From: Centroscyllium fabricii
Taxonomy: Eukaryota
Length of the DNA: 64,000 nucleotides
Assembly (NCBI GenBank): GCA_051313645.2
Contig: JBNRSN020000017.1
Location: 13,764,001 to 13,828,000 of the forward strand
Reading direction: 5' to 3'
The notes below the pieces were generated by a model. The model ran no database searches and was not told the origin of the DNA. It saw only the letters and a program-made list of their open reading frames with translations. Shown here piece after piece: positions 1-64,000 of this stretch (position 1 is its first letter; the number at the start of each line of letters is the position of its first letter). The position numbers and the translations under genes are program-made.

Positions 1-1460
1 GTTTGAAGTGCTCTCTCTTTATTGCTCTGTTTAGATCTCTTGGATCCAGGTAAATTCTGAGCTTTCCATTCTTTTTGTGCACAACGACGAGGGAACTCAC
101 CCACTTGGTTGGCTCATCTATCTTCTGAATCACGTTCAGGCTTTCCATCCTGTCCAACTCTGCCTTTAGTTGCTTTTGAAGAGCAAATGGAACTTTTCTG
201 CATGGATGTATGATCGGTGGCACACTTCTATCTACTCTGATCGTGTGTTCTTCTGGAAGGCAGCCTAGACCCTGAAATAGGTCGTTGTACTCTTTCATGA
301 GTTCATCATAGACTGTCTCTCCTCCGCTTTCCACAACGAGGACTCTCTTTACCAGGTTCAGTCTCTCACAGGCTATTTAGCCTAGTATGGCCTGCACATC
401 CTTTGGCACCACGATGAATGCTAGCATGTGCTCTCTGTCCTTGTGTGTCACTTTGACAATGCATTTTCCTTGCACTGATATATCAGTACCTGAGTATCCT
501 GTCACTTTCACTTTTGTTCCATGTATCTTTGGTTTGGGTCTAATTTTCTTAAAATCAGTCTCTGATATCACATTAACTTGTGCTCCAGTATCCAATTTAA
601 ATGAAATGTGTATGTCATTCACTTTTAATGTCAACATCCAGTCTCTTTTTTGTTTTTTGTTTTCAGACACAACGTCCACATAGAACTCCTCTATCACCCT
701 TTCATCTGCTGCATTGACCTTGCTTTGTTGCATTTGGTTCTTATAGCAAAGGGGATAATGGTTTTTGTTGCAAATATTGCATGTTTTACCATATGCTGGA
801 CACTTTTTTGGTAGGTGTTGTGTACCACATCGACTACATGGCTTTCGATTGCCCCTTCCATTTTTGTTCGCTGGCCACGCCTCCTTTTTCACTTTGGCGC
901 TCTTTTTGTTAAACAGTTTGTGTCCGTTCTTTCTCACTGCATCCACGTTGCAGCTACTGTCACTGAACAGCTCCTTTGCCTGCGACTTCACAGTCTCTGT
1001 AGCCCTATAGAGTGCTATGGCTTTTCCCAGGTCTAGATTTTGCTCTCTTAGCAGTCTTTCCCTCCGACTATTATCTGGAATACCACACACAAGTCTGTCT
1101 TTTATCAGCGAGTCTGTCAGTCCACCAAATTCACACGTTTTGCTTCTGTTTCTCAGTTCAGTCACATACTGATCAATAGTTTCTCCCATTTTCTGTACAC
1201 ATGTGAAAAATCTGTGCCTCTCAAACGTCACGTTACATTTAGGTATGCAGTATGCCTCAAACTGTTCCATTATTTTATCCAGCTTCATTGTGTCTCCATC
1301 AGCAGCGAATGTGAGGTTATTATACACCTCCAGTGCTTCATCACCCACGACATTTAAGAACACTAACGCTTTCATTTTATCACTTTTCTCGTCAGCTCCG
1401 ATTGCCGCTAAATACAACTCAAAACGTTGTTTGAACCTGTTCCAATTTTCAGCCACATTA
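1..1460 (-). mobile_element. Ty3/Gypsy (Mag-like) LTR retrotransposon gag-pol fragment, degenerate
   Basis: ORF 377-1471 has Gag (NVAENWNRFKQRF...LIKDRLVCGI), zinc knuckles (CSRCGTQH...C; CNIC..H) and protease LDTGA; RT-like sequence continues past a stop toward position 1; gag start is replaced by a CR1 insertion at 1461. Confidence 0.9.
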
Positions 1461-2079
1461 CATAAGAACATAAGAACATAAGAAATAGGAGAATGAGAGG
1501 CGATCTTATTGAAACATATAAGATTGTGAGAGGGCTTGATCGGGTGGATACGGTGAGGATGTTCTCAATGGTGAGTGAAACTAAGACTAGGGGGCATAAT
1601 CTTAAAATAAGGGGCTGCCATTTCAAAACTGAGATGAGGAGAAACTTCTTCACTCAGAGGGTGGTGGGGCTGTGGAATTCACTGCCCCAGAGAGCTGTGG
1701 AAGCTACTACATTGAATAAATTTAAAACAGAGATAGACAGTTTCCTGGAAGTAAAGGGAATTAGGGGTTACGGTGAGCAGGCAAGTAAGTGGACGTGAGG
1801 CTTGGTTCAGATCGGCCATGTGATCTCCTGGACCAGTTTTCGATCGCCTAGATGGGTCGGAGAGGAATTTCCCAGATTTTTTCTCCCAAATTGGCCACTG
1901 GGTTTTTTATCTGGTTTTTCGCCTCTCCCGAGTGATCACATGGGTTCGGGCAGGATGGAGAGTAAAAATAAAATTGAGGTTAGGATCAGATCAGCCATGA
2001 TCTTTTTGAATGGCGGAGCAGGCTCGAGGGGCCGATTGGCCTACTCCTGCTCCTATTTATTATGTTCTTATGTTCTTAT
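1461..2079 (+). mobile_element. CR1/HER1-type LINE 3' fragment with a short inverted tail at its 5' edge
   Basis: ORF 1493-1798 is the CR1 ORF2 C-terminus (RGDLIETYKI...RRNFFTQRVV..WNSLP); ends ctcctgctcctat..(tatgttct)n; 1461-1491 is the reverse complement of the same tail. Confidence 0.9.
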
Positions 2080-2149
2080 ATAACTTGCTTCTTGTCACAT
2101 GCCCTCTGCTGGTAAGGCATAGATAATCAAACAGGCAAACATGATCACT

Positions 2150-2345
2150 ATCTGCTGATATCATTACACCACCCTACTACATCTAACCCAATCAACATAT
2201 CCTTTATTCCTTTCACCCTCATGTGCTTATCTCGCTTCCCCTTAACTGCATCTGTGCTATTCACCTCAGCTACTCCTTGTGGTAGTGAGTTCCACATTCT
2301 AACCACTCTCTGGGTAAAGACGTTTCTCTTGAATTCTCTATTAGA
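2150..2345 (-). mobile_element. Degraded CR1 LINE 3' fragment
   Basis: Translation FTQRVVRMWNSLPQGV in ORF 2148-2360. Confidence 0.75.
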
Positions 2346-2788
2346 TTTGGTCTTCCCCACAAGTGTTGCACTTGAAGACTATTTTGGCAGAACATTATAG
2401 TATCCCAAAGGCAATGATCCCAACAAAATTTGCAGGACTGTTCCACTGGTTGTTCAGTGGTGGTTCAAAGAGAAGATGTTTCCACTTGTGGGGAAGACCA
2501 AAGTTCATGGCCTAGGAAGATCTTAAAGAAAGAGGATTTGCTAAATAACGAAACAAAAATCTCTAGATTAGCCAGAAATGGTGACATACAGCCATGTGTA
2601 ATGCACCTTTCTTCTGAGAGCTTAAATTTACAAGTCAAAAGCAGATTGAATATCTAAATTAGATGGAAATTTGCAGGATGAGATCACCAACTCCAATTTT
2701 CATCCCTTTCCTCCTGAAGAAACTACTTGGTGATCAGTTGTAGGAACCCTGGCTGTCTTTTTCTCTTCCTAGCCCTGGGATACCAAGA

Positions 2789-3266
2789 GGGGAGGCGGTG
2801 GCGTAGTGGTTATGTCACTAGACTAGTAAGCCAGGGGCTCAGCCAAATGCTCTGACGATATGGGTTCAAATCCCACCACGGTAGCTGGTGGAATTTAAAT
2901 TCAATTCAATTTAATTCTGCAATTAAATGTTAGTCTTAGTAATGTCGACCATGATACCATTGTCGATTGTTGCAAAAACCCATCTGGTTCACTAATGTCC
3001 TTTAGGGAAGGAAATCTGCCGTCTTTACCCGGTCTGGCCTACATGTGACTCCAGACCCACGGCAATGTGGTTGACCCTTAATGCCCTCTGAAATGGCCTA
3101 GCAAGCCACTCAGTTGTAAACAACTGCTGCGAAAAACAATAAGACTGCAGCAGTTCAGGGAGGTGGCTCACCACCATCTTCTCAAGGGCAATTAGGGATG
3201 GGCACTAAATGCTGGCCTAGCCAGCCAGCGACGCCCACATCCCATCAACGAATAAAGAAAAAAAAA
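2789..3266 (+). mobile_element. tRNA-derived SINE (SacSINE1-like shark SINE), bipartite derivative of the LINE at 12383-20610
   Basis: A box TGGCGTAGTGG, B box GGTTCAAATCCC; body matches the reverse complement of ~20312-20610; last ~120 bp match the reverse complement of 12383-12503; A-rich tail. Confidence 0.9.
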
Positions 3267-4523
3267 GTGTCCCACCTGTGTCATCTTTCCCAGTTGAGAG
3301 CAGCCAATTCAGCAAAGACCAGGGATCAAACCTGGTACCGCTGGGTCTCTACGGTTTGAGGTGGTTTTACTATGCCTATTTCCTACTACAGGTATTAAGT
3401 AGGGAGAGCAATTTCCATTTGCTGCTCTAGTGCTTTTATTTTTTTTTAGAGATTGTCGGTTGCACTGGTTTCTGACCTCTAATGTGGAAAACCCAATTGC
3501 TCAGGCAGTACATTTTGCATATCATGTATTAGAAATTGTATAATAAATGCCTGATGTGTGAGAACACAGCAATTAGGGTTGCAAAGGGGAGGAAAGTTTC
3601 TAGTAAATTTCCGGTAAACTTCCAGAAATTTTCCACGGGAAGTTTAGCTTGGGATTTTACCCAAAAAAGCACATGCTAGCATAATATTGGTTTTTTTTTG
3701 TATTTCTTTCTTTTTTTTCCACAGGTCCTCTCTTAAACTTACCAACAGAGATGGAATCTTAATTATTAAGGAATTTCTTAATCAATATATGTTTATCTTC
3801 TTACTTGGCTTGTTTTAATAATTACAAGTTTTGTGTGTGACTGTGAACAAATGTGTCCTGATTGGTTGGATGAGCGATTAGCTCCCTCTATTTGTAATAT
3901 TTGCATATCGAATTGTGATTGGCCTGCAGGTATCTGTAAGACTGCTATAGTTTTTTTAAGATCCAGGTTAGGGGTCCTGAGGGAAGTCATTTTGTTTTCT
4001 GTTGATGTTGTGATGATGCAGTAAGTAAATCAGACTTTATACCAAATAAACCAGTTACTTGTTGAACTCTGTTGTCCTTCAATTTAAAATATACAAAATA
4101 ATACACTATTGGTGATGTAGCGTCGTGTGTGTACAGGTCATGCTTCCATCACATGGAGCATCAGCAAAAATGTACTCACCCTGTTGCAATCGTGCTGATC
4201 GACCGCAGTGCGACACAGAGATGAATGCCCTTTATTTCTCTGCATAGAACAATGCCATGTTTACCGTCGGATGTGTGGAAGCATTTTACCCCAGGCATTA
4301 AAGATGGAAAGACTGTGTACATGTGCAAACAGTGTACAAAGCCATATGTAAAGAATGCCACAAAGATACAGCAGCATTTATCCAAATGCAACAACTTCAC
4401 TCAAAGCTCACAGCAGTCAGCCCAGAATTCCTCTGCTTCCATTCAAGAAGATGATGGTTCTCATTCAGCATCAGGCTCCTTATCATCAGCAACTCCTGGC
4501 CCACTTGGAAGGTTCTTTGATAC

Positions 4524-4803
4524 TGTGGCGACACGCCCACCAGGACCATCGAATCCGCCTCGGGAGTACTGCGAGACAGCCCCGCCCGCCGGGCGGCGTG
4601 ATGACGTCACCGCGACTTCCGGCGTGATGACGTCGCCAGGTGGACACCCGGCAGTGACGTCACCAACCGCGGGTCCTTTAAATACCTTGGTTCCAGGTGG
4701 CTCAGTCTCTTTCGCTACCTGGCCATAGCTGAGTTAATATTAAATGATTGTTTTCCGAATCTTCTGTGTCCAGCGTGGTTCTTCAGGCCTGCATGCCTCT
4801 ACA
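4524..4803 (+). repeat. 5' LTR of Gypsy element 1
   Basis: Direct repeat of 8809-9088; TGTGG...TACA; contains TGACGTCA (CRE-like) motifs and TTTAAATA. Confidence 0.97.
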
Positions 4804-4899
4804 GTGGTGACCTCGACACTTGGAACGAATTCCAAGGGAACAATGAAGCAGTCGCTGCAGGACTGAGGGCCAAGCTGCCTCAGTTGAATCACAACCACC

Positions 4900-7800
4900 A
4901 TGCCAGCAGGGAGCCAAACAGCACGACTCCACAGACGGGGCCAAATCCCAAACTTACCAGAGTTCTGGGAACTCCGTCCAGCGGCCTGGTTCCTCAACAC
5001 AGAGAACACCTACCACATCCATGGCGTGCAGGGGGACGATCGATACAGCCTGCTCTTCGCGGCCCTTTCACAGCCCACGATCGACTGAATGTGGTCATCC
5101 ATACAGCACGAACCTACTGCTGGCAGGTATGAAACGCTTAAGGCCGCGCTGCTGCAAAAATTCACCCCCACCCAATTTGAGCGCGACTGCCAGCTCATTA
5201 ACCTCCCCGAACTCAGGGACGCAGACCCATCGGACCTCTGGGCCCAAATGGAAGCGCTCAATTGCGACCCGGCCACCATTAAGCGCGCCTTGTTCCTCCT
5301 TAAACTGCCTCCCTCCGTCAGACCGGCTCTGACGGTCCTTGAGCACTATACCAAAGAGCAACTGGCTCAGGAGGCCGACAAGCTGATGAGGGCCGAGCGC
5401 ACCCGAGCCGCCATGTGCCAACCCACCGCCGCTCCACCGGAGCAGTACTACGCGCACCCCAGACCCGGCCCCAGGTCCCAACCCAGACCGGTGCGGACCC
5501 ACAAAAAGCCACGCACCACAGGCCCCGGCTGGTGCTACTACCACACCAGGTTTGAAGCTAAAGCGCAGCGCTGCGTCCAGCCCTGCACCTTCAAACCCCA
5601 AACCAGCCCTAGCCCCACCATGTCCGTAGGCCGCTCCGGAGCACTGCTCTTCGTCACGGACAGTGGCTCAGACCTCCGCTTCCTCTGCGACACAGGCGCG
5701 CAGCACAGCATCGTGCCAGCCTCCCCCGCAGAAACCAAGCAAGGCACCCAAAGCCCACCACTCGAAGCAGCAAACGGCTCCGAGATAGTTACGTTCGGCA
5801 CCCGCCAGCTTACCATCAAGCTAGCAGGCCACACGTACAAGTGGGATTTCATCACAGCACAAGTCAAAATACCCCTACTCGGGGCCGACTTTCTGTGCGC
5901 CCACGGCCTACTGGTCGACGTTACCCGACGCCGCCTGGTCGACATCCACAACATGTCGACCATCCCATGCTCCACAGGGCCGGCACACCAGACCCACGCA
6001 GCGTCCCACTGCCGAGCCCGGAACTCCGACACGTACGCCACGCTCCTCGCGGAGTTCCCAGCCCTAACCAACCCCACCTTCACAGCCCGTACGGCCAAGC
6101 ACGGGGTGGAGCACCACATCACCACCACAGGCCCCCCAGTCCACGCCCACGCACGCAGGCTGGACCCGGCTAAGCTGGAGATCGCGCGCGCCGAGTTCCA
6201 CATCATGGAACAACTCGGCATAATCCGCCGCTCCAGCAGCCCCTGGGCCTCTCCCCTCCACATTGCCCCCAAACCCGGCGCCGGCTGGCGCCCCTGCGGA
6301 AACTACTGCCGCCTCAACAACGCCACCACCCCGGACAGGTACCCCGTCCCCCACATCCAAGACTTCTCAGCAAGGCTAGCCGGCTGCACGGTCTTTTCCA
6401 AGATCGACCTGGTACGGGGCTACCACCAGGTACCAGTGCACCCGGCGGACGTCCCTAAGACAGCCGTCTTTACCCCATTTGGATTATTTGAATTCCTCCG
6501 AATGCCCTTCGGACTCAAAAACGCGGCCCAGGCCTTCCAACGCCTCATGGACTCAGTCCTCCGGGACTTGCAGTTCACGTTCGTCTATCTAGACGACATC
6601 CTCGTGGCCAGCACCTCCCCCCAGGAACACCTCCTCCATCTCAGGGCCCTTTTCAACCGCCTGGCCGAACACGGCCTTATATTAAGCCCCTCCAAATGTC
6701 GATTCGGCCTCGAGACGATCGACTTCCTCGGCCACCACATCTCCCAGACCGGGGCCATACCCCTGCCCTCCAAGGTGCAGGCGGTCCAGGAATTCCCCCG
6801 CCCGCACTCCATCAAGGGGCTGCAGGAATTCCTCGGGATGGTTAATTTCTATAACCACTTCATCCCAGGAGCAGCCGCTCTCATGGCACCCCTCTACCAC
6901 GCCACCCGCGGCCAGTCCAACAAGGCTGCGGTCGAGTGGACGGCCGAAGCCTCCACCGCCTTTACCGCAACCAAAACCGCCCTGGCTAACGCCACGCTCC
7001 TAGCCCACCCTAGGCCCAACGCCAGAGTAGCCCTCACCACCGACGCCTCCGACCGCGCCGTCGGAGCAGTCTTTGAGCAGCGGACAGGCGACTCCTGGCA
7101 ACCCCTGGCCTTTTTCAGCCGACAACTCCGGCCCCCGGAGGTCAAGTACAGCGCCTTCGATAGGGAGCTACTCGCTCTCTACCTCGCGGTGCGCCACTTC
7201 CGCTTCCTCCTAGAGGGCCGCCACTTTACATCCTTCGTGGATCACAAGCCACTTGTGTCTGCAATGGCTAAGATCTCTGAACCCTGGTCGGCCAGGCAGC
7301 AGCGCCAGCTCGCGGCTGTGTCGGAGTTTACCACCGACATACAGCACATCACCGGCTGCGACAACGTGGTCGCTGACTGCCTCTCACGCCCCACCATCAA
7401 CTCCGTTCAAACGACCGTCGACTACGCCAAACTGGCGGCCGACCAACTGACCGACCCCGATCTGCTCGACCCAGCTACCAACCTCCCCGGCCTGCTCTTG
7501 GCCACCGTAGCACACGGGCCCACAGCCACGGAGGTCCGCTGCGGCGTCTCCCTCCCGCAGCCCGGACCCGTCGTCCCCCACACATGGAGACGACACATCT
7601 TCCAGACCCTCCATGACCTGTCCCACCCCGGTGTCCGCGCGTTCACAAAGCTGATCTCTGCGCGATTCGTTTGGCGCGGCCTGCGCAAGGATGTCCGCGC
7701 CTGGACCAACTCCTGCAATGCCTGCCAGCGCGCCAAGGTGCACAAGCACATCAAGGCACCAGTGGAAACGATCGCCATCCCAACTAGACGCTTCAGCCAC

Positions 7801-8712
7801 GTCCACATCGACCTGGTCGGACCACTACCACCATCACGGGGACATACACATGTCATGACCATGGTCGACCGCAGCACCCGCTGGCCAGAAGCGGTCCCCC
7901 TCACCGCTACCACCACCGCGGACCTGGCATGGGCCTTCATTGCCACCTGGGTCGCACGTTTCGGCGTCCACACCGACATCACATCAGACAGGGGCCCCCA
8001 ATTTACCTCAACCCTATGGGCAACCATCGCCCACGACCTCGGGGCAACCCTGCACCGAACCACCGCCTACCACCCACAGGCCAATGGCCTCTGCGAATGG
8101 TTCCACCGCTCCATCAAAGCTTCCTTGCGGGCCAGCCTCAAAGACGCGACCTGGACCGACCGCCTGCCCTGGGTAATGCTTGGCCTGCGTTCAGCGGCTA
8201 AGGAAGACCTGCACGCCTCAGCGGCGGAACTGGTCTATGGACAACCCCTAACCGTACCAGGCGAGTTCGTCGCACAAACCAACGAACCCTGGTCAGCCGA
8301 CCGCTGCCTCAAAGACTTCAATAACCAGGCAGCGGCGTTCAAACCACTTCCGGTGGCCCGGCACGGAGAGCCGGTAGCACGTGTTCCAGACGGCATCGAA
8401 AATGCCAAGTATGTGTTTGTCCGCCACGACGCACATCGAACACCACTACAGCCACCGTACGACGGACCGTACAGAGTGCTTCGGGCGGGACCTAAAACGT
8501 TCCAGATTAAAATGGGCAACAGAGCTGAGACTGTCTCAATCGAACGGCTCAAACCGGCACATGTAATGGCGGGTGAGACAACAGTCCCCGCGCAGCCACC
8601 AAAGCGCGGATGCCCTACCGCACCAAAGCCCGCCCACACTCCCACGCAGAACAAGGAGCAGCGCACGACACGTGCTGGCCGCATCATCAGGCCACCTCAA
8701 CGCCTCGCCTGA
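4900..8712 (+). pseudogene. Gag-Pol polyprotein (Gag-PR-RT-RNaseH-IN) with one in-frame stop
   Basis: 4900-5088 and 5089-8712 are the same frame separated by TGA; CYYH-x9-C-x3-C, CDTGA, YLDD, TDAS RNase H, HHCC + D,D,E integrase and GPY motif. Confidence 0.93.
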
Positions 8713-8808
8713 GACTCAACTTTTATGCTCCATTTTTTAATTTTACTTTATGCTCCTTTCTACTTTAGCTTAAACTTCGCTCTCCCTCACGGATTCTGGG
8801 GGGAGCTG

Positions 8809-9088
8809 TGTGGCGACACGCCCACCAGGACCATCGAATCTGCCTCGTGAGTACTGCGAGACGGCCCCGCCCGCCGGGCGGCGTGATGACGTCACCGCGA
8901 CTTCCGGCGTGATAACGTCGCCAGGTGGACACCCGGCAGTGACGTCACCAACCGCGGGTCCTTTAAATACCTTGGTTCCAGGTGGCTCAGTCTCTTTCGC
9001 TACCTGGCCATAGCTGAGTTAATATTAAATGATTGTTTTCCGAATCTTCTGTGTCCAGCGTGGTTCTTCAGGCCTGCATGCCTCTACA
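8809..9088 (+). repeat. 3' LTR of Gypsy element 1
   Basis: Direct repeat of 4524-4803, preceded by a PPT and followed by TSD ATAC. Confidence 0.97.
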
Positions 9089-10250
9089 ATACAATGGATA
9101 ACCATAGCCAGAAGAATGCAGATGAGTGCCTTGCTCGAGCTGTATATGCAAAAGGCTCACCCCTCATGCTCACAGCCAATGTGTACTGGAAGAGATTTTT
9201 CAATGTTATTCACCCTGCATACTGTCCTCCCACCAGACATGCTTTGTCTACTTATTTGCTGGAGGCTGAGTATAACAGAGTCCAAGGAAAGCTCAAAGAA
9301 ACGATAGCGATGGCAGACTGTGTTGCAGTTATCTCAGATGGGTGATCAAATGTACGATGGGAGGGCATCATAAACTACATCGTCTCTACTCCTCTCCCAG
9401 TGTTCTTCAAGAGCACAGACACGAAGGACAACAGACACCCGGGCACATACATTGCTGATGAGCTGAAAGCGGTCATCAACGATCTTGGATCACAAAAGGT
9501 CTTTGCAGTAGTTACTGACAATGCTGCGAATATGAAGGCTGCTTGGGCTCAAGTGGAGGAGGCCTACCCTCATATTACGTCTATTGGGTGTGCAGCTCAT
9601 GGGCTTAACCTGCTCCTCAAGGACATCATGGGTTTGAGAACCATGGAAGCACTGTACAAGACAGCCAAGCAGGTTGTTAAGTATGTCAAGGGAAAACAGG
9701 TAGTTGCAGCAACCTACAACTCCAAGCAAGTGACAAAGAACAAGAACACCACACTGAAGCTGCCCAACAATACCAGATGGGGTGGTGTTGTCATAATGTA
9801 CAACAGCCTTCTGGAGGGTAAGGAGTCGCTGCAAGAAATGGCAATATCCCAGTCTGGGGATATGGAAACCACCATCAAGAAAATACTGCTGGATGATGTG
9901 TTTTGGGAGAGAGTGGTTAGCAGCCTTAAACTACTCTCACCAGTAGCATCTGCAATTGCTCAGATTGAAGGAGATGACGCTGTCTTGTCAGATGTTCTCA
10001 GGCTTTTTACTGATTTAAAAGAACAACTCAGCATTGACCTACCCACATCCCTGCTGCTCAAAGCAGAGGAGAAGGCAATTGTTCAATTCATACAGACGCG
10101 TCAAGAATTTTGTGTCAAGCCGATTCATGCTGCAGCATACATGCTGGACCCAAAGCATGTTGGGAGACCAATACTTATAACCTAAATAAAGTTTTCAAAG
10201 CCTGTTTTTATTTGTATGGACAAATAATTTATTTTGATGACAAAGATAAT

Positions 10251-11013
10251 GGCCCAGAAATTGCAGTGGAGCCTTCGTGCGGGTGCAGTACCTGCTTAAC
10301 GCACTTTAATTGCCCATATTCAGTTTTGCTTTTTTGCACTGAGAAATTCCCGTTAGCTCAGCCTGTCAGAGCTCCATGCGAGGTTCATGGGCATCTGAAG
10401 GGCGTAATTAGTGCGAGGCGGCTTTTGAGACCACGTGATTGGCAGGGAGCCAATCAGTGGAAGCAATTCTCCGTTCAAAACTTCCACAGAGAAATCTGCG
10501 AGTTTTGAATGGAGAGATTCCCAAAAGACATCTAAACACAAAAATAAAATTTTACAAACACCACATTTTTTAAACATTACCCCAACTAACACAAATAACC
10601 TATTTTAAAGAAAAAATAAAAATTTGCAGAAATTTTTTTCAACTTCAAACAGGTCTAAAAAAATACTTACCTGTCTTTAAAGTTATCAACAATTAAAAAC
10701 CTGAAAAAACAACAATTAAAATCAATAAAATACACACTTACCAGATAAAAACGGGTGTTTACGACTCCTATTTTCCAGCGTTGAATTTTCTGCTCTTGGT
10801 CCGTAGAGAAACTGAAAAAAAATATCGGAATGACTGGATGATCACGTAGTTCGCTGCTTCCTGCGCTGGACCTCGCAGGAAGCAGCGACCCCCCCGCTGG
10901 GTGGCACAGGAAAACCCGAAGCGTGCGCTACCGGCTGCTTCCTGCGGGTTTAAGCTCTGGTGCGCTCGCACCAGAGCTTAAACCCGATATGCGCAGACTG
11001 CAATTTCTGGGCC
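10251..11013. mobile_element. Non-autonomous PIF/Harbinger-type MITE (copy 1) inside the hAT element
   Basis: TIRs GGCCCAGAAATTGCAGT / ACTGCAATTTCTGGGCC; AAT/ATT flanks; near-identical copy at 36983-37728. Confidence 0.85.
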
Positions 11014-13107
11014 ATTATAAGGGTCAGAGACAAAAACCATCAGTCTGCCAAAAAACTCAAAATTCCCATAAATTCCCAAAATTCCCATAAATTCCTGAAA
11101 ATTCCCATGGAAAGTTTCCTCTTTTAAAAATTCCCGGAATTTTGCAACCCTAACAGCAATTCTTATTTTTTTAACAACGTTGATTTAAAAAAAAATTATG
11201 GTGATATACCCCACAGTACATAAAGGTTGCAAAATGTACCCAACTCACAACATATCAGAAATAGAAACTGAAATTACTGGAAACACTCAACAGGCAGGCA
11301 GCATCTGTGGAAAGAGGAAGGTAAGGTTAACATTTCAAGTCTTATGACCCTTGTATCAGACACTCGCAAAATGGCATTAAAACAGACACTCAAAGCCACT
11401 TCAGCTATGGCTGAGTTAGTTATTTAATTATTTATGCTTGCATTTTATTTCATTAAATTAACTGTTGTTTGGAACTAAATGATAATTATCCTAAACATTA
11501 CCCCTCCAAAATTTCAACAACTGCCACATGTTCTATAGTATGTTGTGTAAGGCCATTGGTGCCTCCTCCAGAATACAATACCAGATATTATCCTTCGTGT
11601 ATAAACATGGGCACCGACTCCCCACACTTACTTTACTGAAACCAGCTTTCTTAACTTGACAGCGCATTTGTAGGTCCACCTAGCAGTCAGGAGAGTCTGT
11701 AGTTTGCGGTATTTCTAATGTTACTTAGGAACAGAGAGGTGGGAAAAGATGAAAGCTGCAAGGAACTACAACCATTATGCAGGAAGGTAAAAATATTGAG
11801 AATCAGAGAGAAAACAAAGTACTTAATAAAGGGCTAAAAAGATTGCACTTTGATCCACTTTATTTATTCCCTGGAGTCTTGGGTTTGAAATCTAGCCCAA
11901 GAACAGGAACCAGTAATTGTGTTTGGGTTACTTTAAAAAAAAACAGTTAATTGTTGTTACTAAACCTCGTGGTGCTATAGCAACTGCCTTACAAAATGAA
12001 GGGTTTAGTTGACATTGTTGTGTTCATAAGTGGCTGCGAAATTAATTGCTGCTATGAATTTTAATGCAGTATGGAGTAGTACCGAGAAAATATAGTTCTG
12101 TTTACACTGTTGCCAACATTAAAGTAGATCAAACTTGACTTCAATTATGATGATCCAAACTCTACCTCTCGGAGCTTCAGTTTTACACCAGGTGATATTA
12201 CTGGTTACTATGCATGTTTTCAGTTTGCATGCCCCTTGGTAAAGAACAGGAAATCATCATTGGACATTTATATTACCTGGAAACAAACATTCAACTCCCA
12301 CTACCTAAACTGACTTGGAGGAAACAAAACTGAAATGTTTACTTCCACCAATTAGTTTCCTTCCCCGTTGGCCTTCCCTCAATTTTTTTTTTAATTCATT
12401 GATGGGATGTGGGCGTCGCTGGCTGGCTAGGCCTGCATTTAGTGCCCATCCCTAATTGCCCTTGAGAAGATGGTGGTGAGCCACCTTCTTGAACCGCTGC
12501 AGTCCATATGGTGTAGGTACACCCACAATGTTGTTAGGAAGGGAGTTCCAGGATTTTGGCCCAGCGACAGTGAAGGAGCGGCGATACAGGTCCAAGTCAG
12601 GATGGTGTGTGGCTTGGAGGGGAACTTGTAGGTGGTGCTGTTCCCATGCGTCTGCTGCCCTTGTCCTTCTAAGTGGTAGAGGTCGCGGGTTTGGAAGGTG
12701 CTGTTGAAGGAGCTTTGGTGAGTTGCTGCAGTGCATCTTGTAGATGGTACACACTGCAGCCACAGTGCGCCGGTGGTGGAGGGAGTGAATGTTGAAGGTA
12801 GTGGATGATGCGCTAATCAATTACGCCAGTCTTTGGCGAATCGTAATCAAAGGCTTTTATTCGCTAAGAACAAGACCTGGTCCGCGATGAGTCCCGCCCG
12901 GAATGAGAGTCAGGTGGGTGGAGCATCCTCCTTTATACTCATACCCGGAGGCGGGATCAGCTGGTCCAGGTCCTTACAGAAAGGAACAACTTTATTAGCA
13001 CAAACTATATACAATAATAACACAGTGTGAACTACACTAAATGGTTCACCACATTCACCCATTCCTTAAAAAACAAGTCCCACGGGGCGAACATCAGCAC
13101 TGCGTTA

Positions 13108-16100
13108 TCAGTCTTTGAGGAGGTCGAACAGTCCGAGAAGACCTGCGAAGCAATGGCGATTCACATGAAAAAGCGGGAGTAATCGCAATCGGAAAAGATG
13201 CTGACGGAGCTCCCGAAGTGAACAGGGACTCCACCGGTGGAAGAGTAGGTTCATACGCAGGAAGATCTGGTGGAGGTGTAGCAGCCGCCGGAGGTTGAGC
13301 AACGTGATGAACTCCGTCGTGCATTGTAGGTGGCAAGGGCCCCGATGTAATGTGCGCGGTGAATGAAAAGTAGGCCCCTGTTGTGGAAGTGCGACCTGGG
13401 AGGGCAAGGGCTCCGCCAACAACTCCCCATGAACGTCTCCAGCGGGCGCGAGGTCTCTAATCGAGACGGTATCCTCACGCCCGTCTGGGTACTCCACGTA
13501 AGCGTACTGAGGGTTGGCATGCAGCAGGCACACACGTTCAACAAGAGGGTCCGTCTTGTGCCCCCGGACATGTCTACGAAGCAGGACCGGCCCCGGGTTG
13601 GTAAGCCACGTCGGCAGCGACGTCCCCGAAGTCAATTTCCTGTGGAAAGAGAAAAGTCTCTCGTGAGGAGTGCAACCGGTAGCTGTACACAAAAGGGAAC
13701 GAGTAGCGTGGAGCGCATCCTGGAGGACCTCCTGCCAGTGGGAGGTTGGAAGGCCTTTGGATCGAAGGGCCAGAGAAATGGCCTTCCAGATGGTCCCATT
13801 AAACCGCTCTACCTGGCCATTCCCCCGGGGGTTGTAACTGGTCGTTCTGCTCGAGGCAACCCCCCTCGCGAGCAGAAAGTGACGCAGTTCGTCGTTCATA
13901 AAAGAGGACCCCCGGTCGCTGTGTACGAAGCCGGGGAGGCCGAAAATGGCGAATAGCGTGATAAAATGCTTTATCACTGTTGCACTCGTCATATCTGTGC
14001 ATGGGAATGCAAAAGGGAAACGGGAGAACTCGTCGACCACAGTGAGGATGTACGAGTAACGATTGGTAGAGGGGAAGGGACCTTTAAAGTCCACACTCAG
14101 GCGCTCGAATGGGCGGGTGGCCTTGATGAGGTGCGCCCTGTCAGGCCTGTAAAACTGGGGCTTGCACTCAGCACAGACAGGGCACTCCTGCGTCATCGCC
14201 TTGATCTCTGCAATGGAATAAGGGAGATTGCGTGATTTGACGAAGTGAGTGAGCCTGGTGACCCCCGGGTGGCAGAGATTAGCGTGGAGGGTCTTCAGAC
14301 TACCCGACTGGGCACTGGCACACGATCCTCGGGACAGGGCGTCCGGGGGATCATTAAGCTTCCCTGGCCGGTACAGAATGTCGTACTCAAAGGCGGAGAG
14401 TTCGATCCGCCACCTGAGGATCTTGTCATTCTTGATCTTACCCTTCTGTTTATGGTGGAACATAAACGCTACTGACCGCTGGTCAGTAAGAAGGGTAAAA
14501 CGCTTACCGGCCAAATAGTGGCGCCAGTGGCGCACTGCTTCCACAATTGCTTGGGCCTCTTTTTCCACTGAAGAGTGGCGGACTTCAGGGCCCTGTAGGG
14601 TACGGGAGAAGAAAGCAACGGGCCTGCCTGCCTGGTTGAGGGTGGCGGCCAGGGCGAAGTCTGAGGCGTCGCTTTCGACCTGGAAGGGGAGAGACTCATC
14701 AATAGCGTGCATGGTTGCCTTGATGATGTCCTGCTTAATATGTGAAAATGCAATTTGGGCCTCTAATGGGAGCGGGAAGGAGGTAGCTCTGAGGAGAGGC
14801 CGGGCCTTATCAGCATAATGGGGAACCCATTGTGCATAATACGAGAAAAACCCCAGTCATCTCCTCAAAGATTTGGGGGAGTGCGGCAGAGGCAGTTCCT
14901 GAAGGGGGCGCATACGTTCGGGATCAGGACCGAGGACCCTGTTCTCAATTACGTAGCCGAGGATAGCCAACCGGTTAGTGTTGAAAACACACTTATCCTC
15001 ATTGTAAGTGAGGTTCAGACGCTGGGCCGTATGGAGAAACCTGTCCAAATTGGCATCGTGATCTTGCTGATCATGGCCGCAGATCGTGACATTGTCCAAA
15101 TACGGGAATGTGGCTTGCAAATGGTACTGGTCAACCATTCGGTCCATCTCCCGTTGGAAGACCGAAACTCCATTGGTAACCCCAAAGGGGACCCGGAGGA
15201 AGTGAAAAAGGCGCCCATTTGCCTCAAAGGCAGTGTATTTATGGTCCTCAGCTCTGATGGGGAGCTGGTGATAGGCCGACTTAAGGTCGATGGTGGAGAA
15301 GACCTTATACTGGGCAATCTGGTTGACCATATCATTTATCCTAGGAAGCGGATAAGCGGATAAGCGTCGAGCCCAGTATAGCGGTTAATGGTCTGACTAT
15401 AGTCAATGACCATGCGCTGTTTGTTGCCCGACTTAACCACTACCACCTGGGCCCGCCACGGGCTGTTACTGGCCTCGATGATGCCCTCCCGCAACAACCG
15501 GGCAACCTCTGCCTTAATAAAGGTGCGGTCCCCCGCGCTGTATCGCCGACTCTTGGTTGCAATGGGCTTGCAGTCAGGGTCAAGGTTGGCGAACAGCGAG
15601 GGGGGGTCTATCTTCAAGGTAGACAGACCGCAAGAGGAGTGTGGTTGTGAGGCAGGGCAGTCACAGCTGCTGACCGTGAGAGGAGGCAGGGGACCACCGT
15701 ATGCCATCGTTAAGCTCTGCAGATGGCACTGGAAATCCAGGCCAAGCAACACAGGGGCACAGAGCTGTGGGAGGACGTACAGTGGAAAGTTGCGGTATGT
15801 CGTCCCCTTCACGGTAATGGTGACTGTACAGCAGCCGATGACGTCCATAGTCTGGGACTCGGAGGTGAGGGAGATTTTACGATGCGTGGGCCTAACCCTG
15901 AGGGAACAACGGCGCACTGTATCAGGGTGTATAAAGCTCTCCGTACTCCCAGTGTCGAACAGACAGCGGGTGAGGTGCCCCTCCACCCGGGTGGTCATTG
16001 TTGATAAAGTAAGAGACGGGTTCGGTGCCGTAGAGGCAAGTGTGGTGTGCGCGCTGGGGCCCTTGTGCGATGCAGGGTCCGTGGTTGGTGGCGGCGCCCG

Positions 16101-17622
16101 TGATTCGTACGTGGCGGGCCGCAGTGGTGTTTCGGACCAGTGGGTGAGTCTCCGAGAATGCCGTCGGGAAGACCGAAGGGCTCGCGGCGCAGCAGCAGCG
16201 CCCGGATGCTGAAGTGGTCTGGAGTAGTCTGTTGCAGCTGCCAGGACCACTGAGGTTGATTTAAAGTTACTAGTTGCTGCAGCAGCCTGTGCTTTAAAGA
16301 TCTTCCTATACAAAGATGGCTTCGGGCCCTCCGCTGTAGGTATGCAGGCCGTCCTGCACCAAGATGGCGTCGGCACGTGATGGGGCGGGACCGCTGATGC
16401 CGTGACGCGATCAGATGGTGGCATCACGTGATGGGGGGAACCGCTGCTGCCGTGACGCGGAGAGACGGCGGCGTCACGTGATGGGGCGGGGCCTCTGCCG
16501 CCCGTTCGGTCGTCGTCACGTGATGGGGGGACCGCTGGTGACGTGACGCGGGGAGACGGCGGCGTCACGTGATGGGGCGGGGCCTCTGCCGCCCGTTCGT
16601 GCCATTCCAGCCATGAAGAAGGCCGCGCCCCCCAAAGATGGCGACGGCGCCCACGTTTCAACTGAAGAGGAAGACAGCAGAACGCGGGAAATGGCGCTGG
16701 CAGGCCGCACCCGAGGCAAGGTAGGTAATAGTTTCTTAGAAAAACGCTGTTGGGGGGCGCCAGGTACCTGAGGCCACTCTGTGGCGTAGAGATCGCAGGC
16801 TGCAGCCGTTTTCTTAGCAGATTCCGGGGCCGATTGGCAGACCTTCGCAAAGTGGCCCTTCTTGCCACACCTGGAGCAGGATGCCGACTTCGCTGGGCAG
16901 GAGCTTCGTGGGTGGCGTTTTTGGCCACAAAAATGGCATTTCAGGGGCGCTGGCTGTCCGGATGGCGCCGTGGCCGCCACGGTTGCCGTCGAGGGCGTTA
17001 AACGTGAGTCCCAAGGCCCTAGGGAAACCGTGTGGGAGCCGTGCCCCGTGTACGAATCCAGGCTGTGGAGTGCCCCATCCACCGCATTGGAGAGCTTCAC
17101 CGCCTGGTTCAGGGACAAATTATCCTGCTCGAGCAGGCGGGTGCGTGCTGGGGCCGATCGGATTTCTGCCATGTAGGCATCGCGGACGAGGAGGTCCATG
17201 TGCTCCTGGGCGTTAACGGGTGCACATTCGCAGCGCAGAGCGAGAGCCTGAAGAGCCTCCAGGTACTCCTCGTTTGACTCACCAGGCTGTTGCCTCCGCG
17301 TGGCGAGTAGATGGCGAGCGTAGACGGCATTGACAGGCTGGAGGTACCGAGCCCACAGCAGCTCCAACGCTGCATCATAATCAGTGGCGTTCTTGATGAT
17401 TGCATAGACCCTGCCACTGACGCAGGAGACTAGGACCCGTCTCCTGTGCGTATCGCTGACTCCGGCCACCACCAGAAACGACTCGAAGCAGCTCAGCCAG
17501 TGCTCGAAGTCGTTCGAAGCGTTCAGTGCTTGGGGGTTGAGGTCGAGAGTCTTTGGCTTGAGGATCGATTTCCAGGTGTCTGGTGCAGCTGGCTGTTGGC
17601 TCTGTCCTTGCTCATCACCCAT
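13108..17622 (-). pseudogene. gag-pol of Gypsy element 2 (Gag with two zinc knuckles, PR, RT, RNase H, integrase), disrupted
   Basis: Gag 16516-17622 (CHFC..H..C, CSRC..H..C); FDTGS protease; RT IDLKSAYHQ...YLDN; SDAS RNase H; integrase SVDFKGP/HSDRG/GQVER; 7-bp duplication frameshift near 15355 and stop at 14857. Confidence 0.92.
16370..16600. repeat. Degenerate GC-rich tandem repeats at the gag/pro junction of element 2
   Basis: Five copies of CACGTGATGGGG(C/G)G with shared flanking CGGCGT / GACGCG segments. Confidence 0.8.
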
Positions 17623-20600
17623 TGTAAATCTTAGCGAATAAAATTGATGCGCTAATCAATTACGCCAGTCTTTGGTGAATCGTAATCAAAGGCTTTTATT
17701 CGCTAAGAACAAGACCTGGTCCACGATGAGTCCCGCCCGGAATGAGAGTCAGGTGGGTGAAGCATCCTCCTTTACACTCATACCTGGAGGCGGGGTCAGC
17801 TGGTCCAGGTCCTTACAGAAAGGAACAACTTTATTAGCACAAACTCTATACAATAATAACACAGTGTGAACTACACTAAATGGTTCACCACAGTGGATGG
17901 AGTGCCAATCAAGCGGCCTGCTTTATCCTGAATGGTGTCGAGCTTCTTGAGTGTTGTTGGAGCTGCACTCATCCAGGCAAGTGGAGAGTATTCCATCACA
18001 CTCCTGACTTGTGCCTTGTAGATGGTGGAAAGGCTTTGGGGAGTCAGGAGGTGAGACACTCACCACAGAATTCCCAGCCTCTGGCCTGCTCTTGTAGCCA
18101 CAGTATTTATATGGCTGGTACAGTTCAGTTTCCGATCAATGGTAACCCCCAGGATGTTGATAGTGGGGGATTCAGCGATGATAATGCCATTGAATGTCAA
18201 GGGGAGATGGTTAGAGTCTCGCTTGTTGGAGATGGTCATTGCCTGGCACTTGTGTGGTGCGAATGTTACTTGCCACTTGTCAGCCCAAGTCTGAATGTTG
18301 TCCAGGTCTTGCTGCATATGGACACGGACTGTGTCAGTATCTGACAAGTCTCGAATGGTGCTGAACAGTGTGCAATCATCAGCGAACATCCCCACTTCTG
18401 ACCTTATGATGGAGGGAAGGTCATTGATGGAACAGCTGAAGATGGTTGGGCCTAGGACACTGCCCTGAGGAACTCCTGCAGTGATGTCCTGTGGTTGAGA
18501 TGAATGACCTCCACCAACCACAGCCAACTTCCTTTGTGCTAGGTATGATTCCAACCAATGGAGAGTTTTCCCCTTGATTCCCATTGACTTCAGCTTTGCC
18601 AGGGCTCCTTGATGCCACACTTGATCAAATGCTGCCTTGATGTCAAGGGCAGTCACTCTCACCTCACCTCTTGAGTTCAGCTCTTTTGTCCATGTTTGGA
18701 CCAAGGCTGTGATGAGGTCAGGAGCTGAGTGGCCCTGGCGGAACCCAAACTGGGCATCAGTTAGCAGGTTATTGCTGAGTAAGTGCCGCTTGATAGCACT
18801 GTCGATGACACCTTCCATCACTTTGCTGATGATTGAGAGTAGACTGATGGGACGGTAATTGGCTAGTTCTGGAGTACAAGTCTTCAGTACTATTGCCGGA
18901 ATGTTGTCAGGGCCCATAGCCTTTGCAGTATCCAGTGCCTTCAGCCGTTTCTTGACATCACGTGGAGTGAATTGAATGGGCTGAAGACTGGCATCTGTGA
19001 TGCTGGGGACCTCAGGAGGAGGCCGAGATGGATCATCCACTCGGCATTTCTGGCTGAAGATAGTTGCAAATGCTTCAGCCTTGTCTTTTGCACTCACGTG
19101 CTGGGCTCCACCATCGTTGAGGATGGGGATATTTTTGGAGCCTCCTCCTCCTGTTAACTGTTTAATAGTCCACCACCACTCACGACTGGATGTGGCAGGA
19201 CTGCAGAGCTTTGATTTGATCCGATGGTTGTGAGATCGCTTAGCTCTGTCTATCGCATGTTGCTTCTGTTGTTTGGCATGCAAGTAGCCTCACCAGGTTG
19301 ACACCTCATTTTCCGGTATGCCTGGTGCTGTTCCCGGCATGCTCTCCTGCACTCTTCGTTAAACCAGGGTTGATCTCCCGGCTTGATGGTAATGGTAGAG
19401 TGAGGGATATGCCGGGCCATGAGGTCACTGATTGTGGTTGAATACAATTCTGCTGCTGCTGATGGCCCACAGCGCCTCATGGATGCCCAGTTTTGAGTTG
19501 CCAGATCTGTTCGAAATCTGTCCCATTTAGCACGGTGGTAGTGCCACACAACATGGTGGAGGGTATCCTCAACATGAAGATGGGACTTCGTCTCCACAAG
19601 GACTGTGCGGTGGTCACTTCCACCAATGCTGTCATGGACAGATGCATCTGGAGCAGGTAGATTGGTGAGGACGAGATCAAGTAGTTTTTTCCCTCTTGTT
19701 GGTTCTCTCACCACCTGTCGCAGACCCAGTCTGGCAGCTATGTCCTTGAGGACTCGGCCAACTCGGTGAGTTGTGGTGCCATCGAGCCACTCTTGGTGAT
19801 GGACATTGAAGTCCCCCACCCAGAGGACATTTTGTGCCCTTGCTACTCTCAGTGCTTCTTCCAATTGATGTTTAACATGGAGGAGTACTGATTCATCAGC
19901 TGAGGGAGGGCGGTAGGTGGTAATTAGTAGGAGGTTTCCTTGCCCATGTTTGACTTGATGCCATGAGACCTCATGGGGTCCTGAGTCAATGTTGAGGACT
20001 CCCAGGGCTACTCCCTCCCGACTGTACACCACAGTGCCACCACCTCTGGTGGGTCTGTCCTGCCGGTGGGAATGGTGATGCCCAGGAATGGTGATGCTGG
20101 TGTCTGGGACATTGGCTGTAAGGTATGATTCTGTGAGTATGACTATGTCAGGCTGTTGCTTGACTAGTCTGTGGGACAGCTCTCCCAATTTTGGCACAAG
20201 TCCCCAGATGTTTGTGAGGAGGACTTTGCAGGGTCGACAGGGCCGGGTTTGCCGTTGACGTTGTCGTTTCCGGTGCCGAGGTCGATGCCGGGTGGTCCGT
20301 CCGGTTTTATTCTTATTGTTTTTTGTAGCGGTTGTTTACAACTGAGTGGCTTGCTGGGCCATTTCAGAGGGCATTAAGAGTCAACCACATTGCTGTGGGT
20401 CTGGAGTCACATGTAGGCCAGACCAGGTAAGGACGGCAGATTTCCTTCCCTAAAGGACATTAGTGAACCAGATGGGTTTTTGCAACAATCGACAATGGTA
20501 TTATGGTCGCCATTACTAAGACTAACATTTAATTGCAGAATTAAATTGAATTGAATTTAAATTCCACCAGCTGCCGTGGTGGGATTTGAACCCATATCCT

Positions 20601-21088
20601 CAGAGCATTAGATTATTATCTCAGCATGTGGGTACCCACAAATGCAACATATTGATGCATTACTACGCACCCCATAAACCAGCTTTTTAAGAAAAATGCT
20701 TTAAGTATTAAGAGTAGCCACTGAGTATTTTAGCCAATTCACACAATTCGTGAGAGTGTCCTTTGGTAGGGGTGTCCAAGCTTTTTGCCTTTGTCGATTG
20801 CAAAATAAGGTTGAATGCACATTCCTGTTTATTTGCATCTATCTGGAGGCAATTTGCCTGTGCCTTGAGATAATTTGCGTGTATCTGAAGAAGGCTAAAC
20901 GATGTTGGCCCGGAATTTGCGGTAGTATAACGGTGAGCCTGTCAGCGGTCGCCGTGATTATTGGGTAAAACTGATAGCAACTTCTGGCATCCACACCTGC
21001 GCAGCTAAAAGCGGAAATCTGGATGTTGCTGTCAGGGATACCCGGCTCCTGCACAAGGTGCACTGTTGAAGTCTTCGCAGATGGAATA

Positions 21089-21417
21089 AACAACAACAAC
21101 TTGTATTTATATAGCGCCTTTAATGTAATAAAACGTCCTAAGGCGCTGCACAGGAGTATTGTAAGACAAAACATTTGACACTGAGCCACATAAGGATAAA
21201 TTAGGGCAGGTGACCAAAAGCTTGGTCAAAGAGGTAGGTTTTCAGGAGCGTCTTAAAGGAGGAAAGAGAGGTAGCGAAGCAGAGAGGTTTAGGCAGGGAA
21301 TTCCAGAGCTTCGGGCCTAGGCAACAGAAGGCACGGCCAGCAAAGGTTTCAGCGATTATAATCAGGGATGCTCAAGAGGGCAGAATTAGAGGAGCGCAGA
21401 TATTTCAGGGGGTTATG
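21089..21417 (-). mobile_element. L2-type LINE 3' fragment
   Basis: (AAC)n TTGTATTTATATAGCGCCTTT..AAGGCGCT tail, typical of the L2 3' stem-loop. Confidence 0.75.
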
Positions 21418-21710
21418 TCTATCCACATAGAATCACTGATTTACAATGAACTTAAACTAATTACTCACTATTCTCACTGTAAAGACCGATGAAAAACTTT
21501 AGCCTTACTTCCTGCTTTGCCATTTGTGAGAATTCTTCAACTGATTGGTTGATCAGTCTCCCTGCTGCCTGCTCTGTTCCCAGACCCAACAGACTCCCTG
21601 TAGAAGGTTAAAACTGATGTCAGAAAAGAGGAAGTCTACGCTCTTGAGCCTGCTAAAACTTTCTGGCCAGCTTTTTCCGAGCTGAATTGCGAGTGCCATT
21701 TATTCGCCGC

Positions 21711-21947
21711 TGGCGTATCGTCAATCGAACGCAAAAGACAAGTAGTTACCCAAACTATAGGCTTTTATTCACTTACAATGGAGCTGGTCTCCTGTCGAGT
21801 TCAAGGCGAGAGTGAGCGGGGTCAGGGCAGCCCTCACCTATATGCTCCGACCTGAGGGGAGGAGTTAGGGGTGTGGCTGACCTGGCCTAGCATACAATGT
21901 CAAGGTGAGCACATCACTATATACAATGGTAATACACGATTACCACA
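21711..21947 (-). mobile_element. Solo LTR
   Basis: TG...CA, 5-bp TSD GCCGC, similar to 33390-33670, 53092-53391 and 54402-54652. Confidence 0.9.
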
Positions 21948-22330
21948 GCCGCTAACCGCAAAATCCGGGCTGCTGTGATTTAACATTTATCGACTTATTG
22001 AAACAACAGCCCTTTCCAAAACTTCAAACTCACGAACTTCAAATAGGATGAACCAGTAAATAAGACATATGTGCCAGTAAATTGCCTGAGCTTGAAATGC
22101 AGGATTGTTGGATTCCAGAGACCACGTGTAATCCTAGAAGTGCAAGTTGGACAACCTTGCTTTATGGTATATTGATACTTTTCTAATTCTTGCAAACAAT
22201 ACTAATCATAATTTAATAATGAAATAAAAACATGCAACAAGCAAAAGGATGTCTTCTAAAATCTGTCTGCAGAGCAATCACGGTTTCATGTCCTCTGGAT
22301 TATCTTCTTGTCAGAATAAGCCAAGTACAC

Positions 22331-22645
22331 GGGCGGCACGGTGGTACAGTGGTTAGCACTGTTGCCTCACAGCGCCAGGGGCACGGGTTCAAATCCAGCC
22401 TCGGGTACTATCTGTGTGGAGTTTGCATATTCTCCCCGTGTCTGCGTGGGTTTCCTCCGGGTGCTCCGGTTTCCTCCCAGTCCAAAGATGTGCGGGTTTT
22501 GTTGATTGGCCAGGATAAATTGACCCTTAGTGTTAGGGGATTGAATGTGAGGGGTTACGGGGATGGGGTGGGATATGTGTCGGTGCAGACTCGATGGGCT
22601 GAAATGGCCTCTATCTGCACTGTAGGGATTCTACGATTCTATGAT
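22331..22645 (+). mobile_element. HE1-type V-SINE (short tail)
   Basis: tRNA head with A/B boxes, V-domain TGTGGAGTTTGCA..TCTCCCCGTGTCTGCGTGGGTTTCCTCC; (ATTCTATG)-like tail. Confidence 0.9.
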
Positions 22646-23086
22646 ACGAGGCTCTTCAATGACTGAGCTGGCTAGTTTATGAGTAGCAGGAAGTTCCCGA
22701 GTATTATTACAGACTGACCTGGGGCAAAATTAGTTAGAATTTGTGCTCCTGATTGTTGTTCAGCAACACCAGTACGTGCGCATTTGTGGATGTTGGGTGA
22801 GGACAGTTTCAGGCTCAACTGTGATGCCATCACAGACTAATAGTCTGTTGACACTGTCTAACCTCTCAAATGAATAATAGCCTCTTTGGCAAAGTACTGA
22901 AGGTGCTGTGGCATCATGAAACCATATCCCAGCAAGGTGTAGACGCCTTTGTTTGAAGAGGGGAGAGGAAATTACTGAGAGCAATAATAACATCTAACAA
23001 AGGTTGATTCCAATGAATCCTCATTGCCAGCATGAGTGATGTTGCTCGATGCTCCATAAAGCACAGTATAATGCTTGCTGACTGGT

Positions 23087-24300
23087 TTTTAAAAATTCGT
23101 TCACAGGATGTGGGCGTCGCTGGCAAGGCCAGCATTTATTGACCAACCCTAGTTGCCCTTGAGAAGGTGGTGCTGAGCCGCCTTCTTGAACCGCTGCAGT
23201 CCAAGTGGGGAAGGTACTCCCACAGTGCTGTTAGGTAGTATATTCCAGTATTTTGACCCAGCGAGGATGAAGGAACAGCGATATATTTCCAAGCCAGGAG
23301 GGTGAGTGACTTGGAGGGGAACTTGGAGGTGGTGGTGTTCCAATGCGCCTGCTGCCCTTGTCCTTCTAGGCGGTCGAGGTTACGGGTTTGTTGAAGAAGC
23401 CTTGGTGAGTTGCTGCGGTGCACCTTGTAGATGGTACACACTGTTGACACGGTGCGCTGGTGGTGGAGGGAGTGAAAATTTAAGGTGGTGCATAGGGTGC
23501 CAATCAAGCGGCTGCTTTGTCCTGGTTGGTGTTGAGCTTCTTGTTGGAGCTGCACTCATCCAGGCAAGTGGAGAATATTCCATCACACTCCTGATTTGTG
23601 CCTTGTAGATGGTGGAAAGGCTCTGGGAGTCAGAAGGTAAATCACTCGCCACATAATACCCAGCCTCTGACCTGCTCTTGTAGCCACAGTATTTATGTGG
23701 CTGGTCCAGTTAACTCACTGGTCAATGGTGACCGCCAGGATATTGATGGTGGGGGATTTGGTAATGCCATTGAATGTCACGGGGAGGTGGTTAGAATTTA
23801 TCTTGTTGGAGATGGTCATTGCCTGGCACTTGCATAGTGTGCATATTACTTGCCACTTACCAGCCCAAACCTGAATGTTGTCTAGGTCTTGCTGCTGGCA
23901 GGCACGGACTGCTTCATTATCTGAGGAGTTGCAAATGGAACTGAACACTGCAGTCATCAGTGAACATTCCCACTTCTGACCCTATGATGGAATGACGGTC
24001 ATTGATGAAACAGCTGAAGATGGTTGGGCCGAGGACACTGCCCTGAGGAACTCCTGCAGCAATGTCCTGGGGCTGAGATGGTTGGCCTCCAACAACCACA
24101 ACCATCTTCCTTTGTGCTAGGTATGACTCCAGCCAGTGGAGAGTCTTTCACCTGATTCCCATTGACTTCAATTTTACTAGGGTTCCTTGATGCCACACTC
24201 GGTCAAATGCTGCCTTGATTTCAAGGGCAGTCACTCTCACCTCAGCTCTGGAATTCAGCTTTTTTTGTCCATGTTTGGACCAAGGCTGTAATGAGGTCTG
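23087..24300 (-). mobile_element. Diverged 3' fragment of the same LINE family as 12383-20610
   Basis: GVPQGSVLGP..MFTDD, AWMSAAPT and the HHLLKGN terminus. Confidence 0.88.
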
Positions 24301-24319
24301 GGGCCGAAATTAAAACATT

Positions 24320-25153
24320 GGGCCAGAAATTCGGGTTTGCCGGTTGGTGTGCAACTAGGACTAACGAAGCCCAGCAACATCGGAGTTTTTTTTTTCTCAA
24401 AACTTGCGATTGGCTCCGCCCCCTTCGTTCGCAACGTGGCAGTCCAGCCACGTTACGTGCGAAGTGTAAGCCCCGCCCACAGATCCCAAATTTAAATAGA
24501 AAACGCCCACCAGATCCCTAATTTAAATGCCGAGATCCCGAGTCGGACCTTAGTGAGAGCAGGTAAGTGCGGAGCTGCATAACAAACTCGCGGGGAGCAG
24601 CGCGGGGGCACAGCAGCAGCTCAGAGGAAGAAACGGCAGGTAAGAGAAGCCATTTTTTCTCCGTAGATTTTTAAAATTTTTAAATTAGCTAGAGAGTTAA
24701 AAATTTCACAAATTTAACTTTAAAAATTAGCGATTTCAACCAGGTAAATTAACTTAAAATTGGATTTGTTAAATTTTTAAAAAAACTTTATCTTAAAAAT
24801 TTAACGTTACCGATCTGGCCACACTACTCCCAAAAACTGTAAAAAAATTAAATTAAAGTAAAAAAATTAACTTACCTTGCTTAAGAACGTTTCTCTCTAC
24901 CTCACCAACGAGTTACTCAAGCTTTTTTCAAGTGCATCTGTGGGCTCCGTTGCCCACAGAATCACTGAAAAAATGACCCTTTTTGACCCTTTTTGATTCG
25001 GAAGTTTTGGGTGCAACTCATTCCTGGGCATCATGCTGAGGGCCCTTTTCCCTCAGCATCGGAAGTTTTGGATCCGTGGGCATCTCGGATCCGTGGGCAT
25101 TTTTCGTGGGCATCGCCGTGGGCATCTGCTTTAGGTACCCGAATTTCTGGCCC
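24320..25153. mobile_element. Harbinger-type MITE
   Basis: TIRs GGGCCAGAAATTCGGG / CCCGAATTTCTGGCCC; 3-bp TSD ATT. Confidence 0.85.
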
Positions 25154-25940
25154 ATTATTACATAACCAATAATGAAATGGAGCTATTTTCAAGGAAGCCG
25201 AACTTTTGCAGAATTACAAAACCCAACCACAAGCAAAACCTGTTAAAAAGAATCATGATGTGCACTTGATAAAACCAACCACAAGCTCTTACAATAAGCT
25301 CTCCCACAACTGGTGCTCGTAAATGACTGTGTTGAGTCAAAACCTGTTGTTCATTTGTGTTTAATTATCTTCTGAAGAAGCCAGTTTTGTGGAGGCCAAA
25401 GATTAGTGCAGCCTTACTGACATCTTACAAAGAGGGGCGGAGGCCAAAGTGTCTAACAAATTTGTTTTCAACAATAGAAGTGGGAGTTTTTGAGGTCAGT
25501 TTACTCACGATTCTCAGCCTTGAAATTAACATCCAGTATTGTGCAACATTATTCTGGTAATAACACCATGCCATTGAACAGCATTGTTGATCAAGTGGAA
25601 AGTACTTCATGTGTGGGCATGATGTTATTACAGCCATTCGTTTTTATGGTTGTTACAGTATATTCATTTAATTAGACATGTTTATGAATTATTCATAAGC
25701 AAATGAACAACAGATGTCAGAGGATTTGGAATCAACTTAGTCTAAATTATTTATTTTTTGGGAATGTATTGCATTTGTTATACAAGGGAATGAACTGTAA
25801 ATAAGGCAAACAACATTAAATAGTTTAGTATTGTTAGGAACTTAAACAAATTGTTTAATGGATTCAATGCCTCATGCTGAGTTTTCAGAGCTTCACCATA
25901 AGTCCCGTTTCTTCATAATCCTTGCTATAATTTATAATCG

Positions 25941-26080
25941 CTCGATAGGGATCGAGGGATATGGGGACAAGGCAGGGACAGGGTACTGGGTTTAGATGAT
26001 CAGCCATGATCTCATTGAATGGCGGAGCGGGCTCGAAGGGCCGAATGGCCTACTCCTGCTCCTATCTTCTATGTTTCTAT
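25941..26080 (+). mobile_element. 5'-truncated HE1/CR1 tail
   Basis: GGGATCGAGGGATATGGGG...CTCCTGCTCCTATCTTCTATGTTTCTAT. Confidence 0.8.
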
Positions 26081-26837
26081 AATTTGATGTTGGATGTGGG
26101 CATAATGTTTCAGGGATTTAAAATATCACCCCGAACATAGGTTTGATGCAGCCCTAAAATTCAGACTTGGACAGAAGCAAGCTGTGCAGCCTTGAAAGAA
26201 TACAATGGAGAGAAGATGTAATAGAGACATATGAGATAGCAAATGGTATTGAAAAGGTAGATCAGGAGCATTATTTCATATTAAACTGGCAGTAGGAAAA
26301 GCGAGAAGTAGTTGTGAGGGCAGTAGCAGGTTTTGACGGTGTGAGTGCAAGCAGAGAAGAGATACAGTGAAGTGTTCCCTTGAGACTTGAGGCGTGCCAG
26401 TGGGCAGTAAAGAATTGAGATTGCTGAGGCTAAAGTGGACTTTGTGCAGAGTATGAGAGATGTGAAAGAGAGTCTTGCCTTGGTAGTCCTGGTCAGTTTG
26501 TTAATATATTTTTCTGCACTGCAGCCAGGCCCTGGAGATAATTCTGGTCACATTAGCATTTTCTGCTACCATTCCCTTTGCCCGTTGACTGATTTGTCTT
26601 GGCACCCACCGTACATCCATGCGGAAGAGTACCTCTTTCCTGCTGGGCACATGCTCAGTCAGCATCTTGTTGGGAAAATGCTCTGTAAATAGCCTGATAT
26701 GTTCTTAAAATGGAGTTTCAGCTTAAAAGGTGTCCAACAGAATGGAGTCAGTTGTCAAACTGAATGCTGAAAATCGAAACGACTTAAAATCGCGGCGAGG
26801 CTTACATAAACAGAACATTCTTTACCAATGATAAGAT

Positions 26838-26960
26838 GATGTGGAGGTGCCGGTGTTGGACCGGGGTGGACAATTGTAAGAAGTCACACAACACCAGGTT
26901 ATAGTCCAACAGTTTTATTTGAAATCACAAGCTTGAGCGCTGCTCCTTCCTCAGGCGAAG
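26838..26960 (-). mobile_element. Penelope-like terminal repeat fragment
   Basis: Reverse complement of 32488-32610; carries a degenerate CTGAGGA..GGAGC..GCTC hammerhead-like core. Confidence 0.6.
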
Positions 26961-27324
26961 TCAATGATAAGATGGCCTGCGAAGTACCATGATCAGAAAT
27001 AGTACATTCATGGGATACAAATATGTTAAGCCCAAAATGGTCCTGTGTAGGACACTTTGGTAAAGAAGAGCCTGAGAAGTCAAGAGTAAGGTTTACCAAA
27101 GGGTGCTTGGCACACCTCTCAGTAGATTCTCTCAGACCTCTATATTTATGGGGAGGGAGCGTGTTTGCGGGGCAGAATCCTGAAATTGGCGGGAATGCAG
27201 AGGTCCTGCCAAATTTATCAGGCCTGACTTCATTTTCATATTTTTACTTAATTTCCTGGCCAGGTTGATAGGCTGGCCGGGTGGGAAAGCCAGCGGTAGA
27301 AGGCCACTGCCGGGGGATGGTCCC

Positions 27325-27490
27325 NNNNNNNNNNNNNNNNNNNNNNNNNNNNNNNNNNNNNNNNNNNNNNNNNNNNNNNNNNNNNNNNNNNNNNNNNNNN
27401 NNNNNNNNNNNNNNNNNNNNNNNNNNNNNNNNNNNNNNNNNNNNNNNNNNNNNNNNNNNNNNNNNNNNNNNNNNNNNNNNNNNNNNNNNN
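27325..27490. other. Assembly gap
   Basis: Run of N. Confidence 1.
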
Positions 27491-27601
27491 GTGAGCACTC
27501 CTGCTCCCCCTGGCCCCCAAACAGTGCTCTAAAGCAGTTTCCCGACCCCTAGGAAATCCGTGCAGGAGGCGTTAAATTCGAATTGCTGCAAACATTTCCG
27601 G

Positions 27602-27927
27602 AACATAGAAAAAAACACAGAAGATAGGAGCAGGAGTCGGCCATTCGGCCCTTCGAGCCTGCTCCGCCATTCAATGAGATCATGGCTGATCATCCAAACC
27701 CAGTACCCTGCCCCTGCCCTCTCCCCATATCCCTCGATCCCTATCGAGCCTCCATCGACACATATCCCACCCTATCCCCGTAACCCCACATATTTAATCC
27801 CCCTAACACTAAGGGTCAATTTATCCTGGCCAATCAACCTAACCCGCACATCTTTGGACTGTGGGAGGAAACCGGAGCACCCGGAGGAAACCCACGCAGA
27901 CACGGGGAGAATGTGCAAACTCCACAC
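27602..27927 (-). mobile_element. HE1-type V-SINE, 5'-truncated
   Basis: Reverse complement of the V-domain and CR1-type tail. Confidence 0.88.
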
Positions 27928-28239
27928 GGCGCCTCATTTGAATATTCTAATCACGGACCTGCCTCTCCAGATGGGGTTACTCAGGCACCCCGAAACCCAT
28001 TGTGGTAAAATTGGAAGGAGGTGGATTCGCAGCGGTTGGGTTGGTTTTTGCAAATTTGATGATTTAACACCCCCCAACCCTCTCCCACCCATTGTGGAGG
28101 GAGGGTTAAAATTGCCCCCTCTCACTTTAGGAAGTTCCTCCCTCACCCCGAAGGCTTTCAAAACGAGTTCCAGCAGCTCAGAGACCATGAGATACGTACC
28201 CAACATCTGGCCTACCTTTGTGCACAGTGATATTAGCCA

Positions 28240-29045
28240 CAGCAAGGAACTCATCCAGCTCCTTTTTGAACTGCTGTCGTGAATCCACACTCACCCCATG
28301 ACCCAGTAACCTGTTCCAAATGTTGACAACCCTTTGTGTAAAGAAAAGTCTCCTGATAGCTAACTTAGTCCGATGCTTGCACAACCCCTCATTTGCCCGA
28401 AGCGATCTAGTTCAAATAGTATGTCCACAAAGAGACAATCTAGTCCCTGCATCATTTTAAACAGTTCAGTTAACTCTTCCCAAAGCCTAAACATTTCTAG
28501 AGTATAATGATCCAGTTCTCTAAATCCACAGCGATAACTACGGCCTTTTAAACTCTGGATCATTCTAGTGGCCCTTCCTTGAACCTATTTCAGGGGCTCT
28601 AAGTCTAAGTCACCCACCTTGTGAGGGGCAAAAACTGAACAAACTATTCCAGATGAGGCCTAACTAAATTCTTGTACAAGGACACTAAATTATTTTAGTT
28701 GCATACTGATTTCTCCTTGCTGTGCACCCTGGTACACTATTTCCTTTATCAATAGCATCACGGCACTTGTCATGCACCTTCAGAAACGCATGTACTATCA
28801 CGCCTATGTCACATTCCCGCTGAACAGACTTCAATTCCGTATCAAGCATGCATACAGGCTTGGTAATAGCCCTATTCATATGCATGACACTGCATTTAGC
28901 TACATTAAATGACATCTGCCAGAGGCATGCCTGTGCCCCCATCGTGGCGAGATCAGATTGTAGTCTTTTATTCTCAACTAGGGCCCTAACACTAGCACAG
29001 ATTGCCGTGTCATCTGTGAACTTATGGATAGTACCCAAAGACAAG
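28240..29045 (-). mobile_element. Degraded CR1 LINE ORF2 fragment
   Basis: KFTDDT..LQSDL..WQMSFNVAKC (28685-29044) and FFTQRVVNIWN (28178-28384). Confidence 0.8.
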
Positions 29046-30070
29046 TTCTAATGATTGAATTAAGTGAATCAGATCATAATTGCTCAATGTTCACTCACTA
29101 TGAAATAAAACAGCTTACTGATTCATTCTTAAGCCTCATCTCAGCAAGTGCTTGCTTGGTCTGTCTTCAGAAAGATTGAAGTTGGAAAGATGTGAATTTC
29201 TGGTTCAGGCCACAAAGAAGTATTGATATTTCACTTCTGTGTTACACGACACAAGTAGAAATAGGGTAGTGTGAGTTAACTCCAGTGAATAGACCATTTA
29301 CTGACTGATACCACTGAACCCGAGAAGGAATCTACTGTAGACCTGAATTTGTAATGGATCATTGAGTTGATAGTCACCACAAACTTAATTTTTTTGTCTG
29401 ATAGCACGGGTTTTGGATTTGAGATGATGTAGGAGAATTCTGGAATGTGGGCTGAAAGTTGCCTCAGTATCTTGCCTGGTGAGATCTTTATTTTCAACTA
29501 AGGCAGAGAGGAACTACACCACCTTCATTGAGTATCTAAAGAAGGATCCGTATTGATAAATAAAACAGTTGTTTTTTGTGAATTTAACTATTATTTTTAT
29601 GTCTGAATATATGAAAGTTTATGCAATTATTATTGTAACATTTCTTTAAAATGTAGATTCCATGTAATTCAAGTTCTAATAAAATATTATGAAGAATATA
29701 TACTTGGGAGATAATGTGACCTCTGAAATTGAACTACAAGCATATATCACTACCAGATATTATTTGCTGATAATTATAATAGTTCGTTATCACTCAGTAG
29801 ATTTTTTAGTGCTTACCTCATCAATTATTAGTCTTTCAATGTGGTCACCATTGCACATTAATGGGATGAAGCAGCACATCTGCTGTGAGAGCATTGCTGG
29901 CAAAGAAATGGATTAAACATAAGTGGTGTGAGCATCATGATACAGATTACATTAAATTAAATAAACCTTTAAGTGATTTTGAGGCTATCATCTCATCTCA
30001 AGTCATTCACCTACTCTTTAATCTATGCTCTTGTGGTTTATGACGTCATTTGAATCCCTGGATAAGATTA

Positions 30071-30601
30071 CAGGTTGATCACCGTTAATCCGTGTCCCGA
30101 ATAGCCGGCAGCTTCAGTCTGCCGGCACAAATTGCCCTGACTGCACTGCGCATGCGCAAAATGGCAGCCCCCATCGTGGCTTCAGCGAATGATCTGCGCA
30201 TGCGCCGAGCGCATGCGCAGATCATTCAAAACAGCGGCGGGTGTTTTGAATGATCTGCGCATGCGTCACCGGACGGTTAGCGCATGCGCAGATAATTCAA
30301 TACGGCGGCCGGTTATTTTCCCGACAGCTGAGCCCCGTGACTGAGGCGGACAGTCACTAGGCACCAGCTGTCAGCCTGAGTCCGGCTCGGCGGCAGCAGC
30401 AACCCGAAAGGCGATGGAGAGGGAACGCGGACCCGTGCCCGATCTGCGCATGCGCGCGCCAGCCAATCGCAATGCTGCGCGCATGCGCGCGGCCATTTTG
30501 ACTGGCGCGCATGCGCAGTGTCCAAACTCGTTCTCCCGGTTTTTTCCATTTCCCGGCACGGGCCTGGTCCCGCCCGTGCCCGATTAACGCTGCTCAACCT
30601 G
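30071..30601. mobile_element. Tc1/mariner (Tigger/pogo-like) MITE rich in GCGCATGCG motifs
   Basis: TA|CAGGTTGA...TCAACCTG|TA; imperfect TIR extends via GTTAATC/GATTAAC. Confidence 0.8.
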
Positions 30602-31286
30602 TACCTCAATAATCATTCTCAAGTATCCATTATTTTACATTTATTGCAACAAATTAAACAACAAACAAAAATGACCAGGAAGAGGCACTTGTACCAAGTC
30701 CAGTTTAACAAAGATAAATGGTACTGGGATTAGGCCAGTAAATATTTAAATAATTAGCCTTGGAGAGTTCTGCGGATCCAATGTGACTAATCAATGACAT
30801 AAAAGCCCTAAGAGAGCTTAATAGTTTAACAATTCATTAAAACATGTTTGAAGAAGGAGGTGAGGACACTGAAGATGACTGTTTTACTGGCAACTTTGCA
30901 TTTTCAAACAAGAAAGCAATGAACTATACCAATCTCTCTAATATATAAAGCAAGATCTGGACTGATAAATGGAAATATAACATTTAGTTTGTGCTTTTTA
31001 AATACTTGTTTTGATTTTTATAAAAACAAATCAAGAAAGTTTACAAAAATCATTTTTTTTGTAATATTTCACCGAAACATATTCTCTCAGGGCCCATGTG
31101 GCCTGTCAGATGCCGCATAGTGATGGATTATTATGATTAGATCCAGCCAACCAACCCTCCTCCTTGAGGTCGTGCAGATATCTGTCAATATGGACTACAG
31201 AGAGGAAATAGAATGACCTACAATTGCTTGGCTTTTCAGGCTCTATGCTGACATAGCAGCATTTTCTACTATGTAGCTGGAGAAAA

Positions 31287-31508
31287 TGTGGAGTTTGCAC
31301 ATTCTCCCCGTGTCTGCGTGGGTTTCCTCCCACAGTCGAAGGATGTGCGGGTTAGGTTGATTGGCCAGGATAAATGGACCCTTAGTGTTAGGGGGATTAA
31401 ATGTGTGGGGGTTACGGGGATAGGGTGGGATATGTGTCGGTGCAGGCTCGATGGGCCGAAATGGCCTCTATCTGCACTGTAGGGATTCTATGGTTCTATG
31501 ATTCTATG
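31287..31508 (+). mobile_element. HE1-type V-SINE, 5'-truncated, short tail
   Basis: V-domain plus (TTCTATG)-type tail. Confidence 0.85.
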
Positions 31509-31720
31509 CAAGTCAGTCTACATTTGGACAGACAATGGGGGTAATTTGACTTCGAGCGACAGTGTAAAGCGACTGATATCGGATCAAAGACCCGTTATAC
31601 ATCTCGCCCTGAAAATCGGGAGAGATGTACAACAGGCGGCTGATTCAATTCAATTCAATTCAAATTGCTTTATTGGCATGACAAGATACATCCTATGTTG
31701 CCAAAGCACAAAAAAGAACA

Positions 31721-31990
31721 TATACAGTTGGACATACAAATGCATAATTAGACGTATTGAATGAATAACTATGCATACACATACACATAAAAACCCGCAT
31801 ATAGATCTAATACAGTTGGACATACAAATGCATAACCAGACGTATTGAATGAATAACTCTGCATACACATACACATAAAAACCCGCAGATAGATCTAAAA
31901 AGAACATATACAATTGGACATACAAATGCATAACCAGACGTATTGAATGAATAGCTACGCACGCACATACATATATACCCGCATATAGAG
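31721..31990. repeat. Three tandem ~90-97 bp units
   Basis: TACAGTTGGACATACAAATGCATAA..AGACGTATTGAATGAATA repeated at ~31723, 31811, 31909. Confidence 0.9.
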
Positions 31991-32487
31991 CTTGTATGCT
32001 CTTCCTAGCTTCAATGGTCACTGGTTGTCCCTCTGCTTATGGTAAGCTGTGACGTAGTTTGCCGCTAATTTTATACAGTCCCTCTGTTTATTGGGTTTAT
32101 GTCACGCTACATGTGACCCCGCCTGGCGTAGAGTCATCCAGACTTGAACCATCTTCGGCTTGCTCTGCGATTTTAAGTAAGAAAAATCATGGTTTAAAAA
32201 AAAATCATGATGTGGGATTTAAAGCAGACTAACATTTGACCCTTGGTGACTGGAACCTTTGATATGTTGGAAAGTCTGTGACTGCTTTGATGTCCCTCAG
32301 CTGAGGTGTGATGTGAAACAACTGGAGAGACCACATTGTTATCTCTCTCTATATGTGCTATGCTTAAATGTAACACTTAAAATATGTTAATAAGCTTTTA
32401 TGTGTCTGTCTCTACGGAGGTGAGATGGGGGGGATATCAGATTTCTCTCCTCATCGCACATGTGCATTCTTTAAGTCAGTCTCTTTT

Positions 32488-32610
32488 TCACCTGAGGAAG
32501 GAGCAGAAGCTCCAAAAGCTTGTGATTTAAAATAAAACCGTTGGACTATAATCTGGTGTTGTGTGACTTCTTGCATTTGTCCACCCCAGTCCAACACCGG
32601 CACCTCCACA
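32488..32610 (+). mobile_element. Penelope-like terminal repeat fragment with degenerate hammerhead motif
   Basis: CCTGAGGAAGGAGCAGAAGCTCCAAAAGC; homologous to 26838-26960 and partly to ~33997-34036. Confidence 0.6.
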
Positions 32611-33389
32611 TTATGTTCCCCCAATAGGTATGGGAGTTTTTGGTGGTCGTTCAAATTTTTGAATTCAGGGCATGTTGTTGCAAATTTTGGGAAGAAATTT
32701 CCCCTTATTCCCTGATAGTTTTCTATTGATTTGCTATTTGCTGTTTTACACAATTGCCCAAAGTCAAAATTCCCCCCAATATCTCAGCAGTCTATTACAC
32801 CAACAAGCAGAGAAAGGGAAACTCATGCCCATTGATTGTATTGGGATAACCTATGGATGACACTGTGGTGTCTGGTCCTGTGAAAATGACTTGGCACATT
32901 ACTTGATCAGAGTGGATAACTCAAGGGCGATCCCCTCAATTGCCTTATCATTCTTCCCATGATTGAAAGATCTGTTCTCACGAGACTCAAAGAATATTCT
33001 GCAAATGGGGGTCACCAGGGAAGTCTTTGCATCCCTAGACAATCTTCAGCTGTTAGTCATGCTGTGGGATTGGAGGCACGTCTGTGTGGAAGTGGGATGG
33101 CTGTCTTTTCCTGGACACACATTTTTCCACCTGATTCCTCTCTTTTCCTAAACCTCTAGGTAGTACAAACAGACTACATATGGACCAGGCAGAACTCCTT
33201 CCGATCACCTTGCACTGACGTGGTTCTTGATGTTCTTGGCAATAAGCCAAATCTCTGTTTCTCTATCCGTTTAATAAGGCCCTCCTTGGCTGGGGGAGTC
33301 CAGTTTAGTGTTCAGGTTTAGTATGGTAACTGGCAGGAATTAAAAGAGTGGTGTGTGTCCATGTCTAACCTCTCTGCTATGTGGGGTTC

Positions 33390-33670
33390 TGACGTATCGT
33401 CAATAATACAAAGACGAGTAGTTACCTTAACTATAGGCTTTTAATAACTTAAAGATGGAGCTAGTCTCCAGTTGAACATCGAGTACAGAATGAATGGGGG
33501 CAGGGCAGACCTCACCTATAAGGCTCTCACCTGAGAGGAGGAGTCAGAGGTGTGGCTGACCTGACCTCACGACAGTGTTCTATACAATACCATATACAGT
33601 ACACCCAGCCACTATACATGCTGGTCTGTGGTGTAACCCAACTATATACAATGGTAATATGATTACTACA
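33390..33670 (-). mobile_element. Solo LTR
   Basis: TG...CA, 5-bp TSD GGTTC. Confidence 0.92.
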
Positions 33671-33695
33671 GGTTCATTACATTTTAGAGTACCTG

Positions 33696-34520
33696 GGGGG
33701 GATTTTCATGTCCCCGTGAGGCGGGGTTTTCGGCGGCCCGGCCGGCAAAATAGCGGAACCGGCAGGTCCCGCCCCTCCCCACTGTATCCCCGCCGCTTTC
33801 TCATTTTCGCCCGCCCAGATTCCCCACCCCAAAATCTTCCCGCCGCTGACCTGCGGGGATGGGTTGTCACCTCATTAAGGGCCCTTAATTGGCATCTTTA
33901 ATGCCATTTTAAGGGCCCTCAGCCATTTTGCCCTGTTTGCCGCCCTAACCCCGCCACCCTAAACCCCGCTGGGTTTGAGCACAGCGCTGGTTATTACTGT
34001 TGGACGATAACCTGGTGTTGTGTGACTTCTTGCATTTATAACTTTCTCCTTCAAGGTGTGAAGGACATACTGCCAAATGCTTGGCATGCCTCCAGCACCT
34101 TAGAGGAGTAAGTTACTACGTTCTGTCTGCAGCAGCAGCTGTGAGCAGAAACTGAGAAATCTCAGTTCTGCACAGCTCCTGACAGCCGCTGCGAGTTGTG
34201 AGGGATTCTGAGCCCGCCTGCCCACCTGTCAGTTACCAGCACTTGGCCTTTCTCATTGGCTGGACTCCACTGTGATGTCACAGTGGAGTGTTTCCATGGG
34301 AACTGACAACAACCAGTGCTGGAACTGTCAATCAAACTGCTCGCAGTCCCGCTGCAGCCCGACTATTGACCTAATTACCTCCCACTGCCGCCAACGGGGA
34401 TTTAACAACCTAATTAAACTAAAATTGCGTGGCCTTCCCAGCTGTTTGGGCGGGCGGGGCCGGAGGCAGCCCAGACCAATCCCTGCCAGGTTCCCGCCCT
34501 TCTGGCAAAATCCCCCCCCC
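33696..34520. mobile_element. Harbinger-derived MITE
   Basis: GGGGGGATTTTCATGTCCCCGT end shared with the left end of the autonomous element at 45578; inverted copy at 44393-45168. Confidence 0.8.
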
Positions 34521-34663
34521 CCCACTGTGTGGTAATCCAAAGGTGGGTCCCTACCCCAAGTCCCACCCCATCACTCTCGTCTCCCACCCCACAAATACTG
34601 ACAGCCCCTATCGCCTGAATCAGTATTATTTTATTTTAACTTCTGTCTCAATGCCAATGTTAA

Positions 34664-35437
34664 GGCCCTGTCACACCTTGACGTTTTAGCCAGCGTATGC
34701 AAATTTGGCGAAAACGCTGGTTTACGTCAGATACGTTATGGGTAAGTTTTGTGTACGTTAAGAGCACGCTGGCATACGCTGGCCATAAGTTGCATACGTC
34801 CTTGTACTCCGAGTAAGTCGAGAAATTTTGAGCATGCACAAAATTTCTCGACGTATCCAGCGTATGACTCACACGTTTCGCATACGCTGGCCATAAGTTG
34901 TAGGCACGTTAGGCGATCGTTGACACACGTCGACACACGTTACTTGTAAGTTAGTCATAAGTCAAAATACGTCGAGATAATGTCTAGCGTACCCGGAACT
35001 TATTTCTAACCTATGAGTAACGTGCTTTGAACCTATGTGTAACGTATCTCCAACGCATATTGACGTATATGACGTCTTCCGGACGACCACAGAACTTATG
35101 CCCCTGTCACACCTTGACGATTTAGCTAGCGTATGCCGACGTATCAAAATTTATCTAAAACGTCGGCGATACGCTGCCGCGCGCTATGCATAAGTTAGAC
35201 TATCGTTGGGCATAAGTTGTGAACGCCGACAACACGCTAAGCATTCGTTGGTATAAGTTATCTGTAAGTTATCGATACGTTCTGTGTACGTTACTAATAC
35301 GTTATGCATACGTCCAACTCGTTATGAATACGCTATTATACGCCCAAAACTGAAAAAAAACATCGATAGTTCAGCGAACGCCAGCGTTTTAGCCAAATTT
35401 GCATACGCTGGCTAAAACGTCAGGGTGTGACAGGGCC
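34664..35437. mobile_element. CpG-rich MITE with ~55-bp TIRs (PIF/Harbinger-like)
   Basis: GGCCCTGTCACACCTTGACGTTTTAGCCAGCGTATGCAAATTTGGC..AAACGCTGG and its near-perfect inverse at the right end; internal TIR copy at ~35102. Confidence 0.85.
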
Positions 35438-35668
35438 TTCAGATCTTCATTTCAAAAACAAGTTTTTAAGCATTCTGTGGTCTGAGCAAATTAATTTCTG
35501 GTTCCTTTGATGTAATCCTACCAACCCACTTGCTTTGCATTAGGCTGAATTAATCAGATTAGATCAAATGAGACTGGAAAAAAAGAGATGATACTTTCTG
35601 CAATGAAATCTTTATCTGAATATCAATATTCAATGAACTTTAGCTCAATTAATAGTGCTGCACACATT

Positions 35669-36278
35669 GGCCCAAAAATTAGCCTCGGAGCCTTGCCGCG
35701 GGTGCAAGCTTCAAACCTACACTTACGGAGCGCACCTGCCGTTGTTCTCTTCTGGGATTTGAAATCCCGATTCTCTGGCCTGCTCCAAGCTCCACGCGCC
35801 GTGCTGAGGCAACTCAGTGGCATAGTTAGTGGGCAAGCTCCGCGCGGGACCACGTGGTCTGCGGGGAGCCAATCACTAACAAGGATCCTCCATTCATAAC
35901 TTTGACAGACAGATGTCAAAGTTATGAAATGCAAGCGCCCCAAAAACACAGTAAACAATAAAATAAAATTTTAAAAAGCACCACATTTTTTAACATTACT
36001 ATCACTAACAAATGACCTATTTTAAACAAAAAATAAAAATGTTGAAAAAATATTTTATGTTTTTAACTGGGCTAAAAAACTACTTAACTTTGTTTAAATT
36101 ATTTAAAAATAAAAAACCTGTGAAAGAAATACATAAATTGAATAAAATAGAGACTTATCTGCTAAAAATGGGTAGTTACGGCTGATATTCCGATACTTAC
36201 CCCGATAAAAAACTTGCCCAAAAATCGGAATTGCACTGCGTACCTCCTGGGGCTCTTGACCACCGCCCCCCCGCCCCC

Positions 36279-36312
<34 letters not shown>

Positions 36313-36443
36313 GCGTCGGAAGTACTGGTTCTGTGCGCATGCTCGGTGCACGCACAGAACCAGCACTTCCGAGGGCCGCACGCGTGAGTACCTGCTCCGT
36401 ACTCACGCGTTTGGCCTCGGGGGCCATCGGAAAATCCGGCCCA
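35669..36443. mobile_element. Harbinger-type MITE related to the 10251 family
   Basis: GGCCCAAAAATT ... AAAATCCGGCCC with ATT on both sides; shared CACGTG/GCCAATC and AT-rich core; (GCCCGA)n repeat. Confidence 0.75.
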
Positions 36444-36982
36444 TTATGCCATTTACATTTGTCTAAGAAGTTTTATTTTTATTCTCTTTGTTGTTTGTTC
36501 TGACTCTTTTTTTATTTTAAGAACTCACCTCACCACATGTAATTTACCAGATGTGACGGCAGGCGGTTGACTGTTCTGAGGCTTCTGCCAATGCCAATCT
36601 ATTTTCATCTATCAGATCTTATCTCGTGCTTGTCTTGGCTGTCTGCAGGAAGGTTCCTTACCCGACTGCCTGCTTGGTCAGGGCTTGACAGTGACATTGG
36701 TGGAAACTAAAAGAAAATGTGTAATTCTAACATCATAAAATGTAGAATTTTTTATGGTTTGTGCCTTTCTTCTGCTCCACACCGCCCTCTTGTGGATCTG
36801 CTGACCATGTGTGGCAGTGTGTGCTGCTGTTACAATGCTCTGCTGCACCAACACAGCAATGACCATTTTTCTTTTTTATAATTTTTATTTGAATGGGTAC
36901 TTCTTATAGTAAGCACAGTATTGAGTAATTTAACACTAGTTTGTGACTCAACAACACATAATTTTAGGTTTGTGAACATAAT

Positions 36983-37728
36983 GGCCCAGAAATTGCAGTG
37001 GAGCCTTCGTGCGGGTGCAGAACCTGCTTAACGCACTTGAACTGCCCATATTCAGTTTTGCTTTTTTGCACTGAGAAATTGCAGTTAGCCCAGCCTGTCA
37101 GAGCTCCATGCGAGTTTCATGGGCATCTGAAGGGCGTAATTAGTGCGAGGTGGCTTTTGAGACCACGTGATTGGCAGGGAGCCAATCAGTGGAAGCAATT
37201 CTCCGTTCAAAACTTCCACAGAGAAATCTGTGCGAGTTTTGAAAGGAGAGATTCCCAAAAGACATCTAAACACAAAAATAAAATTTTACAAACACCACAT
37301 TTTTTAAACATTACCCCAACTAACACAAATAACCTATTTTAAAGAAAAAAGAAAAATTTGCAGAAAAAAATTTCAACTTCCAACAGGTCTAAAAAAATAC
37401 TTACCTGTCTTTAAAGTTATCAACAATTAAAAACCTGAAAAAACAACAATTCAAATCAATAAAATACACACTTACCAGATAAAAACGGGTGTTTACGACT
37501 CCTATTTTCCAGCGTTGAATTTTCTGCTCTTGGTCCATAGAAAAACGTTAAAAAAATATCAGAATGACTGGATGATCACGTAGTTCGCTGCTTCCTGCGC
37601 TGGACCTCGCAGGAAGCAGCGACCCCCCCGCTGGGCGGCACAGGAAAACCCGAAGCTGCGCTATCGGCTGCTTCCTGCGGGTTTAAGCTCTGGTAAACCC
37701 GATATGCGCAGACTGCAATTTCTGGGCC
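36983..37728. mobile_element. Harbinger-type MITE (copy 2 of 10251-11013)
   Basis: Near-identical sequence and the same TIRs. Confidence 0.88.
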
Positions 37729-37937
37729 ATTGCCTTTCATTACCATTATGTGTGATAAAAACTTGAGAATTTTGCTCATTGCAGACATTAATAAACTTAG
37801 TGTAAAAGAGTCAGAATAAACTTGATCTTGTATTGGCACATTGAGTGAAATATGCAGAATGGATGTGGTGCACATGGGTATTTTAAATTCCTGGGAAAGA
37901 ATGAAACCAAATACCAACAAATGAACGAAGCATCAGT

Positions 37938-38490
37938 GGCCCAGAAATTCGGGTCGGAGGCATCCCGCGGGTGCAAGCCTCCGACCTGCGCTTACCGTGC
38001 GCGCCAGCCGTTGAGCTGTGGGCTCGCATGGAATTCCGATCCGGGGCCTGCTTCAACTGCCGACGCGCAGTGCTTGCATATCCCAGCGGCGCAGTTAGTG
38101 CGATGCGTCCTCTGGGATCACGTGGGCCATGGAGAGCCAATCGGAGCAGAGAATGCTTCATTCATATGTTTGACAAGAAGAGCTGTCAAAACTATGAAAA
38201 CTACAAGTCCCAAAACATCACTAAATCTTCAACAACAAAAAAAAATCACATTTTAAAAATAACTATATATTACATTAAATAACTATTTTAAACCATAATT
38301 TAAATTTTTTGAAAAAATTAATTATTTTTCCTAATGGGCTAAAAGTAAACTTACCTTTCTTTAAAGTATTAAAAAATTATAAACCTGTGAGAAAAAATGT
38401 TTTAATTTGAATTAATCCAGCACTTACCTTGCTAAACTGGCCACAGAGCGCATTCTGACCAGTTCTGTCCGAAAATGGCAATCGGGGTTC
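37938..38490. mobile_element. Partial MITE of the same group
   Basis: GGCCCAGAAATTCGGG end, CACGTG/GCCAATC block, AT-rich core. Confidence 0.65.
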
Positions 38491-38503
38491 TATGTACATT
38501 TAT

Positions 38504-38905
38504 AGAAACATAGAAACATAGAAACTAGGAGCAGGAGTAGGCCATTCGGCCCTTCGAGCCTGCTCCGCCATTCAATGAGATCATGGCTGATCATCCAAAC
38601 CCAGTACCCCGCCCCTGCCCTCTCCCTATATCTCTCGATCCCTATCGAGCCTGCATCAACACATATCCCACCCTATCCCCGTAACCCCACATATTCAATC
38701 CCCCAAACACAGTAAGGGTCAATTTATCATGGCCAATCAACCTAACCCGCACATCTTTGGACTGTGGGAGGAAACCGGAGTACCCGGAGGAAACCCACGC
38801 AGACACGGGGAGAATGTGCAAACTCCACACAGGTAGTACCCGAGGCTGGATTTGAACCTGGGTCTCCAGTGCTGTGAGACAGCAGTGCTAGCCACCGTGC
38901 CGCCC
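38504..38905 (-). mobile_element. HE1-type V-SINE, full length
   Basis: tRNA head, V-domain, CR1 tail. Confidence 0.92.
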
Positions 38906-38932
38906 TCGATTATAGGACCTCGATTCATATAT

Positions 38933-39437
38933 TATTTTACCGCGGCACCATAGAGAGCGTCTTGTCGGGTGGCGTCACTGTGTGGTATGGCAACACCACT
39001 GCTCAGGACAGGAAAGCCATTCAGAGGGTCGTGAGGACGGCAGAAAAAATCATCGGGTGTGCACTTCCATCCATCGAGGAGATCTTCCAGACCAGGTGTC
39101 GGAACAAGGCCCGCTCCATCATCAAGGACCCCAATCACCCTGGGCACAATCTGTTCTCCCTCCTGCGGTCCGGCCGTCGGTACTGCAGCACCCGAACCAG
39201 GACCAGCAGGTTCAAAAACAGTTTCTACCCACAGGCAGTGCGCCTACTTAACTGCTAACTGCACTCGTTACTTATTTGTTTATTTGATTATTATTTTTTC
39301 TATATTTATACTTGTTTGGGGTTTTTTTTCCACTTTTTACTTTTTGCTTTTCTACATTTATAATTGTGGGAGTGAATGGGGAGTAAGCATTCCATTGTAC
39401 GAGTTACACATGGCAATAAAATTATCTTGAATCTTGA
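38933..39437 (+). mobile_element. Rex1/Babar LINE 3' fragment
   Basis: ESVLSGGVTVWYG..DRKAIQRVVRTAEKIIG..HPGH.LF.LL.SGRRY..SFYPQAVRLLN; AATAAA + (ATCTTGA)2 tail. Confidence 0.88.
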
Positions 39438-39789
39438 AAAAGGATTACTGCCTGAAATGGGTAGGTGCTTCGGCCGACCAGCAGTAGGTCCCTGTAAAAG
39501 TGGCAGCAGGCAGAGCGGCACTGTTGATGAGATGGTAAATGTACCAACCCCATATTGAGGCTGCTACTGTCATGTTAATGCCAACTCGGCATGTTAAAAT
39601 CGACCTCACAGCGCATACAGTTCTTGCACTCTCAATCACCAGCTCATCGGTATTACTAAAGGGAACAGAGATCTTTTTATTAAAGGAGCACAATTTGTAG
39701 GGCTTCATATCTTTGTCATAAGTAATACTCCTATGCATGGTATAAAATAATTGATGAGTGGGAGTGATTGTAAAGAAACAATCTAGTTG

Positions 39790-40908
39790 GGGCCAAGGTA
39801 TTGACTTGGATAGAGAACTGGTTGGCGGACAGAAAGCAGAGAGTAGGAATTAACGGGTCTTTTTCCGAGTGGCAGGCAGTGACTAGTGGGGTACCGCAGG
39901 GACTGGTCCTTGGACCCCAGCTATTCACAATATATATATTAATGATCTAGATAAGGGAACTAAATGTAATATCTCCAAGTTTGCAGATGACACAAAGCTG
40001 GGTGGGCGTGTGTGCTGCAAGGAGGATACCAAGAAACTCCAGGATGATTTGGACAGGTTGGGTGATTGGGTAGAAGCATGGCAGATACAATATAACGTGG
40101 ATAAATGCGAGGTTATCCACTTTGGTGTCAAAAACAGAAAGGCAGACTATTATCTGAGTGGAAATAGACTGGGAGACGGGGAAGTGCAACGAGACCTGGG
40201 CGTTCCTGTGCACCAGTCGTTGAAGGTAAGCATGCAGGTGCAGCAGGCGGTGAAGAAGGCAAATGGAATGTTGGCCTTCATAGCGAAAGGGTTTGAGTAC
40301 AGGAACAAGGATGTCCTGCTGCAGTTGTACAGGGCCTTGGTGAGACCACATCTTGAGTACTATGTGCAGTTTTGGTCGCCTTATCTGAGGAAGGATGTTC
40401 TAGCCATGGAAGGAGTTCAGCGAAGGTTCACAAGGCTGATACCTGGGATGGCAGGAATAACGTATGAGGAGAGATTGGGTCGATTAGGCTTATACCCGCT
40501 GGAGTTTAGAAGAATGAGAGGGGATTTCATTGAAACTTATAAAATTCTGACAGGTCTGGACAAACTAGACACAGGAAGAATGTTCCCGATGGTCAGAGAG
40601 TCCAGAACCAGGGGGCACAGTCTAAGGATAAGGGGTAAGCCATTCAGGACAGAGATGAGGAAGAATTTCTTCACCCAGAGAGTGGTGAACCTGTGGAATT
40701 CTCTACCACAGAATGTAGTTGAGGCCAAGTCATTAAATATATTCAAGAAGGAGTTAGATATATTTCTTAGAGCTAAAGGTATCAAGGGATATGTAGAGAA
40801 GGCAGGTACAGGGTACTGAGTTTGGATGATCAGCCATGATCTCATTGAGTGGCGGAGCAGGCTCGAGGGGCCGAATGGCCTACTCCTGCTCCTATCTTCT
40901 ATGTATCT
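39790..40908 (+). mobile_element. CR1/HER1 LINE 3' ~1.1 kb
   Basis: SGVPQG, KFADDTKL, LQDDLDRL, LYRALVRPHLEY, FFTQRVVNLWNSLP; 3' tail shared with HE1 SINEs. Confidence 0.93.
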
Positions 40909-42629
40909 ACGTATAAGTTATGATGATACTTTACTCTTGCATCAGATAAGCAGAGGAAAAAATATGAGAGCAAATCGCCATATGCTATTTTGCACACATC
41001 CTAGCAGTTGGGGAATAGGCTACCTGTTAATGCGCAGGATAGGTGGAACCTAATATAAAACCCAGAATATGGTGGCTGTGTGTAACAGACTGCCCCCAAG
41101 TTAGTGGAAGCAGATAGTTTGGCAAATTGTAGAAGATGTATCTTTTTTTGATGAAAGAAGTGATTGAGGAATATGGGGTAGAATATCATATGGTTTTCTT
41201 TTGTATTTTGGGGCCAGCTAGGTGAACTGCATGGGGTCTTTTCTTATCCTGTATGTCCTGATGAAATGCAAAGAAATATAGCTGACATAAATGGAGGGTG
41301 AATGCCCTTGGAAGTTAGCTTTATTAGACACGATCACCATTGCCTATTTTAATTTGAGGCAAGGGAAATGCGCTCACCGCTTGCCTGTTGGTACCTCTGT
41401 CATGCCTGAGTTATTTTGAGGCCCAAGCCTCATTTACGTGCAGCTGGTGAGCGTAAATGCAGCCTGAATCTGAAGTCCGTGTTTAACCTGACATTGGTGC
41501 AAAGTGGACTGAGCCCCATTGGAGGAGGGAGTCTCACTGTCTCTCAATTCCAAGTCAGTCCAGACCTTGATACCCGATTGACCCTTCACAAGTTCAGTGT
41601 CTTGTGACGCTGCAACCTCTGTGCACAAACTAGTAGTGTAAATCCACCATAATGATGGTTCAAAATAATAAGCGAGGTGCAGCTCCTGTATCTTCTGCAT
41701 TGTAAAAACCAGTATTCCTTAATTGGCAATACAATTCAACCAGCAGTTACTTGACAATAAAGAATATGTAATTTACAATTAATTTCCAACACTGTAGTGC
41801 TGCTGCTAACCAGATGGAGCTGTCATTCTCAGTGTGTGAATAAGGCAGCCACACATTGCTCCCCACCTGTGGCTTGATCCCCTCCCACAAGCTGCTCGTA
41901 GGACAGTGAATGACCCAATACAATGTAGTCTCGTTAAAAATATTTGAAAAGTAATGAATACCACTGGCGTCAATGATATCTATTATATGATACTTTCTTT
42001 GAAAGCTTAAAATAACTCCACGCTCTGCGTTCTTTTGTTTTTTCCATGAGTAACTGATATGAGAAAACATTTTTGTGTGTGTAACTTTGTTTTTTAAATA
42101 GGTGTTTTTTTTTCTGTTGGAGTCCAATCACACAGCATGGATTGAAATAATTAAAATATGTAATGAATTAATCCAAAGCATACATCAGGCATAAATTAAC
42201 TGGACCTTAATTAGAAAGCACGAACTTGTATTCACCATCAGCCTGTCACCTTTGCTGATGACAGGGTTGTGTGCCATGAAGTGCAAGCTCGTGCTGCGTG
42301 TTGTTGTCTGCAGGAGATCGGAGAGGTGATCTTACAGCTTTGTCTATTTTTGAAATTGGATGCACCAGGACAAAAAATAAACTATTATTATATTAGTAAT
42401 TATAATTAATACAGTCCTTTGGCTGTTTTTCTTCGACCTTTTTTCAGATACTGAAGCTGCAAGTAGAACAGTCAGAATTAACTCTGCTTTCACAGATGAC
42501 TCTGTGTTCTTGTCAGGCTCCTGTATCCAGTCCTTTAATACAAATAAATATAGGGGAACTTCAAAATTTAGTTCAATAATTCATTAAAAAGTCATTTTTT
42601 ATTTAACACAATTGTTTTACCTTTCTATT

Positions 42630-43031
42630 CGGGCGGCACAGTGATATAGTGGTTAGCACTGTTGCCTCACAGCGCCAGGGGCCCACGTTCAAATCCAGCC
42701 TCGGGTACTATCTGTGTGGAGTTTGCACATTCTTCCCGTGTCTGCGTGGGTTTCCTCCGGGTGCTCCGGTTTCCTCCCACAGTCCAAAGATGTGCGGGTT
42801 AGGTTGATTGGCCAGGATAAATTGACCCTTAGTGTTAGGGGGATTGAATATGTGGGGTTACGGGGATAGGGTGGGATATGTGTCGGTGTAGGCTCAATAG
42901 GGATCGAGGGATATGGGGACAAGGCAGGGGCGGGGTACTGGGTTTGGATGATCAGCCATGATCTCGTTGAATGGCGGAGCAGGCTCGACGGGCCGAATGG
43001 CCGACTCCTGCTCCTAGTTTCTATGTTTCTA
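42630..43031 (+). mobile_element. HE1-type V-SINE, full length
   Basis: tRNA head, V-domain, CR1 tail. Confidence 0.92.
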
Positions 43032-43352
43032 TATAATGAATTTTGCAGCTGTGAGGAAAGTATTTGAACGTATTATGTCTTTTTTCATTTGTGTGTTTAT
43101 AATTCAGAGCTGCAACTGCCTCATACATTACTATAACAGTTCATTTTCAGTAATACAGAAGTGAGAATATATTGTTTCAGTGCCAAGTTATCAGTATCAG
43201 CAATATATTTTGACAATCTTTTCCATTTCTAACCTGCATTGCCAAGCTCATACACAGAAAGCATGGAGCTCTTTCCTAACAGTTTGCATGTATTGAAGAA
43301 CACAGAAAGGAACTTGCGAGCAGCCAAGGTTATTGGCATGAACGGAAACCAT

Positions 43353-43929
43353 GGGGGGCCAAATTAATTTGGCCCATCTGGTGCAATTCCGCCACAATTC
43401 TGGTGGATGTGCAGCAGAAGGACCCAGGAATCGGTGGAACTGGATAGCCTGGATCCCAGCCCATGCTGGGAGTTCCCACTTGGTCATGTAAGGGATAGAG
43501 CCCGTGGCCACTGCCTAGTACGCTAATGATGCGAAGAACAGGGGCATAAACTACTTACACTGGGTGTAAGGTTGGAAGCTGGTACGCCCAGTGAGACAAG
43601 ACAAACCAGCCTCCAGAAGGGCACAAGTGGAACCCCTGAAGTCGAAGCTTTTTTTTTACAAAAGGGGCAGGGCATTGTTTTTCACGTGGGGGAGCCAGGC
43701 ACCACCCCCTTTCCCTCAGATGGTGGCAAGTGTCAGAGCTTTCAGCAGCATGGGGATGGCACATGCTTGAGGTGATGTGTCCATAGCGAAACAGGTGCCT
43801 GCTGGCCGCATACACATGAGGTGCCACCCCGCTAAGCCCACGTGCTCCAGTGGAGTAGGTGCTGAAGGGCACCAGTAGGGGTCATCCCATTTTAACTGCC
43901 GGGATTGCGCCCCTGTAATTCCGGGGCCC
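43353..43929. mobile_element. Degraded Harbinger-type MITE
   Basis: GGGGGGCCAAATTA ... TAATTCCGGGGCCC imperfect inverted ends. Confidence 0.45.
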
Positions 43930-44392
43930 AGTTATGCTGCTAACGTATCTGCTAACTTAACCACTAAATGTGTATGTGTAAATATGTATGGGAGGAAGGT
44001 TTTTGTGTAGCAATCTTTCATAAATATATGATTTATTGCTACTTAATCTGAATTATGTAGGAAATTGTTTTTGTGCACTTAAAAGTTTTAAAGTGTTGTA
44101 AAATCACAGAACGTTCCAGCAGAGAAATGGACCATTTGTCCTTTAAATCAGCACCAGTGTTGATCTCCACATGAGCCACTAAGTCTAACTCCACTCTTCT
44201 GCTCACTCCCCATACTCATACTCATTTTCCAGCAGCTATCTAACTCCCTTTGAGAAAAATGTACAGATTCTGTTTGTGGCAGAGAATTCCAGATTCTTGC
44301 CATTCGCTGTGTAAAGATTTTTTTTTTACCTCCTTTCATTATTTTTGTGATTATCTTAGAAATTGCGCCCTCTCGTTACTATTGAAAACAAT

Positions 44393-45168
44393 GGGGGGGA
44401 TTTTGCCGGAAGTGTGGGAACCTGGCGGGGATTGGTTGGGGCGGGTTCCTGTCCCGCCCGCCCAAAGACCTGGGAACCCCACGCAATTTTAATTTAATTG
44501 AGTAATTAAATCCCTGCATGCGGCAGCCGGTGGTAATTGACTCAATCGAGTCGGAGCTGCAGCCGGCTGTGAGGAGCTTGATTGACAGTCCCAGCACTGG
44601 TTGTTGACAGTTCCCATGGAAACACTCCACTGTGACATCACAGTCGAGTGGAACCAATGGGAAAGGTCAAGTACTGGTGACTGACAGGTGGGCGGGCGGG
44701 CTTCAAATCCTTGACAGCTCGGCACCAGCTGTCAGGAAATGTGTAAAGCTGAGATTTCTCCGTTTTTGCCCATAGCTAGTGTATCCACCACGGAGTGACT
44801 TACTCCTCTGAGGTGCTGAAGGCCTGTGAAGCATTTTGCAGCATGTCTTTCAACACCTTGAAGGAAAAAGTAATGAACAGCGCTGTGCTCCCGCTGGGTT
44901 TCACCAGCGGGGTTTTAGGCTGGCGGGGTTAGGGTGGGAATGGGATGAAAATTCAGAAGGGCCCTTAAAATGGCATTACACATGCCAATTAAGGGCCCTT
45001 AATGAGGTGACAACCCATCCCCGCCGGCCGCCGGCGGGAAGATTTCGGGGCGGGGAGTCAGGGCGGGGGAAAATGTCAAAGCGGGGGGGGTCGTGACCCG
45101 CCGGTTCCGCGATTTTGACGGCCGACCTGCCAAAAACCCCGCTTCACGGGGACATGAAAATCCCCCCC
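44393..45168. mobile_element. Harbinger-derived MITE
   Basis: GGGGGGGATTTT / AAAATCCCCCCC TIRs, TSD AAT; inverted homolog of 33696-34520. Confidence 0.85.
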
Positions 45169-46106
45169 AATGGGTGGAATTTTTTCAAAGGTGTGGGAAG
45201 CTGGGGGGTTTGGGGTGTCAGTTTTCTGACACGAATGTTTGAGAGCCTGGGAACCCCACGCAATTTTGGCTTAACTAGCCAATTAATTGCCTGCGTGTGG
45301 GAAGCCCCTGCCAATACACAATTTCCAGTTGGAAAGCAGCTAGCTGCAGTTGACAGCCGGAGATTTGATTGGCAGTTCTTGGGACTGTCTGTTGTTAGTT
45401 TCTATGGAAACAGTCCATTGTGACATCACAATGGGGTGCAACCAATCTCAAAGCCCAAGTGGGTTGAGTGAGAGGTCTAAGGACAGGCTGCAAAGATTTC
45501 AGAGTGAGGGGACATCTCTCTATCAATCATTGCAGCATCTGTCAAGGTAAGTCTTTTCAGTGTTTTCTCCACAGCTGGGGGCGAATTTTCATGTCCCCGT
45601 CAGGCGGGGTTTTGGGCGGGCGGGCGGGAGATGAAAATCAGAAAATTTTGGTTCCCGCCCAAGCCCGCCCATTCACCACCGGATTTGAATTTTTGGGCGG
45701 CCTTTTTTCCCGTCCCGAATCTTTCCCACCGGCGCCCGGCGGGGATGCTTGTTAAGGTCATTAAGGGCCCTTAATTGGCATCTGTAATCCCATTTTAAGG
45801 GCCCGTAGCAATTTTCATGTGTTTCACGCACAAAACCCGCCAAGATAAACCCCGTCAGGTGAAACCCTTGTGTGAACTCAGTGGGACTGCTGAGTGTGTC
45901 CGGTCACTCAATGAAGGCTCACATTTAATCAGCCATCATTCGCTTCCGCAAACACATTGTTCTCTCAGTCCTGGGGATATTTGCAACAGGCTTCAGCACA
46001 CCTGTGGAAGGTTGAATCCTCAAACACTTCTGCAGTGTGACCTGGGAAAGCCCTCTCACTTCCCCCCTCACTCAGTGCTTCCTCAGCCGAGGCTGCCAGC
46101 ACAGCC

Positions 46107-47197
46107 ATGGGAGCCATTTTCTTCCTTCCCTTTTTGGGATTACATGATCTCTACCAGGAGCAGATGCAGCTACAGCAGCAACAGCACCAGCCACACCAGG
46201 AGCCTGACGCTCCTGCGGACCCTCCGGGGGCAGCATGGGCCAGAAGGCATCGGCGCATCCAAGGCCGTCGCCGCAGAAGATACCCCCCAAAATAGGGTCT
46301 ACAGAGTCCGAGCCACCTACCTCAACATGAGTGAGCGGCGGTGCCAAAGGCGACTCCAACTTTCCCGAGAGGCAGTCACAGACATCTGCGCCATGCTGCA
46401 GCAAGAGCTGGAGCCCAGCACACCATGCCTTACCAGTGGCCCTCAAAGTCACCACTGCACTCAACTTCTTTGCTTCGGGCTCATTCCAGGGATCAGCAGC
46501 TGACATCAGCGGAATCTCCCAGTCGGCCGCACACTCCTGCATCACCCAGGTAACCGATGCCCTCTTTGCCCGCGCCCACAATTTCATCCATTTTACCACG
46601 GATCGCGCAAGTGTGAGGGCCCGAGCGATTGGAATGGCTCGTCTGGCAGGCTTCCCAAGGGTACAGGGCATCATTGACTGCACACATGTGGCCCTTAGGG
46701 CACCCAATGACAACCCAGTAGCTTTTCTCAACCGCAAGGGCTTCCATTCACTCAATGTTCAACTGGTGTGTGACCACAAGGAGATTTTGCATGTGTGTGT
46801 CAGGTACCCTGGCAGCTGCCATGACTCCGATGTCCTGCGCCAATCAACCTTGCCTACGCTCTTCACACCGCCGGACCAGCTTCCGGGGTGGCTACTTGGA
46901 GACAAGGGCTATCCCCTCAGGACTTGGCTCATGACGCCGGTCAGGAGGCCAGCCAATGAGGCTGAGGAGAACTACAACTCCAGACACATCTCCACCAGAA
47001 GCATGAAAGAGCACACCATAGGCTTGCTCAAGATGTGTTTCAGATGCTTGGACAGATCAGGTGGAGCCCTGCAATACACCCCAGCCAGGGTCTCCAGAAT
47101 GGTAGTGGTATGCTGTCAACTTCACAACATGGCCCAGCGCCGTGGCTTGCAACCTCCTGACCAAGACCTGCCTCCTCGCATACCGTCCTCAGATGAG

Positions 47198-47232
<35 letters not shown>

Positions 47233-47374
47233 GGAGGAGGGGGAAGAGGAGGAGGAGGTAGAGGAGGAGGAGGACGGGGTTGCTGCCGCTCGACCCCAGC
47301 CAGCGCCACCATTACGCGAGAACGTTGCTGGCCGGCAAGCAAGGATGGAGCTCATCCTTGCAAGATTTTCTTAG
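46107..47374 (+). pseudogene. Harbinger (HARBI1-like) DDE transposase with two frameshifts
   Basis: [49 protein letters not shown]...EHTIGLLK; N-terminus distributed over three frames; poly-Glu tail. Confidence 0.92.
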
Positions 47375-48624
47375 ACTACTCAAGCCAGCTTGTGTTACTC
47401 TCCTCATCCTAACAGCGCATCCTCAATGACACACTCCAATCAGTTCCACAGCTCATACCTGCATGAGTCCCACTACTGTAACGACATCTGTGCGGGGGGA
47501 GGGGGGTTTGGGGGAGTGTGCTTCTGGGGCTGCCAAGTGCCTGTGAAGGCTTTCTGCGCTCGCGCATGCACCCACGCCCCTGACGCACCACACAATTCTT
47601 TGATGAACATGGTCCCACCCAAACACCCATCCATCCATCACATGCAATAATGAACACAGAAACATTAAAGGTTGCAACTGCAACATGCTGTTTAGTAAAG
47701 ACATTAAGCAAACATGGCCACATGCATGGTTGTTCAACTGATGACCAGCACTTATGAATCACTGCATTAATGATGTCCCAGGCATCTCAGCTGCAGACAT
47801 GCAGGTTGAAACGGTCAAAATGTCATTATCAGCAATGATGCACCTCAGCCAGTCCAGTTTTGAGCTTGCAACTTCATATCCATTGTCAATCATCTTCCCC
47901 CCCCTCACGTGCTGCCCCTCCCTTTTCAAGAGTGACACATTCTGACAAACCAGGGCAGCGCACCCGCACATGAGGCAGGAGCTGTGGAGGGCGGTGAGGG
48001 TCAATGTCTGGTGGTTCTTCACCCACCTGATCTTGTTTGATGTGTGAGAGCTGAGGCATGCTGGCACCATGGCTCCTTGGCCATTCCATCAGGGTCAGGT
48101 GCTGTGAGGGGTCAGTTGCAGCCAGATGATGTTGGATGCGTGGGTACTTTGGCCAGTTGGCCCATCTTTTCTTTGCCCACCTTCATCCTTTTAAAGTTTT
48201 GTTCGTGTTAAAGTTCAGCCCTGAGGCATGTTTGCTGGTGTAGCGAAAACATCAGGTGGTTTGTTCAGTTAACCTGGTCATCCTTTGGACCACACATCGG
48301 TCATACTGTTCGCTGGTGTGCGTCACCATGAAGCTAGGCTGGTTTCAAGGACCTTCACTGTTAATCATTGAGCTGCAGTCTGTTATTGAACCTCATTCGT
48401 CTTGCTGTAAGTCCTTGTGCCATGTTGCGTCTGCATCCTTGCATATCTGTGAGGCCTGCCCGATTGCTGTCCAGCCTGCATAAGGTGTCAATGTGGAAGG
48501 GCCATTCGCAAGATGTCAGACATGATAACTGCATCAGGTGGCACCTGCAGTGGTCTGCTGTCTGACCACTGCTTTGGACACCTATCTGACTGTTACACTA
48601 ACACCCAAGTGACTCCCGTTGTGC

Positions 48625-50662
48625 CTAAGGGTGCGTAATTGTTCTTTTGCGAGTGCTCCTATGTGGTGCTATCCCTGTGGTGTCAGCAGATGTGGAGGCC
48701 CCCTGCTGAGTGCCCTGCTGCTCCTGTCTGGACACCTTTGGCGGTCGTCCTCTGGGGCGGCGAGCCTGTGGGGGCTCGCTGCCAGTCTGCTGCTCCTGCG
48801 GCTGGGCAGGGTATGAGACTTCCATCTCAGGTGCATGGAGACTCCGGCGGGCCTCTGACCGAGGGCTCTGCAGTGGTGTGGACGTGGGAGTGCTTGGAGA
48901 GGAGCCCCCACTTCCTCCAGCTGCACCACCAACCTCCCTCTCATGGGTCACCTCCCCCTCAGTGCCAGCAAGTGGCTGGACAGCACCTTGCTGCACTTCA
49001 GAGGGGCCATGGGGACCCGCTTCTGCAGTGGAAGTCCTACTCAGAGGGACTTCCACGAAGGTCTGGGTCCTCTGCTCAATAGATGCCACTCGCTGCTCAA
49101 GAGATGTGTATCTATTGTGGACAGTGCCCATGTCTTCGAAAGACTGGCGACTTATGTGCTCGATGGCCGTGGCCATCCTCTCGTCCACGGTCGCTATCCT
49201 TTCCATGGTGGTCGCCATCCTTTCCATGGTGTTCGCCATCCTTTCCATGGTGGTTGCCATCCTTTCCATGGTGATGCGATCATGCACCACTGACTCTGCA
49301 AGGTCGCTTCTCATGCTTGCGACAGACTCCTCCATTCGCATGACACTCGCAGCTACCTGGGAGACAAAACCTGTCAGAGATGCCTGCATCTGTGTCTGGA
49401 GTCCCATCATGTGTCCTCTGCCTGATGGATCCAAAGGCACTGTGTCGACATGCAGCTCAGCTAAGCTGGCAGAGTCCTGCGCCCTCTGACTAGGACTCTG
49501 CACTGCTGTCCCTGTCTCCACAATCTGCTGAGGCTCACTAGTGCTGTCTGAATCACCTGGTGACAAGTCATATGTAGCTCTAGGGGTGCCCACCGAGGTG
49601 CTAGTATCTGCGCTGGTGCCGGGTGGAGTCTGTGGTGCTGACGGTGCACCCTCAGAGGTGGCAGGTTCCTCTGAGGACTGGACAGGGGCGGCCTGGTGCT
49701 GATCTCTGGTTGGCCGTCCAGCTGCGGCTGGGCCTGTGGGGCAGGGCAGTAAAGGCAGAGGTAAGAGATATGTCAGCAAGGTTACATACAGATAGCATTC
49801 AGGAGCTGAGCAGAGCTGCCTCTGCAGTGCTTTTACATTCATTGTGCCAGTCTCATGTGTTACTTGTTAGAGAAATAATTAAACCATGCTGTCACCAGCT
49901 CGAGATTGCATGCCTGCCTCGCCGTCACCCACTCCCGGGGCTTGCCCCTCCCCAACGAGGTCCAGCACTGCCTCCTCCCAGGTGGTGAGCTGCTGGATGG
50001 TGGGGGGTCCTCCTCCGGTCCCGGCGCTGTGCCGCTTGTTGGCGGCTGTCTTTTCCTGCAATGAGGGAGAGAAGTGGAGGTTGAGTGAGAAGGAAGGAGT
50101 TGTTGCAGCGAGTGACCAGCAAAGTTTGTTGTAAGGTGACAAAGATGCAGTGAGCCTGCAAGACCAAAGGCTCTCCCTGTGTGGTGCCAGATGTGCAGCA
50201 AGCATGAGAGTGAGAGGGAGTGTGAGGGCTGACTGGAGGGAAAGGACCGTGAGTGTGAGCATAGATAGAGAGGGAATGGGTAAGGTTGCTTGGAGGTGAT
50301 GGGCAAGTGGGATGTGGAGGAAGGGAGTGGTGAAGATAAGTTGTGGTGAGGAGAGGTGAGGGGGATGAGATTGAGGGTGAGGGGAAATGAATACTTCCTC
50401 TCGCAGTGCGATGAAGGTCATGCAATCTCTTGCGACACTGCAGCCAGGACCGGGGTGTTGTGCCCAAAGAGCTGACCCCCTCAGCCACCTGCTGCCATGC
50501 AGCCTTAGTCTGTGAGGGAGGTCTCTTCCTCCCTGAGGAGGGGAAGAGAACCACCCTATGGGTAGTTGCCCCCTTGAGCAATGCGTCAATGGAGGCATCA
50601 TCAAATTTGGGGGCGGGTCGTCCCCTCGCACTGCCCGATGCAGCACCCTCACGCTCTGCCAT
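48625..50662 (-). CDS. Harbinger Myb/SANT-like (trihelix) partner protein, 3 predicted exons (50399-50662, 49896-50055, 48625-49733), ~510 aa
   Basis: RPAPKF..ALL..W..VA..VS..RSW.QCRKR..DL followed by TGGGP; splice phases match (0 then 1); first donor reads GGAAGT instead of GTAAGT, so it may be inactivated. Confidence 0.8.
49185..49272 (-). repeat. 21-bp tandem repeat encoding heptads (MERMATT)
   Basis: ATCCTTTCCATGGTG.T.GCC repeated about four times. Confidence 0.9.
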
Positions 50663-50950
50663 CCTGCTGAAGGTTGCAGAGCTCTGAGCAGTGCGGGAGG
50701 CGAGCTGTGTTTATTAAAGGAAACCTGAATCCTGACGTCATATTGTGCGACTTTCTGACTGGAAATCGTTGATTGGGAAGGCTTCCCACAGGCGGGTAAT
50801 TAATTGGGTCGTTAGACGAAAATCTCGTGGGAAACGCAGCCACTTAATCGGGCGGGACAAAATCCCGCCCCGACCAATCACCGTCAGTTCCCCGCCATTA
50901 GGGCAAAATTCCGGCCCTGGTCTTCACCCAAGGGAGTCACTTACACCTCG

Positions 50951-51801
50951 CATTTGGAATACTGTGTGCAGTTTTGGTGTCCATACTTAAGAAAGGATGT
51001 ACTTGCTCTGGAGGCAGTGCAGAGAAGGTTTACACGGTTAATTCCAGGGATGAGGGGGTTGACATATGAGGAAAGGTTAAGTAGGTTGGGACTTTACTCA
51101 TTAGAGTTCAGAAGAATGAGAGGCGATCTTATTGAAACGTATAAGATCGTGAGGGGCCTTGATCGGGTGGATGCGCTAAAGATGTTTCCAATGATCGGGG
51201 AGACCAGAACAAGGGGGCATAGTCTTAGAATAAGGGGGGGCTCTTTTAAAACTGAGATGAGGAGAAACTTCTTCACTCAGAGGGTGGTTAATCTATGGAA
51301 TTCGCTGCCTCAGGGAGCTGTGGAAGCGGGAACATTAAATAAATTTAAAATGGAAATAGACTGTTTTTTAGCAGACAAGGGAATTAGGGGTTACGGGGAG
51401 CGGGCAGGGAAGTGGACCTGAGCTATTGTTAGTATAGTAAGACCTGAGTGATCTCCTGGACAAGTTTCGATCGCCTAGATTGGGGTCGGAGAGGAATTTC
51501 CCGGATTTTTTCCCCAAATTGGACCTGGGTTTTTATCCGGTTTTTCGCCTCTCCCAGGAGATCACATGGTTCTTTGGGTGGGATGAAGGGTGATAGTGGT
51601 ATGAAGGTTAGGGTAGGATCAGCCATGATCTTATTGGGTGGCAGAGCGGGCTCAGGGGGCCGATTGGCCTACTCCTGCTCCTATTTCTTGTGTTCTTATG
51701 TTCTTATGTTCAGCCATGAACGCATTAAATGGCGGTGCAGGCTCGAAGGACCGAATGGTCTACTCCTGCACCTATTTTCTATGTTTCTATGTTTCTATGT
51801 T
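50951..51801 (+). mobile_element. CR1 LINE 3' fragment followed by a second CR1-type tail
   Basis: ORF 50954-51421; (TTCTTATG)n tail to ~51710 then CAGCCATGA...(TTTCTATG)n tail. Confidence 0.9.
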
Positions 51802-52579
51802 TCCAGGGTGTTGAAGGCTTGGAAGGCATTCTGCTGTAGGTCCTTCAATGCCTTGAAGGTGAAAGTGACCTAGCCAACTGAGATCCCGCTGGGTTTCACC
51901 GGCGCGGTTTCAGGATGGCGGGTAATGGGTGGGAAGGGCTTAAAAATCACGTGGGGCCCTTAAAATGGGATTACCCATGTCAATTAAGGGCCCCTAATTA
52001 CCTCAATGATCAACCTCACCAGTGGCGGGCGGGAAAGATTTGGATCGGCTGGACACACCGCTCGAAAACCGCAAAGCGGCGGGGATCCGGCGGGAGGGGT
52101 CGGTTTCAGGATTTTAGGCCCCGCCCCACCAGAAACCCGCCCTCACGGCCTGAGGAAAATGCCCCCAAACTCTCACTATTTGCCTTTATTGTAACCTTAC
52201 ATCATTTTTAAGATTTCTATCGGGTCATCCCATAACATTCTCAGCACTGATGTAAAAAGTGTCAGCTCCTCATTTCTCTTAATAATTATAAACTCACATC
52301 CCTGATAACACCTTTGTGAATCTAATTGGACCTTTTTACACTGCTTTTATGTACTTTCGTCGAATGGGGTGCCCTAAACTACATGCAAAACTCTAACCTG
52401 GGTCTAACTAAAGTCTTGTCCAAGAGCCCCTTGCTTTTGTATTTTCTGTCTCTTGATACAAAGTCAAGGACTCTGCTTTCTGGCATTATCTACTTGCACT
52501 GACACCTTTAGTGACCTGTGTAGCAGCAAATCCAGATTCCTCTGCTCCTTTAGTATCTTTAAATCTCATAATTTAAGAT

Positions 52580-52800
52580 AAGAACAGAAGAAGTAGGAGC
52601 AGGAGTCGGCCATACGGCCCTTCGTGCTTGCTCCGCCATTTAATAGGATCATGGTTGATCCGAACTTAGATTCATGTCCACTTCCCTGCCCGCTCCCCAT
52701 AACCCCTTATTCCCTTATCAGCTAGGAAGCTGTCTATTTCCGATTTAAATTTATTTAATGTCCCAGCTTCTGCAGCTCACTGAGGCAGCAAATTCCACAA
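52580..52800 (-). mobile_element. CR1 3' tail fragment within older CR1 remnants
   Basis: AGGAGCAGGAGT.GGCCAT..GGCCC..GCTCCGCCATT; CCCGCTCCCCATAACCCCTTATTCCC. Confidence 0.75.
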
Positions 52801-53091
52801 ATTACTTGCAAAATGTATTGTTTCACATATGTCTACATTGAACTGCAACTGCAACCTATCTGCCCACATTGATAGTCTGTTTATGTTTTCCTGCAGTCTT
52901 TCACAATCCTCGTCACAATTTGCCATTCCCTCAATTTGGAATCATCAACAAATTTCAATATTATTCCTTCAATCCATTAATCCAAATCATTTACGTTTAT
53001 GGTAAATAAGAGCAGCCCCAACTCAGACCCCTGAAGAACACAACTCCCCACATCACCGGGAACATATATCAGAGAATCGGCGTTAGGTGTT

Positions 53092-53391
53092 TGTGGTAAC
53101 CGTTATATGTACTCTTATTACCACCTTAATATTGTTGCCAATATTATACTGTATGTATAGCGGCCGGGTGCATGATACACTGTTCTGTATTGCGACACTG
53201 TCGCGGGGTCAGGTCAGCCACACCTCTAACTCCTCCCCTCAGGTGAGTGCCTTATAGGTGGGGTCTGACCTGCCCCCATTCATTCTGTACCTGATGTTCG
53301 ATCGGAGCGTAGCTCCTTTGTAAGCTAATAAAAGCCTTTAGTTAAGGTAACTACGCGTCTTTAGTTTTATTAGACTATTGACGATACGTCA
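53092..53391 (+). mobile_element. Solo LTR
   Basis: TGTGGTAAC...TACGTCA, TSD GTGTT, AATAAAAGCC. Confidence 0.92.
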
Positions 53392-54401
53392 GTGTTGTGC
53401 CCTATCTTCAATCTACTCTCCCTTCAAGGGTGGCTTCTGGTGGAATTACATGACCAGGGAATTACTAGATAGACAGACAGATATATAAAGCCTTAGTGCA
53501 TCACAGTGGTGCAGAGTATTGGGTTACAGATATGCATTTGAGGTCATGATTCCTGAAATGCTGAGATCACAGTCTCAGCCGTGACACCTGAACAACCGGG
53601 TGGCGGTCAGGCGCCAAAGGCGACGAAAAACATGGTGAGTTCCTCTGAACTACTTCTTCCATCCCCTGGTGGCCAGTAATAGATTGGCATTTCCAGAGAC
53701 CTGGGAGCAGATTGACTTGCTTTCGCTCTTAGCAGGGGGTGTTGAGTGGGCTGTAAAGAGCGACAGGGGGGCAGACTAGGTGTTATCTTTCATAAAGCCA
53801 TCATTCAGCCATTGTAGATTATATTTTCTGTGTCTGTGTTGGGAGGGTTGAATAGACATTGTGAAAGGGTTGAAAATATGGTATTGTATTCAGCCAAGAA
53901 TTTTAAAACACTTAAAACTTTTGAGAGTGCTGTAAATTCAGAGGAGATTTTGTTAATTTGATTTTAAATTAAAAAGAAATCTGTGCAGAATATTGTAATT
54001 TGCTGCTGTATTCTACAAACTGAAGTTACTTATGACGATGGAGTTATGAGACGGACACTGAATACATATCAAAATAAAATACAAGTGGGTCAGAAATTAG
54101 GTACTTAAAAAATGCACGTTAATCTGGTGCATTTAGTTGCTATATAGTCTTTAATTGTTTCCTGTTTTATGAATAGTTTTATTGCACACCTGATCTAAAG
54201 TGTAAGAATTCGTATGACCAAGCTAATGATAGATTAGTACGTGTGAATGGTGGTTCGATCGAATTCTTGAAAGCTGTTTTGGAGGGATGGAAGAGGGGTG
54301 TGGGGTGGGGGAAGTGGTCTTGGAGAAAAGTGCTATGAAGCACTGATTCCCTTTTGATGTCCCCTTCTGAGGCTGGTAAATGTTTGATACGCACATACCC
54401 T

Positions 54402-54652
54402 TGTGGTAACCATATTACCACTTGTGTACAGCTGTATATAGTTGCGAGTACATTGTGTGTAGAATACTGTATGTAAGGCCAGGTCAGCCACACCTCTAAC
54501 TCCTCCCCTCAGGTGGGAGCTTATAGGTAAGGTCTGCCCTGCCCCCAGTCATTCTTGCCTTGTGTTCAACTGGAGACTAGCTCCATCTTCAAGTTAATAA
54601 AAGCCTGTAGTTAAGGTAACTACTCGTCTTTTGTATTATTGACGATACGTCA
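54402..54652 (+). mobile_element. Solo LTR
   Basis: TGTGGTAAC...TACGTCA, TSD ACCCT, AATAAAAGCC. Confidence 0.92.
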
Positions 54653-56378
54653 ACCCTTCAGTGTTCTAGAACACAAATGTGGATTCTGTCCATATTAATA
54701 GGGATCACAGTGAGACCAAAAACTACAGAGGAACCTTGTTCCCAGAAGTTCTTAAGACGGTTAGCTGGGCTGTTGAGACAGGTAAATCCAATGCTTTGGA
54801 GGCCGCAGTGTTATCAGAAAAGAACAGAATTTTATCCAGTTCCAAAACCTATGCAGATGGAGGACTGTCGAAATTGAGGCGCTTGTCCATCCTATTCAAT
54901 GTCTTCATCATTGATGTTTTGACTAACATTGTAATGGGTGGTCTGGGAGTGTCTGTTCTGGGTATTTGTGAAAACATTGTGGTGCTTTCTTCGCTAATGA
55001 TTTGGTGGTGGTGGCGGATTCAGCTGGGGATTAGTGTGCTCTGCTCACTATCTTTAACAGTGAATTCCCCAAGTCTGGTATTCTGGCTTTGCATCGTTCA
55101 GGTGAATATCTCCATGGTATTGCTCGGAAGATACAAGGGGCCAATTGTTGATTTGTGTCATTACCTGATTGTTCAGGTGGATAACAAGTTTAGGCTGTAC
55201 ACATTCCTTGTGGATTGCACTAAACAAGTGCAAATCGTGCTTTGTCCTTTTCTTCAGTGGGAGTGAAGTTACAATGCAGGTGAAGTTTGTGGCATAGAAA
55301 GAATACTCCTTTATGGTTCAAAACACCAAGGCACAAAACAGAAGGGATTCCATCAGCTCATGTGCACAATCCAAGTCCAACCATGAGGTGGATCGCTGGC
55401 AAAAAGGGGAAACAGTTTCAGCAAGATAGAGCTCTGGCCTTCATTAACTTATGTTCAGCACCCTGGAAGGGGTGTCCTCACACATGTCCCTTTATCACTT
55501 GCATGAGGATCGCGATTAAACAACTGGGGACGATAGGTTCTGCAGCTTTGTAATTAGACACCTAGCACATCAAGGTGGGTGGTACTAACACACAGGTCCT
55601 TCCAGCACAGAGAAGATGAATATTCATCCTATTTCATATACTTCAAATATAATTTCAAATTCTGGTTCATTCAAGTGCGGGATTGCCTAAGAAAACTGAC
55701 TCTCAACATCCAAAGAAAAATGAGCAGCATGAAATAATCACAGAATGGTAAATGAGGCAATATATTTATACTTGGAAGTAATTTTGTTGTGGTTATGTGT
55801 GTGTATATATACATATATATATTCTATAATATTTGTATAATATAGAAAAATATTCAAGGGCAGAAGGCAAGAGTTTCAGATGTCCAGGAGGGTTAATGTT
55901 GATTTCTAGGAGGAGTTGCACAAAGTCAACTATCCACCCTGCTGAGAATTTTAAAGGCCAATCTTCTCAGATGGGATTGCCTCGTCCCCTCTTCCTCCCT
56001 TGAATTGGTAAAGAAAATAAATATTCTCCTCCCAAACAAATGCCCATCTCAGTCCTGTCAAAATGCTAAGTGATTTTAAACCATGCACTTATCAAGATGA
56101 TATTATCTGGCAAAACAGCATTACCCAGACTTTTACCCCGTCAACTCCCAAGACATAAATGAGTTATTGCTTGTTCACACTTAAGATATATTATGTTTGG
56201 CTTTCCAAGTGCACAGTGTAGCTCACTGGTGCTCAAACTGCAGATGGTTGAACCCGGAGGAGGGTGGGTGCAGCTGTTATCGGCATCATTCTTGCTGTTC
56301 AGGGACAATCACTTTCTGTGAGATTGAATTTTCTATATGGGATGAGTTCTGCAGCCGGCTGGATCAAGGTATACCGGG

Positions 56379-56771
56379 TAGAAACATAGAAACATAGAAG
56401 ATAGGAGCAGGAGTAGGCCATTCGGCCCTTCGAGCCTGCTCCGCCATTCAATGAGATCATGGCTGATCATCCAAACCCAGTACCCTGTCCCTGTCTTGTC
56501 CCCATATCCCTATTGAGCCTGCACCAATACATATCCCACCCTATCCCCACATATTCAATCCCCCTAACACTAAGGGTCAATTTATCCTGGCCAATCAACC
56601 TAACCCGCACATCTTTGGACTGTGGGAGGAAACCGGAGCACCCGGAGGAAACCCACGCAGACACGGGGAGAATGTGCAAACTCCACACAGATAGTACCCG
56701 AGGCTGGATTTGAACCCGGGTCTCCAGTGCTGTGAGACAACAGTGCTAACCACTGTGCCACCGTGCCGCCC
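56379..56771 (-). mobile_element. HE1-type V-SINE, full length
   Basis: tRNA head, V-domain, CR1 tail. Confidence 0.92.
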
Positions 56772-58070
56772 TTCCCTTGCTCAGACACATCTATGCTTTC
56801 TCCCAAGCCAACAATATAATCAGTTTTTAACTTCATACCAAGAGGGTATTAAATAGGTCCATAATGTAACTGTCAGCATAATACATTCTTCTGAATAAAT
56901 ATGAATCAGCCAAAATGGTCTGTTACAGGCAGCCCTAGGTCCAGTACTTTTAAAGAACTTAAGGAGGCGAAAGTCAACAATTTGCATCCACAGTATTTTG
57001 CTATTATATTTATATCTGGGAGTGATTATAAAGAAGTAATTTCATTAAGTTTTTATGAAGCTATCATATACTCTGACTGCAATTTTCAAGGCTACAGCAT
57101 GTCTCACACTTTTAATTCTGTTGCTGGCATTAAAAAAATCTGTTACACTTTTCTGGTTGGCTCCCATGACCACGATTTGTTAACTTAACCGTACTGATTC
57201 ACTCAACTATACACAGATAAGTAAAGCTGCCAGTCAAAAGTCAGCAACTCATACGACCAGTCAAATCGTAGAAGCAATTTATTCTGATTTACGTCTGTGG
57301 TCATGTTCTTTTTCAGCCAGCCATCTATAAATACACCAAACCCCCCAAATTTATAACATTAATAAAAGGCTGAATTAATTCACAAAACCATCTTTAAACT
57401 TACCCATAAAATTGACCATTTCCCTCTAGACATTTGTCTAGTCCCATGCCTCCAATACTCCAAGACCGCTAAACAGAACTGCAAGAAATCCCCTATATAT
57501 AGATAGAAATATTAATATTTCAGGCACTTTTTTAACCAGACTCAAGATGTTTCAAGTAAATATTTTGAAGATTTGTATAGTAAATAGAGAATTATGTTAT
57601 CTAGCTGATCTGATCAATACATTTGCCAAATAAGGACTTTGTACAATTGTACAGAAAAGAAACATTTACTCTGAAAAATATTTACTTTTCCTGTTGCCTG
57701 TGAGGAATGTCATGGGACACCGCTAGATTAGAATATACATTGAATTTGGTTTTTTTTAAATGTAAAATATATTTAATTCCCTTTGTTTTGTGTCTTTCGA
57801 TTGCTGTTAAAGGAGTGTAAACCCTCTGTTTCTGACATAAGACCTGCAGTGTTACTGAGTAACTTTGAATAGATTGGTAAACATTTGTTGCTGTGAACAG
57901 TTAAAGCAGTTGTAGTAATATTTCTCTAATGCATGCTGCTACTTTTGTGCCTGAAAGCTTCAAATGCTTGGATTTGAATAAGGTAAAATGTTTACAAATG
58001 TTGTCAAGAAAATGAATGTAACTTTTAAAAAGTTACATTTTAACTAAGCCGATACAAGAAGAGAGGAAAA

Positions 58071-58394
58071 CTGTTGCCTCACAGCACTGGAGATCCGGGT
58101 TCAAATCCAGCCTCGGGTACTATCTGTGTGGAGTTTGCACATTCTCCCCGTGTCTGCGTGGGTTTCCTCCGGGTGCTCCGGTTTCCTCCCACAGTCCAAA
58201 GATGTGCGGGTTAGGTTGATTGGCCAGGATAAATTGACCCTTAGTGTTAGGGGGATTGAATGTGTGGGGTTACGGCGATAGGGTGGGATATGGGTCGGTG
58301 CAGTCTCGAGAGGGATCGAGGGATATGGGGACAAGGCAGGGACAGGGTAACGAATGGCCTCCTCCTGCTCCTATCTTCTATGTTTCTATGTTTC
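58071..58394 (+). mobile_element. HE1-type V-SINE, slightly truncated with a tail deletion
   Basis: B box, V-domain, CR1 tail. Confidence 0.88.
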
Positions 58395-58977
58395 ATGACA
58401 TATTGTACACTGACAGCTCTCAATAAGGTCTGGTTGTTGTGAAGTCCAGTGTTTGTGAAGCTTGCTTTTGATGAATTTTTAAAACAATTCTGTTAAGACC
58501 TTTATTGAACTTTAGCTGTTTCAGGTGTCATTTACTGTGAGACAACTACACAGAGTAGAAGTTTTGCTTGAATTTAGAAAAGAAGGAATGTGTGTGGGTG
58601 ATGTCCTAAATCTAGACTAAAGCTTTGTTAGATGGCAATTAGTGTAATAGAAATTACAGCACAGAAGTGGGCCATTGGGCCTGTGAAGGTGCCAGCTTTT
58701 CAACTGGTGCCATCTACTCCAATTCTATTTCACTGTTCTTTCCCTGAATCCGTTTAGATTGTTTTTCAAACATTTAAGCAATTTCCTTTTTCAATTATAT
58801 CGTAATCTCTTCATCAATTGCCACTTATAAAGCAATCCACATTCTAATAGCCCATGTGAAAACATTCTTCCAACTTCCTCCTTCATTTTTTGAGTGGTAA
58901 TCCTTTGTCCCTCTGTTACTAATTCAACAACCTTTATCTTTGAGTTAATTTCCTAGTTTGATGCAGAGAATTCCAGA

Positions 58978-59513
58978 TTTTTTTTTTTTAATTCATTGAT
59001 GGGATGTGGGCGTCGCTGGCTGGCTAGGCCTGCATTTAGTGCCCATCCCTAATTGCCCTTGAGAAGATGGTGGTGAGCCACCTTCTTGAACCGCTGCAGT
59101 CCATATGGTGTAGGTACACCCACAATGTTGTTGGGAAGGGAGTTCCAGGATTTTGGCCCAGCGACAGTGAAGGAGCGGCGATACAGGTCCAAGTCAGGAT
59201 GGTGTGTGGCTTGGAGGGGAACTTGTAGGTGGTGCTGTTCCCATGCGTCTGCTGCCCTTGTCCTTCTAAGTGGTAGAGGTTGCGGGTTTGGAAGGTGCTG
59301 TTGAAGGAGCTTTGGCGAGTTGCTGCAGTGCATCTTGTAGATGGTACACACTGCAGCCACAGTGCGCCAGTGGTGGAGGGAGTGAATGTTGAAGGTGGTG
59401 GATGGGGTGCCAATCAAGCGGCCTGCTTTATCCTGAATGGTGTTGAGCTTCTTGAGTGTTGTTGGAGCTGCACTCATCCAGGCAAGTGGAGAGTATTCCA
59501 TCACACTCCTGAT
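58978..59513 (-). mobile_element. 3' fragment of the LINE family of 12383-20610
   Basis: Near-identical to 12383-12805 joined to 17898-18007; gives the uninterrupted sequence across the Gypsy insertion site. Confidence 0.93.
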
Positions 59514-61019
59514 TTCAGCCACCTTTTGAATAAAGAATTTTTTTCAAACTTCCCGTTTAATTTTTTTTGTGACCATCGTAAATGTGTCCCCCATTTTGTG
59601 AACCATTGAAAAACATTGGTGTTACAATTCCACAGGGGTTCCTCTGATCTCCTGCTGTATCCCTATTTTATGATGTTTCTTTGGAGATTTCGCTGGTGTT
59701 CTGCCAGAGTCAGAAGGCTGGTAGAACCCCCATGTAATTTCACTGCCTCTATCACTATTAACCTTATCTTAACCGTTCATTATCTTGAAAGCTATCCTGC
59801 CCAGGGCAGTCAGCAACATGAAGGGAGTGAGGTACAGGCTGTCCCAGAGTCAGTAGAAGAGTATCTGGGGCTGGGAAGGCACGTGGGCTGAGGAGGCCTG
59901 GGGTTAGTCTGTGGGGTAGAGAGGCAGGTGCCTGGGAGAGAGTGGACAGGCCTGGGCTTTGATGTAGATTGGATGGTCTGTGGAGAAGGAGGAGTGGCTG
60001 GGAATGGGCAGTACCCAGGAAAAGAGGAGGGAGCAAAAAGGATGCCGGGACATGATGGTAGTCAAGCAAAGCGGCTAGGTTCTGGCAGCAGTTGGGGAAG
60101 TGGGGTCTGTGATCTGGCAGCGCTTGGAATCTAGGGTCTGGCAGTACTCAAAGGCAGTGGGTCTAGCAGCACTCGAGAGGGCGGGGGCTGGCAGTACTTA
60201 AGGGAGGCTGGGGTCGGGCATTCCTTCGGGAAAGGTATTTCAGTCTGGATACTTTGCATTCTACGAACATGTTCAATTTCCCATGGGCTATGGACATGTT
60301 GGACAATTGCAGGTGCAAAGCCTTTAATGATATAGAGAATTAACAATTGTATCCAACTGATGTGTAAAGAAAACTTGATACCTGTACTAGCATTTCATGT
60401 AGTTATCAGAAAAAAATATATTATATTTGAAGTAGACACCTAATTGTTCGATTTTTTTGCATTTAGTTGGCTATTCCACCATTTTACTTTACAGTGATTG
60501 AATAGATGCTTCCATTGCGTATTCCAATACTTTAAGTATGCCATGTGTGTGCAGATCTCTGTCAGGAATGGGCTGAACCCTGATGAGTTGTACTGTATGG
60601 TATGAAAACTGAAGCTGCCAATCTGTATTTCTACTTATAATTAAGTCACAAGGGCAAGTTTCCTATGTGTCGGCAACAATGACTTTTGATGGGTGACATG
60701 GATGCCTTATGTAGCTTGAATAAGTGGACATTTCACATATATTATTTATGATTTGTTTACTAAGCTGATATGAGTTCAGAGCTCTAGAAAATCACTCTAC
60801 ACTTGTTGAATGGAAGTTCCTGTTGAATTAAAATGAAAGTTCAACATTTTTCTGTTTACCCGACTGTTGTGACGAAGATCAATGTAAAAAAATTGGACAC
60901 AAAAATTTGTGAGTTTTAAAACAAAGAAAGCAGCTGATGAAAGTGATGAAAACCAGGTTTTTATTATCCCTTTTAAAATTTTGTTTTAATATCCATTAGT
61001 GTAATTACTGGTGTAAATC

Positions 61020-63380
61020 ATAGGAACTCGAGCAGGCCATTCAGCTCCTCGAGCCTGTTCCACCATTCAGTTAGATGATGGCTGATCTTTAGCTCAACTC
61101 CATTTACCCACTTTGCTCCATATTCTTTGATACCATTATCTAACAAAAACCCATATCCACAGCATTTTGGAGGGGTTGGGGGGAGGGAAAGAGAGTTCCA
61201 GATTTAAACTTTTTTGTGTGATAAAGTGCTTCCTGATTTCCCTCCTAAATGGCCTAGTTCTAATTTTTAGATTATGCCCCTTGTTCTGGATTCCACTACT
61301 GGAGGAAGCAGTTTCTGTGGGGGGGAATTTCCCTGGAGGTCAGCAGGCGGGATCGGTGGCGGGTTGTGTGGGAAAGTGGTTTTTTTTGACAGCGGGTTGG
61401 GACCCCGCTGTAAACCTGCCGCCACACGCCTTTTCCAATGTCGGGTCTGTCAGCGCTGAGCATATCCGACAGGCAGCGGTGGTGAACCCAAATAAGATCA
61501 TTATTGCCTTGTTGACAGATCATTAACAGACTTTTTAACTTAACTTTTCACTTTAACTTCATGGCCACGCTGTTTGGAGTCCACGGCTGTCAACCTGAGG
61601 CGTGAGTTCAGTGGCCATTGCTCCAGCTGATTCCTTGACAGCTTCAGTTGTACAGTAAAAGCTCCCACCTGACAGATCTTCACTTTCCTCATCCACAAGC
61701 TGTTTCTCAGTCCATTTCCAGCACAGATTCTGCAGGCTTTCCACTCTCTATCCACTCTTACCTCATTGGAAGAACTCTCTCACCATTCTGTCAAATTTAC
61801 TTCACCGGCCATCTATTCCATCAACATGGGTACGGTTTATACTCGCTCACCTTGGTCCTCTGAATCCGACCACGATCAACCCCCAACACCAGCAGCACCA
61901 GACACTCCAGCAGCACCAACAACAACACCAACCTTCTCCGCATTTACCTGATGCTGCGCAGGACAGAGGGCATCAGCACCCAACCACGTTGCTGCCTGGG
62001 AGGCATGGGATGGCCTCACCATGGCCAGATTTACTTCACTTGACGTTGTACACCCTGGCTGCCACATGATGCGCCAGGTTGGCAGCCAGGGTGTACAACA
62101 CCATAACGCATCCCTACAATGTCCAAGCCATTCCTTTCACACGCACCACCATTGCGGTGGGTACCGTTATGTCTCACCATTCACTGCAATGCACTAAGCC
62201 ACTTCCAAAGATACACACAAATCTAGCCAAGAACGCAAAGTGTTGAAAATAAAGGTTTAAATGTTTGACACCACATTAACAGAAACTTTACATGAACATT
62301 GGATAAAATACCCAAGTGGCAACCCTTCTGTGTTGTTAGTTGGTATGATTGCTCTAGGATGAGGGTGAGTGTGAGGGGCGGCTAATGAGATGAGGATGTG
62401 ATAATGTAGATAGAGAGAAAGGGATGGGTGGAGGTGCAAGGTAAGTTGGTGTGAGTAAGGATGTGCAGCTGTAGGGTAGGGAAGGTAGAGTGATAGGGAT
62501 GTGATGAGAGGCACAGCTGGATGAAGGTGGGTGTGGCTTTGTACTAACATTTCATGATCCAATAAGATAATTGAAAGGTTTGCGCCACTGCACCCAGGCC
62601 CTCCTGATGACATCCCTGCATGTGACCTCTTGTGCAATGTGCAACCAGGCTGTGTTGGCCTACTGAGGAGGTCTCTTCCGCCTATCGAAAGGGAAGAGGA
62701 CCTCCCGGCCTCCTCTGACTCCCTCCATAAGCATATGGAGAGTGTCATGGGAGAGCCTGGGTGCAGTCCTGCCCCTCTGTGCAGTGATTGTCAGTGTTTG
62801 CAGCACCTCAATGTTGTGGAACACTGACAGCACAAATGTTAAAATAATGTTGGCCGTGGCCCCTTTAAGGAAACTGGCTGATGACATGTCATGAAATGAT
62901 GTCACCAGACCCGCTTCCACAATTGGACCGGGAAACGCGCTGGGCGGGCTTAACGAGCCCCAGCAATGGAAATTCATTTCAGATAGCATGATGGAGCCAG
63001 CAGCGGGGTTGGGACCCGCCACCGATGTCGCCCACCCTGGACCCGCCGAGGTGAGCAAAGCCTGGCCTCTGTATCTACCGTATCAAATCCCTTTATCATT
63101 TTAAAGACCTCAATTAGATCATCCCTCAACCTTTTTAACTCAAGGGAATACAACCCAAGTATATGCAACTTGTCCTCTTAATTGAACCCTTTCAACTCTG
63201 GTATAATTCTTGTGAATGTGCGCTGCACCTCACCCAAGGCCAGTATATCTTTCCTGAGATGCAGTCGTGTAGATGGAGTCTGACCAAGGCTCTGGACAAC
63301 TGATGCATCGCTTCCTCACTTCAGTATTCCAGTTCCCTTGAGATAAATACCAACATTCCATTAGTCTTTTAATCCTATTT
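61020..63380 (-). mobile_element. Old CR1 fragment interrupted by a Harbinger remnant
   Basis: Tail at ~61020-61315; LGLYSLE..RLRDDLIEVFKMIKGFD at 63068-63168. Confidence 0.75.
61319..63067. mobile_element. Internally deleted Harbinger element
   Basis: GGGGGGAATTT.. / ..CAAAGCCTGGCC ends; minus-strand remnant GRTAPRLSH..L..L..GV..REVLFP..RKRP resembling the Myb exon at 50399-50662. Confidence 0.7.
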
Positions 63381-63694
63381 AAAACAGATGTAATCTACTG
63401 TATTGCATGGAAAGTAGCGTGCAGCCTTTAAAAAGGCAAAACTCTCCAAATTTGCAGATGATGCTGAACTGGAAGAGACCGGAAACAACAAGGAACAGAC
63501 TGATCAAATACAGACGATCTGAATAAATTGGGAAACTGGGCAGAACACTACAGTAAGAATCGGAGGGAACAGCAGATAAGGAAGGATCAGAGCTTAGTTC
63601 ACTCATTTGACTCTTGGCTAACTTCATTGTCCGTTTCATCAATCCTTTTCTGATACTTTTCAAGAATGGCTACCATAGGAGCCGCTGACACTTG

Positions 63695-63981
63695 NNNNNN
63701 NNNNNNNNNNNNNNNNNNNNNNNNNNNNNNNNNNNNNNNNNNNNNNNNNNNNNNNNNNNNNNNNNNNNNNNNNNNNNNNNNNNNNNNNNNNNNNNNNNNN
63801 NNNNNNNNNNNNNNNNNNNNNNNNNNNNNNNNNNNNNNNNNNNNNNNNNNNNNNNNNNNNNNNNNNNNNNNNNNNNNNNNNNNNNNNNNNNNNNNNNNNN
63901 NNNNNNNNNNNNNNNNNNNNNNNNNNNNNNNNNNNNNNNNNNNNNNNNNNNNNNNNNNNNNNNNNNNNNNNNNNNNNNNNN
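63695..63981. other. Assembly gap
   Basis: Run of N. Confidence 1.
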
Positions 63982-64000
63982 GGCACAGAAGAAGATGCCA

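Follow-up and report, generated by a model that had tools for sequence, protein, structure and literature searches.

A tRNA-like head with A and B boxes at the 5′ end of an elasmobranch Zenon LINE, a candidate Pol III-promoted autonomous retroposon

The window, which is the whole 64-kb stretch of Centroscyllium fabricii DNA analyzed here, contains a decayed and slightly 5′-truncated copy of an elasmobranch Zenon LINE (CR1 group) on its minus strand. This copy is interrupted by a Gypsy-type element, and the window also carries two further copies of the same LINE and one short related element on the plus strand. The features are listed here by their positions in the window.

20311..20609, minus strand: 5′ end of the Zenon copy, 96% identical to 2846-3144
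20582..20592, minus strand: the LINE copy's B box, GGTTCAAATCC, an exact match to the B-box consensus
20336..20374, minus strand: short upstream frame in the endonuclease phase, with ATG at 20374 and 20362 and stop at 20338-20336
20213..20310, minus strand: 'linker', open in the endonuclease frame
19250..20335, minus strand: APE endonuclease frame (P0001; PF14529, E 3.5e-13; PF03372, E 2.5e-10)
18060..19289, minus strand: reverse transcriptase frame (P0002; PF00078, E 7e-39)
12806..17892, minus strand: Gypsy-type LTR retrotransposon within the LINE, with a 5-bp target duplication (TCCAC) and LTRs 97% identical
12383..12805, minus strand: 3′ piece of the same LINE copy, assigned by translation and by 97.9% identity to the young fragment 58980-59417
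58978..59515, minus strand: young copy of the same LINE, 5′-truncated
23095..24307, minus strand: older copy of the same LINE, 5′-truncated, 85% identical
2789..3266, plus strand: short, internally deleted derivative, with two LINE halves fused
2795..2883, plus strand: tRNA-like head, with A box (2799-2809), CTAGTAA anticodon-type loop, extra hairpin, and B box (2863-2873)

The endonuclease (PF14529, PF03372) and reverse transcriptase (PF00078) domains are in consecutive frames with one frameshift between them, corresponding to the single APE-RT ORF of Zenon. Comparison with P0005 and P0018 places a frameshifting deletion of about 13 nt near 19285, after which P0001 terminates. P0002 has a 38-codon internal deletion (a gap relative to P0005) as well as a premature stop at 18062-18060, and this copy is therefore dead. 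Beyond the Gypsy element, the 3′ piece contains the end of the ORF (stop at 12454-12452), a 3′ UTR of about 60 nt with hairpins, and poly(A); the fold of this piece has a z score of -2.66 relative to mononucleotide shuffles. The poly(A) tail is located at 12392-12383, with equivalent tails at 58978 and 3266, unlike the CR1-like fragments of the window, which finish in short repeats. Once the gaps are counted back, the copy has a length of about 3,320 nt. The layout of the Zenon family is the same, with one EN-RT frame, poly(A) and about 3.3 kb, and without ORF1.

The region upstream of the endonuclease matches the short element closely (blastn, 20609-20311 on the minus strand against 2846-3144 on the plus strand, 96.0% identity over 299 bp, E 7e-139). 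The two matching segments are on opposite strands, and the head and the endonuclease frame therefore share the same sense. In this segment, the tRNA-like head is represented by its 3′ half and is followed by an AT-rich stretch, a conserved body of about 150 nt, and an A-rich spacer. Missing from the head are its first 57 nt, equivalent to 2789-2845 in the short element. As a result of this truncation, the LINE copy has the B box alone, while the short copy has GGTTCAAATCC at 2863-2873 and also the A box TGGCGTAGTGG at 2799-2809. The two boxes are 53 nt apart in the short copy, and the chance expectation for an exact A and B pair no more than 90 nt apart is 0.001 for the window. The join at 20311 has neither poly(A) nor a tail, and it is separated by about 100 nt from the first endonuclease residue matched by Pfam (near 20212). 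No ORF1 is found, and none of the nine ATGs between 20609 and 20150 opens a frame of more than 22 codons. These observations bear out what an earlier note on this DNA had described: a SINE-like head of about 300 bp with a B box in the orientation of the endonuclease, an A box lost from the LINE copy, a short linker (about 110 bp in that note), no poly(A) or SINE tail at the join, and no ORF1.

With relaxed settings, the program ARAGORN calls the head as a tRNA-Thr(AGT), from 87% of the threshold downward. At 85%, two of 500 shuffles of the head are also called, and there are 12 calls across the window. ARAGORN with default settings and Rfam at the gathering score give no matches in the window, and an Rfam search of the head and of 20050-20700 down to E 10 gives chance-level matches alone. 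The head does not fold better than its shuffles (z 0.63), and neither do the body and the linker (z about -1.3), so that no structure is claimed for them. Among phage records, blastn of the head finds weak matches of 19-22 nt, all around the B box (E 0.07-3), and four of the five lie under annotated tRNAs.

The short element consists of two segments of the LINE. The full head, body and spacer (2789-3144) are followed directly by the last 17 codons, the 3′ UTR and the poly(A) of the LINE (3143-3266), and the two halves meet at a 2-nt microhomology. The element is 96% identical to the 5′ end of the LINE and 94% identical to its 3′ end. Its tail is identical to the young LINE tails at 105 of 112 positions, as compared to 92 of 112 for the older copy, and it has the letters specific to the LINE subfamily. 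An AATAAA-like word is located upstream of the poly(A). This element, present as one copy in the 64-kb window, had been taken by the earlier note as a SINE spanning 2789-3142. Its real end is at 3266, however, and 3143-3266 corresponds to the 3′ end of the Zenon LINE. As both halves come from this LINE subfamily, the element is, judging from its composition, an internal-deletion derivative of Zenon and not an independent SINE that donated the head. It also shows two features of a SINE2, in that its head is tRNA-like, with A and B boxes, and its 3′ tail is in common with a partner LINE. Both boxes come from its parent, and the element is therefore a deletion derivative and a SINE at the same time. 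An assignment to SacSINE1 or to the elephant-shark CmiSINEs was rejected, as the partial descriptions available give those elements Deu or CORE bodies and L2 tails.

The same head, body and linker are found at the very start of all seven elasmobranch Zenon consensus rows published by Stuart et al. 2026 (PMC13343379), namely CarCar_Zenon-1, HypSab_Zenon-1, RhiTyp_Zenon-1, ScyCan_Zenon-1, and SquAca_Zenon-1/2/3. These rows represent five species, including a ray, and are 2,886-3,314 nt in length; the first 400 nt of each row were compared. A 20-nt motif from the window is present in these seven rows and in the first 400 nt of no other row. By eye, the A box is observed in 7/7 rows and the core of the B box in 6/7, with variable sequence between the boxes. 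The window copy is a member of this group, having the same single APE-RT frame without ORF1, poly(A), length of about 3.3 kb, head, body and linker, with no structural difference. The window motifs are restricted to rows named Zenon, the proteins are 70-89% identical to shark gene models, and around the start of the endonuclease the copy is, by eye, nearest to the SquAca rows. Near-full-length copies number in the hundreds to thousands per genome in the published table, and no ORF1 is present in any Zenon surveyed (PMC13343379). The absence of ORF1 is ordinary for this family.

At the protein level, 4 of 178 fetched sequences continue from the body into the endonuclease. None of the 178 extends to the tRNA-like part above chance, and the protein evidence therefore concerns the body and not the boxes. 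The body motif has no match in bacterial and archaeal genomes, where no stray Zenon copy is found, only two distant RT loci; a search of the PDB likewise returns distant RTs alone.

The earlier note had named two outcomes that would count against its proposal, a junction unique to this locus and other copies that carry an ORF1 and a different 5′ UTR. Both were tested and neither was observed, and the proposal of an autonomous EN-RT retroposon headed by a Pol III-type sequence is consequently right as anatomy. From the consensus rows, the join is a family trait of elasmobranch Zenons. The possibility that a truncated LINE has, at this locus alone, a SINE inserted by chance just upstream of it has the repeat density of the window in its favor and nothing else. 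It is refuted by the recurrence of the same join in 7/7 rows and in four unrelated protein records, by the lack of a tail or poly(A) at the join, and by the subfamily-specific letters of the LINE tail in the short element, and we assign it a negligible likelihood. The main text of PMC13343379 uses 'tRNA' zero times and 'SINE' once, so that it contains no discussion of the head, its boxes, the missing T4 runs or the short derivative. The LINE itself is already known, and the unreported part seems to be its tRNA-like head.

In another explanation, the head belongs to a tRNA-SINE made of this head, the LINE 5′ UTR and the LINE tail, following the model in PMC5786205, and the LINE proper starts downstream. 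Template switch or gene conversion, acting via the 5′ UTR that both have in common, would then yield headed LINE copies such as the present one, and the consensus rows would owe their heads to the commoner SINE copies. The part of the literature available documents such SINEs well for RTE and Vingi, and Zenons serve tRNA-SINEs in bivalves. Moreover, the published rows were extended automatically from RT seeds, so that their 5′ ends have possibly been shaped by abundant short derivatives, and the window offers a single headed LINE copy, itself partial. On the other hand, that copy is the only LINE copy in the window reaching the 5′ region, and it has the head. The longest single insertions in three species (3,299, 3,299 and 3,322 nt, with the meaning of the column taken from its title) are as long as the headed consensus sequences (3,288, 3,293 and 3,314 nt). 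The start is the same in all five species, and the T4-free ORF is left unexplained. We consider this origin of the head improbable, though less so than a chance insertion.

The segment that the earlier note had called a linker is open in the endonuclease frame and encodes an Arg-rich basic peptide, RHRPRHRKRQRQRQ, which recurs in P0056. Several distant relatives (P0037, P0040, P0050, P0071) also have basic leaders ahead of the endonuclease, and the linker is probably the coding N-terminus of the protein. A comparison of residues 1-130 with longer proteins gives one model, which starts at the endonuclease. The in-frame ATGs at 20374 and 20362 were rejected as the true start, because a stop is located two codons past the second ATG in 6/7 consensus rows and the frame is kept in only 3/6 measurable rows; by eye, the length of the spacer varies among the rows by non-multiples of 3. 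There is no conserved in-frame AUG among the upstream ATGs of the window copy and the seven rows. A 2A peptide was rejected as well, with no DxExNPGP motif ahead of the endonuclease in three frames, and a search with an alternative frame over the body and linker gave no match. Rfam scans to E 10 detect no family of 5′ self-cleaving (HDV-like) ribozymes, although Rfam can miss divergent ribozymes.

The sense strand of the Zenon copy has no run of four or more T (T4+) in 3,130 nt, while the antisense strand has 12. No T4-free stretch on either of the window's strands is longer than 20691-17644 (3,048 nt), which coincides with the element; the next longest, among 128 kb of strand in all, is little more than half that length (1,701 nt). 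For comparison, 13 T4+ runs are found in 2,617 nt of three CR1-like fragments, 8 and 19 in the two Gypsy elements, and one T4 run in 1,213 nt of the older Zenon copy. In the first 400 nt, by eye, the seven elasmobranch rows have none, while the Zenons of hagfish (two rows) and coelacanth (one row) are headless and have T4-T6 runs. LINE sense strands are often T-poor, and TT is already low in this one (odds 0.78). Base shuffles give a mean of 4.6 T4+ runs (P 0.009), dinucleotide shuffles a mean of 2.4 (P 0.07), and three codon-level nulls give P 0.024-0.077, with the highest value from Gypsy codons. Across all the nulls, P is between 0.009 and 0.08 for this one element. The depletion of terminators that the earlier note had proposed to look for is thus present as a count, but is borderline under the stricter nulls (P 0.05-0.08).

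LINEs are usually Pol II mRNAs and SINEs short Pol III RNAs. The shark and ray Zenons appear to have the parts of a type 2 Pol III promoter, with A and B boxes at the 5′ end and no internal T4+ run, and their best reading may be that of a Pol III-promoted autonomous LINE, to which we give a probability of roughly 0.55. The B box of the window copy, in line with the endonuclease, is a point for this reading, and the absence of the A box from this one LINE copy is a point against it. We are more tentative, somewhat below even odds, about a fuller proposal, in which Pol III would use a captured tRNA promoter to make the full-length, protein-coding Zenon RNA, selection would exclude T4 terminators from its sequence, and the uncapped RNA would be translated from a codon other than AUG. 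Zenon would then in effect be a SINE coding for the enzyme it uses, and its activity would go back to a time before sharks and rays diverged.

Under the reading of Zenon as a Pol III-promoted autonomous LINE, the head would have been acquired in an ancestor of the shark and ray Zenons, from a tRNA or a tRNA-headed SINE through template switch or recombination, and retained as an internal promoter. TFIIIC would bind the A and B boxes, and Pol III would initiate at the first base of the element. A purge of T4 terminators from the sense strand would let the polymerase read the entire 3.3 kb, and it would pass through the poly(A) and terminate in flanking DNA, as for SINEs. The uncapped RNA would be translated without a conventional AUG, probably aided by the conserved body and the A-rich spacer. 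The protein would bind the 3′ hairpin and insert the RNA by target-primed reverse transcription. Any copy with an internal deletion would immediately be a working SINE, provided that both ends are retained.

Conventional transcription, either by Pol II or as a host co-transcript, could account for the RNA instead. To our knowledge, all LINE promoters tested so far are of these two kinds. Neither the dinucleotide null nor the Gypsy-codon null makes the T4 absence significant, and the AATAAA-like word of the short copy precedes its poly(A). However, the T4-free stretch matches the element in its extent, the many upstream ATGs and the lack of an in-frame start are a poor fit to scanning from a cap, and the boxes are retained in both sharks and a ray. 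We regard conventional transcription as rather unlikely, while giving it appreciable weight.

If transcription by Pol III is correct, an abundant vertebrate LINE that has a tRNA promoter and 3.3 kb of body free of terminators would represent a naturally occurring Pol III mRNA, one that animal cells would have to translate independently of a cap. Deletion of the middle of a headed LINE would be a one-step route to new SINEs, and the headed Zenon would reverse the usual direction of borrowing between SINEs and LINEs. Even if Pol II is the polymerase, a lesson for annotation remains, as the Zenon 5′ UTR and this shark 'SINE' are the same sequence.

R2 is a single-ORF non-LTR element with RNA from a polymerase other than Pol II and uncapped translation without a conserved AUG, as is proposed here for Zenon. 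It is co-transcribed by Pol I from rDNA, excised by a ribozyme, and has a restriction-like endonuclease; in comparison, no ribozyme family in Rfam matches the Zenon copy. Cassandra, Helenus and Ajax (TRIMp3) are retroelements with a captured small-RNA gene as Pol III promoter, as is proposed for Zenon, but they are short, non-coding and of the LTR type, and the available part of that source attributes a ceiling of about 1.3 kb on their length to the processivity of Pol III (PMC10886601). Against the Pol III reading, LINEs are described as Pol II products, and Pol III processivity as a limit on length, in the parts available of PMC10886601 and PMC5786205.

The bipartite tRNA-SINEs Bov-tA, SINE2_Gav and CoeSINE4 have a tRNA head with LINE 5′ and 3′ parts, as observed here. 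In the portion of PMC5786205 available, their head is on the non-autonomous form only and the parent LINE is headless, whereas in Zenon the autonomous form is headed; RTE and Vingi are the only donors of SINE bodies found in that survey, by the same portion. The nearest precedent found is RTE-1_DAn together with related elements, ORF1-less LINEs in which a tRNA-like sequence has matches in many SINE2 elements. They belong to another clade and host, and their tRNA-like sequence is set aside as noise in that portion of the survey (PMC5786205).

The lepidopteran Zenon derivative Persaeus resembles the short element in joining the 5′ UTR and ORF start to the ORF end, 3′ UTR and poly(A), but has no tRNA homology or Pol III promoter (PMC6740152). 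By its sequence, the shark derivative arises in the same way as Persaeus, yet is not of the Persaeus type, as both the A and B boxes are present.

The LINE copy at 20609-12383 (-) is an elasmobranch Zenon, an assignment made from its features (a single APE-RT frame, no ORF1 and a poly(A) tail). The same features are stated for the family in PMC13343379, where the elasmobranch family was described in 2026; the Zenon family had been noted earlier in the whale shark genome. The copy and its relatives in the window are organized as follows.

20609-17893 (-), LINE copy, 5' piece
20592-20582 (-), B box of the LINE copy
20335-19250 (-), endonuclease frame (PF14529, PF03372)
19289-18060 (-), RT frame (PF00078), after the endonuclease frame
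17892-12806 (-), Gypsy-type element interrupting the LINE copy (LTRs 97% identical; TCCAC duplicated)
12805-12383 (-), LINE copy, 3' piece: ORF end, 3' UTR of about 60 nt, poly(A)
59515-58978 (-), further LINE copy, 5'-truncated (98%)
24307-23095 (-), further LINE copy, 5'-truncated (85%)
2799-2809 (+), A box, in the short copy only

The A and B boxes were called with consensus patterns. The LINE copy is dead: its frame is shifted by a deletion near 19285, 38 codons are missing from the RT region, and a stop comes prematurely. With the 57-nt missing head and the gaps added back, its reconstructed length is about 3,320 nt. A short stretch within the nested Gypsy-type element is tandemly duplicated (16362-16599).

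As the earlier note had described, SINE-like sequence lies upstream of the endonuclease frame in the sense of the LINE: residues 20609-20311 (-) are 96.0% identical to 2846-3144 (+) over 299 aligned bp. The B box is retained, and the A box is found only in the short copy, 53 nt ahead of the B box there (chance expectation for the pair, 0.001 in the window). The absence of a tail and of ORF1 is also borne out. The sequence at the junction has neither tail nor poly(A), and in an ORF scan the frames begun by the 9 upstream ATGs are 22 codons long at most. The anatomy as described is given a probability of about 0.9.

The decisive evidence on whether the junction is unique to this locus comes from the Zenon consensus rows in Supplementary Table 2 of Stuart et al. 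2026 (PMC13343379), in the first 400 nt of each. The head (the tRNA-like part with both boxes), body, A-rich spacer and linker open all 7 elasmobranch rows (2,886-3,314 nt), which by their row codes are from great white, whale shark, catshark, spiny dogfish (three) and a stingray. A 20-nt motif of the window is present in these seven and in no other row over that length, and the two hagfish rows and the coelacanth row have different starts. The rows were extended automatically from RT seeds, and short derivatives may have influenced their 5' ends; the longest single insertions of three families (3,299, 3,299 and 3,322 nt) are at least as long as their consensus. Judged from these sequences, the head-endonuclease join is characteristic of the family.

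Protein searches with the LINE found shark gene models at 70-89% identity, with at least 150 representatives among the matches listed. Continuity from the body into the endonuclease is seen in four of the 178 proteins compared with the locus, as listed here; none of the 178 reaches the tRNA-like part above chance.

From 20362, P0056 (E 6e-48)
20463-20422, then endonuclease, P0043
20432-20339, P0023
20370-20224, P0007, a Heterodontus gene model (E 4e-9)

Seven public shark gene models (P0005, P0007, P0015, P0017, P0018, P0030 and P0034) contain LINE pieces as predicted exons, in genes including an aldo-keto reductase, CWC25, a vesicular transporter and a peptidase; these are either annotation errors or exonisation.

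The head appears to have been gained in the elasmobranch lineage, because it is missing from the other Zenons covered (the hagfish and coelacanth rows and the available moth Zenon description), and before the shark-ray split, because sharks and rays both have it. It could have been acquired by a template switch to a tRNA or by recombination with a tRNA-headed SINE. Both routes are plausible; plant RTE LINEs have been described to undergo 5' switching, and bipartite SINEs to have had a head added (PMC5786205).

The element at 2789-3266 (+) had been read as a SINE ending at 3142. Its tRNA-like head stands; its end and its independence do not, as beyond 3142 it runs through the final 17 codons of the Zenon LINE and on into that LINE's 3' UTR and poly(A), and the two parts meet at a 2-nt microhomology. 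The tail is identical to two young LINE tails at 105 of 112 positions, compared with 92 of 112 for the older copy, and has the private letters of the young tails. Both halves thus come from one young LINE subfamily, and the element is an internal-deletion product of the LINE. The Persaeus element of moth Zenon has a similar layout but, according to PMC6740152, no Pol III promoter, unlike the short element.

A 7-bp inverted repeat (CTGCTGC/GCAGCAG, 3124-3130 and 3147-3153 (+)) flanks the deletion junction, and 6 of 7 positions pair in the corresponding LINE sequence. It may have guided the deletion; chance plus CpG decay is the alternative. The head is tRNA-like but decayed. Its assignment to Thr is tentative, since ARAGORN calls tRNA-Thr(AGT) at 2795-2883 only with the threshold lowered to 87%, and neither default ARAGORN nor Rfam calls the head as a tRNA. 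At 85%, ARAGORN called 2 of 500 shuffles and made 12 calls over the whole window.

In vertebrates, four or more consecutive T stop Pol III. There are no such runs in 3,130 nt of the LINE sense strand, which has 13 A4, 7 C4 and 5 G4 runs. The expected number is 4.6 in base shuffles (P 0.009) and 2.4 in dinucleotide shuffles (P 0.07), and three synonymous nulls for the 757 coding codons give P values of 0.046, 0.024 and 0.077; the argument concerns one element and is borderline under strict nulls. The already low TT of the LINE (0.78) and one run in the older copy also speak against it. Five control ORFs have 2 to 13 runs each, near or above their null means, and three CR1-like fragments have 13 in 2,617 nt. 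No stretch free of T4 in the window, whichever the strand, is longer than 20691-17644 (3,048 nt; next, 1,701), which covers the LINE element and the adjoining LTR. By eye, T4 is found in the first 400 nt of 0/7 elasmobranch rows versus 3/3 other vertebrate Zenon rows. Also by eye, the A box is retained in 7/7 elasmobranch rows and the B-box core in 6/7, and the sequence between them varies, including an apparent duplicated anticodon arm.

Taken together, T4 absence and box conservation favor, short of proof, Pol III reading the whole element. That a Pol III promoter drives the full-length RNA is slightly better than an even bet; that this RNA would also serve as mRNA is somewhat less likely than not. 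Searches of the open literature turned up no description of shark Zenon with a tRNA head, nor of an autonomous LINE transcribed by Pol III, and a keyword search of the main text of PMC13343379 gave no 'tRNA' and one 'SINE'.

The sequence between body and endonuclease is present as the earlier note had it, and is probably more than a linker. It is likely coding, because the endonuclease frame stays open through it, giving an Arg-rich peptide that P0056 also has, and because several distant relatives have basic leaders. A conventional AUG start seems unlikely, because the only in-frame ATGs (20374 and 20362) are followed by a stop in the LINE copy, and in 6/7 rows the stop is two codons past the second ATG; the spacer behind them (by eye, in six rows 29, 29, 29, 25, 28 and 21 nt; 26 in the LINE copy) preserves the frame in only 3/6; and an ATG directly past the spacer, present in 6/7, is out of frame. 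R2 uses non-AUG, cap-independent initiation, and by likeness the LINE might do the same. Rfam scans of the 5' region gave no ribozyme match, no 2A motif was found in the LINE, and the body folds no better than shuffles.

Several other elements are present in the window. A Gypsy-type LTR retrotransposon at 4524-9088 (+) is a young insertion, because its LTRs are 98.6% identical and its 1,207-codon protease-RT-RNase H-integrase frame (5089-8712) is unbroken. Four related repeats of about 190-240 bp (21710-21896, 33389-33619, 53153-53392 and 54456-54652; 76-89%) look like solo LTRs. A Gag-like frame at 377-1564 (-) ends in an aspartyl protease, and a CR1-like fragment region truncates it.

A second tRNA-SINE family is the commoner one, and 33 nt separate its A box from its B box (56379-56771 (-); other copies at 22330-22645, 27602-27927, 31287-31502, 38503-38904, 42631-43036, 58070-58394 and 25940-26091). 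Its tail is common to the CR1-like fragments at 1487-2079, 39786-40917 and 50816-51707. The family and these fragments resemble the HE1 V-SINE and its partner.

Runs of N mark assembly gaps at 27325-27490 and 63695-63981. A hAT-like frame (DUF659) at 9346-10185 (+) adjoins a 776-bp repeat (10243-11016), with a second copy at 36975-37731 (94%). A Harbinger-type DDE transposase frame (PF13359) at 46331-47374 (+) faces long frames at 48625-50799 (-), which have no Pfam match and may be its partner gene.
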